DNA from: Candidatus Omnitrophota bacterium
GTDB lineage: Bacteria > Omnitrophota > Omnitrophia > Omnitrophales > Aquincolibacteriaceae
DNA: 64,000 nt
Direction of reading: 5' to 3'
Assembly: GCA_019052695.1 (NCBI GenBank)
Contig: JAHQRI010000001.1
Coordinates: 7,755-71,754, forward strand
Within the stretch, counting starts at the first letter, position 1. Each line of letters begins with the position of its first letter. The notes beneath the pieces were generated by a model that saw only the letters and a program-made list of their open reading frames with translations, searched no databases and was not told the origin of the DNA. Below are positions 1 to 64,000 of the stretch, piece by piece. Made by a program: the position numbers and the translations under genes.

Positions 1-16
1 AGGGGGACCGGATTTT

Positions 17-442
17 ATGACCGGCTTGAACGCGGATGAAAAAATATGGAAAGGGCGGCCGACGTTCATTGCCAAACTCCCTTTTTTCTTTTCGGGGCTT
101 GTCCTGCTTGGGATCGCCCCGTTCTTTGTCGACGATTACCTCGGTTTGATGGGGGCGTTCCTTTTTACCGTTGTTTTCTTTCCGTGCTGGTTGGTCCTCT
201 CGTTTGTTTTCGTGTGCAGCGGGCGTTATGAGATCGGCCCTCAAAAAGTGACGGTGACCTACGGGATCTTCCGCAAAAAGACCGTTGTCGTTGAAAGGTC
301 CCAAATTCTTGCGGTCCGGTCAAAGCAAAGTTCCTGGGGCCGCGTCCTTGGCTACGGGGACGTGCTGCTCGATCTGCGCGGCGCTTCGGGTGTGACCGTG
401 ACGCTCAAAAGTGTCAGGCAGCCCACCGCGGTCCCGCTTTGA
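17..442 (+). CDS. membrane protein with bacterial PH (bPH_2/YdbS-like) domain
   Basis: Two N-terminal hydrophobic helices then a soluble domain. GGGGGA RBS lies ahead of the ATG at 17. Family call made from the overall pattern only. Confidence 0.45.
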   Translation: MTGLNADEKIWKGRPTFIAKLPFFFSGLVLLGIAPFFVDDYLGLMGAFLFTVVFFPCWLVLSFVFVCSGRYEIGPQKVTVTYGIFRKKTVVVERSQILAVRSKQSSWGRVLGYGDVLLDLRGASGVTVTLKSVRQPTAVPL

Positions 443-612
443 GAAAGGGGTCAAATATCAGGACTGTGACAAGGACCGCTTGACGGGAATCGATGACCGG
501 CTGCAACGTCTCCCCCGGGACGGTGTCCGGTCAACGGTCAATAAAAAAGGAATTTTGACGTAAACTATCCGAGGCTTCGAACGGCTTTCGGATCCAACAA
601 CGGAGGTGTTCC

Positions 613-1200
613 ATGACGTTCTTGTGGGTATTGCTCGGCCTTATCCTTTTGACCGTGATCACCGTGATCGGCATTTACAACGCGCTCGTTATCCTGCGGA
701 ACCGCTACAAGAACGCGTTCGCCCAGATCGACGTTCAACTCAAGCGCCGCTACGACCTCATCCCGAACCTCGTCGAGACGGCCCAGGGCTACCTGAAACA
801 TGAACGGGGCACCCTTGAAGCGGTGATCCAGGCCCGCAATCAGGCGTTGAGCGCGGCGGGGAAGGCCGCGGCGGCGCCCGGTGACCCGCGGGCCATGGGG
901 GACCTGAAGACCGCGGAGGCGGGACTGGCCGGCGCCCTCGGCAAGCTGTTCGCCCTGGCGGAAGCGTACCCGGACCTGAAGGCCAACCAGACGATGCTCT
1001 CGCTCATGGAAGAACTGACCTCGACCGAGAACAAGATCTCGTTCTCCCGTCAGGCCTACAACGACGCGGTCATGGAATACAACATCGGCCGCGAGAAATT
1101 CCCCAACGTCCTGCTCGCGGGCACGTTCGGTTTTACAGCGGCCGCGTTGCTCGAGCTCGAAAGCGCCGAGGAACGCAAAAGGCCGGACGTGAAGTTTTAG
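613..1200 (+). CDS. lemA: LemA family protein
   Basis: N-terminal TM helix followed by NALVILRNRYKNAFAQIDVQLKRRYDLIPNLVETA, a characteristic LemA core. GGAGGTG RBS. Confidence 0.85.
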   Translation: MTFLWVLLGLILLTVITVIGIYNALVILRNRYKNAFAQIDVQLKRRYDLIPNLVETAQGYLKHERGTLEAVIQARNQALSAAGKAAAAPGDPRAMGDLKTAEAGLAGALGKLFALAEAYPDLKANQTMLSLMEELTSTENKISFSRQAYNDAVMEYNIGREKFPNVLLAGTFGFTAAALLELESAEERKRPDVKF

Positions 1201-1218
1201 CCGCGGTTTTTTCCGGCC

Positions 1219-3222
1219 ATGAATTTTTTCGAGCACCAGGAGCAGGCCCGCAAGCGAACCCTGCTCCTGCTGTTCCTTTACGGTTTGGCCGTCGCCGGGA
1301 CCATCCTCGCCGTCTACATCGCCGCCAGGGCCTGCTGGTACCTGTTGTGGGTGACGGACATCCGCACGGGGGCCCAGGTGACCTCGATCCGGTGGTGGGA
1401 CCCCGGTTTTTTTCTGATTGTCACGGGCATCGTTTGCTCGGTGGTGGCGGCCGGCACGGTGCTGAAGGTCCTGCAGCTCTCCTCGGGAGGGGCCGCCGTC
1501 GCCCGGATGCTCGGCGGGGAGGCCATCGACCCCGGGACGGTCGATCCCGACGAGCGCAAGGTCCTGAACGTCGTCGAAGAGATGTCGATCGCTTCCGGCG
1601 TCCCCGTCCCTCCGGTCTATCTCCTGAACAAAGAATACGGGATCAACGCCTTCGCGGCCGGGTTCTCGTCCCGGGACGCGGTGATCGGCGTCACGCGGGG
1701 GGCGGTCCGGTTGCTTTCCCGCGATGAGCTCCAGGGCGTGATCGCGCACGAGTTCAGCCACATCTTTAACGGCGACATGCGCCTGAACATGCACCTGACG
1801 GGGTTTTTGAACGGTCTGCTTTTGATCGCGTTGACCGGCAAGACCATTTTGCGCGGGTTCCGGTACGGGGGGAGTGGCCGCTCCGGCCGCGGCGGGGCCG
1901 GAGCGGTCCTTGTGATCTTCCTGTTCGCCGTGCTCCTGGTCGCGGTGGGCTATGTCGGCGTTTTTTTCTGCAATTGGATCAAATCGGGTGTGTCGCGGCA
2001 GCGGGAATTCCTCGCGGACGCCTCTTCGGCCCAATTCACCCGCAACCCGTCCGGCCTCGCCGGGGCGCTCAAAAAGGTCGCGGGCCTTTCCGAGGGGTCC
2101 TTTGTCTGGGAGTCCAGGGCGGAAGAGGTCAGCCACTTTTTTTTCTCCGACGGGGTGAACCTGAGCGAGGACCCGATCCTCGGGACCCACCCGCCGCTGG
2201 TGCAGCGGATCGAACGGCTGGACCCTTCGTTCGACGGCCGGTATCCGGAGGTCACGTCCATCGCTCCCGGGCCGTCCAAAGTCCATCATCGGATCAAAGT
2301 CGCTTTGCCCAAGGCCCGGAAGCCTGAAGGATGGGATCGAAGGGCCGCGATCTTCGGCCTGCCGCTTGCGACCGTCGCGGGTCTTTCGGCCGCGGACACC
2401 CTTGTCGCGAGCGTCGGTACTGCCTCGCAAGAAAATCTGGCCGAAGCCGGAAGGATCCTCGAGGAGCTCCCCCGGTCCCTTCGCGATGCCGCACGATCGC
2501 TTGACGGCGCGACGGCCCTCGTCTACGGCCTTTTGATCGACCGGAGGAAAGACGAAGTGAGGGCCCGGCAGTTGGATTATTTGTCGCGGAAAGCCGGCCC
2601 GGACGTTCACCGGACGCTGCTCGGACTGCTCCCGGATTTTTCGAGCCTGAATCTGGAGTTCTGCCTGCCGCTCCTTGACCTCGCGACCCCGATGCTCAAA
2701 ACCCAGAGCCCCGCATCGTATCCCGCGTTCCGGGAGCATCTGGAGTCCCTGATCGCGATGAACCCCGAGGGGACGGTCTTTGAGTTCACCGTCAAACAGG
2801 TCGTGCTTCATCACCTCGATTTCTATTTCGGCAAGGCCCCGAGGCCCCGCCCGCTCCACGCGACGATCGGCGCGCTCTTGCCGGCGTGCGGCGTGCTCCT
2901 GTCCTTCCTGGCGGGGGCGGGTCAGATATCCCGGGCGGCCGCGGAAAAGGCGTTCCAGAAAGCCGCCCGTCAACTGGTCCCGGACCATGTTTGGAAATTC
3001 ATTCCCGGCGAGTCCCTCGCCTTCGAGAACGCGGAGAAGGCCTTACGAGACATGGCATCCGCTTTTCCCGGCGTCAAAGAGCAGTTCCTCAAGGCATGCG
3101 TCAGTTGCGTGGAATGCGACGGCAGGCTCGAGATCCGTGAGTTGGAACTCCTGCGGGCTTTTGCTTCGACCCTGGATTGTCCCATTCCCCGTTCTCCGGT
3201 CACCGGGCAAGCGCGCAGTTAA
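1219..3222 (+). CDS. M48 family zinc metallopeptidase (HtpX-like) with about 330-aa C-terminal extension
   Basis: HEFSHIFNGD contains HExxH. Multiple TM helices. Gene follows lemA, a known LemA-peptidase pairing. C-terminal half has no recognisable motifs. Confidence 0.7.
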   Translation: MNFFEHQEQARKRTLLLLFLYGLAVAGTILAVYIAARACWYLLWVTDIRTGAQVTSIRWWDPGFFLIVTGIVCSVVAAGTVLKVLQLSSGGAAVARMLGGEAIDPGTVDPDERKVLNVVEEMSIASGVPVPPVYLLNKEYGINAFAAGFSSRDAVIGVTRGAVRLLSRDELQGVIAHEFSHIFNGDMRLNMHLTGFLNGLLLIALTGKTILRGFRYGGSGRSGRGGAGAVLVIFLFAVLLVAVGYVGVFFCNWIKSGVSRQREFLADASSAQFTRNPSGLAGALKKVAGLSEGSFVWESRAEEVSHFFFSDGVNLSEDPILGTHPPLVQRIERLDPSFDGRYPEVTSIAPGPSKVHHRIKVALPKARKPEGWDRRAAIFGLPLATVAGLSAADTLVASVGTASQENLAEAGRILEELPRSLRDAARSLDGATALVYGLLIDRRKDEVRARQLDYLSRKAGPDVHRTLLGLLPDFSSLNLEFCLPLLDLATPMLKTQSPASYPAFREHLESLIAMNPEGTVFEFTVKQVVLHHLDFYFGKAPRPRPLHATIGALLPACGVLLSFLAGAGQISRAAAEKAFQKAARQLVPDHVWKFIPGESLAFENAEKALRDMASAFPGVKEQFLKACVSCVECDGRLEIRELELLRAFASTLDCPIPRSPVTGQARS

Positions 3223-3417
3223 GACGCGCGTCCCGCATCGTCGGGATCCAAGGGAAATTCCACGCGCGGGCCGGATCTTGCGCGTGAAGTATTTTCCCGT
3301 CCGGACGAAGGCCGCTTGACACCGGATGACGGACTTCCGATACTGAAGCGATCGCGAAGGGACGGGACATGTGTTCCCGAAGGAACGCCTTTGATAGGGG
3401 AGGACAGCAAAGAGCTC

Positions 3418-4950
3418 ATGAGATCGAGAAAACTGGTTTGGGGACCCGCGCTGAGCGCGGTCAGTTTGGCCGCTCAAATGACGGCCGTGTTCCTCCTGAT
3501 GCCGCTCATGATCCGCGCGTACGGAGACATGCAATTCGGCCTCTGGGTCCTGGCGTTGCCGTTCATGGGCTACGCGGGAGGGCTCAACCTGGGACTTTAT
3601 GCCGCGGCAAACCGCTTCCTTTCACGGGCGATCGGAAGCGGAGGGCCGGCGGGGGACCGGGACATCCGGGATGTTTCCGCAACGGCGTTCTATCTTTTTA
3701 TTTTCCTCGCGTTCTTTTGGACGCTTGCGGTCCTCGGGGTGTCCTGTGCGGCGCCGATGTTCCTCAACGGGGACGCCCAGATCCGTCTTTTCAGGGAACT
3801 GCTCCTGATCCTGTGTGTTTACAATGGGCTCGTTTTTCCCACGGCTGTTTTTGAGAACACTCTCGCGGCCCATCTTCGCTATGACCTGATCTACGGGACC
3901 AGGACCCTGGGGACTCTCGCCCGGGTCCTTTTGACGATTTTTCTGATCCGTCATGGGCACGGTTTGATCGGGGTTGCCTGGGGCATGGCGGCCTGCGGGA
4001 TCGCCGAGGCTTTCTTGGAGGTCCTGCTTTCCCGGGCCGTCGAAAAAAGGACGAGCGTCCTGCCGCGTCACTTTCACTGGGCCCGCGCGCGTCAAATGTT
4101 CGACTACGGTTTTTATGCGGTCATCGGGAAACTGGGGGACCTTTTGCGGTTCCGAGCGGACGCCTTCGTGGTCACTTTTTTTTCCGGCGTCCGGTTCGTG
4201 ACCCCGTTCCGGATCGCGTCCGGGATCAATGAGTATTTTCACCAGTTCATGGGAGGCCTCACCGGGATCTTCAATCCGTATTTTAGCCAGGAGGAGGGAA
4301 GGAACAACCTGGAAGGGATCCGCGAAAAATTTCTCTTCGTGACGAAGATCACGGCGTTTGTCGCCGCCTTCGCCGGGGCCCTGGCGGTGGGGTTGGGACG
4401 GGATTTCCTGGAACGGTGGATCGGGCCGGGGCACGCGATCGCCTACCCGCTTTTGCTGATCCTGATCTTGCCGAACGCTTTCGTGATGGCCCAGGGTCCC
4501 GTGTTTCCTTTGGTCTACGGGATCTCAAAACACCGTTTCATGAACTATGTCAATCTTGGCGAGGGGATCCTCAATCTTCTCCTGAGCGTCCTCCTCGCGC
4601 CGACGATGGGAGTCTTCGGCGTCGCGTGGGGCACGGCGATCCCGATGTTGATCACGGCGGTCGTGATCCAACCGCTCTATGTGGTCCGGGCCCTCGAGAT
4701 ACCGCTCGGGCGGTACGGGAAGGCTTTCCTTACCCCTTTTTTCACGTCGGCGGCGGTCCTTTTGGTCTCGGGCCTTGTCATGGCGCCGTATCTGGCTCCG
4801 ACCTATCCGAGTCTTCTTTTTTTCGGGGCGGTCCAGACGGCGGTCTTCATTCCGTTCGTTTTTTACCTAGGGTTTAACAAACATGAGCGGGACCATCTCG
4901 TCGCCGCTCTCGGGAACCGGAGCGCCGGCAAAAGCGGCGCCGTGGCTTGA
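3418..4950 (+). CDS. oligosaccharide flippase / polysaccharide biosynthesis protein (MOP/Wzx-like)
   Basis: Polytopic membrane protein of about 510 aa with 12+ hydrophobic segments. Start moved to the ATG at 3418, which follows GGGGAGG. The track ORF begins at 3316. Confidence 0.6.
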   Translation: MRSRKLVWGPALSAVSLAAQMTAVFLLMPLMIRAYGDMQFGLWVLALPFMGYAGGLNLGLYAAANRFLSRAIGSGGPAGDRDIRDVSATAFYLFIFLAFFWTLAVLGVSCAAPMFLNGDAQIRLFRELLLILCVYNGLVFPTAVFENTLAAHLRYDLIYGTRTLGTLARVLLTIFLIRHGHGLIGVAWGMAACGIAEAFLEVLLSRAVEKRTSVLPRHFHWARARQMFDYGFYAVIGKLGDLLRFRADAFVVTFFSGVRFVTPFRIASGINEYFHQFMGGLTGIFNPYFSQEEGRNNLEGIREKFLFVTKITAFVAAFAGALAVGLGRDFLERWIGPGHAIAYPLLLILILPNAFVMAQGPVFPLVYGISKHRFMNYVNLGEGILNLLLSVLLAPTMGVFGVAWGTAIPMLITAVVIQPLYVVRALEIPLGRYGKAFLTPFFTSAAVLLVSGLVMAPYLAPTYPSLLFFGAVQTAVFIPFVFYLGFNKHERDHLVAALGNRSAGKSGAVA

Positions 4951-6208
4951 AAGAGAGCTCGTGGAACGAACCTCTGTGAAAAGGCCCTTGTTCATTCTGG
5001 CGGGGAACGGTCCTTATCTGAACCGGGGATGTGAAGCGATCGTGCGGGGGACGGCCGAGATCCTTCGCCGGCATTTCCGGTCGCCTCGATTTCTGGTCTG
5101 CAGTGATTTTCCGTCCAAGGCGGCGTGGCGAGAGCAGTCGAAGATCGAGAGCGACCCGGACATTACGCACGTCCGCAGGGTCCCGCCCTTTTGGGGCGGA
5201 AAGGGGATCTTCGCCAAGATCAAGCGCTGGGTTCTTGATGATCTTTCATGGGCCAGGCAGGACCGGACCTACCGTGAAATACGTCCCGACCTGAACGAGG
5301 CCCGGGCCGTTCTGTCCGTCGGAGGCGACACGTACTCTTTGGATTACGGGTCGCTGCCGTTGTATCTCGATCTGGACGACCTTGTGTTGCGTCGGGGAGG
5401 GAAGATGATCCTCTGGGGCGTCTCGGTGGGGCCCTTCGGCAGCCGCCCCGGACAAGAGGACTTCATGGCCGCTCACTTGAAAAGGCAGACGGCGATCTTC
5501 TGCCGGGAATCCCTTACCCGGGCTTATCTCGAAAAACTCGGCGTTTTTCGGAACGTCCATGATGTTGCGGACCCGGCTTTCGTGTTGTCCCCCTCCGAAC
5601 CGGGGGACGCGGCAAAGTTCGGACGGTTGGGCGAGACCCTCGGCCTCAATTTGAGCCCGCTCCTGGGACGCTATGTTTTTCCCGGGGAGGCATGCCGGTG
5701 GCTGCCGCTCGCGCGGGAGATCGTCCACCGGGTCCGGAGGGAGTACGACGGGCCTGTGCTGCTCATCCCCCACGTTCACGATGCGAACCCGGATCACAGC
5801 GACCATCGATTCATGGAACGGATCGTCGAAGACCCGCGCCTGAAGGACGTGGGGGTGCTGCCCCCGGGATATTCGTGCGGGGAACTGAAATGGATCATCG
5901 CGCGGTTGCGGGCCTTCGCCGGGGCGCGCACGCACGCCGTGATCGCGGGTCTTTCGTCGTGCGTGCCGACGCTCGCTTTCGCCTACAGTGTGAAAGCTTG
6001 GGGGATCCACCGGGATATTTTCGGGAACTCGGAGCATTGTTTGGGGCCCGAAGCGCTGCGGGACGCGGACCGTGTCGGGGTGGCCCTGGGGGCGATCTTA
6101 CGTGACGAGGCAAAGATCCGGGCGCATCTTGCCGCGAGGATACCCGCCGTCCGGGACGCGGCGTATCGGGCCGGGGCGATCCTCCGAACGATCTGCGAAG
6201 GGGCATGA
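4883..6208 (+). CDS. polysaccharide pyruvyl transferase family protein
   Basis: N-terminal LFILAGNGPYLNRGCEAIVRG fits the PS_pyruv_trans signature. True start may be the GTG near 4961, just after the upstream stop. Confidence 0.6.
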   Translation: MSGTISSPLSGTGAPAKAAPWLERELVERTSVKRPLFILAGNGPYLNRGCEAIVRGTAEILRRHFRSPRFLVCSDFPSKAAWREQSKIESDPDITHVRRVPPFWGGKGIFAKIKRWVLDDLSWARQDRTYREIRPDLNEARAVLSVGGDTYSLDYGSLPLYLDLDDLVLRRGGKMILWGVSVGPFGSRPGQEDFMAAHLKRQTAIFCRESLTRAYLEKLGVFRNVHDVADPAFVLSPSEPGDAAKFGRLGETLGLNLSPLLGRYVFPGEACRWLPLAREIVHRVRREYDGPVLLIPHVHDANPDHSDHRFMERIVEDPRLKDVGVLPPGYSCGELKWIIARLRAFAGARTHAVIAGLSSCVPTLAFAYSVKAWGIHRDIFGNSEHCLGPEALRDADRVGVALGAILRDEAKIRAHLAARIPAVRDAAYRAGAILRTICEGA

Positions 6209-6282
6209 GCGCCGCGGGACGGGATCTTCCATGGTCTTCCGGTCGGTCCTCGGATCTTTTGAAGGCGCCGGTTTTTTACCCT

Positions 6283-6440
6283 TAACCTTTAAAAAAGAAC
6301 GGGAATGATACTATAATAAGCACTCCCACCCGAGGCGCTTAGGACGTACGGAAGATCGGGGCCAAGGAAAAAGTCCGGTACGCGGATTGTGTGAAGGAAG
6401 CCGCTGAACGGGCGACGACCGCTTTGGAGAAGGGCCGGGC
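6283..6440 (+). pseudogene. degenerate duplicate of the tadA promoter plus first ~25 codons
   Basis: Motif ttaacctttaa..gaacggga..tataataa followed by ggccaaggaaaaagtcc..tgaaggaagcc..ggagaagggc parallels 8182..8395. The tadA start there reads atggaaaaagtcc..atgaaggaagcc..ggaaaagggcgag. Confidence 0.45.
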
Positions 6441-6523
6441 GGGAGGAGAGACATCTTGTGCCGGGGTCCGGGACCGAACAGGTGGCCCGGAGGGGCCGAT
6501 CAAAAAAATAAAAAGGGATCGTG

Positions 6524-7946
6524 GATGGTGAATATGAAAATGACCTTTATCGAACCTCCCAACGACCTGAGATTGAGATATGGAAAACTATCCTCCATCG
6601 GCGCCCTCATGCCCTCGTTAGGGATCGCCTGTATTGCGGCCGTTTTAAAAAAGAACCAACACGAAGCGGACCTTATCGATCCCACCGCCGAAGGATTGTC
6701 CCCCCAGGAACTCGAGGCGAGCATCCGTCATTTAAAAACGGACCTTGTCGGCATGCCGGTTTTTACGGCGACGTATGCGACCGCCCAGAAATGGGTCCGG
6801 ACGATCAAAGCGATCCGTCCGGACCTGAAGATCGTCCTGGGCGGCCCCCACTGCTCCGCTTTCCCGGCAGAAACCTTGAACGATATCCCGGCCGATTTTT
6901 TGATCCAGGGGGAAGGGGAGTATCCCACCCTTGAATTGCTGAACCGTCTGAACGACGCGGGCGACCCGGCTTCCGTCGAAAGCCTGGTCTGGAGAAAGAA
7001 CGGTTCCTTGGTCGTCAATCCCAAGGCGAAACTGATCGAGAACATCGACGACCTTCCGCTTGCCGACAGGAGTATCTTTCAGTTGCAAAATTACCATCAC
7101 TCTTCGGAGCATCGCGGTCAGCGTGTGATGCATCTGATGTCCTCCCGGGGTTGTCCGTGGGCCTGTTCCTTTTGCACGACCCAACTGACTTTTGGGAAGC
7201 GCCTGCGCTACCATTCGCCGAAGCGGATTTTTGAAGAGATGAAGAGCCTTGTCACGGACCATCATGCCGACGAGCTGTTCTTTTATGATGATACGTTGAC
7301 CGCAGACAAGAAAAGGATCGCGGAATTGTGCCGCCTTATCCTCGACCAGCGTTTGAAGATTCCGTGGGGGTGCTATACCAGGGTCGATTGCGTCAGCCCC
7401 GAGATCCTTAAGCTCATGGCGCAAGCGGGTTGCTACCAGATCAATTATGGGATCGAATCAGGCGTGCAGCGGTTACTGGACCTGATCCATAAAGGGTTCA
7501 CCCTCGAACAGGCGAGACATGCCGTGAAATGGACGCACGAGGCGGGCATCGAAACGATCTGCAATTTCATGTTCGCCCTTCCGGGGGAGACCCGTGATGA
7601 GAGCCAGCGGACCTTGGATTTCGCCAAGGAACTCAACCCCACGTACGCGCAATTCTATCTGACCTTACCCTATCCCGGGACACCCCTTTATGAGCTCGCG
7701 AAACAACACGGCACGATCCTGACGAAATCCTTCGAAGATTTCAACAAAACCCCCTGGGAATTTGTCCACTATGTTCCGTACGGGCGGACCGAAGAAGAAC
7801 TGGCGAAGTGGATCAAGGACGCCTACCGGAAATTCTACCTCCGGCCCGGCCATCTGCCACGCAGCCTCGGGGCGCTCTTGAAGCTTCCCCCTCGGAAGAT
7901 CCTCGGGATGATCGTTTCCGGCCTCAAGATCATCAGAAATAAATAA
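6524..7946 (+). CDS. B12-binding domain-containing radical SAM protein (class B)
   Basis: N-terminal B12-binding-like region. SSRGCPWACSFCTT carries the CxxxCxxC radical SAM cluster motif. AAGGGA RBS ahead of the ATG at 6524. Confidence 0.8.
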
Positions 7947-8181
7947 GCCCCGGCTCAGGTCATCGCACGGGGCTCTCTGACCGGCCGTTTTTATTTGCCG
8001 TCCCCCGGACCCACGCCGGGGCCTGTCCCTAAAATATTTGGTCCTCGCCGGTCCAGCCTCTATACTGTGCGGCCGTAAATGTCGAAGGGTCACGGTCAGG
8101 CTCTCCTTTTTCTATTTAAAGGATCGGGATCGTCCGAACCGCCCTTGCTGTGATAACAAAGTTAGGAGAGTGTTTTGCCGT

Positions 8182-8220
8182 TAACCTTTAAGGATCTATG
8201 GGAACGGGACTATAATAAAC
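8182..8220 (+). promoter_or_regulatory. putative promoter of tadA (ttaaccttta ... tataataaa)
   Basis: TATAAT-like box about 80 nt upstream of tadA. The same element is duplicated at 6283..6322. Confidence 0.3.
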
Positions 8221-8297
8221 GCATCGATTATGATCCTTATGGATCGCGGAAGACCGGGCGATCGTGATCGCCCCGGACCGCGGACCCGTAAGATCCT

Positions 8298-8819
8298 ATG
8301 AAAGCCAGGGCCATGGAAAAAGTCCAGCATGCGCATTTTATGAAGGAAGCCATCAAGCAGGCGGTGATCGCTCTGGAAAAGGGCGAGGTGCCCGTTGGAG
8401 CGGTGGTGGTCTGGAAGAATAAGATCGTCGCGCGGGCATATAACCAGATGGAAATGCTGCATGATCCGACGGCCCACGCGGAAATGATCGCGCTCACGCA
8501 AGCATCAGAAGCCCTGAGCCAGATGCCGGAAGCCAAGCCCGCGCAGACCAAAGAACACCGCGGGTCTCTTGAGGGCGCGACGCTGTATGTCACCCTCGAG
8601 CCGTGCCCCATGTGCGCCGGGGCGCTTGTGATGACGAAATGCACGCAACTGGTCTACGGAGCCCGGGATGCGAAAGCTGGGGCGTGCCACAGCCTTTACC
8701 ACATCACCGAAGACGACCGGCTGAATCACCGCGTGAAAGTGACCGGCGGGGTGATGGCGGATGACGCGAAATTTCTCTTGGGTGAATTCTTTAAGACATT
8801 GCGGAAAGATAAAAGATAG
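8298..8819 (+). CDS. tadA: tRNA adenosine(34) deaminase TadA
   Basis: HAEMIAL and LEPCPMCAGAL are the CDA-fold zinc-binding H-A-E and PCxxC motifs. Confidence 0.85.
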   Translation: MKARAMEKVQHAHFMKEAIKQAVIALEKGEVPVGAVVVWKNKIVARAYNQMEMLHDPTAHAEMIALTQASEALSQMPEAKPAQTKEHRGSLEGATLYVTLEPCPMCAGALVMTKCTQLVYGARDAKAGACHSLYHITEDDRLNHRVKVTGGVMADDAKFLLGEFFKTLRKDKR

Positions 8820-8888
8820 CACAACGCTCAACGATGAAGCCTTATATTCATTGTGCGTTGCGCGTGTCACGTTGTGCTGTTTTTTTTG
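8820..8888 (+). terminator. heptamer-repeat hairpin (CACAACG.../...CGTTGCG) plus T8 run downstream of tadA
   Basis: Inverted heptamer arms immediately after the TAG stop, followed by tgttttttttg. Confidence 0.5.
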
Positions 8889-9022
8889 TGGAGAGGTGGC
8901 AGCTCTGATTTTCTTTTAATTTTTGATAATAAAATCAGGACAGTCCTGCCTTCCAATAGTAAATTGATGATAGGCAGGGCAGCCACCGTCGAAATTTTGG
9001 CGGAAAAACTTAAAGTGAAAAC

Positions 9023-9265
9023 ATGTGGTACATCTATATTTTGCAAAGTGACAAGAGTGGCCGTTATTATGTGGGGTACACGGAGAACTTAGAGAAGCGC
9101 GTTCAAGAGCATAACAGCGGTAAAACAAAATCTCTAAAAGCGCATTTGCCGGTGCGTGTTATTTGTGTCGAAAAAAGACTGACGAAGCAAGATGCCTATC
9201 GTAGGGAAAGACAGATCAAAAGTTATAAAGGCGGGGAAGCTTTTAAGCGATTGTTGGGCAATTGA
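9023..9265 (+). CDS. GIY-YIG nuclease family protein (YhbQ/UPF0213-like)
   Basis: WYIYILQSDKSGRYYVGYTENLEKRVQEHNSG is a GIY-YIG core. 80 aa. Confidence 0.7.
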   Translation: MWYIYILQSDKSGRYYVGYTENLEKRVQEHNSGKTKSLKAHLPVRVICVEKRLTKQDAYRRERQIKSYKGGEAFKRLLGN

Positions 9266-9270
9266 GACGT

Positions 9271-9357
9271 GGAGGGATGGCAGAGCGGTCGAATGCGGCG
9301 GTCTTGAAAACCGTTAGGCGCGCAAGTGCCTCGTAGGTTCGAATCCTACTCCCTCCG
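9271..9357 (+). tRNA. tRNA-Ser (anticodon UGA)
   Basis: GGAGGGA acceptor stem. Anticodon loop cTTGAAa gives TGA. Long variable arm. T-arm GTAGG-TTCGAAT-CCTAC. No encoded CCA. Confidence 0.85.
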
Positions 9358-9720
9358 TTTGGTTTTATTATCGGACGGTCTTGCCACCGCCTGCGAAGCG
9401 GCGGGGTCCCGTCCGGAGGCGGAAAAAAAACCGGAGGAGTCGTAAGGCTCTCAGAGGTTCGCCACCGCCAGAGAATCGGCGGGGTCTCGCCGAAGTTCAG
9501 GCGGGAAATCCTACTCCCTCCGTTTGGTTTTATTATCGGACGGTCTTGCCACCGCCTGCGAAGCGGCGGGGTCCCGTCCGGAGGCGGAAAAAAAACCGGA
9601 GGAGTCGTAAGGCTCTCAGAGGTTCGCCACCGCCAGAGAATCGGCGGGGTCTCGCCGAAGTTCAGGCGGGAAATCCTCTCGCCGCCGCTCGATTTTAGTT
9701 GTCGGGCGGTCCTGCGAGAG
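9342..9720. repeat. 165-bp tandem direct repeat, 2 full copies plus a diverged partial third, each starting with the tRNA 3' end
   Basis: aatcctactccctccgtttggtttt... recurs at 9342, 9507 and, diverged, 9672. Each unit also holds two GC-rich ccgcc/ggcgg mini-hairpins. Confidence 0.85.
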
Positions 9721-9733
9721 ACAAAAGGGATTT

Positions 9734-10501
9734 ATGACGATGAAACCGTGGTATGAAGCCTTGTTCGAGAATTACGCCCGGAAATACGACCAGGAAAGTT
9801 TCGTCCGGGGGACCGACGGCGAATGTGATTTTATCGAACAGGAGATCGCTTTCGGCAGGTCCTGCCGGATCCTCGACATCGGTTGCGGTACCGGACGTCA
9901 CGCGATCGAATTGGCAAAAAGGGGATATGAAGTGACCGGCGTTGACCTTTCCGGGAATCAGATCAAACGGGCGAGGGAAAAGGCGCAAGAAGCAGGGGTG
10001 ACCGTTGACTTCCGGATACAAGATGCCCGTCACCTTCCGTTTGACGGTGAATTTGATCTGGCCGTGATGCTCTGCGAGGGCGGGTTTTCTCTTATGGAAA
10101 CAGATGAGATGAACTTTGAGATCCTCAAGAACGCAACAAAAGCGCTGAAGGATAAAGGCAAGCTCATTTTCACGGCGCTGAACGGATTGTTCCCGCTGTT
10201 CCATTCCGTCAATGAATTCTATAAGGCGGTCCAGAAAGAAGGCCAGTCCCAGTGCGGGGAGTGTTCTTTTGATCTGATGACGTTCCGCGATCATAACACC
10301 GTTATTTTCGAGGACGACTCAGGCAACAAAAAAGAACTGAAGTGCAATGAGCGCTATTATGCGCCCAGCGAGATCACGTGGCTTTTAAAAACGCTGGGAT
10401 ATGGCAAGATCGATATTTTCGGCGCGAAGCTGGGGGCTTTTTCGAGGAACGACAGATTGACGACCGAAGATTTCGAAATGCTCGTCGTCGCTCAGAAATA
10501 A
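9734..10501 (+). CDS. class I SAM-dependent methyltransferase
   Basis: ILDIGCGTGRHAIELAKRGYEVTGVDLS is SAM-binding motif I. Confidence 0.8.
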   Translation: MTMKPWYEALFENYARKYDQESFVRGTDGECDFIEQEIAFGRSCRILDIGCGTGRHAIELAKRGYEVTGVDLSGNQIKRAREKAQEAGVTVDFRIQDARHLPFDGEFDLAVMLCEGGFSLMETDEMNFEILKNATKALKDKGKLIFTALNGLFPLFHSVNEFYKAVQKEGQSQCGECSFDLMTFRDHNTVIFEDDSGNKKELKCNERYYAPSEITWLLKTLGYGKIDIFGAKLGAFSRNDRLTTEDFEMLVVAQK

Positions 10502-10604
10502 AGTAGGCGCTTGGGCACGCGAAACGGGCACGGCCGCGGGTTTTTCTTCACGGATCCGCGTGAAAGGTTTACAATAAACAAATTTTAAAAAGGAGATCGA
10601 ATCC

Positions 10605-10982
10605 ATGTCCGGAGACCGACCGTCGGGAGCTTCTCATTCATCTGCCGAGCGCAGGCAGCATGTCCGTGTCGACATTTTCGCGGTCACCCGCTATTTTGAC
10701 ACCCTTCTCAAACAGGAGGTCGGGGTCCAGACCCGGATCGCGGATATTTCAGAGGGCGGCGTGCTCATGCTGACCTTCAGTGAAGGGGTCCCCCTCCACA
10801 CGAACGTGCGGCTGAGCTTCCGGCTGCCGGACGCGGAGAGCACCCTGATTTCGGTGGAAGGAACGATCCGCCACACGAACCGTTTGGAGAGGGACCTTTA
10901 CCGGTCCGGGCTCCAATTCTCCGGGGTTGACGCGAAGAACCTCAAGGCCATCCGGAAGTATATCTCCCAGCACGCAAAATAA
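10605..10982 (+). CDS. PilZ domain protein
   Basis: RRQHVRVDI ... ADISEGGVLM resembles the PilZ RxxxR / DxSxGG pattern. Confidence 0.65.
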   Translation: MSGDRPSGASHSSAERRQHVRVDIFAVTRYFDTLLKQEVGVQTRIADISEGGVLMLTFSEGVPLHTNVRLSFRLPDAESTLISVEGTIRHTNRLERDLYRSGLQFSGVDAKNLKAIRKYISQHAK

Positions 10983-11077
10983 CCGTTCCTCTCGCTTTCC
11001 TGCCCTCACGTTCCGACGGCGCCGGACATTATCGGCCGCAAGGACCGTGTTCCCGCCGATCGCAGGGGTTCTTGCCG

Positions 11078-11503
11078 TCAGCAGGGCGGACCGATGATGT
11101 CTTTGACGAATTGTTCGAGCAACGTCTCAAGGTTGATAGGTTTGGTGAGGTATTCGCAGGCGCCGTATTCGATCAGTTTCTTGACGATGTCGTTATCCTT
11201 GTAGCCGGTCAGGATCACGACGGCCAGGGAAGGGTTCTTCTCGTGGATCGCGCGCATGACCGCGACCCCGTCCATGCCCGGCAGGCCGACGTCGAGCAGC
11301 ACGAGCGTGGGCGGGTCCTGGGCGATCGCCCGGAGCCCGTCGGGGCCGTTCAGCGCGTAGGAGGCGGCGTATCCGGCGTCCATGAGGAAATCCGTTACCA
11401 TTTTGCAGATCTCGGGTTCGTCATCGATGATCAGGACTTTTTTCGGCACGGCGCCCTCCTCACGGCGGACATTATAAGGCAGGGCCACGGTCTCTCGAAA
11501 CAA
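11078..11503 (-). CDS. response regulator, receiver domain only (CheY-like)
   Basis: KKVLIIDDE, LLDVGLPGMDG and a C-terminal K as in YLTKP. No output domain. Confidence 0.8.
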   Translation of the reverse strand: MFRETVALPYNVRREEGAVPKKVLIIDDEPEICKMVTDFLMDAGYAASYALNGPDGLRAIAQDPPTLVLLDVGLPGMDGVAVMRAIHEKNPSLAVVILTGYKDNDIVKKLIEYGACEYLTKPINLETLLEQFVKDIIGPPC

Positions 11504-11604
11504 TAAATTGGTAAAAGCAGCCGAAGCCGCGTCGCAGCGCGAGATTTGTATCGCTAATCCGTGAGCGAGTTGCTATTATCTAACCCGAAAGGGCTCGGAA
11601 CGCT

Positions 11605-12582
11605 ATGTTAACAAGTTTCTACTATAAAAAAGGCGCGGAACCCGCGACCAACCTCTCCCGCGAACGCATGTTCTCCGCGCTCGGGGAAAAGGGCGCTCTC
11701 CTTTGGGTCGACCTTGAATCGCCGACCGAATTCGAAAGCGATGCCCTCGTCGAGATCTTCAACTTCCACCCCCTCGCCGTGGAAGATTGCATCAACGACC
11801 AGTCCCATCCCAAGCTGGATGACTATGAAGAGTACCTTTTTCTGGTCGTCCATGCGCTTTCGGTGAAGAAGGACGGCCACGCGAAACAGCTGCGGACGCC
11901 CGAGCTGGACATTTTTTTCGGGGAGAATTACGTGGTTACGGTCCATCAGGAACCGTTGAACTGCACTTCCCACATCCGCGAGCTCGCCTCGAAAAAACCG
12001 GCCGCCGCGCTCGCGGACGGTACCGATGTTTTAGTGCACCTGATCCTCGATAATCTGGTGGATAATTACCTGCCCGTCCTCAACGATTACGATGTCCGCA
12101 TCGACGCCCTCGAGCGGGACATGTTCAATCACATCCCGAAGGATTTCCTCCAGACCCTGCTCCAGGTGAAACAGGATGTCTTCGACCTCCGGAGGGTCAT
12201 CGGGCCCCAGCGTGACACGATCTATTCCCTAGCCCGGACGCCGGGCCGTTTCATCAAACAGAAACATCTGATGTATTTCCGCGACGTTTACGACCATTTG
12301 TTCCGTATCCACGGCATGGCGGAGACCTATCATGAGAACCTCAACAACATCCTGCAGGTCTATTTTTCGCACTCCTCCTACCGCCTGAACGAGGTCCTGA
12401 AGCACCTGACAGTCCTGGCGACGGTCACTATGCCGCCGGTCATTGTCGCGAGCATCTACGGAATGAACTTCAAACATATGCCGGAACTCGAGTGGCCGTT
12501 CGGGTACCTTTTCGCGATCGGGCTTTGCTGTTTTTCCTCTCTCGGGATGTATCTGTGGATGAAGTTCAAAAAATGGATCTAG
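11605..12582 (+). CDS. corA: magnesium/cobalt transporter CorA
   Basis: YGMNF motif before the two C-terminal TM helices. Confidence 0.85.
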   Translation: MLTSFYYKKGAEPATNLSRERMFSALGEKGALLWVDLESPTEFESDALVEIFNFHPLAVEDCINDQSHPKLDDYEEYLFLVVHALSVKKDGHAKQLRTPELDIFFGENYVVTVHQEPLNCTSHIRELASKKPAAALADGTDVLVHLILDNLVDNYLPVLNDYDVRIDALERDMFNHIPKDFLQTLLQVKQDVFDLRRVIGPQRDTIYSLARTPGRFIKQKHLMYFRDVYDHLFRIHGMAETYHENLNNILQVYFSHSSYRLNEVLKHLTVLATVTMPPVIVASIYGMNFKHMPELEWPFGYLFAIGLCCFSSLGMYLWMKFKKWI

Positions 12583-12666
12583 CGCTGTTTTTCTTTCATT
12601 CTTATGGGTTAATGGTACAGCACTGCGAACCTTTAAAATCAGCAGCAACGCAGTGCTAGCCTCCTT
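12583..12666 (+). terminator. 9-bp perfect hairpin (agcactgcg ... cgcagtgct) after corA
   Basis: Stem flanks a loop containing aacctttaaaa. No strong U-run. Confidence 0.3.
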
Positions 12667-13713
12667 TTGCCGCAGCAAGTTTCCATGCGATACCTTTACG
12701 ATCTAACCCCGCAGGAAATCGAAACGATCGTCGCGTCCTACAAGCTTCCGAAATATCGCGGGGTTCAGATCCTCGAAGGTATTTATAAAAAGCATGCTCT
12801 GAGTTGGGACGAGATCCCGTCGCTTTCGAAGGAGATACGGAAAAAATTATCCTCAACACATGAAGTGGCCTCGCTCCGCTTTGTTGAAGCGAGGGACGCC
12901 CGGGGGGATTCTCAAAAATTCCTGTTCCAAACCGCGGACGAGCATTTTCTTGAAAGTGTCCTGATCGCTCAAAAAGAGCGCGAGACGGTCTGCGTTTCGA
13001 CCCAGTTGGGCTGCAAGATCAAATGTGTTTTTTGCGCGAGCGGGAAGGGGCCCTTTGTCCGGAATCTCACGGCCGGCGAGATCGTGGAACAGGTTGCTTG
13101 GATCGGCCGCCGTTCCGGAAAAAAGATCACGAACGTGGTCTTCATGGGGATGGGGGAGCCGCTCGATAATTTCGAAGCAGCCGTGAAAGCGGTCCGGATC
13201 CTGACCGCACCGTGGGGATTTGGGCTCGGTGCGCGCCGCGTGACGGTCTCGACGGCCGGGATCACGCCCAGGATCCTGGAATTCGTTCAGCGCGTGGACG
13301 GACGCGTCAGGCTCTCGGTGTCGCTCCATTCGAGCCGTGAGGACGTTCGCAGTGCCCTGGTTCCCATCAACCGGCGTTATCCCCTCCAGGGACTTGTCGC
13401 GGCGCTTCAGAGGATCAACCGCGACCTGAAACGCGAGATCACGTTTGAATACACGATCATCGCGGGTGTGAATGATTCGGAGGAAGAGGCCCGGGGGGTC
13501 GTTGCGATCGCGAAACCTCTTAAGGCCAAGATCAACGTTATTCCCTACAATCCCGTAAGCGAGTTCGGCCACCGGCCCCCTGACGAGGAGACCCTCCGGA
13601 GATTCTGCAAGACCCTCGAGAAGGGCGGACTGCGCGTGATGCTGCGCCGGACCGCGGGGCAGGAAATCGATGCCGCCTGCGGACAGCTCAGACTTGACCG
13701 CTTGTCTCAATAA
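12667..13713 (+). CDS. rlmN: 23S rRNA (adenine2503-C2)-methyltransferase RlmN (radical SAM)
   Basis: CVSTQLGCKIKCVFCASG carries the radical SAM cysteines. Overall RlmN/Cfr layout. True start may be MRYLYDL at 12685. Confidence 0.85.
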   Translation: MPQQVSMRYLYDLTPQEIETIVASYKLPKYRGVQILEGIYKKHALSWDEIPSLSKEIRKKLSSTHEVASLRFVEARDARGDSQKFLFQTADEHFLESVLIAQKERETVCVSTQLGCKIKCVFCASGKGPFVRNLTAGEIVEQVAWIGRRSGKKITNVVFMGMGEPLDNFEAAVKAVRILTAPWGFGLGARRVTVSTAGITPRILEFVQRVDGRVRLSVSLHSSREDVRSALVPINRRYPLQGLVAALQRINRDLKREITFEYTIIAGVNDSEEEARGVVAIAKPLKAKINVIPYNPVSEFGHRPPDEETLRRFCKTLEKGGLRVMLRRTAGQEIDAACGQLRLDRLSQ

Positions 13714-13715
13714 CA

Positions 13716-13792
13716 GCGCAACGCACAACGCGCAACGGTCAACGATAGATAGGCACAAAGCCACACGCCACATGCCACACGACGACAAGAGC
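13716..13792. repeat. heptamer repeat block: 4 CGCAACG-type units then CACAAAG/CCACACG units (left inverted-repeat arm)
   Basis: cgcaacgcacaacgcgcaacggtcaacg ... cacaaagccacacgccacatgccacacg. Confidence 0.6.
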
Positions 13793-13795
13793 TGA

Positions 13796-14308
13796 CTAGT
13801 CGTCGATGCTTTTATAGAGTTTCCAGAGCAATCCTCCAACCTGGTCCCTTGTTTCGAAGATGGCCCGATGTTGTTCGCTCCCCACGTAGCCTAGCTTTAA
13901 AGCGAAGTCGAGTAAATATTCGATCTCCGATAGAGATCCTAGAGCTATGTTGACGTATTGTTTAAATTCTTTTCGGTTTTGGCGGCCATTTCCTTCCACA
14001 AGGTTCGTAGGAACGGATAAAGCAGCGCGACGCATCTGGGATCGGACGCCGTAAGTTTCATCCCGAGGGAAGGATTCGGTGGCCTTGTAGATTAAGAAGG
14101 CTAGTTCGTCGGCCCTTTGCCACGCGATCAGTTTCTTGTAACCTTTTTCCCGTCGCGAAACTTCCGCGGGAGTTCCTTCTGCCGGAGCAGATTGCTCCAC
14201 AAGATTTTCTTGGGGCTTGGAGACTGAGCCATAGGGTTGTTTTTTAAAGAAAGTCTTGTGGCTTTGTGGCGTGTGGCCTTGTGGCATGCGATGATCCGTT
14301 TCGTTCAT
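13796..14308 (-). CDS. four helix bundle protein (23S rRNA intervening-sequence protein family)
   Basis: Core LIAWQRADELAFLIYKATESFP ... LSEIEYLL. AAGGAG SD 6 nt ahead of the ATG. The N-terminal ~60 aa, including PQGHTPQSHKT, are read through the right inverted repeat. Confidence 0.7.
   Translation of the reverse strand: MNETDHRMPQGHTPQSHKTFFKKQPYGSVSKPQENLVEQSAPAEGTPAEVSRREKGYKKLIAWQRADELAFLIYKATESFPRDETYGVRSQMRRAALSVPTNLVEGNGRQNRKEFKQYVNIALGSLSEIEYLLDFALKLGYVGSEQHRAIFETRDQVGGLLWKLYKSIDD
14254..14288. repeat. right inverted-repeat arm (CTTTGTG/GCGTGTG units), reverse-complement-related to 13753..13783
   Basis: cttgtggctttgtggcgtgtggccttgtggcatgc. Confidence 0.55.
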
Positions 14309-14309
14309 A

Positions 14310-16064
14310 TTACTCTCCTTGTTTGATTGGTGTAGTTTTCGAGTCCCGAGGGGCGAGTCCCGAGTCCCCGTCTCCCGCTACCGGTCGAAAAATCCACAGC
14401 TGATTTAAGTCCGGCCTCTTCCGGCAGAGTCGCTCCAACCGCTTGCTAAAAAAACCGTTCGTCATGCCGTCGAGCAGCGCAGTCAGTTCGTCGATCCGCA
14501 GGAGCCCGTCCAGGTGTTCCTGTTCGGAGGCGGGCGGCGTGAAGAGAAGATCGATCTGGAGGCGCCGCCGTTCGTAATAAACGCGAGTGACCTCGGAGAG
14601 CAGATCGTTGCGGAGTTCGACCATCATTTTTTCCCGGGAATCGATGGAGGTTTGGTCGGAACTGTAGAGGATGTCTCCCAGGTCCCAGCTGACGCGGGCG
14701 TCCCAGCCTTTGTCGGTGTCGTTGGGGCCGTAAATGAAGCGGTCCGGATCGTTCGTCCCGCCTCGGTCGAGATCGATGTTGTTCCCGGTCGAATAATCCC
14801 TGCCGAAAGAAAAGGTCGGAAGAAGACCTGCGGCGCGTGACGCGACGTGCCAACGTTTGATCTTGCCGTTCGAAACGTCGGCGTAACGAATGACCGCCTT
14901 TTGGACCTCCCGGGCGCTCGGTTCAAGATGCACGAGCTCCCGGAAAAGGGACAAAACTTCCGGGGGCGGCGCCGGCACGGGCGACAAAGAAATCTCTTCC
15001 GGAGCGATCCGGAATTGCATGAGCCCCTCAGGCGTGATCGCCGCAAGAGATTCCTGCGCGCCGCGCAGCAGGGCCATGCTCTCGGTATCGGTTTGCGCGA
15101 GACCTTTGAACAGGGCTTCCCAAGCGTTACGGGCAGGGGAAAAGGTGTAGATCCCCCGTGGCGTCGCGGCGTAAAGGCGGTCGGCTTTTTCGGAATGCGC
15201 GAGTTGACGGATGTTCGTGCTCTGAAGCCCGCTGGAAGGGAGCGCGTGCCAGCTGAACCCGCGGTCTTTGCTCTCGAAGACGCCCTCGGCGGTGCCGAGC
15301 CAAAGTGTATTGGGGTCCGACTTGGCGACGATCAGGTCGAAGAGCTTTGTGGGGAGCGGCGATGCCGCTTCTTCCTCCCGGAACACCGTCTCCGCGAGAT
15401 CGGAGAAGGAGGAAGATGCCGCCGTCTCAAAACTTCCCGGCAGCGCGAAGGTCTGACGGATCTCGTCCGAAGGCTTCAGGACATAAAGCGTGCGTGATCC
15501 CCCGATGAAAAGACGGTCCGCGGCGTAAGTCAGGATAAAAACGGGGCGTCTCGCCGCAAAATAACGGGACCGGGACCAGGTTTTTCCCGCATCCCTTGTT
15601 TCCCAAAGGCCTGTTTGAGTTCCGAGAAACCAGCGGTTCGGGTCCTGGGGGTCGACGGTGAATGAAAGAAGGTCCCCCATGCCGTCCGCGCGATCCGCGT
15701 GGACTTTTTGCCAGCGGTCCTTTTTGAGCTCGCCCATGAAAATATTTCGTTCCGTCAAAATGAACAGATGATCCGGCAAATAATCAAAAGAAAAGATGCG
15801 GCGGACCGGAGCCTGGGTGCTTCCCGCGGACCAAAGGGTTTGCCAACGGCCGGTCTTGGGGTCGTTCTCGAAAAGCTGATGGCTTGAACTTGCCAGGATC
15901 TTGGAGGGCTCGTGAGGATGAGGGAGGACACAAGTCAGGCCGCCGGGACCGGGCGGTTGGACCGGTTTTTCCCAGTTCGCGTGCCCCGCCGGGAGGTGAG
16001 CAAATGCCAAGAACGATCCGAACACGAATATTCGTTTCCACACCGGCGTTATTCTTTTTTTCAT
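14310..16064 (-). CDS. secreted BNR/Asp-box repeat beta-propeller-like protein
   Basis: Signal peptide MKKRITPVWKRIFVFGSFLAFA after an AAAGGAG RBS. The track ORF starts at 16136. SxDxGxTW-like boxes: RDAGKTWSRS, KDRGFSWHAL. Confidence 0.55.
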   Translation of the reverse strand: MKKRITPVWKRIFVFGSFLAFAHLPAGHANWEKPVQPPGPGGLTCVLPHPHEPSKILASSSHQLFENDPKTGRWQTLWSAGSTQAPVRRIFSFDYLPDHLFILTERNIFMGELKKDRWQKVHADRADGMGDLLSFTVDPQDPNRWFLGTQTGLWETRDAGKTWSRSRYFAARRPVFILTYAADRLFIGGSRTLYVLKPSDEIRQTFALPGSFETAASSSFSDLAETVFREEEAASPLPTKLFDLIVAKSDPNTLWLGTAEGVFESKDRGFSWHALPSSGLQSTNIRQLAHSEKADRLYAATPRGIYTFSPARNAWEALFKGLAQTDTESMALLRGAQESLAAITPEGLMQFRIAPEEISLSPVPAPPPEVLSLFRELVHLEPSAREVQKAVIRYADVSNGKIKRWHVASRAAGLLPTFSFGRDYSTGNNIDLDRGGTNDPDRFIYGPNDTDKGWDARVSWDLGDILYSSDQTSIDSREKMMVELRNDLLSEVTRVYYERRRLQIDLLFTPPASEQEHLDGLLRIDELTALLDGMTNGFFSKRLERLCRKRPDLNQLWIFRPVAGDGDSGLAPRDSKTTPIKQGE

Positions 16065-16415
16065 GAGCGGCTCCTTTAAATATGATAAATATAAATAAAA
16101 TATATACATATTATGCAAATAAGTCAAGAGCAACATTCGCTTTTATTCATAAGGCCGGACAACCGGGTAATTTTTCCAATACAAAGCAAGGGGAACGGTG
16201 CGGGTTATTGAGGATCCGCTTGAAGCATTTAACAAACTTGAAATTGGCAGATGAACGGTTTTTAAAACGATTCATTTGTCCATTCAGCCCAGTTAACACA
16301 GATTTTTAAAGCGACGCTATTCGCGGGAACGCGGTCGCGGAAAGCCTTCCTCCTTTCTTTTGCGGGCCTTTTTTGTTATAGTCCTTCGTCCTTTCAATTT
16401 TTCAGCGGAGTTCTT

Positions 16416-17510
16416 ATGGGATTCAAATGCGGGATCGTCGGCCTCCCGAACGTCGGGAAATCGACCATCTTCAACGCGATCGCCAAGGCGCACGCCGCGG
16501 CGTCGAACTATCCTTTCTGCACGATCGAACCGAACGTCGGCATGGTGCCCGTGCCCGACCCCCGGCTCTGGGCGATCAGCAAACTTTTCAATCCCCAGAA
16601 GACGACGCCGACCACGGTGGAGTTTTATGACATCGCGGGACTGGTCGCGGGGGCTTCGAAAGGTGAAGGGCTTGGGAACCAATTCCTCGGGCACATCAAA
16701 GAGGTCGAGGCGATCTTGCACGTCGTGAGGTGTTTTGAGGACCCGAACATCGTTCATGTTTCCGGCGGCATCGATCCCGAGCGCGACGTCGCGGTGATCG
16801 ACACGGAGCTTTGCCTCAAGGACCTTGACACGATCAATGCGCGCTACGACAAGACCGAAAAACTCTCCCGGACCGGCGATAAAGAGGCGAAGGAGAAAAT
16901 GCCGGTCTATGAAAAGGTCAAGAAAGCGCTCGAAGCGGGGACGCCGTTGAGGCGCCTCGGCCTGACCGAGGAAGAGAAAAAACTCGTGAAGGACATGGCC
17001 TTTATCACGCTCAAGACGGTGCTTTATTGCGCGAACGTCGCCGAAAAAGATCTTCCGGCTGGCGGTCCTTGGGTGGACGTCGTGCGCCGTATCGCGGCCC
17101 AGGAGAGCGCCGAGGTCGTCGTGATCTCCGGAAAGGTCGAGTCGGAATTGATCGACCTGAGCGACGAAGACCAGAAGATCTTCCTCAAGGAACTTGGCCT
17201 CGAAGAGCCCGGGCTGAATTCCCTGATCCGGCACGGTTACCAGGCGCTCCAACTGATTACTTATTTCACGGCCGGAGAGAAAGAAGTTCGTGCCTGGACG
17301 GTCCGCCAGGGGGCCAAGGCACCTCAGGCCGCCGGTGTCATCCATTCGGATTTCGAACGGGGGTTCATCCGCGCCGAGGTCATGCGCTGCGAGGACCTCT
17401 TGAAATACGGCTCCCAGGCTGCCGTGAAAGAGAAGGGGCTGCTGCGTATCGAGGGCAAAGAATACGAGACCCGGGACGGCGACGTCATGCTCTTCCGCTT
17501 TTCCGTCTAG
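16416..17510 (+). CDS. ychF: redox-regulated ribosome-binding ATPase YchF
   Basis: [17 protein letters not shown]-loop, with TGS-domain-like C-terminus. Confidence 0.9.
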
Positions 17511-17577
17511 CGTTCAGGTCTCCCGGCCGGGCCGAAGACGTTGCCCCTTATTCCCGAAGCGAGTATAATCCATCCCC

Positions 17578-18267
17578 ATGGCGAACCCTTTCTACCGGAT
17601 CTATCGTGATTTCAAGGCCTGCTTCGATCGTGACCCGGCCGCCCGCGCGCCGCTCGGGTTCCTCGAGGTCATTTTTTTGTATCCCGGGTTTCATGCGGTC
17701 CTTTTTTACCGATTCGCTCATATGCTGCATGCGTTACGCATTCCTTTTGTCCCCCGGTTCATCTCCCAGCTTGCCCGCTTTTTGACGGGCGTGGAGATCC
17801 ATCCGGGAGCGAAGATCGGCCCCGGGATCTTCATTGATCACGGCATGGGAGTCGTGATCGGCGAAACGACCGAGATCGGTGAGAACGTCACGGTCTACCA
17901 AGGTGTGACCCTCGGAGGGACCGGGAAGGAACGCGGGAAGCGCCATCCGACGCTCGGCAACAACGTGGTGGTCGGCGTCGGGGCGAAGGTACTCGGCAAC
18001 ATCAAGATCGGAAATTACGTCAAGATCGGCGGCGGGTCCGTGGTGATCCACTCCGTGCCGGACGATTGCACGGTCGTCGGGGTCCCCGGGGAGATCGTCC
18101 GGATCGACGGCAAGCATGTCGAAGAGATCGATCTCGAACACGGGGACCTGCCGGACCCGGTCAGGGAGCTCAAGAACCGGATCCGCAATCTTCAGAAAGA
18201 AGTCGAATCCCTCGAGGCGTTCCACAGAGGACAATCCTTCAAGAATAATAAAACGGATGGAGGATGA
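17578..18267 (+). CDS. cysE: serine O-acetyltransferase
   Basis: Hexapeptide-repeat left-handed beta-helix: GAKIGPGIFIDHGMGVVIGETTEIG. Confidence 0.85.
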   Translation: MANPFYRIYRDFKACFDRDPAARAPLGFLEVIFLYPGFHAVLFYRFAHMLHALRIPFVPRFISQLARFLTGVEIHPGAKIGPGIFIDHGMGVVIGETTEIGENVTVYQGVTLGGTGKERGKRHPTLGNNVVVGVGAKVLGNIKIGNYVKIGGGSVVIHSVPDDCTVVGVPGEIVRIDGKHVEEIDLEHGDLPDPVRELKNRIRNLQKEVESLEAFHRGQSFKNNKTDGG

Positions 18268-18270
18268 CGG

Positions 18271-18729
18271 ATGGCGAAGCAACCCACCCCATCCGCTATC
18301 CGTCCTCCGGTGCCTGTGACCAAGGGAAAGATCTATTCCGACGGCGGGGCACGCGGGAATCCGGGACCGGCGGCTGTCGGGGTCCTGGTCTGCGATGAGA
18401 AGGGGAAGCGGCTCGGGGACCACGGGGAAGTGATCGGGGAAACGACGAACAACGTCGCGGAATACACGGCGGTGATCCGCGGCCTGACCCTTGCGGCGGA
18501 ACTGGGCGTCCAAGAGGCGGACTATTTTTTAGACAGCGAATTGGTGGCGCGCCAGCTTTCCGGGATCTACAAGCTCAAGGCCGAACATCTCAAGCCGCTT
18601 TTTGCGCGGGTGAAAGAGAAGGAAAAGCTTTTCAAACGGATCACATATTTTCACGTACCGCGCGAACATGAGAAGATCCGTCACGTGGACGCCCTGGTGA
18701 ACCGGGCATTGGACGGCGCGGGGTATTAG
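18271..18729 (+). CDS. ribonuclease HI family protein
   Basis: KIYSDGGARGNPGPAAVG ... NNVAEYTA carries RNase H DEDD-fold signature residues. Confidence 0.7.
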   Translation: MAKQPTPSAIRPPVPVTKGKIYSDGGARGNPGPAAVGVLVCDEKGKRLGDHGEVIGETTNNVAEYTAVIRGLTLAAELGVQEADYFLDSELVARQLSGIYKLKAEHLKPLFARVKEKEKLFKRITYFHVPREHEKIRHVDALVNRALDGAGY

Positions 18730-18742
18730 GAAAGGGCGCAGG

Positions 18743-19096
18743 ATGGATCTAGCGATGGTCTTTATCGGATTGTTGGGAGGGTTCACAAGCGGGCTTTTGG
18801 GCGTGGGCGGCGGGGTGGTCTTTGTGCCTCTGCTCCTGATGCTAAAAGGATTCGATCCCCACCGGGCCATCGGGACGTCGCTCCTGGTGATCGTTTTTAC
18901 GGGAGTGTTCGGGGCTTTTTTCCATAGCCGCGCCGGGATGGTGGACATGAAGGCCGCCGTTCTGATGGGCCTCTTCAGCATTCTGGGGGTGTGGCTCGGG
19001 ACCCAGGGGTCGCTTCGGGTCGATGTGATTTTGCTCAGGCGAATTTTCGCGGTTTTTTTGTTCTTGATGGCGGTCAAGCTTTTCTTCTTCAAATAA
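18743..19096 (+). CDS. TauE/SafE (DUF81)-like small membrane protein
   Basis: GLLGVGGGVVFVPLL motif, four hydrophobic helices, 117 aa (a half-size member). Confidence 0.45.
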   Translation: MDLAMVFIGLLGGFTSGLLGVGGGVVFVPLLLMLKGFDPHRAIGTSLLVIVFTGVFGAFFHSRAGMVDMKAAVLMGLFSILGVWLGTQGSLRVDVILLRRIFAVFLFLMAVKLFFFK

Positions 19097-19120
19097 CATC
19101 CACGGGTTCAGGAGGAAAAA

Positions 19121-20644
19121 ATGAAAGTTTCTTTGTCGCCTCTCTCGCGTTCCGCCGCCAAGGCGGACCTTTTCGTGATCGGTTGTTTCAAGGGTCTTAA
19201 GGACCTGAAGGGGTTCCGAAAAGCGGACCCCGTTTTTTTTCGGGCCGCCGAAACCGCGATCGCCAAGAAAAGGTTCGAAGGGAAGACCGGAGAGTCCTTG
19301 GGTTCTTACCAAACGGGATACCGCCAGGCGCCGGAAGTCCTTCTGCTCGGACTGGGGGACAAGAACGCTTTTACGATCGCCTCCCTGAGAAAAGCGGTCG
19401 GGTCCCTGATCGGCGCGGCCCACGCGCGCAAGGCCCTGAAGGTCCGGGTCCTTCTCGGGTCTTTCTTGAGCGAAACGATCGATGCGGGCGCGGCCGTCAA
19501 GGCATTCGCTGAGGGGGCCCCTTTGGCGGCCTACCGGTTCATGCAGTATAAGACCCGGAAAAAGGACGATCCTGTCCGAACCCCGGATTCGTTGGAACTT
19601 GTGACCGAGAAAAATGAGAGCGCGGTGGAGCTGCGTTCCGTCCTGACGCGGTCTGAAAAGATCGTGAAAGCGGTGATCCTGGCGCGGGACCTGAACAACG
19701 AGCCGGGGAACATCATGAACCCGCCCCGCCTTGTGCAGGAAGCCAAAAAAATTGCCGCCGCGAAAAAATTAAAATGCCAAATCCTCGGGACGGCGGAACT
19801 CAAGAAAATGGGGATGAACGGAATCCTGGCCGTGAACCAGGGGAGCCCGACGCCGCCCGCGCTGATCGTCCTCGAATATGGTGAAGAGCATAAGGCGAAA
19901 GGGACCGTTTGCCTGGTCGGCAAGGGCGTGACGTTCGACACGGGCGGGATCTCGATCAAGCCTTCCAAGAACATGGAAGAAATGAAGTATGACAAATCGG
20001 GGGCCGTCGCGGTGATCGCGACGATGGGGCTTCTTCCGGACCTGAAACTTCCGGTCCACGTCGTGGGGCTCGCGCCCGTTGTGGAAAATAACGTGGGGAG
20101 CGATCCGCAAAGGCCCGGGGATATTATCAAGATGTTCAACGGAAAGACCGTGGCCGTAATGAACACGGACGCCGAGGGGCGGTTGATCCTGGCTGATGCG
20201 CTGGCGTACTGCGAACGGTATAAGCCCGCGGCGATCCTTGACGCGGCGACTTTGACCGGGATGTGCCATCACACGTTCGGGGACAAGACCTGCGGGATCC
20301 TCGGGACCGATCAGGGGTTGATCGACGAGGTCCGCAAGGCCGGCGAAGCGACCGGGGAGCGCTGCTGGCAGCTTCCTCTGTGGGACGAATACGGGGAATG
20401 CATCAAAGGAAGCCAATCGGACCTCCAGAACGTGGGGGACGGATACGCGGGTACGATCACGGCGACGATGTTCCTGAAAGAGTTTGTGCCGGCGAAGACC
20501 CCCTGGGTCCATCTGGATATCGCGGGTGTCGCCTATTGCACCCAGAACCGTTTCGACTGCCCGAAAGGGGCCACCGGTTTCGGGGTCCGCCTCTTCGCGG
20601 AATTCCTTTCAAACTGGGACACCGGTTTCTTTTCCAAAAAGTGA
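19121..20644 (+). CDS. pepA: leucyl aminopeptidase (M17)
   Basis: NTDAEGRL signature and GKGVTFDTGG. Confidence 0.85.
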   Translation: MKVSLSPLSRSAAKADLFVIGCFKGLKDLKGFRKADPVFFRAAETAIAKKRFEGKTGESLGSYQTGYRQAPEVLLLGLGDKNAFTIASLRKAVGSLIGAAHARKALKVRVLLGSFLSETIDAGAAVKAFAEGAPLAAYRFMQYKTRKKDDPVRTPDSLELVTEKNESAVELRSVLTRSEKIVKAVILARDLNNEPGNIMNPPRLVQEAKKIAAAKKLKCQILGTAELKKMGMNGILAVNQGSPTPPALIVLEYGEEHKAKGTVCLVGKGVTFDTGGISIKPSKNMEEMKYDKSGAVAVIATMGLLPDLKLPVHVVGLAPVVENNVGSDPQRPGDIIKMFNGKTVAVMNTDAEGRLILADALAYCERYKPAAILDAATLTGMCHHTFGDKTCGILGTDQGLIDEVRKAGEATGERCWQLPLWDEYGECIKGSQSDLQNVGDGYAGTITATMFLKEFVPAKTPWVHLDIAGVAYCTQNRFDCPKGATGFGVRLFAEFLSNWDTGFFSKK

Positions 20645-20823
20645 CCCAGGGGCCGTGCCGGTCGAGGCCTGATCTTTCAAACGATCCGGGGTTTTTCCCG
20701 GGATCCACCCGTTGCCGTCTCACTCTCTCCGGCGGGGCCCAAGACCCTGACGGGGTAAAGATTTTTCGGGAAAGACCGTTACTGTAGATGCCACGGAAAC
20801 TTTTAATTGAAGGAGAGTGACCT

Positions 20824-21258
20824 ATGAGAAAACCCCTAGCTTCCTTACTGGCCTTTTTGTTGATCTTCGCTTTCACGACGTCGCCCGCCATCGCGGCGGG
20901 GGCCAAAGAATTCGGAGCGTCCCTCTTGCTTCCTACGACGGGGCAGGCCATGAACGGCCAGATCGGCGCGACGAAGACCAAGATCATGGCGGGTATTGAG
21001 GTCGCCGCGGTGACGACGACGATCCTTCTGGCCACGTTGACCACCGGCGGTATTTTCTGGGCGGGTCTCGGGCCCCTTCTCGCGAACCACGCGTGGAGCG
21101 CCGCAGACGCTTTCAAGACGGCCCGCAGCAGCCAAGAGGACCCGTACATCCAGGAGCAGCTTTCTTCGGCCCAACGGACCCTGGATATGTCACGGCAAAA
21201 CCGTTTTGCCCGGGAATCGGATATCCGCGAAAGACTAATGCAAGCCGGTCAAGAATAG
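20824..21258 (+). CDS. hypothetical secreted protein
   Basis: Signal peptide ending AIAAG. AAGGAGAG RBS. Confidence 0.4.
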   Translation: MRKPLASLLAFLLIFAFTTSPAIAAGAKEFGASLLLPTTGQAMNGQIGATKTKIMAGIEVAAVTTTILLATLTTGGIFWAGLGPLLANHAWSAADAFKTARSSQEDPYIQEQLSSAQRTLDMSRQNRFARESDIRERLMQAGQE

Positions 21259-21283
21259 TCCGGGTCGAAGGCGTATTTAAGGA

Positions 21284-21320
21284 CGGTCTCAAAAGGCCTG
21301 ATCGTTACGATCAGGCCTTT
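21284..21320 (+). terminator. rho-independent terminator
   Basis: aaaaggcctgatcgttacgatcaggcctttttgtt: 11-bp perfect stem plus U-run. Confidence 0.65.
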
Positions 21321-21339
21321 TTGTTACCGGGGGGACAGC

Positions 21340-22635
21340 ATGGCCGACGCGTATCGTTCCAAACTTCTTTTTTCACAGCTCCGGATGGCGGCCGCCGTCT
21401 GGCAGAGCATTGAGAAGGACCCCGTTCCCGCGGACCGTTTCCTTTCCCGCTATTTTTTCCTGAACCGGAAAAAGATCGGTTCGCGCGACCGCCGGTTCCT
21501 TTCCGAAACGGTCTACAGCGCCTTCCGCCACAAGACCTTTCTTGAGGCTTGGGCGAGGAAAGTGAAAGACCGTCCGCTCGCAAGCGAGGCCGCCCGGGCC
21601 GAGCGTTTCTGCCTTTTGGCTGCCGCCAAAGAAGGCCTTGTTTCACGCGAAGAGTTCTGTGCCGTCCTGAAGGGGGGAGAGACGATCTACGCGGCGCTCC
21701 GTCAACACTTGGTCCCGGAAGGGGATGAGCCTAAGTCCAAGGAAGACATGATGGCGCTTCTTTACTCCTTTCCGCTGTGGCTGGTCCGCCGATGGACCGG
21801 GGTTTTCGGAGTCCATGAAACCGAACGCCTCCTCGGTTTCTTTCAGCAGCGTCCTCTCCTCGTCCTGCGCGCGAACACGCTCAAGATCAGCCGGAAAAAA
21901 CTTGTCGACATGTTCCGTCGCATGGGCGTGGAGGCCAATCCGGCGGCACGCGCCCATACCGGACTTGTCTTGCAGGAGAGGCGGAACGTTTTCGATACCC
22001 CCGCCTTTCGCGACGGATGGTTCGAAATTCAGGACGAGGGGAGCCAGCTTGTTTGCCAGTGCGTGGATCCCAAACCCGGAGAGAACGTATGGGATGTTTG
22101 CGCCGGAGGCGGCGGGAAGAGCCTCGCGTTCGCGGCCAGGATGGAGAATAAGGGGCGCATCGTGGCGACCGATCTCCGGGCCTACAAGCTGGATGAGCTC
22201 AAGAAGAGGGCCAAACGGGCGGGGGTCTACAATGTCTTTCCGGCGGAATTGGAACGGATCGGGGAGCTTAAGATCGCGAAAACGGGATTTGACAGGATCC
22301 TGGTGGACGCGCCGTGTTCGGGGACGGGAACGCTGGGACGGAATCCTGACGCCAAGTGGAAACTGACGGAATCTTGGTTCGGACACCTTCAGAAAGAACA
22401 GCTCGGGATCCTTGAAAAAGCTTTGCCTTACCTCGCAAAAAACGGCAAACTATACTATGCCACGTGTTCGCTTGACGCGGTGGAGAACGAACAGGTCGTC
22501 ACGAAATTCCTGGAGTGTCATCCGGAAGTGAGGTCCGTTCCCTGCGGCGATCCGGGCGCACCGTTCTTCAAACTATGGCCGCCGGACAGCGCGACGGACG
22601 GTTTTTTCCTGGCGGTGTTCGAAAAGGTGATTTAA
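21340..22635 (+). CDS. rsmB: 16S rRNA (cytosine-C5)-methyltransferase, RsmB/NOL1/NOP2/Sun family
   Basis: DVCAGGGGKS SAM motif. DAPCSGTGT catalytic PC motif. Confidence 0.75.
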   Translation: MADAYRSKLLFSQLRMAAAVWQSIEKDPVPADRFLSRYFFLNRKKIGSRDRRFLSETVYSAFRHKTFLEAWARKVKDRPLASEAARAERFCLLAAAKEGLVSREEFCAVLKGGETIYAALRQHLVPEGDEPKSKEDMMALLYSFPLWLVRRWTGVFGVHETERLLGFFQQRPLLVLRANTLKISRKKLVDMFRRMGVEANPAARAHTGLVLQERRNVFDTPAFRDGWFEIQDEGSQLVCQCVDPKPGENVWDVCAGGGGKSLAFAARMENKGRIVATDLRAYKLDELKKRAKRAGVYNVFPAELERIGELKIAKTGFDRILVDAPCSGTGTLGRNPDAKWKLTESWFGHLQKEQLGILEKALPYLAKNGKLYYATCSLDAVENEQVVTKFLECHPEVRSVPCGDPGAPFFKLWPPDSATDGFFLAVFEKVI

Positions 22636-22740
22636 GCGTGCTTTCTGCGTTCCGCGATCATCGGACCGCGGTTGATGCTATCGGAACGGCGGCCTGCGGG
22701 CATTTTTTTAAAAGTTCTCTTTGAATGAACGGGGTGAGTT

Positions 22741-23109
22741 ATGAAAAAACATTTTTGGGTCCTGACGGTAGCAGCGGTTTGGGCGCTTGGAGCGGGTGCC
22801 TTGGGAGCAGCGGAGACGGCCGTGAAGCCGAACGCTGTCAAACAGATCCTGGATGTCCAGAAGCGCGGGTTCATTAATATCGTGACCTGCCTGGGGGAAA
22901 CGGCGCGCGTTGTCCCGATCGCAAAAGAAGAACATCCCAAAGCATGGCTTGCCGCCTACCCCTTCTATGCGTTCGGGAACACATTTTTACGTCTCGGTTC
23001 CGGGATCAACGATCTCGCCATCCTTCCTTTTTACGTGAACGTTGTCCAGGATCCGACGCCGATCACGACACGGATGGATCTTCCCGAATATTTTTGGAGC
23101 CGGGAATAG
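22741..23109 (+). CDS. small secreted protein, paralog of 24569..25162
   Basis: Signal peptide. KRGFINIVTCLGETARVVPI and LRLGSGINDLAIL align with RGLINAATSPVDIIVQTV and LRAGSGILDVALF of the other protein. Possible link to an exosortase-associated small-protein family. Confidence 0.45.
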   Translation: MKKHFWVLTVAAVWALGAGALGAAETAVKPNAVKQILDVQKRGFINIVTCLGETARVVPIAKEEHPKAWLAAYPFYAFGNTFLRLGSGINDLAILPFYVNVVQDPTPITTRMDLPEYFWSRE

Positions 23110-23148
23110 CGGCGGGGTTCCGGGCCCTCCGTCATCCCTCCTTTCTGC

Positions 23149-23868
23149 ATGAAAAAAACGAACGTCGCGATCATTCTTGTAGGACCCGAAAATCCGGATA
23201 ATATCGGTGCGGTCGCCCGGGCTTTGAAGAACACGGGGTTTTCCGACCTCCGTCTGGTCCGTCCGCCGCGGCCATGGCGCCTCAAGGGCAGGAAAATGGC
23301 CATGGCCGCCCGCGACGTACTGGACCGCGCGAAAGTGTGCGGGACCCTTGAAGCGGCGGTCCGGGACCGGAACTTTGTGCTCGGGACGACGCGGCGGGCC
23401 GGGGCGGGCCGGGGGTCCTTTCTCCCATTCCGGGAAGCGGTCGCGCGAGCGCGCAGCGTCTCGGAGAAAGGGAAGGTCGGGTTCGTTTTCGGTTGTGAAT
23501 CCAAAGGGCTTGCGAATAAGGACATCGCGCTGTGCGACCGGTTGGTCACGTTCCCGGCGAACTCGAAATACCCCTCGTTCAACTTGGCCCAGGCGGTGAT
23601 GGTCGCGCTGTTCACGTTGTCGATCGGCGACGAGACCGGCCCGCAGGACAGCCGGGAGCCGTTCCTGGACAAACGAGGGACGGGTTTGGTCCTTAAACAT
23701 TTTCAAACGGCTCTGAAAGCGCTCGGGTATCGCCGGGGAGGGAGCGATCTTTTGCCGCGTATCCTCCGGACGATGGACGGACTTTTTAAACGGGGCGGAT
23801 TGTTGGAAGCGGAGGCGCAGATGTTCAAGGGACTTTCCCGCAGGATCCGCGAAAAGGTTTTGAGTTGA
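23149..23868 (+). CDS. TrmH/SpoU family RNA 2'-O-methyltransferase
   Basis: N-terminal VAIILVGPENPDNIGAVARA and a SPOUT-like fold. Confidence 0.7.
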   Translation: MKKTNVAIILVGPENPDNIGAVARALKNTGFSDLRLVRPPRPWRLKGRKMAMAARDVLDRAKVCGTLEAAVRDRNFVLGTTRRAGAGRGSFLPFREAVARARSVSEKGKVGFVFGCESKGLANKDIALCDRLVTFPANSKYPSFNLAQAVMVALFTLSIGDETGPQDSREPFLDKRGTGLVLKHFQTALKALGYRRGGSDLLPRILRTMDGLFKRGGLLEAEAQMFKGLSRRIREKVLS

Positions 23869-23942
23869 GCCGTCCGTAAGGTTAAACTGTCATCGCCCTG
23901 CGCGAGAGGCGGATCTTCGGTCAATTAAAGGAACCATAGAAC

Positions 23943-24488
23943 ATGGACGAACAAAAACTTAAGGAAGAACTGCTGGCGTTGATCAAGGAAAAGGCTTTGA
24001 CCCGGGGCGAACGTACGTTGGCCTCCGGCAAGATTTCGAACTATTACATCGACGGCAAGCAGGTGACCCTGAGCCCTCAGGGGCTATTTCTCACGGCCAA
24101 AGTGATGCTCCTCATGATCCAGGGGACGGGGGCGTGCGCGGTCGGGGGGCCGACCCTTGGAGCGGACCCGATCGCTGCGGCCGTTTCGGTGCTCAGCTCG
24201 CAAAGCGGGAATCCTCTCAAAGCGTTCATCGTCCGCAAAGAGGCGAAGGACCACGGGATGCAACGCATGATCGAAGGCCCCGCACTGGAACCGGGCGATA
24301 AGGTGATCATGGTCGAAGATGTGATCACGACCGGAGGGTCAGTCCTGAAAGCCATTCGCGAGGTGGAAAAAGCGGGCGCGAAGGTCGTCAAAACCCTCTG
24401 TCTTGTGGACCGCGGAGAAGGGGCCGACGAGACGCTGGCGGGCTACCATTATTCTCCGATCTTCAACCTAGCCGACATCGGCGTTTAG
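23943..24488 (+). CDS. pyrE: orotate phosphoribosyltransferase
   Basis: PRPP-binding motif IMVEDVITTGGS. Confidence 0.85.
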   Translation: MDEQKLKEELLALIKEKALTRGERTLASGKISNYYIDGKQVTLSPQGLFLTAKVMLLMIQGTGACAVGGPTLGADPIAAAVSVLSSQSGNPLKAFIVRKEAKDHGMQRMIEGPALEPGDKVIMVEDVITTGGSVLKAIREVEKAGAKVVKTLCLVDRGEGADETLAGYHYSPIFNLADIGV

Positions 24489-24504
24489 ACCCTTCCGAAG
24501 AATA

Positions 24505-24542
24505 AAAAAACGCGAGACCGTTGAACGGCCTCGCGTTTTTTT
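24505..24542. terminator. bidirectional rho-independent terminator
   Basis: aaaaaaacgcgag..ctcgcgttttttt. Serves pyrE on + and the convergent secreted-protein gene on -. Confidence 0.7.
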
Positions 24543-24568
24543 ATTCTCCCGCTGCTGTGAGCGCGGGA

Positions 24569-25162
24569 CTATTTCTTCACGTAATCGTACGCGCTGTGTT
24601 CGCGGACCAGGCGCTTCGGCGTCGCCACGGGTTCGGGCTCGGGCTCCGTGACGGTCGCGACCGGAGCGGCCGGCTCAACGATGGTCACGATCGGAGCGGG
24701 CGCGACAGATTGCGTGACCACAGGGACCGGGGTCTGAACCATCGGCGCCGTGTAGACCGGAGCGACATAGACCGGAGCCGCAGCGGTATACGCCTCCCGC
24801 TCTTCCCAGCACAAACAATTGTCGTAGGAGCGTGCAACGGGGAAGCCGTTAAAGCCGGGGACCCAGAACAAAGCCACATCCAGGATCCCGGAACCTGCGC
24901 GCAGGGCCGTGCAGCCCAGCCCGCCGCCCAATCCCGTCAAAGTCCCGATGAGCGGGGGACCGGACTTTGTTTTGTTGACGGTCTGGACGATGATATCGAC
25001 CGGACTCGTTGCCGCGTTGATCAATCCGCGGCCCAACATCCCGCCGGTTTTTTGTTTATAGGAATCCGATTCCGCCATTTCCCAAACGTCTGCGGCCAGG
25101 CCCTGCGGGACCAGCAACCCGATGCAAAGAACAAGAACGAAAAAAGCTTTCAACATTTTCAC
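24569..25162 (-). CDS. secreted protein with Pro/Val/Ala-rich C-terminal tail, paralog of 22741..23109
   Basis: Signal peptide MKMLKAFFVLVLCIGLLVPQGLA. MLGRGLINAATSPVDII motif. The overlapping + strand ORF is low-complexity Arg/Asp junk. Confidence 0.5.
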   Translation of the reverse strand: MKMLKAFFVLVLCIGLLVPQGLAADVWEMAESDSYKQKTGGMLGRGLINAATSPVDIIVQTVNKTKSGPPLIGTLTGLGGGLGCTALRAGSGILDVALFWVPGFNGFPVARSYDNCLCWEEREAYTAAAPVYVAPVYTAPMVQTPVPVVTQSVAPAPIVTIVEPAAPVATVTEPEPEPVATPKRLVREHSAYDYVKK

Positions 25163-25446
25163 GGACCCCCCTTTTTGTAGAGATTTTTTAAGTTTCCGAC
25201 CGGTTAGAAAATGCTACAAAAACTGACTAGGATAAAATACTACAATGAATAAAAATAACAATCAATACTATTTTTTTTAACGGACCGCGTTTCTTGTAAA
25301 CATAAACCCAGCAAGAGTTTACAAAATTGGCGCCGAATCATAAAAACTAGCAACTATTGACAATTTATAAATAATAGAGTACTTTGTGGAGTAGTATATA
25401 GCTATATTTGAGGTTAAAATAGCAATAGCAAACAAGGAGAGAAAGT

Positions 25447-25668
25447 ATGGAACAAGAAAAGGATGAGAAACAAGTTGTCCAATACCCGAAGCGAGAGCGA
25501 ACCCAAATTATGACGCCCAAGGAAGCGGCGAAATACCTCGGGTTCCATCTTGTGACGATCTACCGCCTCTTGAAAAAGGGCGATGTTCCCGCGACGAAGA
25601 TCGGCGGGCAGTGGCGCTTCAAAAAAGACGTCCTGGATGCTTGGTTGAATGATCGCATGAACCAGTAA
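25447..25668 (+). CDS. helix-turn-helix DNA-binding protein, excisionase (Xis/AlpA) family
   Basis: MTPKEAAKYLGFHLVTIYRLLKKGDVPATKIGGQWRF. AAGGAGAG RBS. Preceded by about 260 nt of AT-rich DNA. Confidence 0.6.
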   Translation: MEQEKDEKQVVQYPKRERTQIMTPKEAAKYLGFHLVTIYRLLKKGDVPATKIGGQWRFKKDVLDAWLNDRMNQ

Positions 25669-25780
25669 GGGACCGGCGAGCCGGAAGATCAATGCGCCGT
25701 GTCGCGCTTCCGAGTTGGCTCGGCCCGCCCGAGGATGATCTGCCCATGCCTTTCTCAACAGGTCTGTCGTGCCGGGAAAG

Positions 25781-26854
25781 TCAGGCGGCGTGTTTAGCGG
25801 TCAGGGCATTCACGATCTGTTGGTGGGGCGCGGGGAAAGCGAGCAGCTTTATCCTTTGAAGCGGCACCCACCGCCCCTTCCTCCCCATTAAGAACTTTCC
25901 GGATTTTTTCCCCTTTGGGATCCGTGCTTTATGGACCGTCAGCGTGATCCGGTATTTTGTGTAACCGTGGCGCACGATCATCAGCGGTTGAAGCCGGGTT
26001 CGAAATTCCCCGATCTCTTTTATCATCGAACTGCGGCCGTTCCAAAAGGGGAACATCCACAACCCTCCCCATCGGCTGGACGCATGTTGCCGCTCGATCC
26101 AGACGTCCCCCCGGTCGTTTTGAGGGACCAACGCGGTCATTTCGATTTTTTCGTAATTCTCTTTTTGGGAGTGAACGGGATAAAAATCAGGTTTGTTCCT
26201 TTGGCGAGCTTTGCAAAAAGTCCTGACCGGGCATTGCGGGCACCGCGGGTCCCGGGGAAAACAGACGGTTGCGCCGAGTTCCATCATGGCTTGGTTCATG
26301 TCCCCCGGATCTTTTTCCGGCAGGAGGGACGCCGCAGTGTTCCATAATTTTTCAAGGGTCCGGAGGCGGGCGATGTCCTGGGCGATCCCAAAGATCCTTG
26401 TGAGGACCCGGATGACGTTGCCGTCCAGGACCGGCGCTCTTTGACCGAAAGCGATGCTTGCGATCGCTCCGGCGGTGTAGCGGCCGATCCCCGGCAAATG
26501 GCACAATCCTTCGGCGGTCTCCGGGATCTTGCCCTTCATTTTTTTTTGTACGTACCGTGCTGCCTGATGGAACATGCGCGCGCGCCGGTAATAACCCAGC
26601 CCCGCCCAGTAACGCAGGACTTCGTTCAAAGGGGCCCGTGCGAGAGAGACCAGCGTGGGGAATCTCCGGAGCCACTTCCGGTAATAAGGGATGACGGTCG
26701 CGACCTGGGTCTGCTGGAGCATGACTTCCGAGACCCAGATCTTGTACGGGTCATTGGTGCGCCGCCACGGAAGATCCCTCTGATGAAGCGAATACCACCT
26801 TTTCAGGCGGCGGGCGATCTTCTGGCGCAGGGGAGCGGGATCTAACATGGACAT
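25781..26854 (-). CDS. mutY: A/G-specific adenine DNA glycosylase
   Basis: HhH-GPD region VSEVMLQQTQV. Fe-S cysteines CFPRDPRCPQCPVRTFC. NUDIX-like C-terminal domain. Confidence 0.85.
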   Translation of the reverse strand: MSMLDPAPLRQKIARRLKRWYSLHQRDLPWRRTNDPYKIWVSEVMLQQTQVATVIPYYRKWLRRFPTLVSLARAPLNEVLRYWAGLGYYRRARMFHQAARYVQKKMKGKIPETAEGLCHLPGIGRYTAGAIASIAFGQRAPVLDGNVIRVLTRIFGIAQDIARLRTLEKLWNTAASLLPEKDPGDMNQAMMELGATVCFPRDPRCPQCPVRTFCKARQRNKPDFYPVHSQKENYEKIEMTALVPQNDRGDVWIERQHASSRWGGLWMFPFWNGRSSMIKEIGEFRTRLQPLMIVRHGYTKYRITLTVHKARIPKGKKSGKFLMGRKGRWVPLQRIKLLAFPAPHQQIVNALTAKHAA

Positions 26855-26975
26855 ATCCTATAAGAGGCCGGCCCCAAACGCCCTAAAAAAATGAAAAACA
26901 GTCGAAAAGAAAGACGAAAGTTGATAGACTGTCCCCGACCGCGGGGCAATGCGGGTCCGAGGAGACAGAGCCCTT

Positions 26976-27368
26976 ATGTCGATCCAAAAGCAGCTTTCCG
27001 TTTTTTTACCCAATAGACCGGGGATCATGGCGCACGCCTGCGCCGTGCTGTCGGAAGGGGGGATCAACATCCTGGCCATGGCCGTTCACGACACCATGGA
27101 CAATGCGGTCGTCCGTTTCCTCGTCGATCAACCTACCAAGGCCATCCTTCTTTTAGAGCAGGAAGAATTGTACGTGCAGGAACAGGATGTCGTGGTGGCC
27201 GAGATCGATAATCAGACCGGGACCCTCGCCCGGATCTGTCAGAGCCTTGCCGAGGCCGATATCAACATCGCCTACGCTTACTGCACGGCGACCCCCCGGC
27301 AAGAATGCGGTTGCCTGGTCATACGGACGGACCAGATCGAGCGGGCGCAGGAACTTCTCAGCAAATAG
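26976..27368 (+). CDS. ACT domain-containing protein (tandem ACT)
   Basis: Two beta-alpha-beta-beta-alpha-beta-like halves, LSVFLPNRPGIMA and VVVAEIDNQTGTLA. Confidence 0.55.
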   Translation: MSIQKQLSVFLPNRPGIMAHACAVLSEGGINILAMAVHDTMDNAVVRFLVDQPTKAILLLEQEELYVQEQDVVVAEIDNQTGTLARICQSLAEADINIAYAYCTATPRQECGCLVIRTDQIERAQELLSK

Positions 27369-27433
27369 CAACCGGCGCATTCCGGGTCTTCCCATCGACC
27401 CTTTCCCAGCGTCCGACGAACGGAAAAAAACGC

Positions 27434-28198
27434 ATGAAGATCTTATCTTGGAACGTCAACGGGATCCGGGCCGTCCAGAAAAAAGGTTTTCTGGAGTGGC
27501 TCAAACGGGAGAAGCCCGACATCCTCGGCGTTCAGGAAACCAAGGCGAGGCCCGAACAGCTGGATATGTTCCTGATGCATCCGGACGGCTATCATACTTA
27601 CTGGAATTCTTCGGCGCGTCCGGGGTATAGCGGCGTCGCGATCTTTACGAGGGAAAAACCGGTTTCCGTGACTTGCGGGTTCGGGATCAAGAAATTTGAC
27701 GAGGAAGGCCGCGTGATCCTGGCGGAATATCCGAAGTTCGTTTTCATGAACATCTATTTCCCGAACGGGAAAAGCGGCGACGAACGGCTTCGTTACAAAA
27801 TGGATTTTTACGCCGCGACACTGAAATTCACAAAGAAGCTCAAGGCCAAAGGGAAAAAGGTCATTATTTCGGGCGATTACAATACCGCCCATAAAGAGGT
27901 CGATCTTGCCCGGCCGAAAGAAAACGAGGACATCTCCGGTTTTTTACCGATCGAGCGGGCCTGGCTTGATCAGTGGGTCGCGGACGGGCAGGCGGACGTG
28001 TTCCGCCGATTCCATGAAGGTCCCGGGCATTACAGCTGGTGGGACCTGAAATCCGGAGCGCGGGAGCGGAACGTCGGTTGGCGCATCGATTATCACTTTG
28101 TGACCGAAGACCTTCTCCCGAAGGTCAAAGAAGCGTCGATCCTGCGGGACGTCATTGGCTCCGACCACGCACCCGTCTCATTGACTTTGGCGGACTGA
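27434..28198 (+). CDS. xth: exodeoxyribonuclease III
   Basis: MKILSWNVNGIRA at the N-terminus. C-terminal GSDHAPV. Confidence 0.85.
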   Translation: MKILSWNVNGIRAVQKKGFLEWLKREKPDILGVQETKARPEQLDMFLMHPDGYHTYWNSSARPGYSGVAIFTREKPVSVTCGFGIKKFDEEGRVILAEYPKFVFMNIYFPNGKSGDERLRYKMDFYAATLKFTKKLKAKGKKVIISGDYNTAHKEVDLARPKENEDISGFLPIERAWLDQWVADGQADVFRRFHEGPGHYSWWDLKSGARERNVGWRIDYHFVTEDLLPKVKEASILRDVIGSDHAPVSLTLAD

Positions 28199-28207
28199 CG
28201 AAGACCC

Positions 28208-28657
28208 ATGGGCTCGCTCACCAAACAGATCTTGATCAATGCTCCGGCCCAGACGATTTGGGATATCCTGGCCGCCGTGGAGCGGACCCCAGAATGGATC
28301 GACGGCGTTCAGGAAAGCGAACGCACCGGCGAGGTCTGTGAGGGCGTGGGTTTGCGCTGGCGTGAGCTTTCGGTCCTCGAGCGGCAGCACATTGAAATGG
28401 CGCACGAAATGGTCGCTTGGGAGCCCTTGAAACACCTGAAAGTCCGAAGCGTTCTGCCGATGAACGGCTGGCTAGAGCGGACGCTTGAGATCAAGTCTTC
28501 GGGGTCCTCTCAGGAAGTCGAGATCAAGGTCGATTGGGACCTCGGGATCGCCGGCATGCTGCTCGGGGAGAAAAAAGTGGCGGATTTAATGGAAACCCTT
28601 TTTGAAACGACCCTTGCGAACCTCAAGGACCTTGCAGAAAAAGATCTCCAAGCGTAG
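28208..28657 (+). CDS. SRPBCC family protein (polyketide cyclase/START-like)
   Basis: ILINAPAQTIWDIL start with the characteristic size. Confidence 0.6.
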   Translation: MGSLTKQILINAPAQTIWDILAAVERTPEWIDGVQESERTGEVCEGVGLRWRELSVLERQHIEMAHEMVAWEPLKHLKVRSVLPMNGWLERTLEIKSSGSSQEVEIKVDWDLGIAGMLLGEKKVADLMETLFETTLANLKDLAEKDLQA

Positions 28658-28703
28658 CGGTTTCATACGGCCAGAGTGGCGCGCCCCTTCTCCCCGGAGG
28701 CCC

Positions 28704-30839
28704 TTAAGCCGCTTTTTGATAAGATTCCTGCCCGATGATCTCCTCGACAAGGATCCGCAAGAGCCCCAGGAACTCCGGATCTTTGGCTGCTCCGTAAAGG
28801 TCGGGGCTCAGTGCGACAACGCGGTAGAGTACCAGGGAAACGGGTGCCTCGGGGAGGACCACGTAAGCGTCGCTTTGGTAACCGTCTTTCATGATCGCGA
28901 AGGGGTATTTTTGAGCGAGCCGCCGGAACCGCGGCGTCTGGGTGACGAGAGTTCCGATATCTTCCACCTCAAACCGGTCGATCCCCCTCGGGGCGAGGAG
29001 CGCTTCGGGGAGCTCGGCCACGGGGAGGTCCTGGGCCAGGACGAGCGTGTCATGGTTCTCGATGATCGACTCGATCAGCCGGGGGACCGAGCGGTCGGGG
29101 ATCAGGTCCTTCAGGACGCTGGCTTGGGAAACGAGCAGGGTCTTCCTGCGGCCTGTCCGGGACCGCTCCATCCAGTCACGGACGGCGGCGAGCTGGTCTT
29201 CTCTTCCCCGGGACATGAATTCCGACTTCTTCAAAGAGATGACCGGGATCGCGTGGTCCTCGGATCCGCTTTCGAAAATTTTGCGGGTGGCGCGCAAATG
29301 CGAGGGTTTTTCCGCATCCGAAACGGACAGGGGCCCTCCGAGGAATGCTGCGACGGCTTTGCGGACGTCCTTGGTTTGCAACAACACCGTGTAAGCCCTC
29401 GTGAACTGCTCGTCCGCGGCGGCGGTCGCGTTCCTGAGCTCGGAGAGGGTCTGGTCTCCGGCCGGATTTTCCTGCATTCGCGCCAGGTAGAGGGCTTCGT
29501 TGACGGTCGTGTCCTCGCCAAGCTCCGGTGTGAGGGTGACGAAAGAGATCCCGGCCTCGCGGAGCTTTTGGGACAGACCGTCGGTGTGGAAGCCGCCGGT
29601 GACGACGGCGACGGGTCCCCGGAGCGCCGGATCACGCATGATCCTTTCAAAAAAGACCTCGTCACGCGCTTGCACGAGAGCATAGAATTCGAGAGCGGAG
29701 ATCCAGGCGGCGGTCAGCTCGGGGGTCTCGAGTTCCGCTTCGAGGGCAAGCTTCTCCCTTTCGGCCCTTTTCAGGTCGGACGGCGTTGCCTTGAGAAGCA
29801 GGACCTTTTCGGCGAGATAGAAACGCTCGGTCCTGTCCCAAAGGGCCCGTGCTTCGGGGCTCAAAAACATTGCGTCGGCAATGCGGTCTTTCAGGACCTG
29901 GATCTGGGCGTTCAGATCCGCGGGCGTGACCTTATCCCGGAGAGCGATGAGCTGCCGGAACTTCTTGATTTCTGGGTACCCGCCGTATTTTTCAGAGGCG
30001 ATGTTCCCGCTTCTGAGAAGTTCTTCGAAATTCCAGGAGGTGTTCTTGTATTTCTGTGTGAGATCCCTCACCTCGGACTCAAAACGCTCCCGCGGGATCG
30101 AATTTTCGAGGTCCATGATCTCCCGGACCAATGCGATCTGGTCGAGCCCAGTGTCCTTGACCCCTTGGGCTGCGGCGTTCTCTGTGAGGACCTTGAAGAA
30201 TTTTCCGAGATCCGACGTCCGATGGAAATCCCCATAGGCCTTGGCGAACGAGCGGAGAACGTCCGTCCAGGTCGCGGCTTGTTCCTCGCGGAGCGCGGAG
30301 GCGGCGGCCTCCAGTTTTTCAAGGATCTCGGAGGTCATCGACCGGTGGGCGAGCAAACTCTCCCGGTTCTTTTCGTAGAGGGGGGCGTCTTCGATCCCTA
30401 CGAGCTCTAGCGGTGAGGAAGCGAGGATCCCGGCGTAGAGGGGTCCCGACAGACGATCTTCTTCGAGAAGTGAGCGGGCGAGCAACTGCTTTTCACGGGA
30501 CGTCGGGATCGCTCGACTTTGGGTCAAGGCGGTCGCGGTCCAGGCACCCTCCAGGGCTACGGTCTGAATTCCGAACGCTTCGCGTAAATGGTCGAGGATC
30601 GCTGCGATATTTTCCTGCGCGATGAAGTGCGCGTGAACGTCCTGGACTTGAATGACCGTGCGGGGGCTTTGACCCACGTACCGTTCTTGGACCTTTCCCA
30701 AGGCCTCCGGCAAGGCAAGGTCGGTGAGGGAAAGTGTCGGGACCGCGTTATTCTCCGCGGAGCTTTCGGGCAGGGACAAAGCAAGCGATGCGAACAGGAT
30801 CCACGTGAGAGAGAGAACAAAATTTTTTTTCTTCATCAA
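28704..30839 (-). CDS. exported 711-aa protein with TraB/GumN(Tiki)-like module, paralogous to the N-terminus of the giant protein
   Basis: Signal peptide MMKKKNFVLSLTWILFASLALS after an AAGGAG SD. VIQVQDVHAHF..VALEGAW aligns with LLIHIQEAHANY..VLLEGAG of the giant protein. VVTGGFHTDGL aligns with LITGGFHTEGL, a GX2H motif. Confidence 0.6.
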   Translation of the reverse strand: MMKKKNFVLSLTWILFASLALSLPESSAENNAVPTLSLTDLALPEALGKVQERYVGQSPRTVIQVQDVHAHFIAQENIAAILDHLREAFGIQTVALEGAWTATALTQSRAIPTSREKQLLARSLLEEDRLSGPLYAGILASSPLELVGIEDAPLYEKNRESLLAHRSMTSEILEKLEAAASALREEQAATWTDVLRSFAKAYGDFHRTSDLGKFFKVLTENAAAQGVKDTGLDQIALVREIMDLENSIPRERFESEVRDLTQKYKNTSWNFEELLRSGNIASEKYGGYPEIKKFRQLIALRDKVTPADLNAQIQVLKDRIADAMFLSPEARALWDRTERFYLAEKVLLLKATPSDLKRAEREKLALEAELETPELTAAWISALEFYALVQARDEVFFERIMRDPALRGPVAVVTGGFHTDGLSQKLREAGISFVTLTPELGEDTTVNEALYLARMQENPAGDQTLSELRNATAAADEQFTRAYTVLLQTKDVRKAVAAFLGGPLSVSDAEKPSHLRATRKIFESGSEDHAIPVISLKKSEFMSRGREDQLAAVRDWMERSRTGRRKTLLVSQASVLKDLIPDRSVPRLIESIIENHDTLVLAQDLPVAELPEALLAPRGIDRFEVEDIGTLVTQTPRFRRLAQKYPFAIMKDGYQSDAYVVLPEAPVSLVLYRVVALSPDLYGAAKDPEFLGLLRILVEEIIGQESYQKAA

Positions 30840-31156
30840 CGGCTCCTTCGGGTGGAGGACCGATGCTTTGCCCGGCGCCCGATCTTTTCAGTGCTTTTTG
30901 TTCCAATGACCCCTCCATTATATAGTCCGAAAAACCAAAGAAATCAATAGGCCAAAAGGATCCGTGGCCGGATGCAGCCGGCTAAAAGCTGTTGTAACAA
31001 TTTATAACAAGACTTATTGATAGCTTTCAATATTTAAAAAAGGAATGAATTATTTTGTAAATCCTTTTTCAAATACTTGAATTCTTTTTTTTATATGGTA
31101 ACTTTTGCGTGAGTTTCATATCAATTGTCCCGAAAGGCGAGACGCTGACCCAAATC
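30840..31156. promoter_or_regulatory. AT-rich divergent promoter region between the two paralogs
   Basis: Sharply AT-rich against the GC-rich background. Several TATAAT/TTGAAT-like hexamers on both strands. Confidence 0.4.
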
Positions 31157-34100
31157 ATGGATTTTCCCTTAAGTGTGAAACGGTCCCTAGCGGTGACGGT
31201 GGCGGTCTGTTTTTTCGTGACCAGTCTGCCCGTCTCTCGTTCGTTCGCTGCGGCGGCTGTAGAGCCCTTCAGGGCACCATCCCAGCTGGACATTCCCATG
31301 GCATGGGGCAAGGTGACGGACATTGTCCGCCAGCCAACCGAAAATTCACCGCTTTTGATCCACATCCAGGAAGCCCACGCCAATTACGACGCTCAAAGGA
31401 ACATCCGGGATCTATTAAAGCATCTTGCCGAACACTACGGGGTCCGGTTGGTACTTCTGGAAGGCGCGGGCAATCAGCTTAATCCGGATCTGTTCCGATT
31501 TTTTCCCGATGAACCCGTGCTGCAGCAAACCGCGAACGACAAGCTCATGCGGGCGGGATTGCTTACCGGTGCCGAGACATTTTTGATCGACGAAGGAAAT
31601 GCCTCGAAAGCGGAAGGGTGGGGCGTTGAAAGGGCCGATCTGTACGCCAAGAACCGGGAGGATTTTAAGCAGGTCTACGAAGGCCGCAAGCTGTCCGCGG
31701 GATTTCTGGAAGATTTTTACCTTCGCTGGCAAAAATACGCATCACTTTTTTTGAGTAAGCCTCTCAGGGAATTTTTGTCCAAAGAGACTGCCTTTGAAGA
31801 GGATACATTGCCTCTCGCGGACTGGATGAACTTTCTTAGAACAGCGGCAGCACGGGAATTGAATATTGACCTCGAGAATGTTCGGGAACAGGCCGATTGG
31901 CCGGTTCTTGTCCGCTATTTCCGTCTCAAAGCGATCGACCCCAAGATCGACGTGCAAAAAGTCGAAGCGGAAAAGAAGGCATTTTTTGAACAAGTTCAAA
32001 AAATCGTAACTCGTTCCTCGGGACTCGGGACTCGAGAAACAAAGGATTCAAACAAGTCCCGAGGAACTAGTCTCGAGTCTCTTTTAGCAGAAGTTGAAGC
32101 GATCCTTGAACAGGCGAAAACGCACGACCTGCCCCTCTACAAAACCCGTTTCGTTTTTGAAAGATTGCTTGACCGGCTTCCGGAGGATTTTTCTTTCGAT
32201 ACTTATCCGGCTCTCCGGCTTTATCTCCAGCAGATCGTCCTTATGAGTGAACTTCAAGGGGATGCTTTGCAGGAGGAGATCAAGACCCTGAGCGGTAAGC
32301 TGACGGAAGTTCTCAGTGAGACAGAAAAAGACAGACGGTTTGCAGCGATCCTGCGCGATTTCCGGCTCCTTAAAAAACTTTTCCGGCTTGAGTTAAACCG
32401 TGGTGAATACCGTGACATTCTCATGCGCAAGATCACGCCCGGAAAAATTCTTCAGGAGCTCAGGGCCCAGGACCCAAAAGCGGAGGATCTCCCCCAAGAC
32501 CCTTCAGCCAGGTTCCGAAAGCTCGAAGCTCTTTATGGGACGGCAACCCGCTTTTACGAGGGAGCGATCGAGCGTGAAGGTGCGATGATGGAACGGGTGT
32601 TTGCAAGGATGCAGGAGCAGAAACAGACCAAGGCGGTGCTGATAACCGGCGGTTTTCACACCGAGGGCCTCAAGGAAAAAGCGGTCCGCGAGGGAAGCTC
32701 CTACATTGAGATCACGCCCCACATCGGCGAGATCACTTCTCATGATCGGGAAAATTATTTACGGGCCCTGCTTGGCAGAAATCTCGGCGTAACACCTGAC
32801 TACCGGTCAAGCGGGCGCAACGCCCAACGCGCAACGCAGGACAAAACCGTCGCGCTTCGAACATTGAGCGTTGAACGAAGCGAAATCGCGGCCCTGCTTC
32901 GTGGCGATATCCCTTTTTTAAAAGAAACGTCACGGGCTTGGCGCAGAGAGCTGGCAGAATTCGGAGCGGTTCTTTCCGAGCATTTGAGACAGATCACCAG
33001 CTCCGAAAAAGCCCGGGGGGCGGTCAACCACTACATAGCCGGGGCCGTTCGTGTTCCGTCTTTTGACGCCATGAAACGCCGTTCCGAAACGCGGGAGAGC
33101 GTTAAAGAGCTATCCGGGAAGGTCCTCAGAATTCCGGAACTGATGCTCCAACTTCCGCTTGAACCCGGGACTGAAGCCCTGGAAGGAACGCGCCGCATGG
33201 TAGGGCCGCTTGAAAAGGCGGCGCGACTGTTGGAGCCCCTCCTGGAGAGTTACGGGATCGGCAGCATTTGGCCTCACAACAGTCTTTTTGAAATGGGGGA
33301 ACTGTCCACCCGGATCCATCAGGTCCCCGACTCTGGCGAACACTTTCTGGTTTCCACGAACGGTAAAACGACCGTCAGGGTCGCGGGGTATGAAACAAAA
33401 CAAAAGGCTCTGGGGAACCGGGTTCTCCGCGACGACAAAGGGAACGCTTATTCTATTCGGGGAATGCGGAAGCTCAATCCCCGTTTGTCGGATTCGGCAA
33501 CGGAACAAGGGAACGCCGCAAAAACGGCAGAGCAGCTCATCGCTTTGAACAGAAAAGCCCGCAGTCTCGGGATCCGGACCGTGGCGGATTTTATCCCTGA
33601 GCTCGCGCCGGAAGCGATCAATGATTACAACCTCGATTGGACTTTTCATGAAAAACTTTCGCCGGGGGAAACGCAGTATTTCAACAGTCTTCCGGAAGAA
33701 ATAAAACAGTCCTACATCAACAGCAGCGTTCGTAAATGGGGGGGCGCTTTCTTCGCCAGGAGGTTGGGAAAATGGGGCAATGAAGAGATCGCCATGGTCC
33801 GTCATTTTCCCGGTCTCGGGAGCGGGCAGAACGTGGACCAGGCGCTCCTTAATGTTTTTGTTCCGGCGGTACAGAATTATTACAAGGACTCGCTTCGCTT
33901 TCTCATAGATCTGGGCTTTGACGCGGTCAGGATCGATATGGCGTCCTATCTTCTCGGGAAGAACCTGATCCGGTTCGTGAACGACAAGGGCCTGAGGTCG
34001 GATGTGCCGATGGAAGGGGAGCCTTTGAGGGAGATCATCCGGTATGCCAAGGACTACGCGTTCCAAAAGGGACGTTCTTTTGAGGTCGTGGCCGAAATTT

Positions 34101-37100
34101 ATGACGAGGAAGACCGGAATGCCTTGATGAACACGGGTGTTGACGTCGGGACCGATGTTCGCACCTACGATAACAGTTTTTTTGAAGAGCTTTTCAGATT
34201 CTCCCAAGATCCAGAGGCCCCGGCGGCGGACCTCGCGAGAATGATCGTGGAAAAGATCCTTCATAAGCTCGGGGATCCCGAGAACCGCGAAAATTTTCTC
34301 GCTTATTTTTCAAACCATGATCAAACCCCTCTTGCGGTGATGGCGGATCATAACAAAGAGATCGGAAAGAACTTCTCGTTGGCCGGCGTGACCGCGCTTT
34401 TGCTTGTGGGGGCTTATCTGGCGGAACCTTTCCTCAGCTTTTTTTTGACGCTCCGGGATTCTCTGGGGCAACGGGGCGATATCCTGCCGACCGTCGGCGG
34501 GGACATCAAGGACCATCGGGCCGACCTTGGGGGGAGGCACGCGCATCCGTTCCTCGAAACATCTCGCGAACTGACCGTCAGGACACATATCGAAAAGTTG
34601 GAAACCGCGATCCGAAAATCGTTTGCGTCGAAATTCTTGAAAGAACTTCACGCGGCCGCGAAAGGGACGGGGCAGACTTACATAAGGTTTCTGGAGAACG
34701 AGGATCCGGGCCGCGTCGCGAGTTTGGGTTGGCGGACCGTAAGCGGGGAATGGGTGGTCTTCGCGGTCGATCTCAGGCCTCATCAGGGTCCGCTCCATCT
34801 CAAACATATCGAATCTCCGGTGTTTCCCAAGGAAGCAGGTTCTCTGCAGGAATGGGAAGCCAAGGACGCGCTGACCGGTTCCAGTTTCGGAATTATATTC
34901 AAACGAGAAGGAGAGGCGACCCATCCTAGGATCCGGAATATTTCGTTCGGACAGGAAAGCGCCAACTACCGGCTGATCGTAATTACCCCGAAAGAGCATA
35001 AGAAACCCACCGAAAAGGTCCGCAACGAAAGAAAGAGGATGAAAAACGCGAACCAATTGAAACCTAAGGTAATCAACGAGCTCGATAGCATTGCCCGAGG
35101 CAGCGCGAAGGGCTATGAGTTTTTGATGCACCCCGCTTTTGAAAATTACTCGAACGCGCACAAAAAACAAGCAAGGGCCTACTTGCAGTTGCTAGCCGGA
35201 TCCTCGAATGATCTCATGGACATTTTAAAAGGCGCCCAGGAATTTCTCCGGAGTTACTACGCTAACATTGAGCGCATTCGCGAGAAATACGAAGAGACCG
35301 AGGAAGAAGCGTCCTTCGCGGTCAAGAAAGGGCCGCCCCTGTGTTATTTTGGGGGAAAGGACTTTGAGGGTTTTGAAAAGTTGTCGCCCGCGGATTTTTT
35401 AGAATCCCAGGGGGTTTCCGTCGGGGAGCTAAAAAACAGCGAGGCCAAGTTCAATTTGAGACAAGCCATACCCGCGACTTCGAGAACATTGGTCTTGGGG
35501 AAAAGCCTCGAACTTCCCAGGGCGAAGTCTTTGAACGCGGAAACGCTGAACCAACTGCTCCGAAGCCAGGGAGTGGAATATATTTCTGACATCACAGATA
35601 TCGCGTTTTATAAAATTCCCCGCTCCGAATTGCGTCAGGGTGATTTGCTTCCTCGCGCAGTCTCCGGCCTGATCTCGGGGGTCGCCGGCGGCAGCGTTCA
35701 AACGGTCATGGAGCTGAAACGTTCCGAGCTAAGGGATGAGAAGTTCCGGGGTTCCTACGAAGTGACCGAAGATGACAAAGGGCGAATCGTGATGCCCGCG
35801 CCGCTCAGGAAAAAGATCGCCGAAGACCTCGTGGGTGAAGTTGAGAAATATACCGATGAGTTCGGGCAAGAGCAGATCCTGTTCCGGATCTGGGAGGCGT
35901 CCGCCTGGGAAGAGAATTTCAAACAGGGTCTTCCGAAAGATAAGACAAAAGCCAGGGCCTATAAGGATCGGGAGTATGCCCGGATCTTTGATGTGGAGCT
36001 TTATGGTGAGGCCGGAAGGCTGAATTTGGCCGAAGTTCGCGCCAGGGGTCTTTTAAGCGGACCCGGGACCAAGTTTTTAGTCCAAGGGGCCGGAGATTCG
36101 ATCATTCTCAAGCCCAAGACCGCGCGCGCCGAACTGCGGACAGTTTCCCCCAAAAGGGGGCTTGAAGCTTACACCGTGGTCAGCCGCCAATTAGAGGCCG
36201 GCCTGGACCGGAGTATTTTGGAAGAAGTCCGTAAAAGTTTAGCGGACCGTTTCTCCGGGATGGGGAAAAGCTGGATCCGGCGGTATGTAGGGCTTGTGGC
36301 CGAGTTGACATTGACCGGCGGATTGGGCGCTCTCATGCATGACCTTTTCCCGGCGTGGGCACAAGCTTTGGGGATCAAGAACAAAGACCGCAAGGGGCTG
36401 ATCGCGATCAATGCGATCTATGACAATATCAAAGGACAGCAATATGCCAAATATCTTCCCGATGAAGTCAGGCAGGGGAAGACGACTTTGGGAGAATATT
36501 TGCGCGGCGTTTTGAAACGCGATGAAAGCCTGAACCTTGCGTTCGGTATGGACTTCGGGGAAGATTTCCGCCGCAAGACCGCCGAAGAAAGGGCCTGGGC
36601 CGAGCAGTACGGAAATCCGGGATACAAGGAAGCGGCCCGGAAAACGGAGAATATCATCGGAAAGACCATCCGAGTGGATGTTTACCCGACCCAAACCCAT
36701 TTTAACCAGACGCCCAATTATTATATCGACGCTTACTTTCTTGACAGCGAGGGCAAGAAGGTCCACATTTTTGATGAAGTCTATCCCGACGCCCCGCACG
36801 GCCGCCCTAATCTTTGGCGTGATATTCACATGGCAGTTTACGGATGGGCCACCCAGCACTTGGTGCGCGAACTCCAGCAAAAAGGCGTTGTGAAGGACAA
36901 TATCCTCTTCGTGGACAATGAGGTTTTTGTGAGCACGCCGACGCCGCTGTTCCCGGACGCGGTCCACCATCACATCAACCACACGGTTTTTCGTCCCGGT
37001 CTCTACATGCCGAACGAAGCCTCTTATGAAATGCTGGGGTATCCCGAGATCCAGCGTAAATATATTACGAAGAACGGGAAGATCGACATCGTCAACGCCG

Positions 37101-40100
37101 TGGGGATATCGTCCCGCTTGATCACGGGGGTGGCGATCTATGAACATACGAAGGCTTTAGAAGAAGATGTGATGGCGGCCTTCCCCCATAAGCTGCAAGC
37201 TTTCAACAAGGACGGTGTCCGCAACACCAACGGTGTTTTGATGGAGCAATGGCAGCTGCCGGCTTTGAGGGACTTGATCAGCGCGCATAAAGAAAAACTC
37301 GGTTTAAAACCGCAGGCCGCGGACAAGAAAATTTTTGAGAAGATAACCGCTTCAGGACAAGAAATGGTCCTTGAAGAGTTCAAACAAAAAGCGGAATTTG
37401 CGAAGGCGACCGGAGTTCTCGAGCTTCTTTTGTGGCTCAAAGAGGACCAGAATTTTCCCGCATGGTTTGACGAGATCGGTCTGGCTTATGCGTCGCAATC
37501 CGGCCTGAAGAATATAGATGACCAGAAATTGGTCGAGGATTTCAGGGATGCGGTGGCCGCGGCGATGGTCGATCCCGCGGCATGGCAGGCACTCATGCAG
37601 CGGCAGGATCTTGTCTGGTTGAAAAACGCGTTGTTCGAAAATCCGATCCTTGCCAATGTCCGCCGGCAGGTACCCTATAAAGGGCCGGACAAATGGCTGG
37701 AGATCCTCGAGAAATTGAGGGTTGATCCGCAGGCGCTGGAAGAATTCAAACGGGACGCCCCGCGTGTGATCATCGGCGGCCGTGAATTTGGCGACGACGC
37801 GCACTGGATGTTCCTGAGGATCCAGTCGCTGGTGGAGGAACTGGGACTGAAGGACAAGATCGCGACGATCGAAGACTACAATATCTATATCGCCCCGGTC
37901 ATTTTCGGGGGTGTTTCAGGGTCGATGATGCTTTCGGACGAAAAGCTGGAAGCTTCCGCGACCAGCATGATGAAGGCGATGGCGAACATGGCGGCCCTGA
38001 TGGGGGTCTGGGGCGGGGCCAATCCCGAACTTTTTACGATCATTGATAAGAAGACAGGCCGTGAACTGAACGCCATCCGGGACAAGATCACTCACGATCA
38101 GCTGGTGGAAAAAATGGCGAGCGGGGAGTGGGAAGTCCCTAACGGATTTCTGGTCGCTTACAGCCAGGAGGAATACAGCAACCAAACGGGAGGGGAAAGG
38201 CGTCCTTCGACGGCCTCTCTCATTCAAAGCCTATACGATCTTAAAAAGACCTGCCGGGATCCTGGCAGCCGCCGCAACCTTCAATTTGCCGTGCTCCGGT
38301 CGACCCCCAATGTGGATATGGCTAAAGGACAGGCCATCGCCCACAAAGCGTTATGGGAAAAAACCATCCAGACCTTGCAAAAGGAAGACGAATTTTTTGA
38401 AAGCTTGGATATTTCAGCGGACGACGCGGAACAATTTCTCAAAAAATCACTTGCTCAAGAAGGAGGCCTGGAATTCCTTTGGCACGGCACGACCCAGGAC
38501 GCTTGGAATATTCACGGGATCTTGGGGTTCATTCAGGGATTCCGTCATCTGCGCATGAAAGGGAGGGAGAGTTACAACAGCGTTGCTTTTCATGCGTACA
38601 ATGGAAAAAAAGGGGACATTTTCACATACCTTGAAAAATTCTTCGAAGGGTTCGATGAAACCTTCATTCCCGTGACGCGAAAGCTCAAAGCGCTTTCAGC
38701 CCGGGCGCAAAAGGCGGGATCCCCGCAGGACAAAGTCCGTGCTAATTTGGAAGCTTTGGAGCTCGTCGAACGGCTTGCGGTCGCGATATCGTTCCATCTT
38801 TTCAAGCACTATGTGAAGACCGGCGATAAAAAAGCAGAGGCCTATTGGGCCAATCCTGCGGTCCGCGAAAACCTTTCGATCTATTTGGAGAAAAACGGCG
38901 TTCCTTTCAAATCGATCGCCAAGAATATCCGCGGGTATGCGGTGGACATAGAAGGACAGCGATATATCGTCGCGCTCAATTTCGGCGAGTTCGGTTTCCC
39001 GGGCGAAAAAGGGGAGAAGGCCTGGGGTTCCTTTTATGGCCGTGAGGCGCTCGATCATCTTTTAGAAAAACCGGAAGAAACGCACATTTACCAGGTGCTT
39101 GATGCGATCTCTGGGGAAGTTTATGGGAAATATTCTTTGCGCCAAATGGTCGAAACAATCCGGATCGGCGTCCCCTCTTTGGGCGCCCAGGTCCTGCAGG
39201 TCGTGGATTCCGGGGAACGGACCGAAGCATCAGAGGCTGCGCTGAGCGGGGATGTCCTGGGATATCTTGAAGCGTTAACGGCAGGCCGTCTTGTGAGCGA
39301 TGAGGTGCCGATCACACAGCTCCTTTTCAGGCAGGTCGTCGACGAAGGGACCGTTGTTGCCGGAAAGGGAGAGGAGGCCGGTCGAAAAAGGATCGTTGAT
39401 CCCACGAAGATGGAACCGTTGTTGAGCCGTGTGACGGGTCTTTCCAGGAAAGAGGCGGTCGAAAAATTCGGAGAAAAAGGGATCCCTCCCGTTATGGCCT
39501 TTATTGCGGTCCTGTCCCCGGCCGGTCTCGAGCAGATCAGGGATTGGAATGACGAGGTTTATACCGCGCTGAACGGGGTGATCCATCAGCCGCAAATTGA
39601 AAAGCTTCTTCAGGACGGCGCTCTTTGGTTCCACAAAACCGACCGCGCAAGCGCGCTGGTCATTTCAAAAAGCCTGGACGGGAAAAATGTGGTCGTCCCC
39701 ATCCATTTTTCCGCGACTCCTTTCCGTTCCGTTGACGGCAAGGCATGGTTCCGGGTTTCGGATTTTGACCGGTTGGGCGTTTTGCTTTCCGAAAACGGCA
39801 GGTACCAGGCCCGCAATGTTCTTGCCAATAAAGTCTATCCGCTTCAGCACGATCAAGAAAAGATCTCCGGCGAGAAGTGGTCCCTCGGCGTTCCCGTCGC
39901 GGTGCCGGAAGACCTGGGCGTTTTTCACGAACCTCTTTATCACTTTCAGGTCCTCGAGATCATTCCCGCCGTTTCTGAGCCGGTCCAGCGCTCGGAAATG
40001 CGGGAAGGTATCACGACCATTCCGAGGACGACGGAGGCCCTTATTGAAACGAATCGATCCATGGGCGGGGGAGCGGTACGGGGATTCCGCGGGGTCACGG

Positions 40101-40717
40101 ACAAGATCACCGGCGGGATCTGGTCGCTTACGGTCTACGCCTTCCATGCCGTAGAACTCACAGCATCGTTCTTTGGCCTGACAGCTGCCCCGGCCCCTGA
40201 GGCTTTTGATATCGCTGCGGTCCCTGCGACCCCTGAGGAAAAGAAACGTTTTGACGACGCCCGAAAGGTCCTGTTCGGCGGAAAGGCCTACGGGGATTCG
40301 GACGTTCTGATCCTTGCGCCGGAGTTCGGGGTCGATCTTGGCGCGGCGCTCCTCATGCGGAAGGTTGCCGGGGACGTTCCGGTCGCGGTGCTCGTGCGGG
40401 ATGATGCCGACCGCCGGTTCCTTGACCAGATCAACTCCGAGCTTGAAGCGGGGAACCGCCCGTTGATCTTTGCGGCAGGGACGCTCCGTGAGGCCGCCCA
40501 GTACCTGAGGAGGGCGGTGCGCGGGAAGATGAATATCAAGCCGATGGTTTACGCGGGAGAGAATAACCCTCAAGCCGATCTTTTGTTGCAGCAGTACGGG
40601 GACGCGGTGATCACCGTCACGCAGGGTATGTTCCGGAACTTCCTCAGCCTTGCCGGGATCAGCGAGACCGTGACCCGATTGCGCGACGAGTACCTCGCGC
40701 TTGCGCGCTCGGCGTAA
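31157..40717 (+). CDS. giant (about 3,186 aa) exported multidomain protein: TraB/GumN-like N-module, GH13-like domain, GT35 alpha-glucan phosphorylase-like domain
   Basis: 9.6 kb open frame. Signal peptide MDFPLSVKRSLAVTVAVCFFVTSLPVSRSFAAAA. GH13 regions GFDAVRIDMASYL, FEVVAEIY, FSNHDQ. GT35 motifs LTGGLGALMHD and EASATSMMKAMANMAALMGVWGG (PLP lysine). Confidence 0.6.
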   Translation: MDFPLSVKRSLAVTVAVCFFVTSLPVSRSFAAAAVEPFRAPSQLDIPMAWGKVTDIVRQPTENSPLLIHIQEAHANYDAQRNIRDLLKHLAEHYGVRLVLLEGAGNQLNPDLFRFFPDEPVLQQTANDKLMRAGLLTGAETFLIDEGNASKAEGWGVERADLYAKNREDFKQVYEGRKLSAGFLEDFYLRWQKYASLFLSKPLREFLSKETAFEEDTLPLADWMNFLRTAAARELNIDLENVREQADWPVLVRYFRLKAIDPKIDVQKVEAEKKAFFEQVQKIVTRSSGLGTRETKDSNKSRGTSLESLLAEVEAILEQAKTHDLPLYKTRFVFERLLDRLPEDFSFDTYPALRLYLQQIVLMSELQGDALQEEIKTLSGKLTEVLSETEKDRRFAAILRDFRLLKKLFRLELNRGEYRDILMRKITPGKILQELRAQDPKAEDLPQDPSARFRKLEALYGTATRFYEGAIEREGAMMERVFARMQEQKQTKAVLITGGFHTEGLKEKAVREGSSYIEITPHIGEITSHDRENYLRALLGRNLGVTPDYRSSGRNAQRATQDKTVALRTLSVERSEIAALLRGDIPFLKETSRAWRRELAEFGAVLSEHLRQITSSEKARGAVNHYIAGAVRVPSFDAMKRRSETRESVKELSGKVLRIPELMLQLPLEPGTEALEGTRRMVGPLEKAARLLEPLLESYGIGSIWPHNSLFEMGELSTRIHQVPDSGEHFLVSTNGKTTVRVAGYETKQKALGNRVLRDDKGNAYSIRGMRKLNPRLSDSATEQGNAAKTAEQLIALNRKARSLGIRTVADFIPELAPEAINDYNLDWTFHEKLSPGETQYFNSLPEEIKQSYINSSVRKWGGAFFARRLGKWGNEEIAMVRHFPGLGSGQNVDQALLNVFVPAVQNYYKDSLRFLIDLGFDAVRIDMASYLLGKNLIRFVNDKGLRSDVPMEGEPLREIIRYAKDYAFQKGRSFEVVAEIYDEEDRNALMNTGVDVGTDVRTYDNSFFEELFRFSQDPEAPAADLARMIVEKILHKLGDPENRENFLAYFSNHDQTPLAVMADHNKEIGKNFSLAGVTALLLVGAYLAEPFLSFFLTLRDSLGQRGDILPTVGGDIKDHRADLGGRHAHPFLETSRELTVRTHIEKLETAIRKSFASKFLKELHAAAKGTGQTYIRFLENEDPGRVASLGWRTVSGEWVVFAVDLRPHQGPLHLKHIESPVFPKEAGSLQEWEAKDALTGSSFGIIFKREGEATHPRIRNISFGQESANYRLIVITPKEHKKPTEKVRNERKRMKNANQLKPKVINELDSIARGSAKGYEFLMHPAFENYSNAHKKQARAYLQLLAGSSNDLMDILKGAQEFLRSYYANIERIREKYEETEEEASFAVKKGPPLCYFGGKDFEGFEKLSPADFLESQGVSVGELKNSEAKFNLRQAIPATSRTLVLGKSLELPRAKSLNAETLNQLLRSQGVEYISDITDIAFYKIPRSELRQGDLLPRAVSGLISGVAGGSVQTVMELKRSELRDEKFRGSYEVTEDDKGRIVMPAPLRKKIAEDLVGEVEKYTDEFGQEQILFRIWEASAWEENFKQGLPKDKTKARAYKDREYARIFDVELYGEAGRLNLAEVRARGLLSGPGTKFLVQGAGDSIILKPKTARAELRTVSPKRGLEAYTVVSRQLEAGLDRSILEEVRKSLADRFSGMGKSWIRRYVGLVAELTLTGGLGALMHDLFPAWAQALGIKNKDRKGLIAINAIYDNIKGQQYAKYLPDEVRQGKTTLGEYLRGVLKRDESLNLAFGMDFGEDFRRKTAEERAWAEQYGNPGYKEAARKTENIIGKTIRVDVYPTQTHFNQTPNYYIDAYFLDSEGKKVHIFDEVYPDAPHGRPNLWRDIHMAVYGWATQHLVRELQQKGVVKDNILFVDNEVFVSTPTPLFPDAVHHHINHTVFRPGLYMPNEASYEMLGYPEIQRKYITKNGKIDIVNAVGISSRLITGVAIYEHTKALEEDVMAAFPHKLQAFNKDGVRNTNGVLMEQWQLPALRDLISAHKEKLGLKPQAADKKIFEKITASGQEMVLEEFKQKAEFAKATGVLELLLWLKEDQNFPAWFDEIGLAYASQSGLKNIDDQKLVEDFRDAVAAAMVDPAAWQALMQRQDLVWLKNALFENPILANVRRQVPYKGPDKWLEILEKLRVDPQALEEFKRDAPRVIIGGREFGDDAHWMFLRIQSLVEELGLKDKIATIEDYNIYIAPVIFGGVSGSMMLSDEKLEASATSMMKAMANMAALMGVWGGANPELFTIIDKKTGRELNAIRDKITHDQLVEKMASGEWEVPNGFLVAYSQEEYSNQTGGERRPSTASLIQSLYDLKKTCRDPGSRRNLQFAVLRSTPNVDMAKGQAIAHKALWEKTIQTLQKEDEFFESLDISADDAEQFLKKSLAQEGGLEFLWHGTTQDAWNIHGILGFIQGFRHLRMKGRESYNSVAFHAYNGKKGDIFTYLEKFFEGFDETFIPVTRKLKALSARAQKAGSPQDKVRANLEALELVERLAVAISFHLFKHYVKTGDKKAEAYWANPAVRENLSIYLEKNGVPFKSIAKNIRGYAVDIEGQRYIVALNFGEFGFPGEKGEKAWGSFYGREALDHLLEKPEETHIYQVLDAISGEVYGKYSLRQMVETIRIGVPSLGAQVLQVVDSGERTEASEAALSGDVLGYLEALTAGRLVSDEVPITQLLFRQVVDEGTVVAGKGEEAGRKRIVDPTKMEPLLSRVTGLSRKEAVEKFGEKGIPPVMAFIAVLSPAGLEQIRDWNDEVYTALNGVIHQPQIEKLLQDGALWFHKTDRASALVISKSLDGKNVVVPIHFSATPFRSVDGKAWFRVSDFDRLGVLLSENGRYQARNVLANKVYPLQHDQEKISGEKWSLGVPVAVPEDLGVFHEPLYHFQVLEIIPAVSEPVQRSEMREGITTIPRTTEALIETNRSMGGGAVRGFRGVTDKITGGIWSLTVYAFHAVELTASFFGLTAAPAPEAFDIAAVPATPEEKKRFDDARKVLFGGKAYGDSDVLILAPEFGVDLGAALLMRKVAGDVPVAVLVRDDADRRFLDQINSELEAGNRPLIFAAGTLREAAQYLRRAVRGKMNIKPMVYAGENNPQADLLLQQYGDAVITVTQGMFRNFLSLAGISETVTRLRDEYLALARSA
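32815..32878 (+). repeat. CGCAACG heptamer hairpin element inserted in-frame in the giant CDS
   Basis: gcgcaacgcccaacgcgcaacg ... cgttgaacg. Encodes SGRNAQRATQDKTVALRTLSVERSE between the N-module and the GH13-like region. Confidence 0.6.
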
Positions 40718-40826
40718 CACAGGAAGAAGGAGGGAGTAAAGAGAAGGGCGCCAGGACTGGTTTTCACCATCCGCCATCCTATCTTGAAGTATTGACCGCT
40801 TTCCGGAGTTTACGTATAGTCTCTGC

Positions 40827-41735
40827 ATGTCCAAAACATCTTCCCAACTCATGCGCGTAGGGCACAGTCCCGATGCTGACGATGCGTTCATGTTCTACGC
40901 GCTGGCCAAACAAAAGATCCCGATGCGCGGGTTCGAAGTTGAACACGTCATTGAAGACATCGAAAGTTTGAACCAGCGCGCGTTCCGAGGGGAACTGGAG
41001 GTGACGGCGGTTTCCTGCCACGCGTACGCTTATTTGGCCGACCGGTACGCGGTCATGCGTTCCGGGGCAAGCGTCGGGGACAAGTATGGGCCCATTCTCG
41101 TACAACGCCCAACGCGCAAAGCGCAACGAGGAAACAAAAAAGCAGGCAAAGAACGTTGCGCGTTGAGCATTGCGCAAAAGAGAATCGCGATTCCGGGCAA
41201 ATTAACGACGGCCTATTTAACCCTTCAGCTTTATGCGTTGACCGTTGACCGTTGTGCGTTGCGCGGATTTGAACCGGTTTTCATGCCCTTCGACAAGGTC
41301 CTAGAGGCCGTCAAAAACGGAGAAGTGGACCTCGGGCTCGTGATCCACGAAGGACAGATCACGTTCGCGGAACACGGTCTTGAAAAATTTTTGGACCTTG
41401 GCACTTGGTGGCATGAGGAAACGGGACTGCCGCTGCCGCTTGGTGTTGATATCATCCGCCGTGATCTAGGCGAGGGTGTAATGAGGTCTTTTGCGGGCCT
41501 CTTCAAAGAAAGCATCGAATATGCCTTGTCTCACCGTCAGGAAGCTTTAGAATACGCGCTGCAGTTCGGCCGTGGGATCTCGCGAGAACTCAACGACCGT
41601 TTCGTTGGGATGTATGTCAATGACCGGACGGTGGATATCGGGAGGGACGGAGAGGCGGGGTTCCGCGCATTACTTGACCTGGCATACCAGCATAAGATCG
41701 TGCCCAACAAAATTAACTTTGATTTTATCGGTTAA
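40827..41735 (+). CDS. MqnA/MqnD-family (menaquinone via futalosine) protein
   Basis: MRVGHSPDADDAFMFYAL matches the GxSPCPNDTFxFxAL-type N-terminus. Start may be the ATG near 40851. Two heptamer-repeat insertions in-frame. Confidence 0.55.
   Translation: MSKTSSQLMRVGHSPDADDAFMFYALAKQKIPMRGFEVEHVIEDIESLNQRAFRGELEVTAVSCHAYAYLADRYAVMRSGASVGDKYGPILVQRPTRKAQRGNKKAGKERCALSIAQKRIAIPGKLTTAYLTLQLYALTVDRCALRGFEPVFMPFDKVLEAVKNGEVDLGLVIHEGQITFAEHGLEKFLDLGTWWHEETGLPLPLGVDIIRRDLGEGVMRSFAGLFKESIEYALSHRQEALEYALQFGRGISRELNDRFVGMYVNDRTVDIGRDGEAGFRALLDLAYQHKIVPNKINFDFIG
41099..41176 (+). repeat. CGCAACG heptamer hairpin element in-frame in the MqnA/D-like CDS; a second, arm-only copy at 41235..41265
   Basis: acaacgcccaacgcgcaaagcgcaacg ... 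cgttgcgcgttgagcattgcg. Encodes RPTRKAQRGNKKAGKERCALSIAQKR. 41235..41265 gcgttgaccgttgaccgttgtgcgttgcgcg encodes ALTVDRCALRG. Confidence 0.6.
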
Positions 41736-41738
41736 ATA

Positions 41739-41809
41739 GGCGCAATGCACAACGCGCAAAGCGCAACGTCTTGATTTTAAGTTGCGCGTCGAACGTTGAC
41801 CGTTGCGCG
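41739..41809 (+). repeat. CGCAACG heptamer hairpin element, intergenic
   Basis: gcgcaatgcacaacgcgcaaagcgcaacg tcttgattttaa gttgcgcgtcgaacgttgaccgttgcgcg. Confidence 0.65.
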
Positions 41810-41818
41810 AGGGGATAT

Positions 41819-42418
41819 ATGTCCAACGACGAATTACGAAGTAAGACCGTAGAGATCGCAAAAAAACACAAAGCCTCCTGGATCGAGCTCGGGCAGCATC
41901 TTTTTTCGATCTACAAGAACAAGATGTATAAAGAATGGGGTTATCAGGGCTTTGAGACTTATTGCCGCAAAGAACTCGGCATCAAGGAAACGACGGCCTC
42001 GAAACTCATTAAGTCCTACTCATTCCTTGAGAAAGAGGAGCCGCGCATCGTAAAACCCGAATTTTCTTCGGAGGAAACACCGCGGAAAATACCGGATTAT
42101 GAAGCGGTGAACCTTCTGCGGCTTGCCAAAGAGAACAAGAATATCCCGACGGGCGATTTCGCGGAATTGAGGCAAGAGGTCCTGAACGAAGGAAAAGAGC
42201 CCAAAGAGATCCGCGCGCAGGTAAAAAAGATCCTCGAAGCTCAGAAGCCCAAGGATACGGCGGAGGCGAAGGACCAGAAGCGGAACTCGGTGCTGCGGCG
42301 TTTGATCGGTTTTTTGAACGGCGCTAAGAAACAGCTGGAAGAGGAGGACCTTGTCCCGGATTACCTGATCAAGCAGATCGAGGCTTTAACGAGCAAGCTG
42401 GAAGACCAGTTGGAGTAG
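41819..42418 (+). CDS. hypothetical protein (charged, helical)
   Basis: Open frame with the ATG at 41819 (MSNDEL). No recognisable motif. Confidence 0.4.
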   Translation: MSNDELRSKTVEIAKKHKASWIELGQHLFSIYKNKMYKEWGYQGFETYCRKELGIKETTASKLIKSYSFLEKEEPRIVKPEFSSEETPRKIPDYEAVNLLRLAKENKNIPTGDFAELRQEVLNEGKEPKEIRAQVKKILEAQKPKDTAEAKDQKRNSVLRRLIGFLNGAKKQLEEEDLVPDYLIKQIEALTSKLEDQLE

Positions 42419-42454
42419 AAGCAATTTCATAGGCATAGGTGATCCCATAAGCGC

Positions 42455-42490
42455 CATGTCATTCCCGCATGTAGTAAGCGGGAATCCAGA
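42455..42490 (+). terminator. hairpin attcccgc/gcgggaat plus T-rich tail
   Basis: tcattcccgcatgtagtaagcgggaatccagaagtcgttttgtgttttgg. Confidence 0.5.
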
Positions 42491-42598
42491 AGTCGTTTTG
42501 TGTTTTGGATCCCCGATAAAAACACTCGGGGATAACAATCTAAAGTCTAATACCGCAAAAGGATTGTAAAACCAGTTGTAGATACAAAAGGATGTACG

Positions 42599-42871
42599 AT
42601 GGAACTCTTCATGAAGATCTCGGCGATCGCGGGGGCGATCCTTCCGCTTTTTAATATCCCGCTCGTCCTCAGGATCATTCAGCGCAAGTCGGCGGACGAC
42701 ATCAGCCTCGTCTGGGTCTTCGGAGTGTGGGCCTGCATCCTCTTGATGTCTCCGGCGGCTTTGCTTTCCCCGGACGTTGCATTCCGCTTGTTCGGGGTCA
42801 CGAACCTTGTTTTTTTTACGGCCGTCGTGCTTGCGACTGTTAAATACCATCATCGGTTCAAAAAGAAATGA
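42599..42871 (+). CDS. SemiSWEET-like PQ-loop sugar transporter
   Basis: NIPLVLRIIQRKSADDISLVWVFGVWACILL matches the PQ..RxxKTKSxxDISL core of bacterial SemiSWEETs. Three TM helices, about 90 aa. Confidence 0.55.
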   Translation: MELFMKISAIAGAILPLFNIPLVLRIIQRKSADDISLVWVFGVWACILLMSPAALLSPDVAFRLFGVTNLVFFTAVVLATVKYHHRFKKK

Positions 42872-42872
42872 C

Positions 42873-42937
42873 GTGCAACGTTCAACGGTCAACGCACAAC
42901 GTGAAATCGGGGCGTTGCGCGTTGCGCCTTGCGCGGG
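42873..42937 (+). repeat. CGCAACG heptamer hairpin element, intergenic
   Basis: gtgcaacgttcaacggtcaacgcacaacg tgaaatcgggg cgttgcgcgttgcgccttgcgcggg. Confidence 0.65.
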
Positions 42938-42943
42938 TTTAAT

Positions 42944-43333
42944 ATGCATCCTACCTATAAAAAAATGCTCAAAGCGCTTCAGAACAAAGAAGCTAATCGG
43001 CCGTCTGGGGTGAAAGAGGCGGACGATTGGGAGCTGTATATCCTGAGGTGCGGCGATAATTCTTTTTACACGGGGGTCACCAACAACCTCGAGCGGCGTC
43101 TCAAAATGCACCAAACGGGCAAGGCCTCACGCTACACCCGTGTCCGGCGGCCGGTGGAGATGATCTACCATGAAAAATGCGGCACCCGGACGCAGGCTCT
43201 TGTGAGGGAATGTGCGGTGAAAGAGCTGCCGCGGAAGAAAAAAGAAGAACTTATTTCGGGTGCAACGCGCAATGCACAACGATCAACGAAAAAGCGAAAA
43301 AGAAAGCGTTGCGCTTTGCGCGTTGTGCGTTGA
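42944..43333 (+). CDS. GIY-YIG nuclease family protein (YhbQ-like), second copy
   Basis: WELYILRCGDNSFYTGVTNNLERRLKMHQTGKASRYTRVRRP. The last ~25 codons (ATRNAQRSTKKRKRKRCALRVVR) are encoded by a heptamer repeat element. Confidence 0.65.
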   Translation: MHPTYKKMLKALQNKEANRPSGVKEADDWELYILRCGDNSFYTGVTNNLERRLKMHQTGKASRYTRVRRPVEMIYHEKCGTRTQALVRECAVKELPRKKKEELISGATRNAQRSTKKRKRKRCALRVVR

Positions 43334-43336
43334 ACT
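43259..43336 (+). repeat. CGCAACG heptamer hairpin element spanning two convergent gene ends
   Basis: tgcaacgcgcaatgcacaacgatcaacg aaaaagcgaaaaagaaag cgttgcgctttgcgcgttgtgcgttgaac. Confidence 0.65.
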
Positions 43337-44486
43337 AAATCTCCAATGTCTTTGGAAATTTAGTCAAATTGACGCAGCCGTTCTTTGTGACGACCACGAG
43401 GTCTTCCAAACGGACGCCGCCCGCCCCTTTGTAATAAAGGCCTGGTTCCACCGTGACGACCTGTCCCGCCTTCAATACATCACGCCCCCGGCCGAGGCGC
43501 GGGGACTCGTGGACTTCCAGCCCGAGCCCATGGCCCGTGCTATGAAAAAAACCCTGCATGCGTCCGCGGATCTTTCCCGTTCTGTAGCCCAGGGATTCGA
43601 AATATTTTGTAACCGCTTGATGGACCTTTTGGCCGTCGACGCCGTCCCGGATCGTCCGGCAGGCAATATCCTGTGCCTCCCTTACCGCTGCGTATATTTT
43701 CCGGAGTTTCGGGGAGGCCGTGCCCCGAACGACGGTTCGCGTGAAGTCGGCGTAATACCGCGTCGTGTCGTGCCGCGGGAAAATATCCATGACGATCGGC
43801 CGGTGGGGGCGGAGGAACCCGTGACCGCAGTGATGGGGATCCACCGTTTGAGGGCCGCACGAGACGATCGTGTGTTCTCCCGTGCAGCCGTCCTCGAGCA
43901 GGGAATGACGGATGATTTTTTTGAGAGATTCACTTGTGAGCGCCTTTCCCCGGAAATAAAGCTTGTTCCCGCGGATCGAGGACCGCCGCAGGACCCGGAG
44001 GGCTTTCGCGGCGGCGCGTTCGGTCGCGTGCAGCGCCTGCCGGATGGCCCGGATCTCCTTTCCGTCCTTGATCGCCCGCTCCGTGAAGCACGGCGAGAGG
44101 GCGTAACGGATCTGGAAACCCGCACGTTTCAACGGCGCGTAGAATCGAACGGGAAAATCTCCCGGGACCTGCAGGGCCTTTACCCGCCGCTTCCTGAGGA
44201 AACGGATCAAAACGTCGGTCAAGGTGGGTGACATTCCCGTCCTTCGACGAAGCTCACGGGCCAATTTTGAGATTGCCAATACGATGTCGACGCGGGCCTG
44301 TTCCCGGGCGCGATCGATCTCGAGGTCATGGACGAGCAGATGGTCTTTACCGCGAACGCGGATGAAGATGACCGGATCAGGCGCAAGGAACCGGGTCGCG
44401 TAATAAAGGTCCGCGTGGGTCTCGCTTGTTCCGATGATCAGCAGATTGTCCGGGTCCATAGAAGTTTTAGCGACTAAGGATACCAC
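43335..44486 (-). CDS. M24 family Xaa-Pro aminopeptidase/prolidase
   Basis: HSTGHGLGLEVHESP and the pita-bread fold metal ligands. Creatinase-like N-domain. Confidence 0.8.
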   Translation of the reverse strand: MVSLVAKTSMDPDNLLIIGTSETHADLYYATRFLAPDPVIFIRVRGKDHLLVHDLEIDRAREQARVDIVLAISKLARELRRRTGMSPTLTDVLIRFLRKRRVKALQVPGDFPVRFYAPLKRAGFQIRYALSPCFTERAIKDGKEIRAIRQALHATERAAAKALRVLRRSSIRGNKLYFRGKALTSESLKKIIRHSLLEDGCTGEHTIVSCGPQTVDPHHCGHGFLRPHRPIVMDIFPRHDTTRYYADFTRTVVRGTASPKLRKIYAAVREAQDIACRTIRDGVDGQKVHQAVTKYFESLGYRTGKIRGRMQGFFHSTGHGLGLEVHESPRLGRGRDVLKAGQVVTVEPGLYYKGAGGVRLEDLVVVTKNGCVNLTKFPKTLEI

Positions 44487-44631
44487 GCGACGGGATCGGG
44501 ACGCAACGGGCCATTGCGGGGGGCACGGAGAACGGAAGATGACCGTTTAGTCGTTGACGGAGCTGCTTAAAGCCGTTAAACTCCAATGTTCCATCCCCCG
44601 GCAACGTGACATATTAAGGCATTTTTATTTC

Positions 44632-45450
44632 ATGGAAATTTTGTCAATAGACCTTTTAAGGACCAAGGCGAAACTCGTCCGCCGTCATATCGTCGCTATG
44701 ACCGGTGCCGCGGCGTCGGGCCATCCCGGAGGTTCTCTCTCCGCTACCGAAATGTTGGTGGCCCTCTATTTCCATGTGATGCGGCACAATCCCCAAGACC
44801 CTCAGTGGCCCGATCGCGACCGGCTCATCTTGAGCAAAGGGCACGCGGCTCCGGCGCTTTACGCAGTCTTGGCGGAATCGGGCTATTTTGACCCCAAGAC
44901 GCTCACGGATTTTCGCAAGTTAGGCAGTCCGCTCCAGGGGCACCCGGACCGCCGGAAACTCCCCGGGGTCGAGGCTTCCACCGGTTCTCTAGGACAGGGA
45001 TTGTCGATCGGGATCGGCATGGCGCTCGCACGGCGTTTGGACCGGAAGGATTATTACACCTATGTACTCACAAGCGACGGGGAAATGAACGAAGGCCAGA
45101 CCTGGGAAGCGGCAGCTATGGCAGCTCACCACAAGGTCGACCATCTGATCGCGCTCCTCGACTACAACAAGTTCCAGCTCGATGACGCGACGAAGAATAT
45201 TTGCGATATGGAGCCTGTCATCGAGAAATGGAGGTCCTTCCGCTGGGACGTCCAGGAGATCGACGGGCACGATCTTAAGGCGATCCTGCGTGCGGTAGAG
45301 AAGGCGAAGAAGGTCAAGGACGCGCCCGCGATGATCGTTGCGCACACGGTCAAGGGCAAAGGGGTCTCGTTCATGGAGAACAACAATCATTTTCATGGTG
45401 TCGCGCCGACCCCCGAAGAGGTCACCAAGGCCTTAGAGGAGCTCGCATAA
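44632..45450 (+). CDS. transketolase, N-terminal (TPP-binding) subunit
   Basis: GHPGGSLSATEMLVALYF and GSLGQGLSIGIGMA. A separate polypeptide, i.e. a split transketolase. Confidence 0.85.
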   Translation: MEILSIDLLRTKAKLVRRHIVAMTGAAASGHPGGSLSATEMLVALYFHVMRHNPQDPQWPDRDRLILSKGHAAPALYAVLAESGYFDPKTLTDFRKLGSPLQGHPDRRKLPGVEASTGSLGQGLSIGIGMALARRLDRKDYYTYVLTSDGEMNEGQTWEAAAMAAHHKVDHLIALLDYNKFQLDDATKNICDMEPVIEKWRSFRWDVQEIDGHDLKAILRAVEKAKKVKDAPAMIVAHTVKGKGVSFMENNNHFHGVAPTPEEVTKALEELA

Positions 45451-46392
45451 ATGGAAAGAAAATACGGTAAACCGACCCGTGACGCATATGGGGAGGCCCT
45501 GATCGAGATCGGGAGAGCCGACCCGAACGTGGTGGCGATGGACGCGGACCTTTCCAAGTCCACAAAGTCCTACGCGTTCAGTCAGGCCTTTCCCGACCGG
45601 TTTTTTAACGTCGGGATCCAGGAAGCCAACCTCGTCGGGGTAGCCGCCGGGCTCGCCTCCTGCGGCAAGGTCCCTTTCATTTCCAGTTTCGCGTCTTTTT
45701 TGGTCAGCAAGGGTTTTGACCAGTTCCGCATGGCGGTCGCTTTTTCGGAACTGAACGTGAAGGTGATCGGCTCTCACGGCGGCATCACGGTCGGAGAGGA
45801 CGGCGCTTCCCAAATGAGCATTGAGGACATCGCCCTGATGACGAGCTTGCCGGGTTTTTCGGTGCTCGTGCCCTGTGACGAGGTTTCCGCTCACGCCCTG
45901 GTCTGGGAGGCGGCCAAGCACCCCGGCCCCGTCTACATCCGGACAGGACGGCCCAAGGCCCCGCTCGTACATTCCAAAGGGACCGCGTTCAAGATCGGCC
46001 AGGGCGTGCGGCTGCGTGAGGGAAAAGATATTACCCTTCTGGCCAACGGTTTTTTGGTCTTTGAGGCCCTGGAAGCGGCCGAACGTTTGGCGGAGGAGGG
46101 GATCCGGGCAAGCGTGATCGACCTGCATACCGTGAAACCGTTGGACACCGCGCTGATCCTTGAGGAAGCCAGAAAAACGGGGCACGTCCTGGTCGCCGAA
46201 GAACATCAGATCTGGGGCGGGCTCGGCAGTGCCGTCGCCACGTTCCTTGCCGGGAAACACCCGTGCAGAATGGGATTTGTGGCCATTCAGGACACGTTCG
46301 CCGAATCCGGGAAAGGCGAAGAACTTCTCGAAAAATACGGACTGACGTACCCGAACATCGTCAAAACCGCAAAAAAAATTCTAGGTCATTAA
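45451..46392 (+). CDS. transketolase, C-terminal (pyrimidine-binding) subunit
   Basis: Directly abuts the N-subunit stop. GIQEANLVGVAAGLA motif. Confidence 0.85.
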   Translation: MERKYGKPTRDAYGEALIEIGRADPNVVAMDADLSKSTKSYAFSQAFPDRFFNVGIQEANLVGVAAGLASCGKVPFISSFASFLVSKGFDQFRMAVAFSELNVKVIGSHGGITVGEDGASQMSIEDIALMTSLPGFSVLVPCDEVSAHALVWEAAKHPGPVYIRTGRPKAPLVHSKGTAFKIGQGVRLREGKDITLLANGFLVFEALEAAERLAEEGIRASVIDLHTVKPLDTALILEEARKTGHVLVAEEHQIWGGLGSAVATFLAGKHPCRMGFVAIQDTFAESGKGEELLEKYGLTYPNIVKTAKKILGH

Positions 46393-46429
46393 AACTTTCC
46401 TCACAAGGACAGTTCGCAAAGAGGCTGCC

Positions 46430-48130
46430 ATGACGCCCCCGAAAAAGTCCGCGTGCCTTCTGTTTGGGTTGATGTGCTGTTTTCTTTTTCCGGGTCCCGT
46501 GCTCAAGGCCGCTACCGGGGATAAGTCCATGGTGGTGACCCCAGACGCACGGGCGACGCAGGCGGGCTTGGAGGTCCTGCGGCAGGGGGGGAACGCGATT
46601 GACGCCGCGATCGCGGCCCAGTGGGTCCTGAACGTTGTGCAGCCGCAGGCGTCCGGGATCGGCGGCAGCGGGCAGATCTTGCTCTATGACGCACCGATGC
46701 GGCGCATCCTCTATTACGACGGGAACACTCGTGCTCCCGGAGAAGCCTCGCGGGGTCTCTTTCTGGATGGTCAAGGGAGACTGCCGCCTTATCGGCCCGA
46801 TCGGAACACGGGGGGCCTCCCCGTGGGAGTGCCTGGGTTACTCAAGTTGCTCCAGGAGATCCATTTCCAATACGGTACTAAAAAGTTTACCTTTGAGGAA
46901 CTTTTTGACCCCGCTATCCGTATGGCCGAGGAAGGCGTTGAGGTTTGCGGACCTCTTGCTCAGGCCCTGCGGGAAGAGACGTCGCGACTTTCTTTGTCCC
47001 CGATCTCAAAGAAGGACCTCTCTGGGGACAATGGACAACCTCTCGAGGAAGGACAGAAGTTTTTCCAGCCGGAACTTGCGAAAACGTTGCGTCTGATCCA
47101 GGGGAACGGCACGGGGGTCTTCTATAAGGGAGAGATCGCCGAAGCGATGGTCCGGACGGTCCGGAACGATCCTTACGCCCCGGGGGTTTTAAGTCTTCGC
47201 GACCTTGAAAAATATGCCGCCGTCCGGCGGGATCCCGTTCACGGGAACTACCACGGGTATGACCTTTTTAGTCTCGGGGCGCCCGCTTCCGGAGGCATCC
47301 TGCTGCTCCGTGGGCTCAATGTGCTTTCCTCCTTTGACGTGTCAGGCCTTGGGAGGACCACGGACATTTTCCATTTACTGGAGGAGGTCCAAAAGATCGC
47401 CTTGACGAACCGCGCGGCGATCGCGGACCCGGATTTTTTCAACATTCCCGAGAAAGAACTTTTATCGCAAGCCTGGGCGAAGGCCAAAGCGGGATCGATC
47501 CAGCTCGACAAAGCGTCGAAAGAGAATGTAACTCCCAACCCGGCGCTTGAAAGCATGAAAAGACCCGCGCGTGCGTCGATCCTCGCAGCGGACGCTCAAG
47601 GGAACCGGGTGATCTTGTCGTCATCGCTCGGGGACGCGTTCGGGTCGGCGATCAAGGTCCCGGGGTACGGGTTCTTTCTGAACAATTCACTGACGGATTT
47701 TGACGCGGACCTGGCGAGCGTGAACGATCCGGGAGCCGCGAATGTCGTGGCTCCCGATCAAAGGCCGCGGAACGCCGCCGCTCCGCTTTTCGCGTTCAAG
47801 GAAGGGCGTTTTGCGCTCATGCTGGATGCCTACGGGCCCGACGAGCCGGCCGCCGTACTTCTGAACCTGATCATCCTCAAACTCGATCTCGGAGTGACCT
47901 GTGAAAAGGCTTTAGCGGCACCGCGTCTCGTTGACGCGGGAGGGATCACCCAGATCGAATCCGAACTTTACGATGACGGGTTGGTCCGTACCTTCCTCGA
48001 ACTTTCGGGGCAGACGGTCGAGAAAAAGGAAGATCTGGGGCGGGTCCAGATGATCTTCTTTGAAAAGGATACGGGGAAAATGATCGGCGGAAGCGACCCG
48101 CGGGGGGCCGGGGAAGCGGCGGGATTTTGA
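46430..48130 (+). CDS. ggt: gamma-glutamyltransferase family protein
   Basis: Signal peptide. DAAIAAQWVLNVVQPQASGIGGSG. C-terminal GYGFFLNNSLTDF matches the GGT small-subunit core. Confidence 0.75.
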   Translation: MTPPKKSACLLFGLMCCFLFPGPVLKAATGDKSMVVTPDARATQAGLEVLRQGGNAIDAAIAAQWVLNVVQPQASGIGGSGQILLYDAPMRRILYYDGNTRAPGEASRGLFLDGQGRLPPYRPDRNTGGLPVGVPGLLKLLQEIHFQYGTKKFTFEELFDPAIRMAEEGVEVCGPLAQALREETSRLSLSPISKKDLSGDNGQPLEEGQKFFQPELAKTLRLIQGNGTGVFYKGEIAEAMVRTVRNDPYAPGVLSLRDLEKYAAVRRDPVHGNYHGYDLFSLGAPASGGILLLRGLNVLSSFDVSGLGRTTDIFHLLEEVQKIALTNRAAIADPDFFNIPEKELLSQAWAKAKAGSIQLDKASKENVTPNPALESMKRPARASILAADAQGNRVILSSSLGDAFGSAIKVPGYGFFLNNSLTDFDADLASVNDPGAANVVAPDQRPRNAAAPLFAFKEGRFALMLDAYGPDEPAAVLLNLIILKLDLGVTCEKALAAPRLVDAGGITQIESELYDDGLVRTFLELSGQTVEKKEDLGRVQMIFFEKDTGKMIGGSDPRGAGEAAGF

Positions 48131-48214
48131 CGAAGAAGCAGCGCGCGTCGGGCGGTTGTCGTTCTTCTTACGGATTTTGTGGCAAAAAGAAACAGAACGA
48201 GGGTTATCTGGGCA

Positions 48215-48748
48215 CGAATGAAAATGATCCTTTACCAGGGAAAGTATCTTGACTTGATCCGGGAAGACAACTGGGAATATGTCAAAAGGACCAATTGCAG
48301 CGGGATCGTGGTCGTAGTGGCGGTCACGCGGGACGGTAAGGCGATTTTTGTGGAACAATTCCGCCGGCCGGTCTGCGCCCAGGTGATCGAATGGCCCGCG
48401 GGGCTCGTGAACGATAAGACCCCGCACGATCCCGAGAGCATGGAGACAGCAGGTCGCCGGGAACTTTTGGAGGAAACGGGCTATGAGGCCGTAAAGATGA
48501 CCTGGCTCGCGGAAGGCCCCGTCTCAAGCGGCCTGAGCGCCGAGGTCATCACTTTTTACCGGGCTGATGGCGTTGTCAGAAAGGGGCCGGGGGGTGGCGA
48601 TGAGACGGAATCGATCAAGGTCCATGAAGTTCCGTTGTCGGAAGCGGACCTTTGGCTCCGGGACATGGCGAAGAAAGGGTCCCTTGTCGACCCGAAGGTC
48701 TACGTCGGACTTTATTTTCTGAAATCTCAAAATCAAAACAACGTTTAA
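48215..48748 (+). CDS. NUDIX hydrolase
   Basis: Nudix box AGRRELLEETGYEA. Confidence 0.75.
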   Translation, partial: RMKMILYQGKYLDLIREDNWEYVKRTNCSGIVVVVAVTRDGKAIFVEQFRRPVCAQVIEWPAGLVNDKTPHDPESMETAGRRELLEETGYEAVKMTWLAEGPVSSGLSAEVITFYRADGVVRKGPGGGDETESIKVHEVPLSEADLWLRDMAKKGSLVDPKVYVGLYFLKSQNQNNV

Positions 48749-48827
48749 CGTCCGCCTGTCAGTGAGAAAGGCGGAGCGCGCTGGGAATCTTGAGCGCCGG
48801 ACGTTAGGCGCTGAGCGAGGATTGATT

Positions 48828-49223
48828 ATGGCCGAGATCACGATCTATCAAAAACCGACCTGCAGTACCTGCAAGGAAGTCTTTCAGGCCCTCAAAGAGG
48901 CCAACGCCGACTTTGAGGCCGTGGATTACTTCACGGACCCGATCCCGAAAGCCAAACTCAAGGAACTGATCCAGAAGCTCGGGCTCCCCGTCGAAGAGCT
49001 GATCCGCAAAAAAGACCAGCTCTTCAAGGACCTGCGGCTCGGTGAAAAGCAGCTTTCCGAGGGGCAGTGGCTCGATCTCTTGGCCATTTATCCTGACCTG
49101 CTCCAGCGGCCGATCGTGGAAAAAGGGGACAAGGCGATCGTCGCCCGGCCTGCCCGCAGGATCAAAGAATTCCTTGATTCCTTCGCCCCTCAGCCGTCGT
49201 CCCCCGGATCCCAGCCGGTTTGA
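48828..49223 (+). CDS. ArsC/Spx family protein
   Basis: ITIYQKPTCSTCKEV shows a CxxC/thioredoxin-like fold start. Confidence 0.65.
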   Translation: MAEITIYQKPTCSTCKEVFQALKEANADFEAVDYFTDPIPKAKLKELIQKLGLPVEELIRKKDQLFKDLRLGEKQLSEGQWLDLLAIYPDLLQRPIVEKGDKAIVARPARRIKEFLDSFAPQPSSPGSQPV

Positions 49224-49320
49224 ACGGACGGCGCGTCCGAACCCGCTTGAGATGCGGGTCCCTTTTCGCTACAATAGCGCCTCGCCGAGCCGTGACGGCA
49301 TCCCCAAAAGGAGGATCACT

Positions 49321-50007
49321 ATGAACGACCAGGATTATCGCCCGTTCGCGTCATCTCATGAAATGGTCTTTTCGACCTTTATGCAGCGTGTCTATCAGTG
49401 GATGGCGATCGGGCTGACACTGACGGCTTTTGTCGCCTTTATGACGGTACGTAACGCCGGTCTTATGAGGTTCCTTTTCGGCGGAGGGATGTTCTTTTTG
49501 GTGCTTGTGGAGCTCGGGTTGGTCTTCTGGTTGAGCGCGAGCCTTGGCCGTATCTCCCCGCAAGCGGCGGTTCTGGGGTTCCTGAGCTATGCCACCCTCA
49601 ACGGTATCACGATGGCGGCGATCCTTTTTATGTATACGGCGGCGTCGGTGGCTTCCACGTTCTTTATTACGGCCGCGACCTTTGCCGGGGTCAGCGTCTA
49701 TGGTTGGGTGACGAAGCAGGACCTGACCTCGGTCGGACATTTTTGCGGTATGGCGCTATGGGGGCTGATCCTCGCGAGCGTTGTGAACCTTTTCTTCAAC
49801 GCGCCCGTATTTTACTGGCTGCTCTCCTACGCCGGCGTAGCGATCTTTGTGGGACTGACAGCCTACGACACCCAGTATCTTAAGAGGATTCACCAGGGCA
49901 TGGCGGACGCGCCGGAACAGCTTGCGGTCTACGGGGCGTTAAAGCTCTATCTGGATTTCATCAATATGTTCATTTTTCTGCTCCGCATTTTCGGCAGGCG
50001 GCGTTAA
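49321..50007 (+). CDS. Bax inhibitor-1/YccA family membrane protein
   Basis: AAAGGAGG RBS. Seven hydrophobic helices. C-terminal YDTQYLKRI. Confidence 0.7.
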   Translation: MNDQDYRPFASSHEMVFSTFMQRVYQWMAIGLTLTAFVAFMTVRNAGLMRFLFGGGMFFLVLVELGLVFWLSASLGRISPQAAVLGFLSYATLNGITMAAILFMYTAASVASTFFITAATFAGVSVYGWVTKQDLTSVGHFCGMALWGLILASVVNLFFNAPVFYWLLSYAGVAIFVGLTAYDTQYLKRIHQGMADAPEQLAVYGALKLYLDFINMFIFLLRIFGRRR

Positions 50008-50009
50008 AC

Positions 50010-50060
50010 GTGCGCAACGGACAGATGACGCATGTTCTGATTTTTCTTTGCGTTGGGCGG
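50010..50060 (+). repeat. degenerate CGCAACG heptamer hairpin element
   Basis: gtgcgcaacgg ... gcgttgggcgg immediately after the stop. Overlaps the RBS of the ABC ATPase gene. Confidence 0.4.
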
Positions 50061-50068
50061 AGGCAAAC

Positions 50069-50821
50069 ATGATTGACGTTCAATTTCTCACGATGCATTA
50101 CGGTCCGGTGGTCGCGCTGGACCGGTTATCTTTTCAAGCGAATCCCGGTGAGGTCCTGGGACTTCTGGGACCCAACGGGGCCGGAAAAACCACCGCGATG
50201 AGGATTCTCACGACCTATTTGTATCCGACCTCCGGGACCGCGCTCGTGGACGGTATCGATATTCGTGAGAATCCGGTGGAGGCCCGCAAGCGCACCGGCT
50301 ACCTTCCCGAGACCGTGCCGCTTTACGGAGATATGCAGGTGGATGAATATCTGTCTTTTGTAGGGAAAGCGCGCGGGTTGCGGGGAAAGCGCCTTGCGGA
50401 GCGCATGGAATGGGTGAAAGAGGCCTGCCAGCTGAAGAAGGTCTGGAAACATTTTCTCTCCGAACTTTCCAAGGGCTTCGGGCAGCGGACGGGTCTCGCG
50501 CAAGCGCTGATCCACGACCCGAAGGTTCTGATCCTCGACGAACCGACTTCGGGGCTCGATCCGATCCAGATCATTGAGATCCGGGCGCTGATCAAAAGTC
50601 TCGCGAAAGAAAAGACCGTCATTTTCTCCACGCACATCTTACAGGAGGTCGAAGTGCTCGCGGACCGGATCGTCATCCTCAACGAGGGGAAACGGGTGGC
50701 GCAGGGGACGAAACGGGAACTAGCCTTAGGGTTCGCATCTCAGGGGAAAGACCCGCAAACGATGAGTCTGGAAGAGATCTTCATCCAGTTTCTGGCACCG
50801 CAGAAAGCAGGGGTTTTATGA
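50069..50821 (+). CDS. ABC transporter ATP-binding protein (GldA-like)
   Basis: Walker A GPNGAGKTT. LSKGFGQR signature. Walker B ILDEPTSGLD. Confidence 0.85.
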   Translation: MIDVQFLTMHYGPVVALDRLSFQANPGEVLGLLGPNGAGKTTAMRILTTYLYPTSGTALVDGIDIRENPVEARKRTGYLPETVPLYGDMQVDEYLSFVGKARGLRGKRLAERMEWVKEACQLKKVWKHFLSELSKGFGQRTGLAQALIHDPKVLILDEPTSGLDPIQIIEIRALIKSLAKEKTVIFSTHILQEVEVLADRIVILNEGKRVAQGTKRELALGFASQGKDPQTMSLEEIFIQFLAPQKAGVL

Positions 50822-53322
50822 GAGGGCCGGGGAACCTTGCCACGATCCTGAACCGTGAGCTTGCCGCGTATTTCAATTCGGCGATTGCCTATATTTTTAT
50901 GATCATTTTCGCGCTTCTCAACGGGGGGCTGTTCATGACCCAGTTCTTCCTGATGGGGCGCCTTGACATGAAGGCCCTTTTCTATACGCTGCCTTTCCTC
51001 CTGGCGGTCTTCCTGCCCGCCGTGTCCATGCGCCTGTGGGCCGAGGAGAAGCGGGGAAACACCCAGGAGCTCTTGCTGACCTTCCCTATGCAGCCGCACG
51101 AGCTTGTGCTCGGGAAATTTTTAGCGAGCTTCCTTTTCTATCTGGCGGCCCTAGCCTGCACGTTCCCCGTGCCCGTGATGCTCGCGGTCCTCGGCCGTCC
51201 CGACCTGGGGGCCATTGTCGGAGGGTATGTGGGGGCGGCGTTCCTTGGGGGATTTTTCCTCGCGCTGGGGACGTTGATCTCGGGGTTCTGCCGAGACCAG
51301 ATCGTTTCGTTCGTGCTTTCGATGATGGTCTGCTTCGGGCTTTTCCTTGCGGGGACGGAATATGTGGCCGCCTCGCTGGACGGCTGGGTCCCCGGGGTGG
51401 GGACGTTCCTTCGGCATTTTCTCGGTGCCGGAGATCATTACGTCGCTTTCGCGAAAGGCGTGATCGACAACCGTGACGTGGTCTATTTTGTTCTCGGGGG
51501 CGCCGTGGCGTTGGTGCTCAACGGGTTCTGGATCGAGGGCCGCATGCGTCCGAAGGCGAAGTCGATCTTTGCGACCGCGGCGCTGATCTGCGCCGGGATC
51601 TTTCTGGCAGGCAACTGGCTCGTCTCTGGGTTGCCGCTCGGCCGTTTCGACCTGAGCACAAGCCAGATGTACACGGTTTCACCCGCTACGAAAAAGATCC
51701 TGCGAGGACTGCCGACCCCCGCGACCGCGAAATTCTACGTATCGTCCGCAGACAAAATGCCGACCTCGATGAAGATGCTTGAGCAAGATGTGCGCGACAA
51801 GCTGGAGGAACTGCGCGTCGCTTCGGGGGGGACGTTCCAATATAAGGTCTATCATATGGATGCCGCGGACGTAATGGAGAAAGCGGAAAAGGGACCGGAC
51901 TCTTTCGGGGAGCAGCTTTCCAAGAAGGGGATCATGCCGTTCCAGGTGGAATCCATCCAGTCCGATGAATTGGGGGTCCGCTTGGTATATTCCGGCATGA
52001 CGCTTTCCTATAAGGAAAAGGCTGAGGAGGCGATCGCGCGGGTCGTTCCCGGAAACCTTCACGAGCTCGAGTACTCGATCATCTCCAAACTTTATCGCAT
52101 GACCTTACCGGAGGTGCCCAAGATCGCGCTGGCGGCCCCCTTTGAAGAACGGTCGCTCGATCCCAACATTATGGCGCTGCTCCAGCAGTTGGGGGGCGGG
52201 CAGGTTCCGCCGAGCTATCGCGAGGACCCTTATGAGTTCCTCCAGATGGGCTTGGAGTACGAGGGCTATCCGGTCAATCGGTTCTCCCTGGAAAAAGAAA
52301 AGATCATTCCCGAGGGGACGAAGACGTTAGCGCTTCTCGAACCGAGCGCGTTGGACGAACGCCAGAAATACGAGATCAATCGTTTCCTCTGCCAGGGAGG
52401 ATCGGTCTTCATGGCGGTCCAGAACTATGAGTTCCAATATAAGCCGGAGGACGACGGGTCGTTGCTGCTGGTGCCGGAACCCAAGGATCCGGGGATCAAC
52501 GATCTGCTCGGGGCTTGGGGATTCCAGGTCGACCCGGAGGTTCTCGGCGACGCGCAAAGCGAATCGATCAACCTTTCGGGCGGCGGACGGGCGGCGCTTT
52601 TCGGGATGACCATCCCCGTCAAATTGCCGGTCCAGATCCTTTTGTCGGACGCGGAAATGAACCCCGCGGTCTCGATCACATCGCGGCTTTCTGCCTTCTT
52701 TTATCTCTGGGGCAGCGCGTTGAAGGTCGATCCGGTCAAGGTCCAGTCGCAGCGGTTGAGCGTGGAGACCCTACTCACTTCCAGCCGGCAGTCCTGGACG
52801 GTCCCGCTCGAAGCGACGGGAATGTCGCCGGAACTTTTATCGCAGAAACCTTCCAGTCCGAAAGGTCCGTTCCCGCTCGCGATCCTCGTGCAGGGGCAAT
52901 TTGCCGATGCCTTCGAGGGCAAGAAGGTCCCGGCGCTGGCACTGGCCGGGGAAGAGCAGCAAAGTTCGGCCGCGGCTCCCGCTCCCCAGGAAGAGGTCGC
53001 GCCCCCGCTCGATCTCCGTCCGGGAAAACTGCTTTTGATCGGGGCCGCAACGCCTTTTCAGAAACAATTGATCAGGGCAGGCGGGCATTTGAATTTTTTC
53101 TTGAATGCGATCGATATCCTGACCCTCGGAGATGCCCTGATCGGGGTCCGGTCCAAAGGGCCCGTCAACCAGGTGCTGCCTAAGGTGTCGGTGGCCGCGA
53201 AGCTGGGGTGGCGGGTCTTTGTGATGTTCTTCGTGCCCGTTTTGATCGCCGCTTTTGGTTTTCTCCGGGCGTCCTGGCGGCGCCGCAGTAAACAAAGCTA
53301 CTTAAAACATTTGAACGCTTAA
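50818..53322 (+). CDS. fused ABC-2 permease (GldF-like) and GldG-like periplasmic/membrane component
   Basis: About 240-aa 6-TM ABC-2 region, then about 590-aa GldG-type domain ending in a TM helix. Start overlaps the ATPase stop. Confidence 0.6.
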   Translation: MRGPGNLATILNRELAAYFNSAIAYIFMIIFALLNGGLFMTQFFLMGRLDMKALFYTLPFLLAVFLPAVSMRLWAEEKRGNTQELLLTFPMQPHELVLGKFLASFLFYLAALACTFPVPVMLAVLGRPDLGAIVGGYVGAAFLGGFFLALGTLISGFCRDQIVSFVLSMMVCFGLFLAGTEYVAASLDGWVPGVGTFLRHFLGAGDHYVAFAKGVIDNRDVVYFVLGGAVALVLNGFWIEGRMRPKAKSIFATAALICAGIFLAGNWLVSGLPLGRFDLSTSQMYTVSPATKKILRGLPTPATAKFYVSSADKMPTSMKMLEQDVRDKLEELRVASGGTFQYKVYHMDAADVMEKAEKGPDSFGEQLSKKGIMPFQVESIQSDELGVRLVYSGMTLSYKEKAEEAIARVVPGNLHELEYSIISKLYRMTLPEVPKIALAAPFEERSLDPNIMALLQQLGGGQVPPSYREDPYEFLQMGLEYEGYPVNRFSLEKEKIIPEGTKTLALLEPSALDERQKYEINRFLCQGGSVFMAVQNYEFQYKPEDDGSLLLVPEPKDPGINDLLGAWGFQVDPEVLGDAQSESINLSGGGRAALFGMTIPVKLPVQILLSDAEMNPAVSITSRLSAFFYLWGSALKVDPVKVQSQRLSVETLLTSSRQSWTVPLEATGMSPELLSQKPSSPKGPFPLAILVQGQFADAFEGKKVPALALAGEEQQSSAAAPAPQEEVAPPLDLRPGKLLLIGAATPFQKQLIRAGGHLNFFLNAIDILTLGDALIGVRSKGPVNQVLPKVSVAAKLGWRVFVMFFVPVLIAAFGFLRASWRRRSKQSYLKHLNA

Positions 53323-53336
53323 CGCAATCTTTTCTT

Positions 53337-54374
53337 ATGAAACCGAAACAGATCATTGTTCTGTCGATCATCCTGGGCATCCTTGTGGCTGGGGTCTTGT
53401 TCAAGAGCGCTCTCCGGGGACAAGATCCCCGGACCGTCCGGGGGCCATGGTCCGATGAGAAGTCTCTTTTAGACTTTGAACCGGCGAAGGTTGAGGGGAT
53501 CTACCTGGAGCGTCGGGGGAAGTCAGTCCCGCCGGTGTCGTTGGTCCGAAAGGACGTCGGGTGGACCGTGGCAAGCCGCTGGGATGTTCTTGCTGACGAA
53601 AGCAGAGTGGTCCGTTTTCTCGAGAAGTTACGGGACCTTCGCGGTGAACTGCGCGCGACGGGGGATCGTTTCTACGGGGATTTTGGGATCGGGGATGCCG
53701 AAGCGTTCACGGCGCAACTGACGGGGAAGGACGGCGCGGCACTGTTGGACCTGCGGATCGGTACGAAACGGGCGGGCCGGGAAGGTTATTTTCTGCGGCG
53801 GGCGGGCACAGACACGATCTACTTGACGGAGACGGACCTGGGTGAGTTGCTTGGCATTTTCACGGATCTTTCCGAAGCGGCACCTTCCGCGGACCCCTGG
53901 GTCGACCTCTCTCTCTTCGAACTTCCGGTCGATGAGGTGGTTTCGGTCGTCATCGAACGGGACAGGATGCCCGTCTTGGGGATCCGGCGGGGCACGGGCG
54001 GGGAGGGAGCCACAGAGAACGCGTGGAGTTTTGTCCGGACGGGGACTCCCGCGAAAACAGTGGATCCTGACAAAGCACTTCATCTTTTAGTGGCGTTCAA
54101 CAGTATTAGGGCACAGAAGGTGGTGGACCCCAAGTCCGGGGACCATGGGTTGAACGCTCCCGTCCTCGAGATCACGGTCACCCGGAAAGAGCGGGGAGAG
54201 GTCCGCGTGACGGTGGGGGCCAAGGATGCAAAGGAGGACGCTTATTTTGTGAAGATCTCCGGTCGCCCGGGCATTTTTAAACTGAGCGCGGACGATTTCC
54301 AGGAACTCGACATCACGGACGAACGTCTTGTCCGGGAAACACCTTCCGCAAAAGAAGCGCCCAAGGTTCCGTGA
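53337..54374 (+). CDS. DUF4340-like protein, partner of the GldG system
   Basis: N-terminal TM helix. Position immediately after GldG is typical of that family. Confidence 0.45.
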
Positions 54375-55165
54375 GACCCTATCTCGATCTTTTGAGCCAT
54401 ATTCTGAAGCACGGTACGGAAAAAAAGGACCGCACGGGTGTCGGGACCCTTAGCACCTTCGGTTACCAGATGCGGGTCGACCTCACCGCGGGGTTCCCAC
54501 TTTTGACCACCAAAAAGGTCCATCTCAAATCCGTCATTTACGAGCTTCTTTGGATGTTGCGGGGGGATACGAATGTCCGGTTCCTGCGGGAGAACGGTGT
54601 CACCATCTGGGATGAGTGGGCGGACGCACAGGGAGAGCTCGGCCCGGTTTATGGCGCCCAGTGGCGGCATTGGAAAAGGCCCGACGGGACCTTCGTGGAC
54701 CAGATTGAACAGGCCGTATCCCTGATCCGAAAAAACCCCGACAGCCGGCGGATCATTGTGAGCGCCTGGAACCCGGGCGAGATCGAGCAAATGGCGTTGC
54801 CGCCTTGCCACGCGTTCTTCCAATTCTACGTGCTGAACGGTAAGCTTTCCTGCCAGCTCTACCAGCGCAGTGCGGACGTCTTTTTAGGAGTGCCGTTCAA
54901 TATCGCTTCGTACTCTCTTCTGACGATGATGATGGCGCGGGTCACGGGGCTCGTCCCCGGGGATTTTATTCACACGTTCGGTGATGTGCACATTTACTGG
55001 AACCACCGGGAGCAGGTCGCGTTGCAACTGTCGCGTGAACCGCGCCCCTTACCGCGCCTGATCCTGAACCCTGACGTTAAAGACATTTTTGATTTCGAAT
55101 TCGAAGATATGACACTGGAGGGGTACGACCCCCATCCTGCGATCAAAGCGCCCGTTGCCGTTTAA
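54371..55165 (+). CDS. thyA: thymidylate synthase
   Basis: Catalytic region [13 protein letters not shown]. 264 aa. Confidence 0.9.
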
Positions 55166-55173
55166 ACGGTACC

Positions 55174-55233
55174 ACGCGCAACGGGCAACGGAAAACAAAG
55201 AGACAAGACGTTGCGTATGGCGCGTTGTGCGCC
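55174..55233 (+). repeat. CGCAACG heptamer hairpin element between thyA and folA
   Basis: cacgcgcaacgggcaacg ... cgttgcgtatggcgcgttgtgcgcc. Confidence 0.6.
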
Positions 55234-55253
55234 GAAAGTTCTTAGGAGGCCCT

Positions 55254-55733
55254 GTGCTTTACCATATCGTGGCGGTTGGGAACCGGCGGGTGATCGGGAA
55301 CGGGAACCGGCTTCCCTGGCACTTTTCCAATGACCTACAGCATTTCAAAAGAACGACCACGGGTCAGACCGTGATCATGGGGTTGAAAACGTTCGAAAGC
55401 CTCGGCTGCAAGCCCCTTCCCGGCCGCCAGAACATCATTTTGGACCGCAGCGGCCGGAACCCGTATCCGGGCCAGACTTATTTCACTTCCCTGGAGGACG
55501 CTTTGCGGAGCGTCAAAACAGAGCATGCTTTTATCATCGGTGGGGCGGAGCTTTACCGGACCTCGATCGAGCGCGCGGACGGGATCTACCTGACCCGGAT
55601 CCACGCTGACTATGAGGGCGACGTTTTCTATCCCGAGATCCCGCCGGCCTTCGCGGAAAAATCGCGTTCCAAACTGCAGGATAATCCGCTCCTCGAAGTC
55701 GTCTACTACGAGAAGACCGGGGCCAGAGGCTAG
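55254..55733 (+). CDS. folA: dihydrofolate reductase
   Basis: AGGAGG plus GTG start. VIGNGNRLPWHFSNDLQHFK carries the catalytic Asp. VIMGLKTFESLG. Confidence 0.8.
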   Translation: MLYHIVAVGNRRVIGNGNRLPWHFSNDLQHFKRTTTGQTVIMGLKTFESLGCKPLPGRQNIILDRSGRNPYPGQTYFTSLEDALRSVKTEHAFIIGGAELYRTSIERADGIYLTRIHADYEGDVFYPEIPPAFAEKSRSKLQDNPLLEVVYYEKTGARG

Positions 55734-55804
55734 GGACCCGGAGAAAGAACGACCCGAAAAATCGAAAAATGTGGCCTGGGGATCGAGTCCCCGGACAAGG
55801 AATA

Positions 55805-56311
55805 ATGCTTTATCAGGTTGTTGCGGTAGCAAAAAATCACGTGATCGGAAAAAGCGGCGAACTCCCCTGGGATTTCGGCGTGATCCCGGCCTATTTCAAA
55901 GAGATCGTTTCGGGGGGGACCCTGATCTTGGGACGCAAGACCTGGGAGGGGGTGGGGAGGTCCTTCCCGCAAGGAGCCTGTTTTGTTCTGAGCAAGACGT
56001 GTTTCGGTGACGACCGGGATCCGCGTTACTTCGAATCACTGGGGGAGGCCCTGAACGCCGTTAGAACGAAGGATATTTTCATCGGCGGGGGTGGGGATCT
56101 TTACCGCCAGACGGTTGCTTTCGTGGACGGCATCCATTGTGTCCGGATCGACAAGGATTATGACGGCGATGTTTTTTATCCGCCTGTCCCGGGTTCGTTC
56201 GTTGAGCGCTCCCGTGTCTTGCTGCAACGAAGGCCCCGGATTGAGGGCTTTTTTTACGAAAGCAAGCCTGCTGCAAAATGCTGCTGTCGTGCGAAAGAGC
56301 AAAAACCATGA
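55805..56311 (+). CDS. DHFR-like paralog lacking the catalytic Asp
   Basis: VIGKSGELPWDFGVIPAYFKEI has I-P where the paralog has N-D. LILGRKTWEGVG is conserved. Confidence 0.55.
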   Translation: MLYQVVAVAKNHVIGKSGELPWDFGVIPAYFKEIVSGGTLILGRKTWEGVGRSFPQGACFVLSKTCFGDDRDPRYFESLGEALNAVRTKDIFIGGGGDLYRQTVAFVDGIHCVRIDKDYDGDVFYPPVPGSFVERSRVLLQRRPRIEGFFYESKPAAKCCCRAKEQKP

Positions 56312-56916
56312 GCGGCGCTGAAGCCCCTTCCCTGTACTTTAAACAGATTCCCGTCGGTTACATGCAGAACTTCGCCTATTTGATCGGGGACAAAAAGACC
56401 GGGGAGTGCGCCGTAGTGGACCCTGCCTGGGACGTCGACGCGGTCCTTCGGGAGGCGGAAGCGGACGGTATGAAGGTCGTCGCGTGCGTTCTCACCCACA
56501 CACATTTCGACCACTGCAACGGTGTCGAAACGCTGGTCGAACGGACGGGCGCGAAGGTCTATGTCCATGAGAAAGAAGCTCCATACCTCAAGGAGCTCAA
56601 GCCGTATTTGGTCCTGACACGCGAGGGGTCGACCCTGAAGATCGGGTTATTCGCCATGACCTTTCTGCACACGCCGGGCCACACCGAGGGGTCCCAGTGT
56701 CTTCTTGTGGGGGACCGGCTGGTGACAGGGGACACGCTGTTCGTTGGCGCATGCGGCCGCTGTGATCTCCCGGGGGGCGACGGGAGGAAAATGCAGGAAA
56801 GTCTCAAACGCCTCGCGGGTCTCGACGCGTCGCTCAAGGTCTATCCGGGTCATGCTTACGGCGAGCCGTCCTCGACGATCGGCGAGCAAAAACGGACAAA
56901 TCCATTTATGAAATAG
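56308..56916 (+). CDS. MBL-fold metallo-hydrolase (glyoxalase II-like)
   Basis: THTHFDHCNG matches HxHxDH. Confidence 0.7.
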   Translation: MSGAEAPSLYFKQIPVGYMQNFAYLIGDKKTGECAVVDPAWDVDAVLREAEADGMKVVACVLTHTHFDHCNGVETLVERTGAKVYVHEKEAPYLKELKPYLVLTREGSTLKIGLFAMTFLHTPGHTEGSQCLLVGDRLVTGDTLFVGACGRCDLPGGDGRKMQESLKRLAGLDASLKVYPGHAYGEPSSTIGEQKRTNPFMK

Positions 56917-56980
56917 CGCAACGCGCAAGGCTCGACGTACAACGTAAAAATAAATCCGTTGTGCGTTGACCGTTGTACGG
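56917..56980 (+). repeat. CGCAACG heptamer hairpin element
   Basis: gcgcaacgcgcaaggctcgacgtacaacg taaaaataaatc cgttgtgcgttgaccgttgtacgg. Confidence 0.65.
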
Positions 56981-56990
56981 AAAGTGATTT

Positions 56991-57485
56991 ATGGAAGATT
57001 TTAATATTCCGAATAAGGGCGAAGAAGCTCACCGCTGTCTTCTGGAAGGCTACGAAAAGCAAATGGCCGGAAATGTGGACGAGGCCATTTCACTTTACCG
57101 GAAGTCCCTCGACTTTTATCCGACGGCGGAAGCGCATACCTTCTTGGGATGGGCCTACAGCCTCAAGGGCCAATTTGGCGACGCGATCCGGGAATGCGAA
57201 AAAGCGATCTGCGTTGATCCCGATTACGGGAACCCCTACAACGATATCGGCGCGTACCTGATTGAGACCGGCCGGTGGGCGGAGGCCGCACCGTGGCTGG
57301 AGAAGGCGACAGCGGCGGCGCGTTACGACGGCCACTTTTACGCCTGGTACAACCTCGGGCGGGTTTGGGAGCATGAAGGGGATTGGGCGCGGGCGCTCGA
57401 GGCCTACCGCCACGCCGCGGAACAAAATCCGGAATACACGCTCGCTGCGAAAGCCGTTCTGCGGATACAGGCAATGCTGAACTAG
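56991..57485 (+). CDS. tetratricopeptide repeat protein
   Basis: Repeated AxxYxxxG/W-L-G 34-aa units. Confidence 0.55.
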   Translation: MEDFNIPNKGEEAHRCLLEGYEKQMAGNVDEAISLYRKSLDFYPTAEAHTFLGWAYSLKGQFGDAIRECEKAICVDPDYGNPYNDIGAYLIETGRWAEAAPWLEKATAAARYDGHFYAWYNLGRVWEHEGDWARALEAYRHAAEQNPEYTLAAKAVLRIQAMLN

Positions 57486-57553
57486 CGCAACGCACAACGG
57501 ATAGCGTCCAACGCCCAGAACACACGTGCAAAGCTGTGAGCTTTGTGTGTTGG
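57486..57553 (+). repeat. composite heptamer element (CGCAACG arm plus CACACG/CAAAGC..GCTTTG hairpin) between convergent genes
   Basis: gcgcaacgcacaacgg ... cacacgtgcaaagctgtgagctttgtgtg. Confidence 0.55.
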
Positions 57554-57565
57554 GGAAGATCCGAG

Positions 57566-58144
57566 TTATGCGAGTTGTTGGCCCACGAATTCCCAGTTGA
57601 CCAGGTTCCAGAACGCTTCCATGTATTTCGCCCGTGCGTTCCGGTAGTCGACGTAGTAGGCGTGCTCCCACACGTCACAGGTCAAAAGAGGGGTCTGGCC
57701 GTTCGTGAGCGGGTTCCCCGCGTTGGATAACGCCTCCACGCCGAGCGTTCCGTCACTGTCCTTGACGAGCCAAACCCAGCCCGACCCGAACAGCCCCAAG
57801 GCCATGTTCGTGAAGAGGGTCTTGAACTCCTCGAAACTGCCAAACGAAGGATTGATTGCTTCCAACAGGGCGCCCGTAGGTGTCCCGCCGCCAGCGGGTT
57901 TTAGGCCGTTCCAGTAGAACGTGTGGTTCCAGGTCTGGGCGGCGTTATTGAAGATGGCACCCTTTGAGGTCTTGATGATCTCCTCGAGGGTTTTCATGGC
58001 CTCCGGTTTCCCATCGACCAGTTTGTTGAGGTTGTTGACATAGGTTTGATGGTGTTTACCGTAATGGTATTCCAGGGTCTCCTGCGAAAGATGAGGGGCC
58101 AGGGCGTCCATCGCGTAGGGCAGTTCGGGAAGCGTAAAGGGCAT
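57566..58144 (-). CDS. sodB: superoxide dismutase [Fe/Mn]
   Basis: MPFTLPELPYAMDALAPHLSQETLEYHYGKHH. C-terminal DVWEHAYY. Confidence 0.9.
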   Translation of the reverse strand: MPFTLPELPYAMDALAPHLSQETLEYHYGKHHQTYVNNLNKLVDGKPEAMKTLEEIIKTSKGAIFNNAAQTWNHTFYWNGLKPAGGGTPTGALLEAINPSFGSFEEFKTLFTNMALGLFGSGWVWLVKDSDGTLGVEALSNAGNPLTNGQTPLLTCDVWEHAYYVDYRNARAKYMEAFWNLVNWEFVGQQLA

Positions 58145-58338
58145 GACGTGATTCCTTTCTTTTGATCGATGATGCTAATGACCGTTCCCGGGGCCTTTGG
58201 GCCCCGTTTCTTTGAAAAAAGAAGGCGTATTATAGCATGATATTTTCGCCCGTAAACCTTCGCTCAAAGAAAAGGGGAGGCTTCCTCCGTGGACAAAGCC
58301 GCTGCCCTCGGGTATCATCAACGGTGAGGGGTGCCTGC

Positions 58339-58701
58339 ATGACCCAAAGAACGGGAGAAAAACGCAAGTTCAGGCGGTTCCGCTTGCCGGTCGCTCATTA
58401 TGAGGGCAGGGACGACAAGAAGATCCATGGCGTCAGCGACGTTCTGGACGTGAGTCGCGAGGGCTTCCGTATCCTTTCCGATGAGCCCATCAAAAAGGGC
58501 ACGGTCCTGGAATGTAAGATCAACGTTCCGGATATCCTGGACATCCAGTGCCAGGGAAAGGTCCGGTGGAGCGCCACGGTGGAAGGGTATCATTTTGAAG
58601 GATTGCAGTTCTCTTGGGTTGACCCCGGGGACAAAGCCGAGCTTTTGGAGTATGCCTACAGAATGTGGGTTGCTGAAGAAAAGGCGAAACGGATCCGTTG
58701 A
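58339..58701 (+). CDS. PilZ domain protein, second copy
   Basis: RRFRLPV ... DVSREGFRI resembles the RxxxR / DxSxxG pattern. Confidence 0.55.
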   Translation: MTQRTGEKRKFRRFRLPVAHYEGRDDKKIHGVSDVLDVSREGFRILSDEPIKKGTVLECKINVPDILDIQCQGKVRWSATVEGYHFEGLQFSWVDPGDKAELLEYAYRMWVAEEKAKRIR

Positions 58702-58763
58702 AACTTCTGCGCCGCCCGGTGGGTGAGGCCTGATCTCATGGTGAAGGGGGCGTTAACGGTTCT

Positions 58764-58976
58764 ATGGCTCTGAACTCCGAGTGGCGGTATTTCTTGAAAT
58801 ATTTCCTTCCCGGTGCGGCATTCATCCTTTGCGCCTTTTGGGCGGGGACACTGCCAAGCATGACCTTTTCCTGCCTCGGGTTCCTATCTTTTTTTTGCGC
58901 CGGGGTCATGCTGATCGTGGAAGGGAAAAAAAGATCGCGCGGCGGGCAACGCCCGACGGACAGCGAAAAATTTTAA
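58764..58976 (+). CDS. small hypothetical membrane protein
   Basis: Two hydrophobic helices. Weak call. Confidence 0.3.
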   Translation: MALNSEWRYFLKYFLPGAAFILCAFWAGTLPSMTFSCLGFLSFFCAGVMLIVEGKKRSRGGQRPTDSEKF

Positions 58977-59004
58977 CGCGGACCGTTGCGTACAAGGAAA
59001 TGCG

Positions 59005-59397
59005 ATGGATTATTTCAAAGTTGCCGGCCTTATTCTCGGCATGCTGATGTTTCTTGGTGGCCTTGCGGTGTCTGTTTTCCCCGGTGCCGTCAGATCCCGG
59101 ATTCTCCGGGCCTATCCGGAACGCCGTCCTCCCTGGCTGCTTGCGGTTGCAGCCGTGATCCTTGCCCTGACCCTTTGGACCTGGTTCCGGTTCGTAACCG
59201 GGACCGCCATGGCGGCCTTTGTCGTGACCCTTGTGATAAGTCTGAGCGCACTGAAGGTCACGTTCGCGTGCCTCTTTTACAAAAAATTCCGGGAGACCGC
59301 CCAAACCCTTATGCAAGAGACCCTCGCTTTTCGTGTCGTGATGTTAAGTTCCGCGGCCGTCGGCGCCGCGCTCCTCTTCCTGGCTTTTCTCATTTAA
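59005..59397 (+). CDS. hypothetical membrane protein (4 TM)
   Basis: Four hydrophobic helices. No recognisable motif. Confidence 0.4.
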   Translation: MDYFKVAGLILGMLMFLGGLAVSVFPGAVRSRILRAYPERRPPWLLAVAAVILALTLWTWFRFVTGTAMAAFVVTLVISLSALKVTFACLFYKKFRETAQTLMQETLAFRVVMLSSAAVGAALLFLAFLI

Positions 59398-59504
59398 CGG
59401 AACACCCTCTGGCGGGAGAAGTCCGTACCTTCCTCTCGACAGGGAGGGATAAATAGGTATGATGGGACCCTGGATCGGCCCCCAACCCCGAAAAGGAGGA
59501 GCTT

Positions 59505-59933
59505 ATGAAAATTTATGGTGTGATCGGTTTATTGACGGTCGTGTTGTTGGCGGGATGCGCATCGACGAAGGCTTCCCGAAAGGTACCGGTCATGGAAACG
59601 AAGGACGTGACGAGAACTTATGATGTGATCGGTCCCGTGTCCGTGAGCGAACAGGTCGCCGAAAGTCTCGGGGATACGGTGCAGGGGCTCGCGGGCTACG
59701 CTTCCAAAGACACGCGGATCTCCAGCCAGATCCCCTCGGATACGAAAGAAGCCCTGGACGCCAAGACCGTCGAATACAAGGGGATGATCTTCGACAAGCT
59801 GGGGGAGGAGGCCAAGTCCTCGGATGCCGACGCGGTGATCGGGGCGGAATACAAATATGTTCCCGCCTACGTGAACCTTTCCTCGAAGGCCACCGTTTCC
59901 GCCAAGGGAACGATGATCAAGTACAAGAAGTAG
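59505..59933 (+). CDS. lipoprotein
   Basis: GGAGG RBS. Signal peptide with lipobox LLAGC. Confidence 0.5.
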   Translation: MKIYGVIGLLTVVLLAGCASTKASRKVPVMETKDVTRTYDVIGPVSVSEQVAESLGDTVQGLAGYASKDTRISSQIPSDTKEALDAKTVEYKGMIFDKLGEEAKSSDADAVIGAEYKYVPAYVNLSSKATVSAKGTMIKYKK

Positions 59934-59975
59934 GGTACGGTTTTTCGAAAAGCGTCCCAAAAGAGGGACGGGCCT

Positions 59976-60236
59976 TCAGACCCGGCAGGTCGGGGTGAGG
60001 AATAGGGCCTGATCGTGACTGACTTCAAAGAATCCGGGGCCGACTTGAAAGACCTTCTCGACCCCCGAAACCTCCCGCGCCTTCAACACCCCGCCTTTTG
60101 AGTCCGTCAGGTAAGGGGCGTGATGCGCCAGGACGCCCGCGAAGCCGTTCCCGGTAGGGAGCAATGTGTGCTCGACCGTTCCTTCGTACGCGACGCCTTG
60201 CGGGGTAATGATCTTCAGCGAATACGTAGGGGTCAT
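59976..60236 (-). CDS. atpC: F0F1 ATP synthase subunit epsilon, short form (beta-sandwich only)
   Basis: LKIITPQGVAYEGTVEHTLLPTGNGFAGVLAHHAP. 86 aa. No C-terminal helical hairpin. Confidence 0.75.
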   Translation of the reverse strand: MTPTYSLKIITPQGVAYEGTVEHTLLPTGNGFAGVLAHHAPYLTDSKGGVLKAREVSGVEKVFQVGPGFFEVSHDQALFLTPTCRV

Positions 60237-60237
60237 C

Positions 60238-62578
<2,341 letters not shown>

Positions 62579-62582
62579 TTTT

Positions 62583-62643
62583 TTCGCTCGACGCTCAACG
62601 GGCTCGCGCGCAACGTTTTCGTTGTGCGTTGCGCGTTGTGCGG
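62583..62643. repeat. CGCAACG heptamer hairpin element in the atpA-atpG intergenic spacer
   Basis: cgctcaacgggctcgcgcgcaacg ttttcgttg tgcgttgcgcgttgtgcggg. Confidence 0.6.
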
Positions 62644-62644
62644 G

Positions 62645-64000
62645 TTATTTAAATGTTTGTTTGAATTTCAAAACAGCTTGTTTCAGCTTTTCTTTTAAGA
62701 CATCCGAAAAAGCCTTCTTTTCGGCGATCTCGTGGGAGATCTCGTCGTAATGTTTTTCGAGAAAGACGTAGAACCCGGCCTCGAACGCCCCAACTCGGGA
62801 GGCCGGCAAGTCGTCCAGGAAACCTTCGTTCCCGATATAAATACTGACGATTTGTTTTTCCAGGGGCAGGGGCTGGAGATCGTTTTGCTTCAGGACTTCG
62901 ACCATGCGCTCGCCCCGCGTGAGCTGGTCCTGCGTCGCTTTATCGAGGTCGGTGGACAGCTGCGCGAACGCCTGCATCTCCCGGTACTGTGCGAGCGCGA
63001 GGCGCAGCATGCCGGTCACTTGTTTCATAGCCTTGGTCTGAGCGTTGCCCCCGACGCGTGAGACCGAAAGCCCCACGTTGATGGCTGGGCGTACCCCGGC
63101 GTAGAAAAGGTCGCTTTCCAGGTAAATCTGACCGTCCGTAATGGAAATGACGTTCGTGGGGATGTAAGCGGAAATATCCCCGAGCTGGGTTTCGATGACC
63201 GGCAGCGCCGTCAGTGACCCGCCGCCCAGGTCGTCGCGCAATTTCGCGGCGCGTTCCAGGAGGCGGGAATGGAGATAAAAGACATCGCCCGGATAGGCCT
63301 CACGGCCCGGCGGGCGTTGCAACAGAAGAGAGATCTCACGATATGCCACGGCGTGTTTGGAAAGGTCGTCGTACATCACGAGCGCGTGCCTGCCGTTGGC
63401 CATGTCTTCCTCGCCGATCGCCGCTCCGGCGTAGGGCGCGAGGTATTGGAGCGGGGCCGGGTCCTCGGAAGAGGCGCAGACGATCGTGGTGTATTCCATC
63501 GCGCCGTGCTTCTCGAGGGTCTTTTGCAGGGCGACGACACTCGAGAGCTTCTGGCCGATCGCGACATAGATGCAATGCACGCCTGTGGTTTTTTGATTGA
63601 GGATCGTGTCGATCAGGATCGCGGTCTTACCGGTCTGACGATCGCCGATGATGAGCTCGCGCTGGCCGCGGCCGATCGGGATCATGGAATCGATCGCCTT
63701 GATGCCGGTCTGTAACGGCTCCTTGACGGGCTGGCGCTGGACGACGGAAGGAGGGATGTTCTCGATCGGGCGTGTTTTCTGGGCAGGTACGGGACCTTTC
63801 CCGTCCAGAGGTTTGCCAAGAGGGTTGACCACGCGGCCGAGAAGCCCTTCGCCGACCGGGACCTGGGCGATCTTGCCGGTGCGTCTGACCTGGTCGCCTT
63901 CCTTGATGTTCTGGTCTTCGCCGAGGACGACGACTCCGACATGGTTGGGCTCGAGGTTCAGGACCAGCCCGGCGGTCCCGTCGTGGAACGTGACCAATTC
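62645..64000 (-). CDS. atpA: F0F1 ATP synthase subunit alpha (5' end beyond window)
   Basis: P-loop GDRQTGKTA. Frame still open at the window edge. Confidence 0.9.

Follow-up and report, generated by a model that had tools for sequence, protein, structure and literature searches.

Transfer RNA genes are classic landing sites of integrase-borne elements, and a preliminary description of the locus treated here had taken its direct repeats of a tRNA 3' end as the hallmark of att sites. The locus lies in a stretch of 64,000 nucleotides (the window), in which a tRNA-Ser(UGA) gene is followed by tandem units that begin with the last 16 nt of the gene itself. This arrangement raises the question of which process has multiplied the end of a tRNA gene, the integration of an element or something else.

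The tandem array behind tRNA-Ser(UGA)

The window contains one tRNA gene, a tRNA-Ser(UGA), which was detected both by ARAGORN (tRNA-Ser(tga), 9270-9358) and by Rfam (9271-9357, 59.5 bits), in agreement with the end at about 9357 read earlier. A tandem array of 2.3 copies at 9342-9715 was reported by TRF with a score of 674; its period is 165, and a shorter period of 78 is nested within it. The 165-bp period and the identical 149-nt filler of the preliminary description are borne out, as the units 9342-9506 and 9507-9671 agree at 165 of 165 positions; their identity extends 0 nt leftward and 6 nt (AATCCT) rightward into the third copy. The latter (9672 to about 9718) matches the start of the unit in 36 of 49 aligned columns. 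It is decayed, as had been stated, and because of these matches its similarity reaches about 30 nt past the tRNA-like 16-mer into the trailer. The 16-mer AATCCTACTCCCTCCG, which starts at A58 of the T loop, occurs exactly twice in the 64 kb, and its recurrences, exact at 9507 and diverged at 9672, were read correctly. The same is true for the ccgcc/ggcgg mini-hairpins of the filler: the motif GCCACCGCCnnnnAAnCGGCGGGGTC is found four times in the 64 kb, always in the array, compared with 0.03 expected occurrences. The array is composed as follows:

9271..9357, + strand: live tRNA-Ser(UGA), acceptor stem GGAGGGA/TCCCTCC (ARAGORN, Rfam)
9342..9506, + strand: repeat unit 1, beginning with the last 16 nt of the live tRNA
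9358-9383, + strand: unit 1, trailer and D-loop/anticodon-stem remnant, ending ..ACGGTCTTG
9384-9423, + strand: unit 1, double-hairpin insert E1
9424-9461, + strand: unit 1, old-allele anticodon 3' side, variable arm and T-arm 5' side (AAAAAAACCGGAGGAGTCGTAAGGCTCTCAGAGGTTCG), ending ..CAGAGGTTCG
9462-9506, + strand: unit 1, double-hairpin insert E2, then AATCC..
9507..9671, + strand: repeat unit 2 (165/165 identical to unit 1), E1 copy at 9549-9588, E2 copy at 9627-9671
9672..9687, + strand: 3' end of an older dead tRNA-Ser allele (AATCCTCTCGCCGCCG)
9688..9714, + strand: start of a further unit, trailer and anticodon-stem remnant ..GGGCGGTCCTG
9734..10501, + strand: class I SAM methyltransferase gene, bounding the array; its position beside the tRNA is not conserved in relatives

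In the further unit at 9688..9714 the homology ends at that point of the anticodon loop where the full units begin E1.

Homologues of the flanking methyltransferase and of tadA carry the annotation Candidatus Omnitrophota. Relatives show no synteny for the methyltransferase but keep tadA paired with tRNA-Ser(UGA), and via this pairing the comparison loci L137-L147 and L227-L230 were gathered. A scan of metagenomes for tadA returned mostly distant relatives (the motif is universal), with L147 and L148 as useful matches. Furthermore, contigs were scanned with a 22-mer of the tRNA end; among the matches listed most were of Desulfobacterota type and one was an Omnitrophota locus, and none of the loci among these matches showed homology to the filler.

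The filler is derived from a tRNA-Ser gene

Between att-like repeats the filler would be element DNA unrelated to the target gene, such as foreign cargo or an att arm. This did not hold: without E1 and E2, the filler together with the end of the third copy can be aligned with tRNA-Ser between about position 25 and its 3' end (about 25-88), with a score of 44-49 compared with a mean of 13 and a maximum of 24 for shuffles. By this alignment the filler is a 5'-truncated dead tRNA-Ser of another allele. When 9672..9687 is joined across E2 to 9450-9461, 26 of 27 positions equal the T arm and acceptor of the live tRNA-Ser of the related locus L228. The variable arm of the dead copy (GAGTC/GGCTC) is intact but differs from that of the live gene. 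The dead copies have neither the 5' acceptor strand nor the D arm, and the removal of an insert restores no complete tRNA. Judged by its sequence, the unit represents a second tRNA-Ser(UGA) gene that is dead, is reduced to its 3' two-thirds and belongs to a foreign or older allele. Three tRNA-Ser alleles are thus present at the window locus, GGAGAGG upstream, GGAGGGA/TCCCTCC in the live gene and ..CGCCGCC in the downstream dead copy.

A search of the intact filler against Rfam (E<=10) found no second tRNA, no known family and no intron family. Sub-threshold matches of the filler to sX4 and to plastid entries are due to the embedded tRNA. A remnant of tRNA-Ser(GCU), as it exists in L123, was also considered as the source of the filler and was ruled out on inspection of the sequence.

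The hairpin insert E

E, the type of insert represented by E1 and E2, is a GC-rich double hairpin of 40-45 nt in the window and of 30-45 nt across lineages. It folds either as two hairpins or as one long hairpin, and its arms stay paired via double changes, e.g. from C-G to T-A in L147 and L125. In the dead copy E is located in the anticodon loop at CTTG^AAAA (G35^A36) and in the T loop at TTCG^AATCC (G57^A58). The sequence 5' of E varies between CTTG, TTCG and D-loop sequences (GCATA in L231, GGCAG in L147) and shows no duplication. Neither a flank nor a core is duplicated at either end of E, which makes it a poor fit to the products of tyrosine or serine recombinases. The insertions are clean: in L147 the flanks of E1 and E2 (35 nt and 18 nt) agree at 100% with the live tRNA of that genome, and in L228 the flanks of E are identical to the live tRNA over 41 nt and 30 nt.

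In a profile search of the window and about 230 loci E was found at tRNA-Ser loci only, with four copies in the window, two in L001 (see below), four in L147 and two each in L228 and L229; no E motif was found in viral contigs. The idea of a tiny non-autonomous element, which had been put forward for the whole unit, is retained for the small insert E, which truly lies inside the filler, but not for the filler as a whole, since the latter is tRNA-derived. As for its role, E could be a disruptor of the target site, a handle for a nuclease, the leader of an ORF or a miniature element.

A small GIY-YIG gene and a displaced tRNA 5' end

According to the preliminary description the array has no integrase nearby. 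This agrees with the ORFs tested, none of which matched an integrase. What had been overlooked is a GIY-YIG nuclease gene, which is located directly upstream of the tRNA and is itself preceded by the displaced 5' end of another tRNA-Ser:

8890..8902, + strand: displaced tRNA-Ser 5' end (GGAGAGGTGGCAG), 2 differences from the live tRNA (GGAGGGATGGCAG)
8903..8978, + strand: insert F with a pair of hairpins (ctgatttt..aaaatcag; cagtcctgcctt..ataggcagg), placed where the displaced 5' copy would have its D arm
8979..9022, + strand: rest of the displaced 5' copy (D loop, anticodon-stem 5' strand), diverged, homologous to ACAGAGCGGTCGAATGCGGCGG of L137 in an alignment made by eye
9023..9265, + strand: GIY-YIG nuclease gene, 80 aa, catalytic domain only, ending 5 nt before the tRNA

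The 80-aa protein matches Pfam PF01541 (E=2.6e-16) with a single domain at residues 1-67 and has no separate DNA-binding domain. Its nearest PDB structures are UPF0213 BH0048 and an Slx1 homologue (1zg2, 1ywl, 7wme), and in NCBIfam there is a weak, sub-threshold match to a group I intron endonuclease (22 bits, cut-off 56). The catalytic residues Y5, Y16, G18, R26, H30, N31 and E62 are invariant or nearly so among 25 homologues. Further homologues have C-terminal tails (HGEIA, NGGFA, DGGVA) that look as if encoded by a tRNA 5' end. No relatives of the GIY-YIG protein were found in viral contigs.

The displaced 5' end GGAGAGGTGGCAG matches the allele of L139, L143 and L227. Insert F is common to L137 and L143, and the changes in its arms preserve pairing. 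The segment 8979..9022 consists of the remnant, then AAAAAC.. and finally a spacer that reaches to the ATG. An E would be expected after CTTG in this displaced copy; it is missing and has apparently been deleted between GGCGG and AAAAAC. A degenerate E at 8979-9003 was considered and dropped after comparison with L137.

Copy number of the repeat unit

The exact GIY-YIG protein of the window is encoded on two other assemblies. One locus, L001 (GCA_040364335.1), agrees with the window at 99.7-99.97% identity along 6.2 kb and has the order tRNA, one unit, diverged copy, so that the sole structural difference is one 165-nt unit fewer; this comparison of one with two copies rests on two short-read assemblies, and L001 could be a collapsed array. 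From the missing unit it follows that the exact two-copy array is a recent segmental duplication, which is probably polymorphic. The microhomology at the junction of the duplication is the AATCCT of the T loop. A scar of serial integration, as proposed before, is not supported by these data: the units are identical and represent one duplicated segment rather than two integrations, and only one of them is present in L001.

The second exact unit could also be an artefact of assembly, with one real unit at this locus. The copies are 100% identical, the sequence comes from a metagenome bin, L001 has one copy and the Logan contig L002 breaks within the anticodon loop of the tRNA. Exact tandem repeats are usually collapsed by assemblers and rarely created, however, and the junctions of E2 that tell the unit counts apart (E2 followed by AATCCTACTCCC or by AATCCTCTCGCC) include one, E2 to AATCCTACTCCC, whose assembly requires reads containing it. 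An independent array of similar type exists in L147. An artefact seems highly improbable for these reasons, and it would remove the claim on copy number alone and leave the anatomy intact.

The locus in related genomes and in other phyla

The comparison with the same tRNA-Ser locus in related genomes, which had been suggested as a check, was carried out and revealed present, remnant and absent states. The order partial tRNA-Ser 5' copy, GIY-YIG gene, live tRNA-Ser, in the following called the cassette, was found in seven lineages, comprising Omnitrophota, Desulfobacterota-type, Eubacteriales and Falkowbacteria MAGs. An E-type hairpin is part of the partial copy in six of them (L228, L147, L129, L023, L125 and L231); the copy in the window is without E. 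GIY-YIG homologues adjoin tRNA-Ser in L147, L228/229, L023, L125, L129 and L231, and the proteins of these six lineages are 32-67% identical to the window protein.

Among the Omnitrophota the cassette is patchy: it occurs in the window, L147 and L228, has left remnants in L137 and L143 and is absent from L139 and L227; tadA of these relatives is 82-90% identical to that of the window. The undecayed form is seen in L228, where tRNA positions 1-35, E, the 3' side of the anticodon arm (AAAACCAGTT..), the GIY-YIG gene and a complete tRNA follow each other; downstream the same filler plan recurs with one insert. Its outer 5' fragment GGAGAGG and its distal 3' end CCTCTCC match each other and belong to the allele seen in neighbouring lineages, whereas the live tRNA between them (GGAGGCG/CGCCTCC) is of another allele. 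L147 contains an independent tandem array of similar kind, in which the live tRNA is followed by GGAACGGTCTTG, a 45-nt insert, AAAACTGTTAAGCCCGCAAGGGCTTCGGGGGTTCG, a 40-nt insert and AATCCCTCTCCCTCCG; AAAACTGTTAAGCCCGCAAGGGCTTCGGGGGTTCG and AATCCCTCTCCCTCCG are 100% identical to its own tRNA. One unit of this array has a recombinant E that joins the anticodon-loop junction straight to the T-loop junction.

The cassettes in other phyla came from the loci of the 22-mer contig scan; outside Omnitrophota 3 of about 120 sampled tRNA-Ser(UGA) loci have one. L129, L023 and L125 belong to Deltaproteobacteria-labelled, Eubacteriales and Thermodesulfobacteriota MAGs. Their GIY-YIG proteins are 32-35% identical to that of the window, and their 36-nt 5' copy matches the live tRNA without a difference (100%). 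In L231 (Falkowbacteria, a CPR lineage) the tRNA is a tRNA-Ser(GGA), the hairpin is located in the D loop and the end of the ORF overlaps the tRNA.

A simpler origin of the array would be the neutral decay of a tandem tRNA-Ser duplicate, with hairpins gained in place, slippage or unequal crossing-over at AATCCT and the GIY-YIG gene as an unrelated neighbour. Tandem tRNA-Ser(UGA) genes and pairs of tRNA-Ser(UGA) with tRNA-Ser(GCU) are indeed common, a similar trailer lies behind each copy, as a duplication of gene plus trailer would give, and the 6-nt microhomology at the junction suffices for slippage. Yet homologous copies of E occur in different loops (D, anticodon and T), and in six of the seven lineages with the cassette, which represent four groups, E adjoins the GIY-YIG ORF. 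In addition, the dead copy is a different allele and not a decayed form of the live gene, and the outer fragments of L228 match each other and not the live tRNA. Neutral decay is considered unlikely in view of these observations.

A different element is present in L139, L227 and the distal part of L228. It comprises 160-190 nt between exact tRNA 3'-end repeats of 16-23 nt, and its derivation from tRNA, considered for the filler of L139 and L227, was rejected (alignment score 13, shuffle mean 14). In the consensus fold of the L139/L227-type element 14 of the 54 pairs show double changes, and an anti-sequence located upstream pairs with the repeated tRNA end (GGGAGGATTC with GAATCCCTCC). This element leaves some room for readings as att site and as RNA within the clade.

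Scars of a tyrosine or serine integrase (attL, attI and attR), or the remnant of a cis-mobilisable element, would be the first of these readings. Apart from the exact repeats around the non-tRNA-derived element of L139, L227 and L228, it draws on the extent of the repeats, which begin midway in the T loop and reach the 3' end of the tRNA, similar to the ssrA islands of Dehalococcoides (PMC3146451) and to attB of the Ms6 type (PMC1762012). In the window itself, however, the filler is derived from tRNA, the similarity continues beyond the core into the trailer, the ends of E are without a duplicated core and the identical units amount to one duplication. In viral contigs tRNA-Ser genes sharing this 3' end were found only as whole genes (phage tRNA arrays), with no attP-like partial copies. 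No integrase or recombinase was found by Pfam in the tested ORFs at 0-24 kb and the genes around the locus, nor in the gene tables of the related loci. From the att interpretation the start in the T loop and the shaping of the locus by mobile or recombinogenic DNA can be kept, but neither the tRNA-derived filler nor the lack of an integrase match among the tested ORFs agrees with it, and integrase scars appear distinctly unlikely.

The second reading regards the array as a functional structured RNA, a processed trailer or a small RNA, in which the repeated 3' end serves as a module for pairing or processing. It is in line with the strongly covarying structure that includes the downstream repeat in relatives and with the compensatory changes that conserve the hairpins of E. 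The fold of the window unit, on the other hand, is marginally better than that of shuffles (z -1.9 and -2.3 for the two strands), beyond tRNA there is no match to an Rfam family, the content of the unit varies by lineage and near-identical strains differ in copy number. Such a function is thus very unlikely.

A possible homing-type cassette

For the array as a whole the chances stand about even that it is the debris of a homing-type cassette with a GIY-YIG gene, amplified by recombination in the T loop. The larger module to which the unit belongs consists of a displaced tRNA 5' fragment, the small GIY-YIG gene, the live tRNA-Ser and a dead 3' part with E. The GIY-YIG enzyme may break tRNA-Ser genes at the loop sites CTTG^AA (anticodon) and TTCG^AA (T), and repair from a copy that bears the cassette would introduce the nuclease gene, along with part of a tRNA as a replacement, and in this way spread the cassette. 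The displaced halves of the previous tRNA would stay on both sides, with solo copies of E as debris. The 165-nt duplication could then be due to unequal recombination in which the AATCCT of the live T loop was joined with the one behind E2, and a break made by the nuclease in the T loop may have stimulated it. In this manner the cassette may repeatedly break and rebuild the tRNA-Ser gene in several bacterial phyla.

The mosaic of alleles in the window and in L228 is the pattern expected of co-conversion, with tracts ending near the ends of the tRNA gene. Patchy presence together with mosaic flanks of the target gene is also what is expected of a Seg-like cassette (see below). Several observations speak against homing. 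The 80-aa protein is a catalytic domain without the DNA-binding domain of characterised homing GIY-YIG enzymes, and the live tRNA should itself be a target because its loop sites are intact. In L139 and L227 the tRNA 3' end is repeated exactly downstream although no GIY-YIG gene is present, the upstream copy in the window is without E, and outside Omnitrophota the cassette is seen in only 3 of about 120 sampled tRNA-Ser(UGA) loci. Moreover, for repair that depends on RecA the homology arms, at 13-36 nt, are short.

A variant of the homing-type cassette would place E in the centre. E and the 80-aa GIY-YIG protein would form a new prokaryotic mobile pair, in which a structure-specific nuclease inserts or mobilises the hairpin at G^A steps of tRNA-Ser loops, the spare tRNA part spares the host and solo copies of E are non-autonomous derivatives or footprints. 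This variant is speculative and regarded as unlikely.

A description of a GIY-YIG-associated tRNA-Ser cassette was found neither in Rfam nor in the literature searched, so that it is apparently undescribed. At this locus the signature of a repeated tRNA 3' end seems to arise from something other than an integrase element. It follows as a warning that tRNA 3'-end repeats should not be scored as integrase att sites without inspection of the intervening DNA. If the link to the nuclease is true, homing and amplification of tRNA genes of the SegB type would reach from phages to cellular chromosomes. In that case the small orphan GIY-YIG proteins, a widespread subfamily, would gain a candidate function, and there would be a mechanism for the horizontal replacement of essential single-copy tRNA genes.

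Comparison with known systems

Islands in tRNA and tmRNA genes with stacked direct repeats of the 3' end are known from ssrA of Dehalococcoides (PMC3146451), and the attB of Ms6 is located in a T loop (PMC1762012). The window differs from these in that no integrase was found at the locus, the 149-nt spacer is tRNA-derived, the units are identical and the similarity runs on into the trailer.

The target of IS91 is CTTG/GTTC, its palindromes are subterminal, and derivatives with 89 and 82 bp of its two ends are sufficient for transposition. E has no target duplication, contains hairpins and is located 3' of CTTG or TTCG, which invites comparison with IS91 and IS200-605, although in the D loop it follows other motifs. 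In contrast to IS91, E has a length of just 30-45 nt, no HUH transposase was seen, and in the window and the roughly 230 loci searched it is restricted to tRNA-Ser.

With group I introns that contain homing ORFs the cassette shares the insertion in the anticodon loop together with a GIY-YIG ORF. It has no ribozyme, however, and the tRNA is restored by a duplicated gene part instead of splicing, with a complete tRNA after the ORF. The architecture of the protein, a GIY-YIG catalytic domain only, is that of the UPF0213/YhbQ/Slx1 type. These small proteins are not known to be linked with tRNA genes.

The precedent from which a role of the nuclease is inferred is SegB of the phages T4 and T6, a free-standing GIY-YIG homing endonuclease of tRNA clusters that is enriched beside tRNA genes (PMC2330249; PMC13096335). 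SegB cuts within tRNA genes at RAWTSGAAC, a sequence of T-loop type, and leads to co-conversion of the flanks as well as to recombination-dependent tandem amplification of a tRNA-containing segment (PMC2330249; PMC13096335). The reverse complement of its motif, GTTCSAWTY, fits GTTCGAATC of the window, and in both systems a GIY-YIG gene lies beside tRNA genes. Unlike SegB, the cassette resides in cellular chromosomes, with no relatives in viral contigs, and encodes a protein of 80 aa that consists of the catalytic domain only. Furthermore, it differs from SegB in bearing a partial copy of its target tRNA and a double hairpin.

Hairpin inserts and elements at tRNA-Ser genes

The displaced 5' copy of tRNA-Ser carries two hairpins placed 3' of GGCAG, at the following positions of the window and of two comparison loci from other genomes:

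window 8903-8978, two-hairpin insert
L137, 3618-3694, two-hairpin insert
L143, 4128-4215, two-hairpin insert

Three lineages share these hairpins, whose arms differ in ways that preserve the pairing (ctgat/atcag versus ctgacc/ggtcag); they may represent a second kind of loop insert.

Hairpins also interrupt tRNA-Ser(UGA) paralogues in two further metagenome-assembled genomes (MAGs):

L121 (Clostridia MAG), 1780-2340, tRNA-Ser(UGA) paralogue region
L093 (Aminicenantia MAG), 2210-2560 and 2730-2935, tRNA-Ser(UGA) paralogue regions

In both, the live tRNA-Ser(UGA) is directly preceded by a full-length paralogue whose D loop and T loop are broken by long hairpin inserts; the inserts of the two loops are common to the two MAGs and show compensatory changes. 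The anticodon arm and the variable arm of the L121 paralogue are hairpin-interrupted as well, and this paralogue has its own duplicate of the promoter-like upstream region; L093 contains a similar repeat. A third, partial tRNA copy lies downstream in L093 and finishes with an exact tRNA 3' end. Comparison of the interrupted paralogues with Rfam gave no family match.

A different, 'type-2' element has the tRNA-Ser 3' end repeated exactly on both sides of it and, by alignment, is not tRNA-derived:

L139, 3671-3850, type-2 element
L227, 3644-3826, type-2 element
L228, 4047-4250, type-2 element

Its fold is strongly covarying and comprises a long hairpin followed by a closing stem; this stem is formed by the repeated tRNA end and GGGAGGATTC and encloses two hairpins.

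The Logan contig L002 (SRR28883300) ends at 2955 (..GGCGGTCTT) within the tRNA anticodon loop, one base short of the insertion point of the GC-rich double-hairpin insert E and of the cassette of partial tRNA, GIY-YIG gene and live tRNA. A structural variant present in the sample at this position could be the cause.

GIY-YIG homologues and tRNA context

In the alignment of homologues, several small GIY-YIG proteins have C-terminal tails such as HGEIA, NGGFA or DGGVA. Two ORFs run into the 5' end of the adjacent tRNA-Ser, and their last residues are therefore encoded by tRNA sequence:

L231, 1738-1752, junction of GIY-YIG ORF and tRNA-Ser 5' end
L228, 3828-3857, junction of GIY-YIG ORF and tRNA-Ser 5' end

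A Thermodesulfobacteriota MAG (L091, 3256-3900) has the same hairpin-rich trailer behind tRNA-Ser(UGA) and behind tRNA-Ser(GCU), with a GIY-YIG-like ORF (39% identity over 46 aa) 3' of the second tRNA, which may be a variant arrangement. Another Omnitrophota genome (L123, 5746-6125) shows the order serS, tRNA-Ser(UGA), 197 nt, tRNA-Ser(GCU), and this locus contains neither a GIY-YIG gene nor partial tRNA copies; the tRNA context therefore varies within the phylum.

Other features of the window

Related 7-nt repeats (CAACGCA, GCGTTGA, GCGTTGC, CGTTGAC, GCGCAAG, CGTTGTG) form many short arrays on both strands across the window. An ORF of 3202 aa and a protein gene of a known family were also found:

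13719-13781, 32818-32837, 41103-41265, 42871-42935, 43306-43332, 61650-61669 and 62620-62642, 7-nt repeat arrays
31109-40717 (+), single ORF of 3202 aa
13796-14305 (-), and L139, 5688-6140, 23S rRNA-intervening-sequence/bAvd-like family protein (PF05635, E=4e-33)

The PF05635 protein is a neighbour of rlmN, an association conserved in the clade of the window and L139.

What the first reader, a model, noticed from the sequence alone, without database searches (positions are those of the whole stretch)
28704..32800. Divergently transcribed paralog pair sharing the N-terminal module, around an AT-rich control region
The 711-aa exported protein on the minus strand is co-linear for about 480 aa with the N-terminus of the giant protein: ALGKVQERYVGQ..VIQVQDVHAHF..VALEGAW versus AWGKVTDIVRQP..LLIHIQEAHANY..VLLEGAG; LYEKNRESL versus LYAKNREDF; FFERIMRDPALRGPVAVVTGGFHTDGLSQKLREAGISFVTL versus MMERVFARMQEQKQTKAVLITGGFHTEGLKEKAVREGSSYIEI.

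It then continues into an unrelated ~230-aa tail. The two genes fire away from each other from a 317-bp AT-rich spacer (30840..31156), the most AT-rich stretch in the window. A short and a giant sibling sharing a head domain and one control region looks like a two-component unit, for example receptor/anchor plus enzyme, or sensor plus effector.
Basis: seen in the sequence. Interest (0 to 1): 0.6.

Follow-up and report, generated by a model that had tools for sequence, protein, structure and literature searches.

The report
Conserved short/giant hydrolase-head gene pair
Two back-to-back genes of an uncultured Omnitrophota bacterium, one ordinary in size and one giant, share an unannotated ~450-residue enzyme-like "head" that also begins thousands of other very long bacterial proteins, so it may be a common handle on how such proteins are made.

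Summary
The 710-aa protein (28704-30836, -) and the 3,186-aa protein (31157-40717, +) share a co-linear N-terminal module. BLASTP gives E 2e-12 and 1e-11; profile-profile comparison gives 100% probability, E 8e-66, over 430 columns.

The window comes from a Candidatus Omnitrophica MAG. In 27 non-redundant related loci the short gene has a head-bearing long gene (1,787 to 11,695 aa) diverging from it. Both promoters and a central direct repeat in the spacer are conserved.

The head has no Pfam or NCBIfam model. Three weak but concordant lines place it in the Tiki/TraB/erythromycin-esterase/ChaN superfamily:
- It keeps an invariant [DE]-x-H, E (+28), R, GGFH signature with the spacing of the RRSP catalytic set.
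- Sub-threshold ChaN/TraB Pfam hits recur in 12 of 123 members.
- EreC, Bcr135 and ChaN are the top alpha/beta Foldseek hits.

The head opens at least 764 (E<=1e-30) and up to 7,109 (E<=1e-3) 50%-identity clusters, mostly proteins of 1-8 kaa. Many also end in a conserved ~245-aa C-terminal cap around mosaic enzyme cargo.

The short protein belongs to an ancient, monophyletic stand-alone branch with its own tail. Its function and any coupling to the giant are inferred, not shown. The "sensor plus effector" reading is not supported, and the spacer is only the second most AT-rich stretch.

The parts
28704..30836 (-). Short gene, 710 aa (MKKKNF...), identical to NCBI KTQ49_00185 'hypothetical protein' of a Candidatus Omnitrophica MAG
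   Evidence: P0001, 100% identity. There are 143 homologous 90% clusters. The 120 listed are mostly 680-800 aa (range 443-996), and every source name given is an Omnitrophica/Omnitrophota MAG or plain 'bacterium'. No Pfam or NCBIfam hit.
30756..30836 (-). Sec-type signal peptide of the short protein (aa 1-27, MKKKNFVLSLTWILFASLALSLPESSA|EN)
   Evidence: Hydropathy scan and reading of the sequence. No signal-peptide predictor was available.
29439..30731 (-). Head module of the short protein (aa 36-466). Putative catalytic residues are D66-x-H68, E96, R391 and G414-G-F-H417.
   Evidence: hhalign against giant-type heads, E 7.9e-66. These residues are invariant in 66 of 66 orthologues. In the AF2 model (pLDDT 87) they sit at the C-terminal ends of beta strands.
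28707..29234 (-). Family-specific alpha/beta tail of the short protein (aa 535-710)
   Evidence: Well folded in the AF2 model. Found only in short orthologues. No match in the giant. No Pfam hit.
30919..30947 (-). Putative promoter of the short gene: TTGATT (30947-30942), 17-nt spacer, TATATA (30924-30919)
   Evidence: TTGATT-N17(..GGTTCTGGGC)-TATATA is conserved in about 22 paired loci. The simple promoter scanner did not report it. Inferred, not mapped.
30994..31010 (-). Central direct repeat TTGTTAT-AAA-TTGTTAC (consensus TTGCTAT-N3-TTGCTAT, 10-bp period), a candidate regulator site
   Evidence: Unique in the window, with 0.05 expected by chance. Found about 61 bp upstream of the short gene's -35 in most paired loci.
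31059..31104 (+). Putative promoter of the giant gene. It has an upstream AAATCCTTTTTCAA element that forms the palindrome TTCAA-N4-TTGAA with the -35 (TTGAAT, 31077-31082). A 16-nt spacer follows, then an extended -10 (TGG TAACTT, 31096-31104).
   Evidence: Conserved in 27 of the 29 paired regions examined (the window plus 28 loci). In 1.34 Mb of fetched loci the motif occurs almost only at this position. One match in the window against 0.00 expected.
31157..40717 (+). Giant gene, 3,186 aa from ATG 31157. The stop-free ORF runs from GTG 31109 and is 3,202 aa.
   Evidence: Full-length orthologue P0130 (3,160 aa, 71% identity in the head).
31157..31249 (+). N-terminal signal peptide or signal anchor of the giant (MDFPLSVKRSLAVTVAVCFFVTSLPVSRSFA|AAA)
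   Evidence: Hydropathy scan and reading of the sequence.
31274..32791 (+). Head module of the giant (aa 40-545). Putative catalytic residues are E72-x-H74, E102, R473 and G498-G-F-H501.
   Evidence: H74, E102, R473 and GGFH501 are invariant in 57 of 57 giant-type heads. D or E occupies position 72 in 48 of 57. AF2 model pLDDT 84.9. Pfam PF04187 (ChaN, Tiki superfamily) matches aa 462-503 at E 0.071.
33527..34402 (+). Divergent GH13 alpha-amylase-like cargo region (aa 791-1082)
   Evidence: PF00128 at E 0.0012, 18.6 bits, below the 22-bit cut-off. The block is shared with the neighbour giants in L005, L008, L021 and L028.
34379..34453 (+). Hydrophobic segment aa 1075-1099, either a second membrane span or a buried core
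   Evidence: Kyte-Doolittle score 1.82. A similar segment occurs in P0130, P0132, P0137 and P0138. Topology is unresolved.
35744..35959 (+). MraZ/SpoVT-AbrB-like domain (aa 1530-1601)
   Evidence: PF02381 at 23.5 bits against a 23-bit cut-off. NCBIfam MraZ models hit weakly.
36119..39976 (+). Conserved cargo block (aa 1655-2940) containing a divergent alpha-glucan phosphorylase (GT35)-like region at aa ~2124-2296
   Evidence: PF00343 at 27.2 bits against a 27-bit cut-off, on 63 aa. TIGR02094 E 5.7e-06. PDB 4bqe E 0.0043. The block occurs at different offsets in other giants.
39977..40714 (+). Conserved C-terminal cap (aa ~2941-3186)
   Evidence: jackhmmer finds it in 36 of 146 head-bearing representatives, and in 35 of those it lies at the extreme C-terminus. 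No Pfam or PDB match.

Best explanation
The locus is a conserved divergent pair of genes from an Omnitrophota bacterium. Each encodes an exported or membrane-anchored protein that begins with the same unannotated domain of about 450-500 residues.

That head is a remote member of the Tiki/TraB-PrgY/erythromycin-esterase/ChaN superfamily with an enlarged helical lobe. It keeps the full catalytic-type residue set (acid-x-His, Glu 28 residues later, Arg, and a second His in GGFH). It is therefore most likely an active hydrolase, either a peptidase or an esterase.

In the giant, the head is the generic N-terminal module of a widespread 'head - variable enzyme cargo - C-terminal cap' architecture. 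Here the cargo is glucan-active: GH13-like, GT35-like, plus a MraZ-like domain. The short protein is the stand-alone, cargo-less branch of the same family, carrying its own tail domain.

The two genes fire from two conserved sigma-70-type promoters that flank a conserved direct repeat, so they are probably co-regulated.

Shown here: paralogy, conservation of the pair, conservation of the promoter elements, the architecture, and residue conservation.

Inferred: extracytoplasmic location, hydrolase activity, co-regulation, and my preferred role. That role is that the heads work at the outer face of the inner membrane in maturation, processing or tethering of the long polypeptide, with the short protein acting in trans or on the same substrate.
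For: Paralogy.

Organism and short family.

The pair is conserved. A divergent head-bearing long ORF starts roughly 200-450 bp upstream of the short orthologue (up to ~1 kb in L039) in L001, L005-L013, L016, L018, L020-L022, L025-L028, L030, L034, L039, L044, L046-L048, L057 and L060. The same holds when starting from a giant-type protein (L087).

Cis elements are conserved and locus-specific.

Assignment to the Tiki superfamily rests on three lines:
- The residue pattern and spacing match RRSP (E3900-x-H3902, E3930, R4001, H4030) and Bcr135 (H85/E113), as described in PMC6254334. The residues are invariant here.
- PF04187 is hit by 10 of 57 giant-type heads (best E 0.0012) and 1 of 66 short orthologues. 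PF01963 is hit by 1 of 57. The two hits whose coordinates were reported (PF04187 in the window's giant and in L068) lie on the C-terminal GxxH region. No unrelated family is hit by more than 3 giant-type heads; among the short orthologues ThiI_fer is hit by 7 of 66.
- Foldseek with the giant head model returns EreC, Bcr135 and ChaN as 6 of the top 12 hits. By their descriptions the other six are mostly long helical or coiled-coil proteins.
- The AF2 models place the conserved residues at the C-terminal ends of strands.

The head is a generic N-terminal module. It matches 7,109 / 4,834 / 764 representative clusters at E<=1e-3 / 1e-10 / 1e-30, and in the top 150 it is nearly always at residues ~10-550 of proteins 1-7.7 kaa long.

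C-terminal cap and mosaic cargo.

N-terminal signals.
Against: - Hydrolase activity, substrate, localisation and transcription were not measured.
- The short gene occurs without the giant at this locus in many genomes (L003/L038, L014, L031, L035, L037, L040, L041, L050, L052-L055). Head-bearing long genes also occur elsewhere without a short neighbour (L061-L084, L088). The coupling is therefore not obligatory.
- Cargo enzymes such as a glucan phosphorylase are normally cytoplasmic. That sits awkwardly with full export, and the topology after the hydrophobic segment at aa 1075-1099 is unknown.
Confidence: 0.55

Rival explanations
1. The adjacency is only historical. An ancient inverted duplication left two paralogues back to back. 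They now work independently, and the conserved spacer reflects only two ordinary promoters.
For: The short family is an old, separate clade. The short gene persists where the giant slot is empty or holds an epimerase gene. Head-bearing long genes are common elsewhere in the same genomes, for example L065, L071, L076 and L082.
Against: The pair survives down to ~33-40% identity between short orthologues (L034, L039, L044, L046, L048). Over that range the cargo of the giant is completely reshuffled. The spacer also keeps a central direct repeat and a palindrome over the giant's -35, at fixed spacing. That points to selection on a joint control region.
Confidence: 0.25
2. The head is not an enzyme. 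It is a binding, anchoring or dimerisation platform, for example ChaN-like ligand binding or a periplasmic docking module for export of long polypeptides. The short protein would pair with the giant's head as an adaptor.
For: The recurrent Pfam hits are to ChaN, a haem-binding member of the superfamily. Some Tiki-fold proteins such as PMT are inactive (PMC6254334). The head's fixed position just after the signal sequence, in proteins with unrelated cargo, suggests a generic biogenesis role.
Against: The complete acid-x-His / Glu / Arg / His set is invariant in 123 sequences across several phyla. The inactive member PMT lacks this set.
Confidence: 0.2
3. The giant is a membrane-tethered multi-enzyme for glucan (glycogen or starch-like) turnover, and the head is simply one more hydrolytic activity acting on the same polymer or on prey envelope material. 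The short protein would be a soluble isoenzyme.
For: GH13-like and GT35-like regions are present. Published catalogues report sugar-metabolism modules in Omnitrophota long proteins (bioRxiv 10.64898/2026.06.07.730766) and propose cell-wall degradation (bioRxiv 10.1101/2023.11.21.568195).
Against: Neighbour giants with the same head and promoter carry quite different cargo: methyltransferases in L005, PPDK_N/PEP-utilisers in L006, and nothing annotated across 11,695 aa in L001. The head is therefore not tied to glucan chemistry.
Confidence: 0.15

Closest known systems
Tiki superfamily: TIKI1/2, TraB/PrgY/GumN (PF01963), erythromycin esterases EreA-C and Bcr135/136, ChaN (PF04187), RRSP of MARTX toxins
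   Same: The heads have an alpha/beta core with conserved residues at strand ends. They share the acid-x-His, Glu (+28), Arg and second-His signature with matching spacing. They also have a helical lobe inserted between the two halves, as in Ere enzymes. Many members of the superfamily are extracytoplasmic or membrane-tethered (my own knowledge for PrgY, TIKI and ChaN). RRSP likewise sits inside a very long multi-domain protein (PMC6254334).
   Different: No member model reaches its threshold. The helical insertion is much larger, about 290 residues between the Glu and the Arg. The GGFHT[ED]GL and IQ[DE]xHxxxxAQxN motifs are specific to this family. Here the domain is the fixed N-terminal module of long proteins, not an internal effector.
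Omnitrophota giant proteins (Archaeovorins, Dockerin-type and multi-enzyme classes; West-Roberts et al. 2023 preprint, Nielsen & Lui 2026 preprint)
   Same: Same phylum. Both are long, signal- or TM-bearing polypeptides tiled with divergent metabolic enzyme domains. The orthologous slot in L001 holds an 11,695-aa protein.
   Different: The window's protein is 3.2 kaa, below those studies' size thresholds. It lacks HEAT, SecA, dockerin and TSP3 content. Its flanks are the short paralogue and an mqnA-like gene, not T2SS/T4P and pilZ genes. Those papers describe the N-terminal regions as generally lacking identifiable domains. In the passages I searched or read, neither mentions this head, the C-terminal cap or a short divergent paralogue.
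MARTX multifunctional autoprocessing toxins
   Same: Both are very long secreted polypeptides with conserved termini, interchangeable internal enzyme modules and a built-in protease.
   Different: No RTX repeats or cysteine protease domain were detected. Autoprocessing here is only a hypothesis.

Membership tests
Tiki/TraB/EreA/ChaN superfamily | Catalytic-type residue set: acid-x-His on one strand, Glu on the next strand, a conserved basic residue, and a second His (the 2His/2Glu + Arg set of RRSP and the His-Glu pair of Bcr135) | tested here: met
   Short protein: D66-x-H68, E96 (+28), R391, H417. Giant: E72-x-H74, E102 (+28), R473, H501. The residues are invariant in A1 (66 sequences) and A3 (57 sequences), except the first acid, which is D/E in 48 of 57 giant-type heads. 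Spacing matches RRSP E3900/H3902/E3930/R4001/H4030.
Tiki/TraB/EreA/ChaN superfamily | Significant sequence-profile match to a member family (PF01963, PF04187, PF05139) | tested here: not met
   The best hits are PF04187 at E 0.0012-0.07 (13-20 bits against a 27.7-bit cut-off) in 11 of 123 members, and PF01963 at E 0.021 in one. The recurrence and the placement of the two reported PF04187 hits on the GxxH region are suggestive, but every hit is sub-threshold. hhalign against a shallow YbaP alignment was null.
Tiki/TraB/EreA/ChaN superfamily | Tiki alpha/beta fold: a parallel beta-sheet core flanked by helices | tested here: inconclusive
Omnitrophota 'giant gene' loci (Archaeovorin/Dockerin type) | Length above 10-30 kaa with HEAT/SecA or dockerin/TSP3 content, a T2SS/T4P cluster upstream and pilZ downstream | tested here: not met
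   The protein is 3,186 aa. Its only Pfam matches are weak GH13, MraZ and phosphorylase hits. Its neighbours are the short paralogue and a VitK2_biosynth gene.
GH13 alpha-amylase / GT35 alpha-glucan phosphorylase (cargo) | Match above the family threshold over the catalytic domain | tested here: inconclusive
   PF00128 scores 18.6 against 22 bits. PF00343 scores 27.2 against 27 bits, but on 63 aa only. TIGR02094 scores 25 against 192 bits. PDB 4bqe gives E 0.0043.
MARTX-like autoprocessing multi-effector proteins | An autoprocessing protease that releases the modules, plus RTX repeats | not testable with these tools
   No CPD or RTX Pfam hits. Testing cleavage needs proteomics or biochemistry.

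The most novel reading that the evidence does not exclude
The head and the C-terminal cap define a general carrier architecture for thousands of long and giant exported polyproteins in Omnitrophota, Elusimicrobiota, Planctomycetota and Chlamydiota. In this reading the N-terminal Tiki-like hydrolase matures or releases the interchangeable enzyme cargo, as the protease domain does in MARTX toxins. The conserved divergent short paralogue would be its co-regulated, trans-acting maturation or control factor.
Probability: 0.15. Interest if true: 0.85.

Novelty: new variant of a known kind. Interest (0 to 1): 0.62.

Why it matters
Omnitrophota and their relatives encode some of the longest proteins known, and how those proteins are exported, anchored or processed is an open question. 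The preprints I searched describe the N-termini of these proteins as lacking identifiable domains.

This work suggests something more specific. A large class of such proteins starts with one recognisable, probably catalytic, Tiki-like domain and often ends with one conserved cap. A stand-alone paralogue sits beside one of them under a conserved control region. That yields concrete targets: four residues to mutate, two promoters and two candidate operator sites to map, and a 710-aa protein small enough to purify.

It would also add a large, architecturally distinct branch to the Tiki/TraB/Ere superfamily and supply a missing domain model for annotating metagenomes.

Tried and rejected
- The short tail is not a homologue of the giant's C-terminal cap, so the short protein is not a 'cargo-less giant' in that sense. 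BLASTP best E 0.89; hhalign probability 0.6%.
- Sequence searches of PDB with the short protein, with its family profile and with three pieces of the giant gave nothing useful. The only hit was a weak phosphorylase match.
- Foldseek on the whole short-protein model gave nothing significant.
- hhalign of the head against an E. coli YbaP (TraB family) alignment was null. Whole, split and insertion-deleted versions of the head were all tried. The YbaP alignment was very shallow (Neff 2) because the homologue search returned only close enterobacterial relatives.
- The consensus promoter scanner missed both conserved promoters, and its only hit is probably spurious.
- The HTH_17 gene at 25447-25668 has TTGCTAT repeats in its own upstream region and looked like a candidate regulator of the pair. 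It has no homologue in any related locus.
A4 was used instead.
- There is no further head-bearing ORF in the window.

Full report
**Observation**

The window holds a 711-codon ORF on the minus strand (28704-30839) and a 3,202-codon ORF on the plus strand (31109-40717). The likely starts are ATG 30836 (MKKKNF..., preceded by AAGGAG) and ATG 31157. The latter aligns with the start codons of orthologues.

BLASTP of the short protein against the giant's first 614 residues gives two co-linear HSPs, at E 2e-12 and 1e-11. A profile-profile comparison of 66 short orthologues with 57 giant-type heads gives probability 100%, E 7.9e-66, over 430 columns, with short 36-466 aligned to giant 40-579.

The tail of the short protein matches nothing in the giant. 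The spacer is AT-rich at 40% GC. It is not the most AT-rich stretch, because 25176-25475 reaches 30.7% GC.

**Source and conservation of the pair**

The short protein is identical to a hypothetical protein of a Candidatus Omnitrophica MAG. It has 143 homologous clusters. The 120 listed are mostly about 700-750 aa, and every source name given is an Omnitrophica/Omnitrophota MAG or plain 'bacterium'. None has a Pfam domain.

I fetched neighbourhoods for four homologues and 79 loci from species-representative genomes. I then scored every stop-to-stop ORF with the window's short head, short tail and giant head.

- In 27 non-redundant loci a head-bearing ORF starts roughly 200-450 bp upstream of the short gene on the opposite strand (up to ~1 kb in L039).
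- That ORF usually runs more than 3,000 aa off the end of the fetched flank.
- Where the neighbour's length is on record or complete, it is 1,787, 1,885, 2,103, 2,284, 2,908, 3,744, 4,642 or 11,695 aa.
- The pair persists down to about 33-40% identity between short orthologues (L034, L039, L044, L046, L048).
- Starting instead from a giant-type fragment (P0121) also recovers a divergent short orthologue.

The coupling is not universal.

- In L003/L038 the short gene diverges directly from an mqnA-like VitK2_biosynth gene. In the window that gene lies just after the giant.
- In L014 and L031 an NAD-epimerase gene fills the slot.
- About ten distant orthologues have no giant neighbour.

The downstream synteny (SRPBCC, EEP phosphatase, ACT) is shared between the window and L005/L006; L001 shares only the first two genes.

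**The control region**

An alignment of four spacers, followed by pattern searches over 29 paired regions, shows three conserved elements.

1. The giant's promoter. The consensus is tGATAAATCCTTTTTCAA-N4-TTGAAATTT-N10-TRTGnTAnnTT. This reads as a -35 TTGAAA that forms a palindrome with the upstream TTTCAA, a 16-nt spacer and an extended -10.
   - It is present in 27 of the 29 paired regions examined (the window plus 28 loci).
   - In 1.34 Mb of fetched DNA the core motif occurs almost only at this position.
   - In the window it lies at 31059-31104, with 0.00 matches expected by chance.
2. The short gene's promoter, TTGATT-N17-TATATA, in about 22 loci. In the window it is at 30947-30919 on the minus strand.
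3. A central direct repeat, TTGCTAT-N3-TTGCTAT, about 61 bp upstream of the short gene's -35. In the window it is at 30994-31010 and is unique there.

The simple promoter scanner did not report either promoter. Co-conservation at fixed spacing argues for a jointly selected control region. Co-regulation itself remains an inference.

**What the head is**

Pfam and NCBIfam have no model for the head, and PDB sequence searches are empty. Three independent weak signals converge on the Tiki/TraB-PrgY/erythromycin-esterase/ChaN superfamily.

1. Residues.
   - The short family has invariant Q65-D66-x-H68, E96, R391-D392 and G414-G-F-H417.
   - Giant-type heads from Omnitrophota, Elusimicrobiota, Planctomycetia, Chlamydiae and Endomicrobiales have invariant H74, Q80, E102, R473, G498-G-F-H501, P521 and Y534. 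D or E occupies position 72 in 48 of 57.
   - The Tiki-family endopeptidase RRSP uses E3900-x-H3902, E3930 (+28), R4001 and H4030 (+29). Bcr135 uses H85/E113 (+28) (PMC6254334).
   - Here the Glu lies 28 residues after the first His, and the Arg 26-28 residues before the second His.
2. Profiles.
   - PF04187 (ChaN) is hit by 10 of 57 giant-type heads (best E 0.0012), including the window's at aa 462-503, and by 1 of 66 short orthologues.
   - PF01963 (TraB/PrgY/GumN) is hit once.
   - The two PF04187 hits with reported coordinates (the window's giant and L068) lie on the C-terminal GxxH region. No unrelated family is hit by more than 3 giant-type heads; among the short orthologues ThiI_fer is hit by 7 of 66.
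3. Structure.
   - The AF2 models are confident: short pLDDT 87.1 and giant head pLDDT 84.9 with pTM 0.79.
   - Both show the same strand/helix order. The conserved residues sit at strand ends, and a large helical lobe lies between the two halves.
   - Foldseek with the giant head lists EreC (6xcq, 6xcs), Bcr135 (3b55, 2rad) and ChaN (2g5g) as 6 of the top 12 hits of 350,542 chains. By their descriptions the other six are mostly long helical or coiled-coil proteins, presumably matching the lobe.

Each line is sub-threshold on its own, and a YbaP-based hhalign was null. I put superfamily membership at about 0.75 and an active hydrolase at about 0.6.

**How widespread the head is**

An exhaustive HMMER search with the giant's first 568 residues finds 7,109 representative clusters at E<=1e-3, 4,834 at <=1e-10 and 764 at <=1e-30. 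Among the best 150 the match is almost always at residues ~10-550 of proteins with a median length of 2.5 kaa and a maximum of 7.7 kaa.

In genomes these long genes also occur away from the short gene, sometimes two in tandem (L067, L069, L070, L081, L084). Head-only proteins exist as well (L062, 556-codon stop-to-stop ORF; P0126-P0129).

In a neighbour-joining tree the short family is monophyletic (41 of 41) and about as far from its neighbour giants as from heads of other phyla. The pair is therefore ancient, not a recent local duplication.

**Architecture of the giant**

Comparison with the 146 representatives shows the head in 145 and the middle shared with only 3-9. A ~245-aa C-terminal module is found in 36, and in 35 of those it lies at the extreme C-terminus. 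Many representatives may be truncated, so this could be a lower bound.

Giants at the orthologous position share the head. They carry the GH13-like block and the phosphorylase-like block at different offsets, or not at all. Recorded cargo elsewhere includes methyltransferases and PPDK/PEP-utilisers.

In the window the cargo comprises:
- a weak GH13 match (aa 791-1082);
- a hydrophobic segment (aa 1075-1099);
- a MraZ-like domain (aa 1530-1601);
- a divergent GT35-like region (aa ~2124-2296).

**Mechanism**

Both proteins begin with Sec-type signals, and so do distant heads. The heads are therefore probably outside the cytoplasm, as I recall is the case for several Tiki-family proteins.

The head is fixed at the N-terminus regardless of cargo. 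I therefore favour a generic role, such as processing, tethering or maturation of the long polypeptide at the membrane, over a cargo-specific chemistry. The short protein would be a stand-alone enzyme of the same kind whose expression is tied to one particular giant. This last step is an inference.

The rivals are a relic adjacency, a non-catalytic docking platform, and a further activity in glucan or envelope degradation. They are scored separately.

**Comparison with the literature**

Two preprints on Omnitrophota giant genes describe T2SS/T4P flanks, downstream pilZ genes, C39/S8 peptidases, and multi-enzyme, repeat and dockerin classes. One states that N-terminal regions generally lack identifiable domains. 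In the passages I searched or read, neither mentions this head, the cap or the short paralogue. Full-text searches linking Tiki, TraB or PrgY to giant proteins or to Omnitrophota found nothing relevant.

**Verdict**

The finding is real and conserved. It leads to a broader result: an unannotated Tiki-like N-terminal module and a C-terminal cap that frame many long proteins. I class it as a new variant of a known kind and score interest at 0.62.

Noticed in passing
window 39977-40714 (giant aa ~2941-3186); P0130-P0275: A ~245-aa module with no Pfam or PDB match ends the giant. It recurs at the extreme C-terminus of 35 of 146 head-bearing long proteins with otherwise unrelated middles. It could be a secretion or anchoring signal.
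   Followed up: partly
window 25176-25668: This is the most AT-rich stretch of the window (30.7% GC). It lies upstream of a 73-aa HTH_17 (excisionase-type) ORF at 25447-25668, with a tandem TTGCTAT-TGCTAT at 25419-25431 that resembles the repeat in the pair's spacer. The ORF has no homologue in the related loci.
   Followed up: partly
L087 721-8469; L089 309-7385: In two metagenomic contigs the head is called as a separate ORF (582 and 358 aa), followed at once by a 4,765-aa or 2,445-aa ORF. These are either frameshift errors or genuinely split giants.
   Followed up: no
L067, L069, L070, L081, L084: Two head-bearing long genes lie in tandem on the same strand in Omnitrophota and Elusimicrobiota MAGs. 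This suggests local expansion of the family.
   Followed up: no
window 35744-35959; L089 1455-7385: A MraZ/SpoVT-AbrB-like domain, normally a cytoplasmic DNA-binding fold, sits inside the apparently exported giant. It is also recorded weakly in another giant of the family.
   Followed up: no
L006 14805-22193: About 2.6 kb beyond the short gene's end, on the opposite strand, is another very long gene (2,932 aa, running off the end of the fetched locus) with GH94/glycoamylase domains. Long carbohydrate-active genes therefore cluster around this locus in some genomes.
   Followed up: no
L058 (JAAYCF010000317.1), L085: A 2-kb contig binned as Thermotogaceae carries a clear short-family orthologue, and a 1.4-kb Myxococcales-labelled contig has a weak match. 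These are probably mis-binned contigs.
   Followed up: no
window 40827-41735 versus L003, L014, L031: The mqnA-like VitK2_biosynth gene marks the far edge of the giant's slot. Without the giant it lies directly beside the short gene, or is separated from it only by an epimerase gene. The giant therefore behaves as an insertion/deletion unit.
   Followed up: partly
window 9270-9358: tRNA-Ser (TGA) is the only RNA gene detected in the window by ARAGORN and Rfam.
   Followed up: yes

Follow-up and report, generated by a model that had tools for sequence, protein, structure and literature searches.

Are the giant proteins of Omnitrophota one protein or many? The question is raised by an uninterrupted 9.6-kb frame in a genome of Candidatus Omnitrophota. 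The bacteria of this uncultured phylum are ultra-small and depend on hosts, and giant genes are one of its hallmarks. The frame lies in a window of 64,000 nucleotides, which is the whole stretch of DNA analysed, and the original prediction took it for an exported fusion of a TraB/GumN/Tiki, a GH13 and a GT35 module. Our analysis showed that one of these three modules is the head, and the other two exchangeable cargo units, of an architecture common to a whole family.

The giant gene and its ortholog

The open frame that ends at 40717 on the plus strand comprises 3,202 codons when read from a GTG at 31109 and 3,186 codons when read from the ATG at 31157. The ATG is the supported start, since the N-termini of the homologs align there and M1 is invariant. 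At NCBI the 3,186-aa form comes from a Ca. Omnitrophica MAG and is named "glycogen/starch/alpha-glucan phosphorylase". Upon a search for the same architecture in relatives, which had been proposed as a check, we found P0007, a protein of 3,160 aa from independent Logan assemblies that is 75% identical to the giant and collinear with it from end to end. The GH13-like part is 85–98% identical between the two, against 75% overall, and by this comparison of sequences the giant is under strong purifying selection.

Because P0007 is collinear over the full length, the frame is not an assembly chimera, nor, as had been predicted, a chance ORF. The source is a metagenome-assembled genome, so that a chimera, a fusion of neighbouring genes or a decaying pseudogene might be suspected. 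Against this stand the collinear ortholog from independent assemblies, the absence of any stop codon in 9.6 kb, the strong purifying selection and a head-cargo-tail grammar repeated in 28 genomes, and we consider an artefact of this kind next to impossible. The giant is a real gene of the Candidatus Omnitrophota genome, and its surroundings are the chromosomal housekeeping context of a cellular organism. Its DNA had been called GC-rich; the G+C content is ~53%, which is not especially high. The motifs quoted in the original prediction were all found at the places given for them (Table 1). Scans for consensus promoters and for terminators around the gene gave nothing informative; the promoters of the giant and of its divergent neighbour presumably lie in the intergenic region.

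Table 1. Features of the locus, with positions in the window and residues of the encoded proteins.
Feature	Position	Strand	Residues and remarks
Cargo-less head paralog	28704..30836	-	710 aa from ATG; divergent from giant
Intergenic region	30837..31156		AT-rich, 320 bp, between the two divergent genes
Giant gene	31157..40717	+	3,186 codons + stop; NCBI MBU9888272.1; collinear ortholog P0007
Sec-type signal peptide, predicted	31157..31255	+	aa 1-33; K8, R9; h-region aa 10-25; FAA|A; from sequence, hydropathy, family conservation
Head	31256..33079	+	aa 34-641; Tiki/TraB/EreA/ChaN-fold alpha/beta core
Quoted head motifs			LLIHIQEAH aa 66-74; LVLLEGAG aa 98-105; LITGGFHTEGL aa 495-505
Delimiter 1, RSETR	33080..33094	+	aa 642-646
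Cargo A1, divergent GH13-like (alpha-amylase family)	33095..35011	+	aa 647-1285; PF00128
Quoted GH13-like motifs			DFIPEL aa 811; GFDAVRIDMASYL aa 920; FEVVAEIY aa 975; FSNHDQ aa 1051
Cargo A2	35012..35620	+	aa 1286-1488; related segments are separate modules in P0008, P0009
Delimiter 2, RSELR	35621..35635	+	aa 1489-1493
Cargo B, 28-residue spacer module	35636..35719	+	aa 1494-1521
Delimiter 3, RSELR	35720..35734	+	aa 1522-1526
Cargo C, complete MraZ-like (double SpoVT/AbrB) unit	35735..36124	+	aa 1527-1656; exactly between two delimiters
Delimiter 4, RAELR	36125..36139	+	aa 1657-1661
Cargo D, divergent GT35-like alpha-glucan phosphorylase	36140..38776	+	aa 1662-2540; PF00343
Quoted GT35-like motifs			GGLGALMHD aa 1721; EASATSMMK... 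aa 2265
C-terminal extension of cargo D	38777..39988	+	aa 2541-2944
Delimiter 5, RSEMR	39989..40003	+	aa 2945-2949; pLDDT <50 stretch of tail model
Tail	40004..40714	+	aa 2950-3186; ends -ARSA

The N-terminal head and the paired paralog

A Sec signal peptide had been predicted for the giant, and our judgement by eye from sequence features agrees with it. The putative signal combines a basic n-region with an h-region of 16 residues and an A-x-A motif followed by E. Its K/R, F19, T22 and A-x-A positions are kept across 135 heads, and the Sec features are kept in the short paralogs too. The h-region is the sole TM-like hydropathy peak of the giant outside its enzyme cores. A hydrophobic stretch at aa 1081–1099 was considered as a membrane span and rejected; its place is that of the buried beta8 region in GH13 enzymes.

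These features bear on whether the giant leaves the cytoplasm. The N-terminal hydrophobic stretch might be no export signal, and the string might serve to co-express enzymes from one gene in a regulator-poor, reduced genome, its making and its cutting or use both being intracellular. The cargo would suit this, being typical cytoplasmic biochemistry (NAD, UTP, ATP or PLP) together with a DNA-binding MraZ-like unit. However, the complete set of Sec features, the signal-peptide-like starts of stand-alone GT35-like homologs, and the 94% of long Omnitrophota proteins in which a signal peptide and/or TM helices were predicted make a cytoplasmic polyprotein unlikely.

The head has the parallel beta-sheet alpha/beta fold characteristic of the Tiki superfamily. 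Its candidate catalytic set consists of E72-A-H74, E102, R473 and G498-G-F-H501. H74 and E102 are kept in 134 out of 135 heads, and R473 and the GGFH ending at H501 in 134–135; position E72 of the 2His/2Glu set is variable (T in 56, E in 31, D in 22 and S in 18). The equivalents in RRSP are E3900, H3902, E3930, H4030 and R4001. The spacing of H74 and E102 is 28 residues, as is that of H3902 and E3930, and R473 and H501 are 28 residues apart against 29 for R4001 and H4030. Compared with known Tiki/TraB/PrgY/EreA/ChaN proteins (RRSP, the Tiki Wnt protease, EreB/EreC), the head differs in two respects: an insertion of ~330 aa, entirely helical, splits its core into aa ~46–160 and 488–541, and T, D or S commonly takes the place of the first Glu. 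A delimiter-like RSEIA is also present at aa 574–578.

Upon Pfam search, the head did not match TraB (PF01963), and the only model reached was PF04187 (ChaN), with an E-value of 0.071 and 13.5 bits against a cut-off of 27.7. No superfamily model of NCBIfam matched it, and Foldseek against the PDB gave no significant match. All three modules of the original prediction find support, if in unequal measure; for the TraB/GumN/Tiki one it lies in the fold and the H74/E102/R473/H501 set. Esterases (Ere) and the haem-binding ChaN also belong to the superfamily, so that the Tiki fold by itself is no proof of a protease. RRSP and Tiki themselves are site-specific endopeptidases (PMC6254334).

The gene divergent from the giant, which the original prediction had passed over, encodes a short paralog. 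Besides a signal peptide this has a Tiki-fold head, in which the catalytic set is intact, and a conserved C-terminal domain of its own, ~250 aa long and ending in -QKAA. The paralog has neither delimiters nor a tail. It matched the head of the giant at 2e-12 by BLASTP and the head HMM at an E-value of 1e-58, and Pfam gave no match in it. The catalytic columns are conserved 18/18. Of the 28 loci from Omnitrophota genomes, 21 show the divergent pairing of paralog and giant. That the short paralog is a head and tail without cargo was rejected, with a probability of 0.6% for its C-terminal domain against the tail by hhalign and 4 bits with the tail HMM.

Delimiters, cargo and tail

The head profile matched 7,070 protein clusters at E ≤ 1e-3 and 764 at E ≤ 1e-30, with the head at residues ~1–540 of proteins 299–7,670 aa long. 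The 28 confirmed loci are nearly all titled Omnitrophota or Omnitrophica. We are almost certain that the giant belongs to this head-cargo-tail family, whose members have a signal peptide, a head of ~600 aa, whole-protein cargo separated by delimiters, and a tail. The family is a very large one of Omnitrophota and is barely described. Same-head relatives carry UDP-glucose dehydrogenase, PPDK, receiver domains, UDPGP, PGM or kinases as cargo, and the claim of a unique three-module alpha-glucan machine fails on this point.

The delimiter of the giant is the pentapeptide R-[S/A]-E-hydrophobic-R, present in five copies against 0.18 expected. In relatives R[S/A]ExR reaches up to 30 copies against 0.4 expected, and there are 953 sites in 150 relatives. 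None was found in any other ORF of at least 150 aa in the window, and stand-alone phosphorylase homologs without a head have none. The 953 sites have a sharp core, unconserved flanks and small residues immediately before. They are spaced at a median of 207 aa, the first one directly following the head near residue 616. The delimiters bracket complete units, such as the MraZ-like one, and the phosphorylase unit begins 7–11 residues past a delimiter. Their positions in the giant are conserved in P0007, and a decayed copy ahead of cargo A2 reads RNERK in the giant and RSERK in P0007. Since the five copies differ in synonymous codons, selection acts on the peptide, and a DNA-level recombination site was rejected for the same reason.

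In other family members, ASLG takes equivalent positions as a second delimiter. At least two RSExR were found in 120 proteins, at least two ASLG in 8, and both in none. The C-terminal tripeptide tracks this dialect, being -[RKH]SA with RSExR and -xAA with ASLG. No head column was found to separate the two dialects among the heads, only 8 of which are of the ASLG type; co-variation of head residues with dialect was dropped as a candidate, and co-evolution of head and site is thus not supported.

The GH13-like module gave 22.4 bits (E-value 8.5e-5) with Pfam PF00128 as a tile and 18.6 bits in the whole protein, against a cut-off of 22. The predicted GH13 assignment is thus marginal by profile; it gains from D927, the candidate nucleophile, which aligns to D230 of TreS (3zo9). 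The further candidates E980 (VVAEIY) and H1054-D1055 (FSNHDQ) were read from sequence, and the catalytic D, E and D are retained in P0007, P0008 and P0009. Region I was rightly described as atypical: the histidine of DxxxNH is absent, and ADFIPE at aa 810–815 has no Asn-His.

Cargo C reached 27.5 bits with Pfam PF02381 (cut-off 23). The MraZ model of NCBIfam aligned aa 1528–1655 to its positions 3–134 of 163 with 23 bits, where the equivalog cut-off is 162, so cargo C is MraZ-like and not an MraZ ortholog. A module of this type also lies between delimiters in P0013 and P0027.

The GT35-like unit scored 32.6 bits with Pfam PF00343 as a tile and 27.2 in the whole protein (cut-off 27), and all of its 24 PDB profile matches were phosphorylases aligned on the PLP-lysine. 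The alignment pairs EASATSMMK (K2273) with the EASGTSNMK motif of 4bqe and of other phosphorylases, and the PLP-lysine block EAS-x-TS-x-MK-x3-N-x5-G-x3-GAN-x-E matches plant PHS2 residue for residue. The PLP-lysine is intact, as predicted, but the unit falls far short of the NCBIfam cut-offs (TIGR02094, 25.4 against 191.7 bits; TIGR02093, 21.8 against 552.9). The TIGR02094 alignment covers aa 2124–2287 and includes RRQVPYK at aa 2169–2175, which may correspond to the basic motif of the phosphate site (KRxxEYKR; RRxxxYK in the short clade). NHT at aa 1941–1943 may contain the sugar-binding His, and GGLGAL at aa 1721 holds the N-terminal GGLG motif common to the short TIGR02094 type. Cargo D aligns to any known phosphorylase over only ~100–160 residues, and it differs from them in being predicted to be exported and in having a 400-aa extension. 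The stand-alone homologs P0001–P0005 align from aa 1668, and only 6 close relatives of the unit were found among 5.8 billion proteins.

More than 1,500 residues of the giant had been left without a signature. The MraZ-like module, the five delimiters and the tail had been missed among them; aa 1286–1488 and aa 2541–2944 do match nothing in Pfam, NCBIfam or the PDB. The last ~300 aa of the latter segment also follow glycogen-synthase-like cargo in other family members. The tail contains a GGG-x3-GFRGVT-x-KIT-GGI segment and an amphipathic helix, together with a five-stranded alpha/beta domain that is Rossmann-like and is modelled with confidence. Tails are conserved in the family as ~230-aa alpha/beta regions ending in -RSA.

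Taken by its GH13-like, two small, MraZ-like and GT35-like units, the last with its extension, the cargo of the giant appears to be directed at alpha-glucans. A one-off, purpose-built fusion of TraB/Tiki, GH13 and GT35, working as one secreted machine for the processing of alpha-glucans, would accord with this: both recognisable enzymes are of alpha-glucan-active types, P0006 joins a head to the GT35-like unit alone via one delimiter, and sugar and glycogen enzymes recur as cargo across the family. Yet the head occurs in thousands of proteins with non-glucan cargo such as receiver domains, PPDK and kinases, family-wide delimiters part the modules, and the MraZ-like unit, the tail and the paired gene would be left unexplained. 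A single functional polypeptide is implausible because the cargo of the relatives consists of unrelated cytoplasmic-type enzymes, and we regard the one-off fusion as very unlikely.

Proposed processing and comparison with known systems

The best reading in our view is an exported polyprotein cut at its delimiters by a Tiki-type endopeptidase, to which we give somewhat less than even confidence. It is favoured by the near-invariant H74/E102/R473/H501 set with its RRSP-like spacings, the density and placement of the delimiters, the second dialect, the unrelated cargo of relatives and the conserved gene pair. The giant would be exported through Sec and act as a polyprotein, the delimiters serving as recognition sites of site-specific proteolysis. 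As protease the system would most likely use a Tiki-type endopeptidase that it encodes itself, be it the head of the giant or the paralog next to it. Cleavage might free separate enzymes beyond the cytoplasm, perhaps on or within a host cell, and the freed GH13-like enzyme and phosphorylase could then turn glycogen-like polymers into oligosaccharides and glucose-1-phosphate. That the delimiters are processing sites is nearly an even call; that the protease is a Tiki head is rather doubtful. More speculative still is a general polyprotein system of Omnitrophota, a two-gene unit of Tiki-type endopeptidase paralog and exported precursor from which enzymes and regulators would be freed at R[S/A]ExR or ASLG sites and delivered outside, plausibly into or onto a host, where they would mobilise host glycogen and sugar-nucleotide pools.

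The replacement of E72 by T, D or S in most heads counts against processing. Export is also at odds with the cargo, since UDP-glucose dehydrogenase, PPDK and receiver domains need nucleotides and the phosphorylase needs PLP. Biosynthesis of PLP is reported to be missing or incomplete in Omnitrophota (PMC10407285).

The giant may otherwise stay uncut, as a tethered multi-enzyme scaffold anchored by an uncleaved signal-anchor or by head and tail. The pentapeptides would then be hinges or docking peptides, with partners such as the helical insertion of the head, the tail, the paralog or a chaperone. Comparable proteins are taken as membrane-associated single polypeptides by Nielsen and Lui, and the h-region of the head (F19, T22) is unusually well conserved for a disposable signal peptide. 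A hinge, however, does not call for an R-x-E-x-R core that never varies, or for a second dialect of four residues that takes equivalent positions and excludes the first, and the unrelated cargo sets of the members argue against a coordinated assembly line. We consider the scaffold possible, with well under even confidence.

The proposed polyprotein resembles MARTX toxins, which are likewise very large and secreted, with conserved ends and variable, shuffled middle modules. In MARTX an in-built protease frees the modules at short inter-module sites, and such processing is hypothetical for the giant. The MARTX effector RRSP shares the Tiki fold with the head, which is a constant part here and not cargo. 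No RTX or glycine-rich repeats, C-terminal T1SS signal or InsP6-activated cysteine protease domain were found by Pfam and NCBIfam searches of the whole giant. It has instead a Sec-type signal and metabolic enzymes as cargo, not cytotoxins, and the likeness is one of logic only. In viral polyproteins, too, a single long ORF encodes complete proteins parted by a short, sharply defined peptide that differs by lineage, with a protease in the same ORF; the giant comes from the chromosome of a cellular organism, and its cleavage is a proposal. A true polyprotein system would be a cellular counterpart of both, with metabolic enzymes as effectors.

[quoted passage not shown] 2023, bioRxiv 10.1101/2023.11.21.568195). 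The latter proposed cleavage by C39 or S8 domains and stated that cleavage-point information was absent. Like the giant, these proteins bear a signal peptide and line up many enzyme domains of cytoplasmic type, unrelated to one another, in one polypeptide, and sugar-metabolism domains (starch synthase, GT1, PGM, receiver domains) dominate in them as in this family. By its Omnitrophota origin, several enzyme-type units and signal-peptide-like N-terminus the giant falls into class 1 of Nielsen and Lui; both surveys dealt with the Pfam content of proteins of at least 10,000 aa, and at 3,186 aa it lies outside the published catalogue. The text of Nielsen and Lui mentions no motif, cleavage, linker or polyprotein, and neither preprint has a Tiki-fold head, tail, R[S/A]ExR or ASLG delimiters or paired paralog. 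Our full-text search of the literature found no account of pentapeptide delimiters, head, tail, gene pair or an Omnitrophota polyprotein. The claim of novelty accordingly needs rewording in view of the ortholog with the same architecture, the GenBank entry under a one-domain name and the multi-enzyme giants of the preprints.

The head, delimiters, second dialect, tail and partner gene form a concrete, testable grammar for one very large Omnitrophota family, by which the question of one protein or many becomes directly testable. If both processing and export hold, the secreted effectors of bacterial symbiosis or predation would include metabolic enzymes beside toxins. The delimiters offer an objective way to divide giants for annotation and structure prediction. 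Database names are misleading at present: the giant, with its 3,186 aa, is listed as a phosphorylase, and a relative of 5,091 aa bears the name "nucleotide sugar dehydrogenase".

Protein architecture and head catalytic site are conserved across the family

The ORF listing gave a single frame for the giant protein, opening at a GTG and read here from the Met at which the N-termini of its homologs align. Its product is identical to NCBI record MBU9888272.1, encoded on a 72,963-bp contig, and the ortholog P0007 (3,160 aa), from independent assemblies, is collinear with it end to end at 75% identity. The genuine uninterrupted frame claimed in the original prediction was thus borne out, and this collinearity rules out a chance ORF, a chimera or a pseudogene. 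Every motif quoted in that prediction was located at its reported position; the region, described there as GC-rich, is only about 53% G+C. The neighbouring genes are chromosomal housekeeping genes (MqnA, M24, M17 and M48 peptidases, transketolase, MutY, ExoIII, gamma-glutamyltranspeptidase and ATP synthase). Two long ORFs of the window overlap on opposite strands; only the plus-strand one matched a family, and the other is probably spurious.

Features of the giant gene and its surroundings (~, approximate)
Feature	Window position	Strand	Residues (aa)	Remarks
Overlapping ORF	565-2988	-		807 aa
Overlapping ORF	1219-3222	+		M48 peptidase match
Short paralog	28704-30836	-		710 aa; divergent upstream; signal peptide, head with intact catalytic set, own conserved C-terminal domain, no cargo
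Giant gene, whole ORF	31109-40717	+		GTG start
Giant protein	31157-40717	+	1-3186	ATG start; 3,186 residues
Head			34-641
Delimiter-like head segment	32876-32890		574-578	RSEIA
Delimiters			642, 1489, 1522, 1657, 2945	five copies
Decayed delimiter	~35021-35035		~1289-1293	RNERK
MraZ-like unit			1527-1656
Extension behind phosphorylase unit	38777-39988		2541-2944	~400 aa
Tail			2950-3186

The head had been read as TraB/GumN/Tiki-like. No Pfam or NCBIfam model matched it except, faintly, ChaN of the Tiki superfamily (E 0.07). Residues 1-560, modelled with AlphaFold2 from an alignment of 12 sequences, gave a good model (pLDDT 79, pTM 0.73) with a six-stranded alpha/beta core (strands at aa 51-57, 66-72, 98-101, 153-156, 492-498 and 515-521), into which a wholly helical stretch of ~330 aa is inserted. 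The superfamily catalytic set given in the RRSP structure paper is E3900-x-H3902, E3930 and H4030, plus R4001 (PMC6254334); its counterpart in the giant head is E72-A-H74, E102, H501 and R473. The H-to-E spacing is 28 residues in both, and the R-to-H spacing 28 in the head versus 29 in RRSP. H74 and E102 are kept in 134 of 135 heads, R473 and GGFH, the motif with H501 as its last residue, in 134-135, and the E72 position is variable. The assignment of the head to the Tiki superfamily thus holds for fold and active site, but for no curated sequence family.

When residues 1-620 were searched exhaustively with phmmer in a set of 1.84 billion representatives, 7,070 proteins matched at E<=1e-3, of which 764 reached <=1e-30. 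Hit lengths ranged from 299 to 7,670 aa, and the match spanned residues ~1-540 in almost all. The three modules originally proposed were right in kind, but their framing as a unique fusion was wrong, as the head opens thousands of other proteins. A search of species-representative genomes with two conserved head peptides yielded 28 confirmed loci; the titles of nearly all name Candidatus Omnitrophota or Omnitrophica.

The divergent pairing of giant and short paralog was found in 21 of these 28 loci, with an intergenic gap of 150-330 bp, and the catalytic columns are conserved in all 18 full-length short paralogs (18/18), so the functional unit is a two-gene system wider than the giant gene itself. 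The C-terminal domain of the short paralog is unrelated to the tail of the giant.

Delimiters between modules are selected at the peptide level

The modules behind the head resemble, in the relatives, ordinary cytoplasmic enzymes and regulators; by Pfam they include UDP-glucose dehydrogenase, response-regulator receivers, PPDK, UDPGP and PGM. At least 37 of 150 proteins carry a conserved ~230-aa tail that ends in -[RKH]SA, and in each of them this tail is terminal. Its model is a confident five-stranded Rossmann-like domain for which no specific structural relative was found.

Between all modules stands an R-[S/A]-E-x-R pentapeptide, the delimiter. The giant has five copies where shuffling predicts 0.18, and relatives have up to 30 per protein against 0.4 expected; none was found in the head-less phosphorylase homologs or in any other ORF of at least 150 aa in the 64-kb window. 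Over 953 sites the core reads R, S (79%) or A (21%), E, L/V/A/M/I, R, and the flanks are unconserved apart from small residues just upstream. The median spacing is 207 aa, with the first copy at about residue 616, directly past the head. The five copies of the giant differ in synonymous codons, and therefore the constraint acts on the peptide. Their sites are collinear with those of P0007. Units are enclosed in full by delimiters: the MraZ-like unit is flanked exactly, and homology to stand-alone phosphorylases begins 7-11 residues past a delimiter. The pre-tail copy falls in a low-confidence part of the tail model.

A second delimiter type, a recurring [a/g]ASLG, replaces R[S/A]ExR in the long head-bearing relatives P0097, P0146, P0109, P0062, P0093, P0145, P0155 and P0070. 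P0097 has nine copies, the first right behind the head. At least two RSExR copies were found in 120 proteins, at least two ASLG copies in 8, and both in none; the C-terminal end is -xAA in the ASLG type versus -[RKH]SA in the RSExR type.

About 35 residues past the head core, every head has a delimiter-like segment with the family consensus [KRT]-S/A-[TQHE]-hydrophobic-[EA] (Ser/Ala in 124 of 135 heads), which may serve as a pseudosubstrate or as the first site of cleavage in cis. Many short paralogs (minus strand at loci L004, L007, L009, L010, L012 and L017) have L-R-S-E-[T/A/M]-P right after the signal-peptide h-region, an RSE-type motif where the mature N-terminus is predicted to lie; the paralog of the window lacks it and reads SLPESSAE there.

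Between the GH13-like part of the giant and A2, a segment of no recognised family, lies a delimiter that has decayed. P0007 has RSERK at this site, and in the relatives P0008 and P0009 the segments are split by intact RSEAR/RSETR. Judging from these sequences, the two look like cargo units in course of fusing.

Proposed processing and export

Multi-enzyme giant proteins in Omnitrophota are already known as a phenomenon. Two preprints describe giants in which many enzyme domains follow one another after a signal peptide: West-Roberts et al. suggested cleavage by C39 or S8 domains and stated that the cleavage points were unknown (bioRxiv 10.1101/2023.11.21.568195), and Nielsen and Lui described a "multi-enzyme metabolic cluster" class of proteins of at least 10,000 aa, with motifs, linkers and cleavage unmentioned (bioRxiv 10.64898/2026.06.07.730766). 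Seymour et al. called giant ORFs poorly understood. In the literature searched, whose coverage is incomplete so that an earlier account is possible, neither the Tiki-fold head nor the tail, the two delimiters or the gene pair was found described. What appears to be new is the grammar by which the head-bearing family is organised, along with its likely processing logic. Specialists would find it surprising that a punctuated enzyme string with a protease-like head is conserved in thousands of proteins, and this grammar makes the long-standing question of whether the giants are cut directly testable.

The predicted signal peptide, with conserved n-, h- and c-regions, points to export of the giant via Sec. 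We infer that the giant is a polyprotein whose delimiters would be processing sites, cut by a Tiki-type endopeptidase belonging to the two-gene system. Tiki and RRSP are site-specific endopeptidases (PMC6254334). Processing is further suggested by a sharp, flank-independent peptide between autonomous units; by two exclusive dialects at equivalent positions, like viral cleavage-site consensus sequences; by the presence, in every member as well as the partner gene, of a protease-fold domain whose catalytic residues are invariant; by a native C-terminus, -RSA, resembling the delimiter start RSE; and by cargo sets unrelated from member to member. Against processing count the esterases and the haem binder that the Tiki superfamily also takes in, and the lack of any head position found to track the delimiter dialect. 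Exported NAD-, UTP-, ATP- and PLP-dependent enzymes are also hard to rationalise unless destined for the cytoplasm of another cell. PLP synthesis has been reported missing or incomplete in Omnitrophota (PMC10407285). The closest functional analogue of the giant is the MARTX toxins, none of whose defining parts was detected in it with Pfam or NCBIfam.

Enzyme modules of the giant protein

The GH13-like claim is right in kind, though marginal by profile score: PF00128 scored 22.4 bits on a tile (cut-off 22) and 18.6 bits on the whole protein. D927, within GFDAVRID, aligned to the position of TreS D230, and E980 and H1054-D1055 lie where GH13 regions III and IV are expected. Region I lacks its His. 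This part is the best-conserved stretch between the giant and P0007 (85-98% identity).

The phosphorylase-like claim likewise held in part. The GT35-like module passed PF00343 (32.6 bits, cut-off 27), its EASATSMMK...GANPE aligns to the plant PHS2 PLP-lysine block residue for residue, and a five-sequence profile hit nothing but phosphorylases in the PDB (24 of 24), but the module fell far below the NCBIfam cut-offs. Only six relatives (35-39% identity) were found among 5.8 billion proteins. Five, P0001-P0005, stand alone, are ~1,000 aa long and begin with signal-peptide-like sequence; they suggest that exported phosphorylase-like proteins form a small, undescribed clade. Locus L002 (GCA_974330525.1) belongs to this observation. 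The sixth, P0006, is a head fused to a GT35-like unit with one delimiter alone between. The original prediction did not include the MraZ-like unit, which is complete (Pfam 27.5 bits, cut-off 23; NCBIfam alignment over positions 3-134 of 163).

If released, the GH13-like enzyme and the phosphorylase of this member would attack glycogen-like polymers; a host origin of these polymers is speculative. The names in the databases follow single domains: MBU9888272.1 (3,186 aa) is labelled 'glycogen/starch/alpha-glucan phosphorylase', and MFH1799534.1, a 5,091-aa relative, 'nucleotide sugar dehydrogenase'. Such names of multi-module proteins would mislead metabolic reconstruction of these genomes. The extension behind the phosphorylase unit could be assigned to no known family. 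In the relatives P0011, P0027 and P0091 the final ~300 aa of this extension also stand after glycogen-synthase-like (GT5) cargo, so that it may serve the alpha-glucan enzymes of the head-bearing family as their own accessory domain.

Follow-up and report, generated by a model that had tools for sequence, protein, structure and literature searches.

Heptanucleotide-repeat hairpins at gene ends and within genes of an Omnitrophota lineage

Heptamer hairpins in the window

We analysed a 64-kb stretch (the window) of a Candidatus Omnitrophota genome, in which short inverted repeats lie between and within genes that include mqnA, thyA-folA, part of the atp operon, a giant ORF and a small GIY-YIG gene (Table 1). 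Each element is built from tandem 7-nt units: the 5' arm is an array of 2-5 heptamers, the 3' arm is an array of their complements, and the loop is an unrelated, A/T-rich sequence. The first-pass annotation of this DNA had listed 14 two-armed copies of a CGCAACG/CGTTGCG family. The described element is present at all 14 positions; nine are good two-armed hairpins (8820, 41099, 41739, 42873, 43259, 55174, 56917, 61651 and 62583), three are weak or partial (32815, 50010 and 57486), and those at 13716 and 41235 are one-armed runs. Stems measure 20-30 bp, loops 11-25 nt, and the stability of the copies ranges from -21 to -32 kcal/mol. As had been annotated, most copies lie just after stop codons (10 of 14 start 0-11 nt past the stop) and two occupy atp operon spacers (atpA-atpG and atpG-atpD), while the six copies said to cluster in a 2.3-kb span come down to five. 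The family is therefore real, a set of repeated imperfect palindromes that are built of heptamer units and mostly directly follow stop codons, and it is not a product of mis-assembly, since the elements are identical in three independent assemblies.

Table 1. Heptamer-unit features of the window
Feature	Position	Strand	Location	Energy (kcal/mol)	z
CAACG hairpin then T8	8818-8888	+	Abuts stop of TadA-like deaminase gene	-22.6	-2.6
One-armed CAACG run, 4 units (13716-13744), and GCCACAC run (13758-13781); no hairpin	13716-13781	.	Between rlmN and convergent four-helix-bundle gene		0.0
TGTGGCC/CTTGTGG run, complement of GCCACAC run at 13758-13781	14255-14285	.			
GGGACTC-family heptamer run	14340-14368	-	C-terminal coding part of 608-aa ORF		
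CTCGGGA/TCCCGAG hairpin, second unit family	32004-32078	+	In frame in giant ORF	-31.8	-4.2
Partial CAACG element	32815-32885	+	In frame in giant ORF, within 28-aa stretch missing from L205 ortholog		
CAACG hairpin	41099-41176	+	In frame in mqnA, insertion site 2		
Four CGTTG units	41235-41265	+	In frame in mqnA, insertion site 3		
CAACG hairpin	41739-41810	+	Fills spacer between mqnA and conserved 199-aa gene, ends just before ribosome-binding site	-32	-2.4
CAACG hairpin	42872-42936	+	Between 90-aa gene and GIY-YIG gene	-30.6	
CAACG hairpin	43259-43334	+	C-terminal tail and stop codon of GIY-YIG gene (TGA within CGTTGAA); abuts convergent M24 peptidase gene	-31.2	-2.8
Marginal copy, one CGCAACG and one GCGTTGG	50010-50056	+	Between Bax1-I and ABC transporter genes		-1.4
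CAACG hairpin	55174-55232	+	Between thyA and folA		
CAACG hairpin	56917-56979	+	Begins at TAG stop of metallo-beta-lactamase-fold gene, before TPR gene	-25.8	-3.4
Two CAACG units at TAG stop, then different hairpin	57486-57562	+	Between convergent TPR and superoxide dismutase genes		
CAACG hairpin	61649-61706	-	atpG-atpD spacer, ends at atpD ribosome-binding site; T-run antisense	-28.5	
CAACG hairpin	62583-62643	-	atpA-atpG spacer		

The enrichment of the heptamer unit over chance proved to be strong and confined to one register. The in-phase doublet CAACGNNCAACG occurs 25 times in the window against 0.15 ± 0.44 expected, and single CGCAACG 32 times against 13.8 ± 3.5 in shuffles. Successive CAACG or CGTTG motifs are spaced by 7 nt in 25 cases, by 14 nt in seven and by other distances almost never, and there are 12 self-similar runs of period 7, compared with 0-1 for each other period from 4 to 12. 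The same held in 175 kb of the clade, where 74 arrays of period 7 were found against 1-9 for any other period, with a complementary run within 120 nt for 38 of the 74 (about half). As background we used MqnA loci from a metagenome scan with an MqnA profile, mostly other-phyla relatives of ~50% identity, and these showed no comparable period-7 excess. Head-to-tail 7-nt units with an excess restricted to period 7 are what defines heptanucleotide simple repeats (SSR/STRR), and the strict excess fits the slippage-type expansion that had been proposed.

All that the copies share is the NNCAACG unit with its 5-nt core; unit number, unit order, flanks and loops differ, the loops being unrelated from copy to copy. 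Their polarity is constant, with 15 hairpins CAACG-first and none CGTTG-first. The elements at 41099, 41739 and 43259 have common blocks of 19-22 nt, including a degenerate unit, CGCAAAG. Since neighbouring copies share multi-unit blocks, the copies are related rather than independent, and the common blocks together with the fixed polarity point to gene-conversion-like copying of blocks between sites.

The CAACG family does not stand alone, which had been overlooked: the window holds at least four heptamer families (CGCAACG, GGGACTC, GCCACAC and GGATGG-type remnants), and the syntenic relatives nine or more, with further units that include GGAAGGC, GTACGGC, GGACCAC, AAACTCT, AAATCAA and CGGGGAA. 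One relative (L206) has at least five unit families in a single genome. Within each family the core is conserved and the positions that vary are fixed, and several unrelated families are dispersed per genome, mostly between genes, as in heptanucleotide SSRs. The CGCAACG/CGTTGCG elements are thus best read as one family of a broader class in this Omnitrophota lineage. Carriage of CAACG arrays by viruses was considered and rejected, given that arrays are present in viral contigs but the hairpin arrangement appears in 1 of 120 loci.

Copies translated in frame

Four of the 14 copies lie in frame within ORFs, also missed at first pass: two in mqnA (41099 and 41235), one in the GIY-YIG gene (43259) and one in the giant ORF (32815). 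The mqnA gene is intact, and its inserts coincide exactly with gaps in the solved homologs 1ZBM and 2CZL. The insert at 41099 encodes a loop that is absent from the solved homologs and predicted to be disordered (AlphaFold pLDDT <50 at site 2). Across the conserved RIAIPGKLTTAYLxLQLY core, the run at 41235 can form a long-range pairing with the arm at 41099. A conserved 57-nt coding core thus separates the complementary arms, which occupy two sites; three unit families are used, depending on the lineage, with constant polarity, and the reading frame is maintained with inserts in seven lineages. In mqnA, then, palindromes are carried in frame at tolerant surface positions of a conserved gene, as described for Rickettsia palindromic elements (RPE). 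At a further site in the giant ORF (32004), the L205 ortholog has a CAACG-family hairpin in place of the CTCGGGA/TCCCGAG hairpin of the window. A protein database search with a synthetic heptamer-coded peptide gave no match, the query being too short and of too low complexity.

Taken together, the elements persist where insertions are tolerated: a few bases past stop codons, in intercistronic spacers and, translated in frame, in surface loops of proteins.

Orthologous sites in relatives

At orthologous spacers, and at the same intragenic sites, the hairpin of the relatives is built from a different heptamer, which the first-pass annotation did not see. The spacer downstream of mqnA carries a hairpin in the window and in 8 of the 9 relatives examined (L126 has none); the nine hairpins use the CGCAACG unit in four cases and other units or sequences in five, and they end reproducibly a few bases 5' of the ribosome-binding site. 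Orthologous hairpins of more distant relatives differ in unit number. In the spacer between the giant gene and mqnA, three relatives (L205, L206 and L209) have a hairpin immediately 5' of a conserved promoter-like TTGAC-17-TATA site, where the window retains just two CCATCC-type units. Along 12.7 kb, two near-identical strains show neither indels nor a difference in unit number, so on short time scales the arrays are not hypermutable.

Gains were also found. Two transketolase genes that abut in the window and in L004 are separated by a 184-nt hairpin in L206, and the 32815 stretch of the window is missing in L205. At neither gain site is a direct duplication evident, the boundaries of the 32815 stretch being rough and its alignment poor, and the MITE pattern of terminal inverted repeats plus a target-site duplication is not seen. 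Since the hairpin between the transketolase genes can be absent without harm, neutral or selfish persistence fits as well as function.

These data bear on whether the hairpins could be a functionless by-product, seeded by a mutational process wherever they are not lethal, with positional conservation reflecting saturation of the few tolerant sites. In L206 a hairpin sits in nearly every spacer of at least 40 nt (counted from the array and gene tables), and with such near-full occupancy a hairpin common to orthologous spacers is expected by saturation alone. The dispensable transketolase hairpin, the in-frame copies within a disordered loop, and the lack of arm covariation and strand asymmetry described below agree with this. 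On the other hand, random seeding is unlikely to place arms at two sites around the conserved mqnA core with three unit families and constant polarity, and the hairpins end reproducibly a few bases before the ribosome-binding site. Moreover, long palindromes are usually costly at the DNA level. We therefore consider a pure by-product unlikely, though deserving of serious weight.

Terminator and transcript features

The elements had been annotated as behaving like terminators, in part because some are followed by a T-run. The T-run was confirmed at 8820, where it lies on the sense strand; no other copy has one on that strand, and the T-run at 61651 is antisense with respect to the atp genes. 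A stem-loop with an immediate U-tract is accordingly found in 1 of the 10 extragenic copies, and the 8820 element is the only one that looks like an intrinsic terminator; the remainder precede a ribosome-binding site and start codon or a convergent gene, and several are within operons. The hairpins are stable and directly 3' of stop codons, the 8820 copy is followed by T8, and relatives have a hairpin ahead of the promoter-like site that lies upstream of mqnA, all of which would suit ordinary rho-independent terminators that happen to consist of repeats. Hairpins without U-tracts have, in addition, been proposed as terminators in some phyla. Against this, copies lie within the atp operon and thyA-folA and end at the ribosome-binding site of the next gene, four are inside ORFs, and their long stems and wide loops are unlike the ordinary A-run/stem/T-run terminators of this genome (21291-21321 and 24499-24547). 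A terminator scan did not call the heptamer hairpins, and the terminator-like sites that it found (33, against 24.1 ± 4.2 in shuffles) are not clearly enriched. The claim of terminator behaviour is hence not supported for the family, and ordinary terminators are a distinctly unlikely explanation of it.

Neither did we detect selection on the RNA. When 47 co-directional spacers were folded, sense against antisense gave 27 against 20 (p = 0.55); both strands fold equally well, and nothing suggests selection on one strand's RNA. True arm pairs were no better than chimeras (-31.7 against -34.7 kcal/mol), so that neither selection for tight pairing nor arm-to-arm (template-switch) correction is visible at the variable positions. 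In Rfam, tRNA was the sole match, with no other known RNA family.

Origin of the elements

The name REP-like and the suggestion of a dedicated REP-associated transposase (RAYT) fared poorly. In a REP/REPIN scenario, a fixed palindromic element would be copied genome-wide by a RAYT encoded elsewhere. The copies are indeed repeated imperfect palindromes, mostly extragenic and right after genes, their 15:0 polarity and common blocks indicate that they derive from one another, and gain events exist (32815 and the 184-nt insertion). What they lack is a conserved palindrome of ~20-40 nt with an end motif recognised by a transposase: beyond the 5-nt core neither a full-length sequence nor an end motif or loop is conserved, and with 4 of 14 copies in frame the location is not strictly extragenic. 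Many unrelated unit families share one architecture in single genomes, and a RAYT reading would need as many cognate enzymes. One-armed runs exist, and the two arms can lie on either side of a conserved coding core, an arrangement that insertion of a whole element cannot give. A search of ~58 window ORFs, covering 64 kb of this genome, and of the gene tables for six syntenic loci turned up no RAYT, Y1 or other transposase. The loci studied thus lack the signs that RAYT or MITE transposition should leave, and we regard the REP/REPIN scenario as highly improbable.

Hairpins flank the small GIY-YIG genes of the window and of five of six syntenic relatives (L004 and L206-L209; the L205 sequence ends inside the gene), and the segment formed by the 90-aa gene and the GIY-YIG gene is inverted between lineages. 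Likewise, inverted GCCACAC arrays (13758-13781 and 14255-14285) bracket a whole 23S_rRNA_IVP/bAvd-like four-helix-bundle gene (13796-14308, minus strand). A general link to either gene type was examined by tblastn and rejected: 864 kb around CAACG arrays of other phyla gave 0 GIY-YIG and 2 four-helix-bundle matches.

Such arrangements, together with the swapping of both arms around a retained core in mqnA and at one giant-gene site and the conserved core with fixed variable positions of each family, could be the work of a dedicated, so far unrecognised system of repeat writing or mobility that leaves a segment in place and flanks it with an array on one side and the complementary array on the other. 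Candidates would be a retroelement-like activity or a structure-specific nuclease that works with templated synthesis. We consider such a system very unlikely: no candidate enzyme was found, the tblastn result speaks against the GIY-YIG genes, and heptamer arrays and some hairpins are present in many phyla, which argues for a general process. In a broader form, inverted arrays would be written, or overwritten, in concert around a retained segment, either by such a novel system or by strong selection for long-range intragenic stems, and would not be passive repeats; this too is doubtful, if somewhat less so. The segments retained under concerted writing would be a short loop, the 57-nt mqnA core or the entire bAvd-like gene.

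Our preferred reading, to which we give a probability of about one half, is that the elements are heptanucleotide simple-repeat hairpins that grow by slippage-type events and are copied between sites, and that persist as tolerated or mildly useful stems at cistron ends, mostly not as canonical terminators. Arrays would grow and shrink by slippage or unequal exchange in the heptamer register, in line with the known heptanucleotide bias of bacteria, and families would spread by copying of blocks between sites, through a mechanism that we infer from the shared blocks. In the transcript, stable stems at cistron ends might serve in 3'-end protection, processing or weak termination, similar to enterobacterial REP/BIME, and may only occasionally act as true intrinsic terminators. 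Joint replacement of both arms around a retained core, as in mqnA and the giant-gene site, is not obviously explained by slippage and gene conversion.

This lineage offers an unusually clear form of heptanucleotide repeats, with hairpins of fixed polarity, unit replacement between relatives and in-frame tolerance in a conserved enzyme. Orthologous sites with different units, and arms around a coding core, are natural experiments that could discriminate between selected RNA structure, selfish DNA and the product of an enzyme. In practical terms, heptamer elements of Omnitrophota genomes lengthen proteins and provide stop codons, and they can mislead gene callers and terminator predictors.

Comparison with known systems

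Bacterial heptanucleotide repeats have been known since 1990. A full-text literature search for heptamer repeats in Verrucomicrobia, Planctomycetes or Omnitrophica found no paper joining both topics. Heptameric simple repeats are over-represented in bacteria, with polymerase slippage as the proposed cause, and those of Xanthomonas remain between the same genes even as they change in length and sequence, some forming inverted pairs (PMC4692102). Such inverted pairs are occasional among heptanucleotide SSRs (PMC4692102, PMC4679880). The elements described here resemble the SSRs that we compared (cyanobacterial STRR, Xanthomonas GGGAATC, Nostoc GGGGAYT and Beggiatoaceae TAACTGA) in their tandem 7-nt units, an excess at period 7 only, several families per genome, a mostly intergenic location, and a position by the same genes that is kept in relatives as length and sequence change. 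They differ in that published arrays are mostly long and direct, whereas those of Omnitrophota are short (2-5 units), about half are paired with a complement, the polarity of the CAACG family is constant, and they lie at stop codons, not upstream of start codons, with some translated in frame.

Rho-independent terminators share with the hairpins a G+C-rich stem-loop right after the stop codon and, at 8820, a U-tract; the heptamer stems are much longer and the loops larger, a sense-strand U-tract is missing from 9 of the 10 extragenic copies, and several are within operons. Rickettsia palindromic elements, too, are palindromic repeats that enter conserved genes in frame and add a peptide at the protein surface while the protein is kept, as is seen here in the giant ORF, mqnA and the GIY-YIG gene. 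However, RPEs measure 100-150 bp and have a family consensus, whereas the heptamer arrays are modular, without consensus beyond the heptamer core, and their arms may occupy two sites of one gene. Finally, REP/BIME and REPIN elements of Enterobacteria and Pseudomonas are also repeated imperfect palindromes at gene 3' ends and within operons. REPs have 20-40 conserved nt and a cognate RAYT gene, in contrast to the 5-nt core, variable unit number and many families found here, with no RAYT. Still, the likely role of REP/BIME as stabilisers of mRNA 3' ends provides the best functional analogy for the heptamer hairpins.

Results

Heptamers of the CAACG family, whose hairpins have a run of CGCAACG-type units as the 5' arm and a run of CGTTG-type units as the 3' arm, are strongly enriched in the window. 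CGCAACG was observed 32 times (expected 13.8 +/- 3.5) and the in-phase doublet CAACGNNCAACG 25 times (expected 0.15), which bears out the prolific CGCAACG/CGTTGCG family described in the first-pass annotation. Successive CAACG or CGTTG sites lie 7 nt (25 cases) or 14 nt (7 cases) apart, other distances being almost absent, and self-similar runs number 12 at period 7 and 0-1 at each of the other periods within 4-12. Heptamer runs are present at all 14 positions where palindromic copies had been reported, but only nine of these are convincing two-armed hairpins by folding (-21 to -32 kcal/mol, with 20-30 bp stems interrupted by small internal loops), three being weak or partial and two one-armed (Table). 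Mis-assembly does not account for them. The window stems from an uncultured member of Candidatus Omnitrophota, the group to which all the best named relatives of its MqnA-like protein belong. NCBI contig JBEFFE010074625 (GCA_040364335.1) and two Logan assemblies encode this protein with 100% identity. Since all three differ from the window by 0-6 substitutions and show no indels, the heptamer elements did not arise from faulty assembly. This is a real family of related copies.

Table. Features in the window, unless a relative's locus (L-number) is named; CAACG copies are named by their listed position.
Feature	Position	Remarks
Convincing two-armed hairpins	8820, 41099, 41739, 42873, 43259, 55174, 56917, 61651, 62583	41099 copy ends at 41176
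Weak or partial copies	32815, 50010, 57486
One-armed runs	13716, 41235	41235 copy, CGTTG arm, ends at 41265
Small GIY-YIG gene	9023-9265
tRNA-Ser(TGA)	9270-9358
165-nt tandem repeat	9270-9715	span includes the tRNA, the repeat starting inside its 3' end; 2.3 copies, 95% matches
GCCACAC array	13758-13781
Array complementary to GCCACAC	14255-14285
23S_rRNA_IVP/bAvd-like four-helix-bundle gene	13796-14308	minus strand
GGGACTC arrays	14340-14368; within 32004-32078	second is part of a hairpin
A-run/GC-stem/T-run palindromes	21291-21321, 24499-24547
Giant ORF	31109-40717	3202 aa
Promoter-like site	40792-40820	TTGACC-17-TATAGT
Two short perfect hairpins	42419-42598	spacer 3' of 199-aa gene
90-aa/GIY-YIG segment	42599-43333; L206 11709-12523	inverted in L206
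Transketolase-subunit junction	45450/45451	TAAATG
Tandem dihydrofolate reductase paralogs	55254-56311	after thyA
Mini-hairpin, 21 nt	L205 10914-10934	CCTGCCTGCCGGCAAGGCAGG
AAACTCT/TTAGAGT hairpin, 184 nt	L206 14934-15117

Arm order is invariant in the window, the CAACG run coming first. Ten copies start 0-11 nt downstream of a stop codon, in agreement with the placement claimed for most of them, and in three of the ten a TAG stop directly adjoins the first heptamer unit. The two copies described in atp operon spacers were confirmed, one in atpA-atpG and one in atpG-atpD, while others lie in the thyA/folA spacer and 3' of the TadA, RlmN, metallo-beta-lactamase-fold and TPR protein genes. The hairpin after thyA stands before the first of two tandem dihydrofolate reductase paralogs. 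Co-directional copies stop a few bases upstream of the next ribosome-binding site. Behaviour as terminators, also proposed earlier, found no support: a sense-strand U-tract follows the 8820 copy only, the T-run at the 61651 copy lies on the strand antisense to atp, and a terminator scan called none of the heptamer hairpins. Two near-perfect palindromes with A-run, GC-stem and T-run look like canonical bidirectional terminators, and therefore the organism also uses the ordinary design. A different sort of short, perfect hairpin occurs twice, as ATTCCCGC...GCGGGAAT and as ATCCCCGA...TCGGGGAT; across all loci retrieved, both recur in the same species only, except that the first is also present in L205.

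Four copies, overlooked in the first-pass annotation, lie within ORFs and in frame. The mqnA gene, whose product matches Pfam VitK2_biosynth (239 bits), holds a full hairpin plus a further CGTTG arm, and the insert peptides (16 and 8 residues) fall exactly in gaps of the solved homologs 1ZBM and 2CZL; the first is predicted to be disordered (pLDDT below 50). A GIY-YIG gene draws both its stop codon and the coding sequence of a basic C-terminal tail from the 43259 copy, and the giant ORF contains the 32815 copy plus a hairpin of different units. The N-terminal part of this ORF is without Pfam annotation, and ORFs of 2000 to more than 10000 aa occupy the same position adjoining mqnA in syntenic relatives.

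CGCAACG is not the sole heptamer unit in the window, where GGGACTC and GCCACAC arrays and GGATGG-type remnants also occur. The bAvd-like gene is enclosed by inverted GCCACAC arrays; these GCCACAN arrays, about 480 nt apart, recall a stem enclosing an intervening-sequence ORF. Related Omnitrophota, with aligned MqnA sequences about 70-84% identical, have the same hairpin architecture at their syntenic loci, built from many units, namely GGAAGGC/CCATCC, GTACGGC, GGACCAC, GGGCCAC, AAACTCT, AAATCAA, CGGGGAA and CGCAACG. Period-7 arrays number 74 across 175 kb of this clade, versus 1-9 arrays at any other period, and about half of the 74 have a complementary run <=120 nt away. A 705-kb control, taken from the surroundings of mqnA in other phyla, lacks the period-7 excess; under a strict definition it also has 0 CAACG hairpins, against 15 in the clade, every one of them CAACG-first. 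Matches listed from a species-genome scan for three in-phase CAACG units include Verrucomicrobiae, Acidobacteriota, Planctomycetota, Cyanobacteria, Bacteroidota and others; among them the arrays are mostly direct, often adjoining other-heptamer arrays, and some are hairpins. Viral contigs have direct CAACG arrays and almost no hairpins.

Units turn over at orthologous sites. In the spacer that separates mqnA from the conserved 199-aa gene downstream of it, the window and eight of nine relatives examined carry a hairpin, L126 being the exception. Units there are CGCAACG (window, L205, L206 and L207), GGACCAC (L004), CGGGGAA (L208) and GGGCCAC (L209), and L125 has a non-heptamer stem. Where the giant ORF encodes residue ~300, a GGGACTC hairpin is present in the window and a CGCAACG hairpin of similar length in L205; L205 also lacks the 28-aa segment surrounding 32815. 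In L206, a hairpin separates two transketolase-subunit genes that abut in the window and L004; this insert also provides the ribosome-binding site of the downstream gene, and the junction sequence shows no evident direct duplication.

Three further observations concern these loci. The L205 mini-hairpin is embedded in the 5' arm of that locus's counterpart to the 41739 hairpin of the window, and a similar CCTGGCC...GGCAGG stem fills mqnA site 2, that of the first insert, in L125. The promoter-like site upstream of mqnA keeps its sequence and position in L004, L205, L206 and L209, lying just downstream of a heptamer hairpin in the last three. The 90-aa/GIY-YIG segment is inverted in L206, L207 and L208 relative to the window, flanked in each case by heptamer hairpins, which could supply the inverted homology.

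The most striking case is that of the complementary mqnA arms. The inserts after YGPILV and after LQLY are complementary arrays, with the conserved coding core RIAIPGKLTTAYLxLQLY between them. Arms are of CAACG type in the window, L004 and L206, of GGANGG type in L205, L207 and L208, and of GCACCAC type in L209, the first site always holding a 5'-type arm. Duplex energies block by family, and cognate pairs beat shuffles at four loci (z -4 to -7). Close relatives without the second insert exist. Both arms are replaced in concert around a retained core, which slippage plus gene conversion does not obviously explain.

The 41099, 41739 and 43259 elements have 19-22-nt blocks in common, including a degenerate unit, in both orientations. 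Together with the fixed polarity, these shared blocks show that copies arise from one another through block copying. The arms of one hairpin pair no better than arms drawn from different copies, and folding favours neither the sense nor the antisense strand, so selection, whether for perfect stems or for a particular RNA strand, is not visible. Mobilisation by a RAYT/IS200-like transposase, as first suggested, found no support in the loci covered: neither Y1 nor any other transposase appeared among about 58 window ORFs scanned or in the gene tables of the relatives. No Rfam family matched the heptamer hairpins. Two GIY-YIG genes and a four-helix-bundle gene adjoin hairpins; as a general rule this link fails in 864 kb around CAACG arrays of other phyla. 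The small GIY-YIG gene lies directly upstream of tRNA-Ser(TGA), within whose 3' end the 165-nt tandem repeat begins. The repeat duplicates that end (AATCCTACTCCCTCCG) and could be structured, or be what remains of an integration at the tRNA.

Discussion

The heptamer hairpins probably do not belong with RAYT-mobilised REPs, and a neutral or selfish reading of them is plausible. By analogy, their closest functional likeness may be to REP/BIME, in the stems at cistron ends, and their in-frame coding copies resemble Rickettsia palindromic elements; both, however, need a sequence consensus, and the heptamer family qualifies as neither. A full-text literature search found no paper combining heptamer-repeat terms with PVC phyla or Omnitrophica. 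Heptameric simple repeats are over-represented in bacteria, polymerase slippage being the proposed cause, and those of Xanthomonas keep the same intergenic place while varying in length and sequence, sometimes as inverted pairs (PMC4692102). Other described cases are TAACTGA arrays in Beggiatoaceae and, in cyanobacteria and Bacteroidetes, arrays of mixed heptamers (PMC4679880). The family belongs with these heptanucleotide simple repeats, as a paired, hairpin-forming variant.
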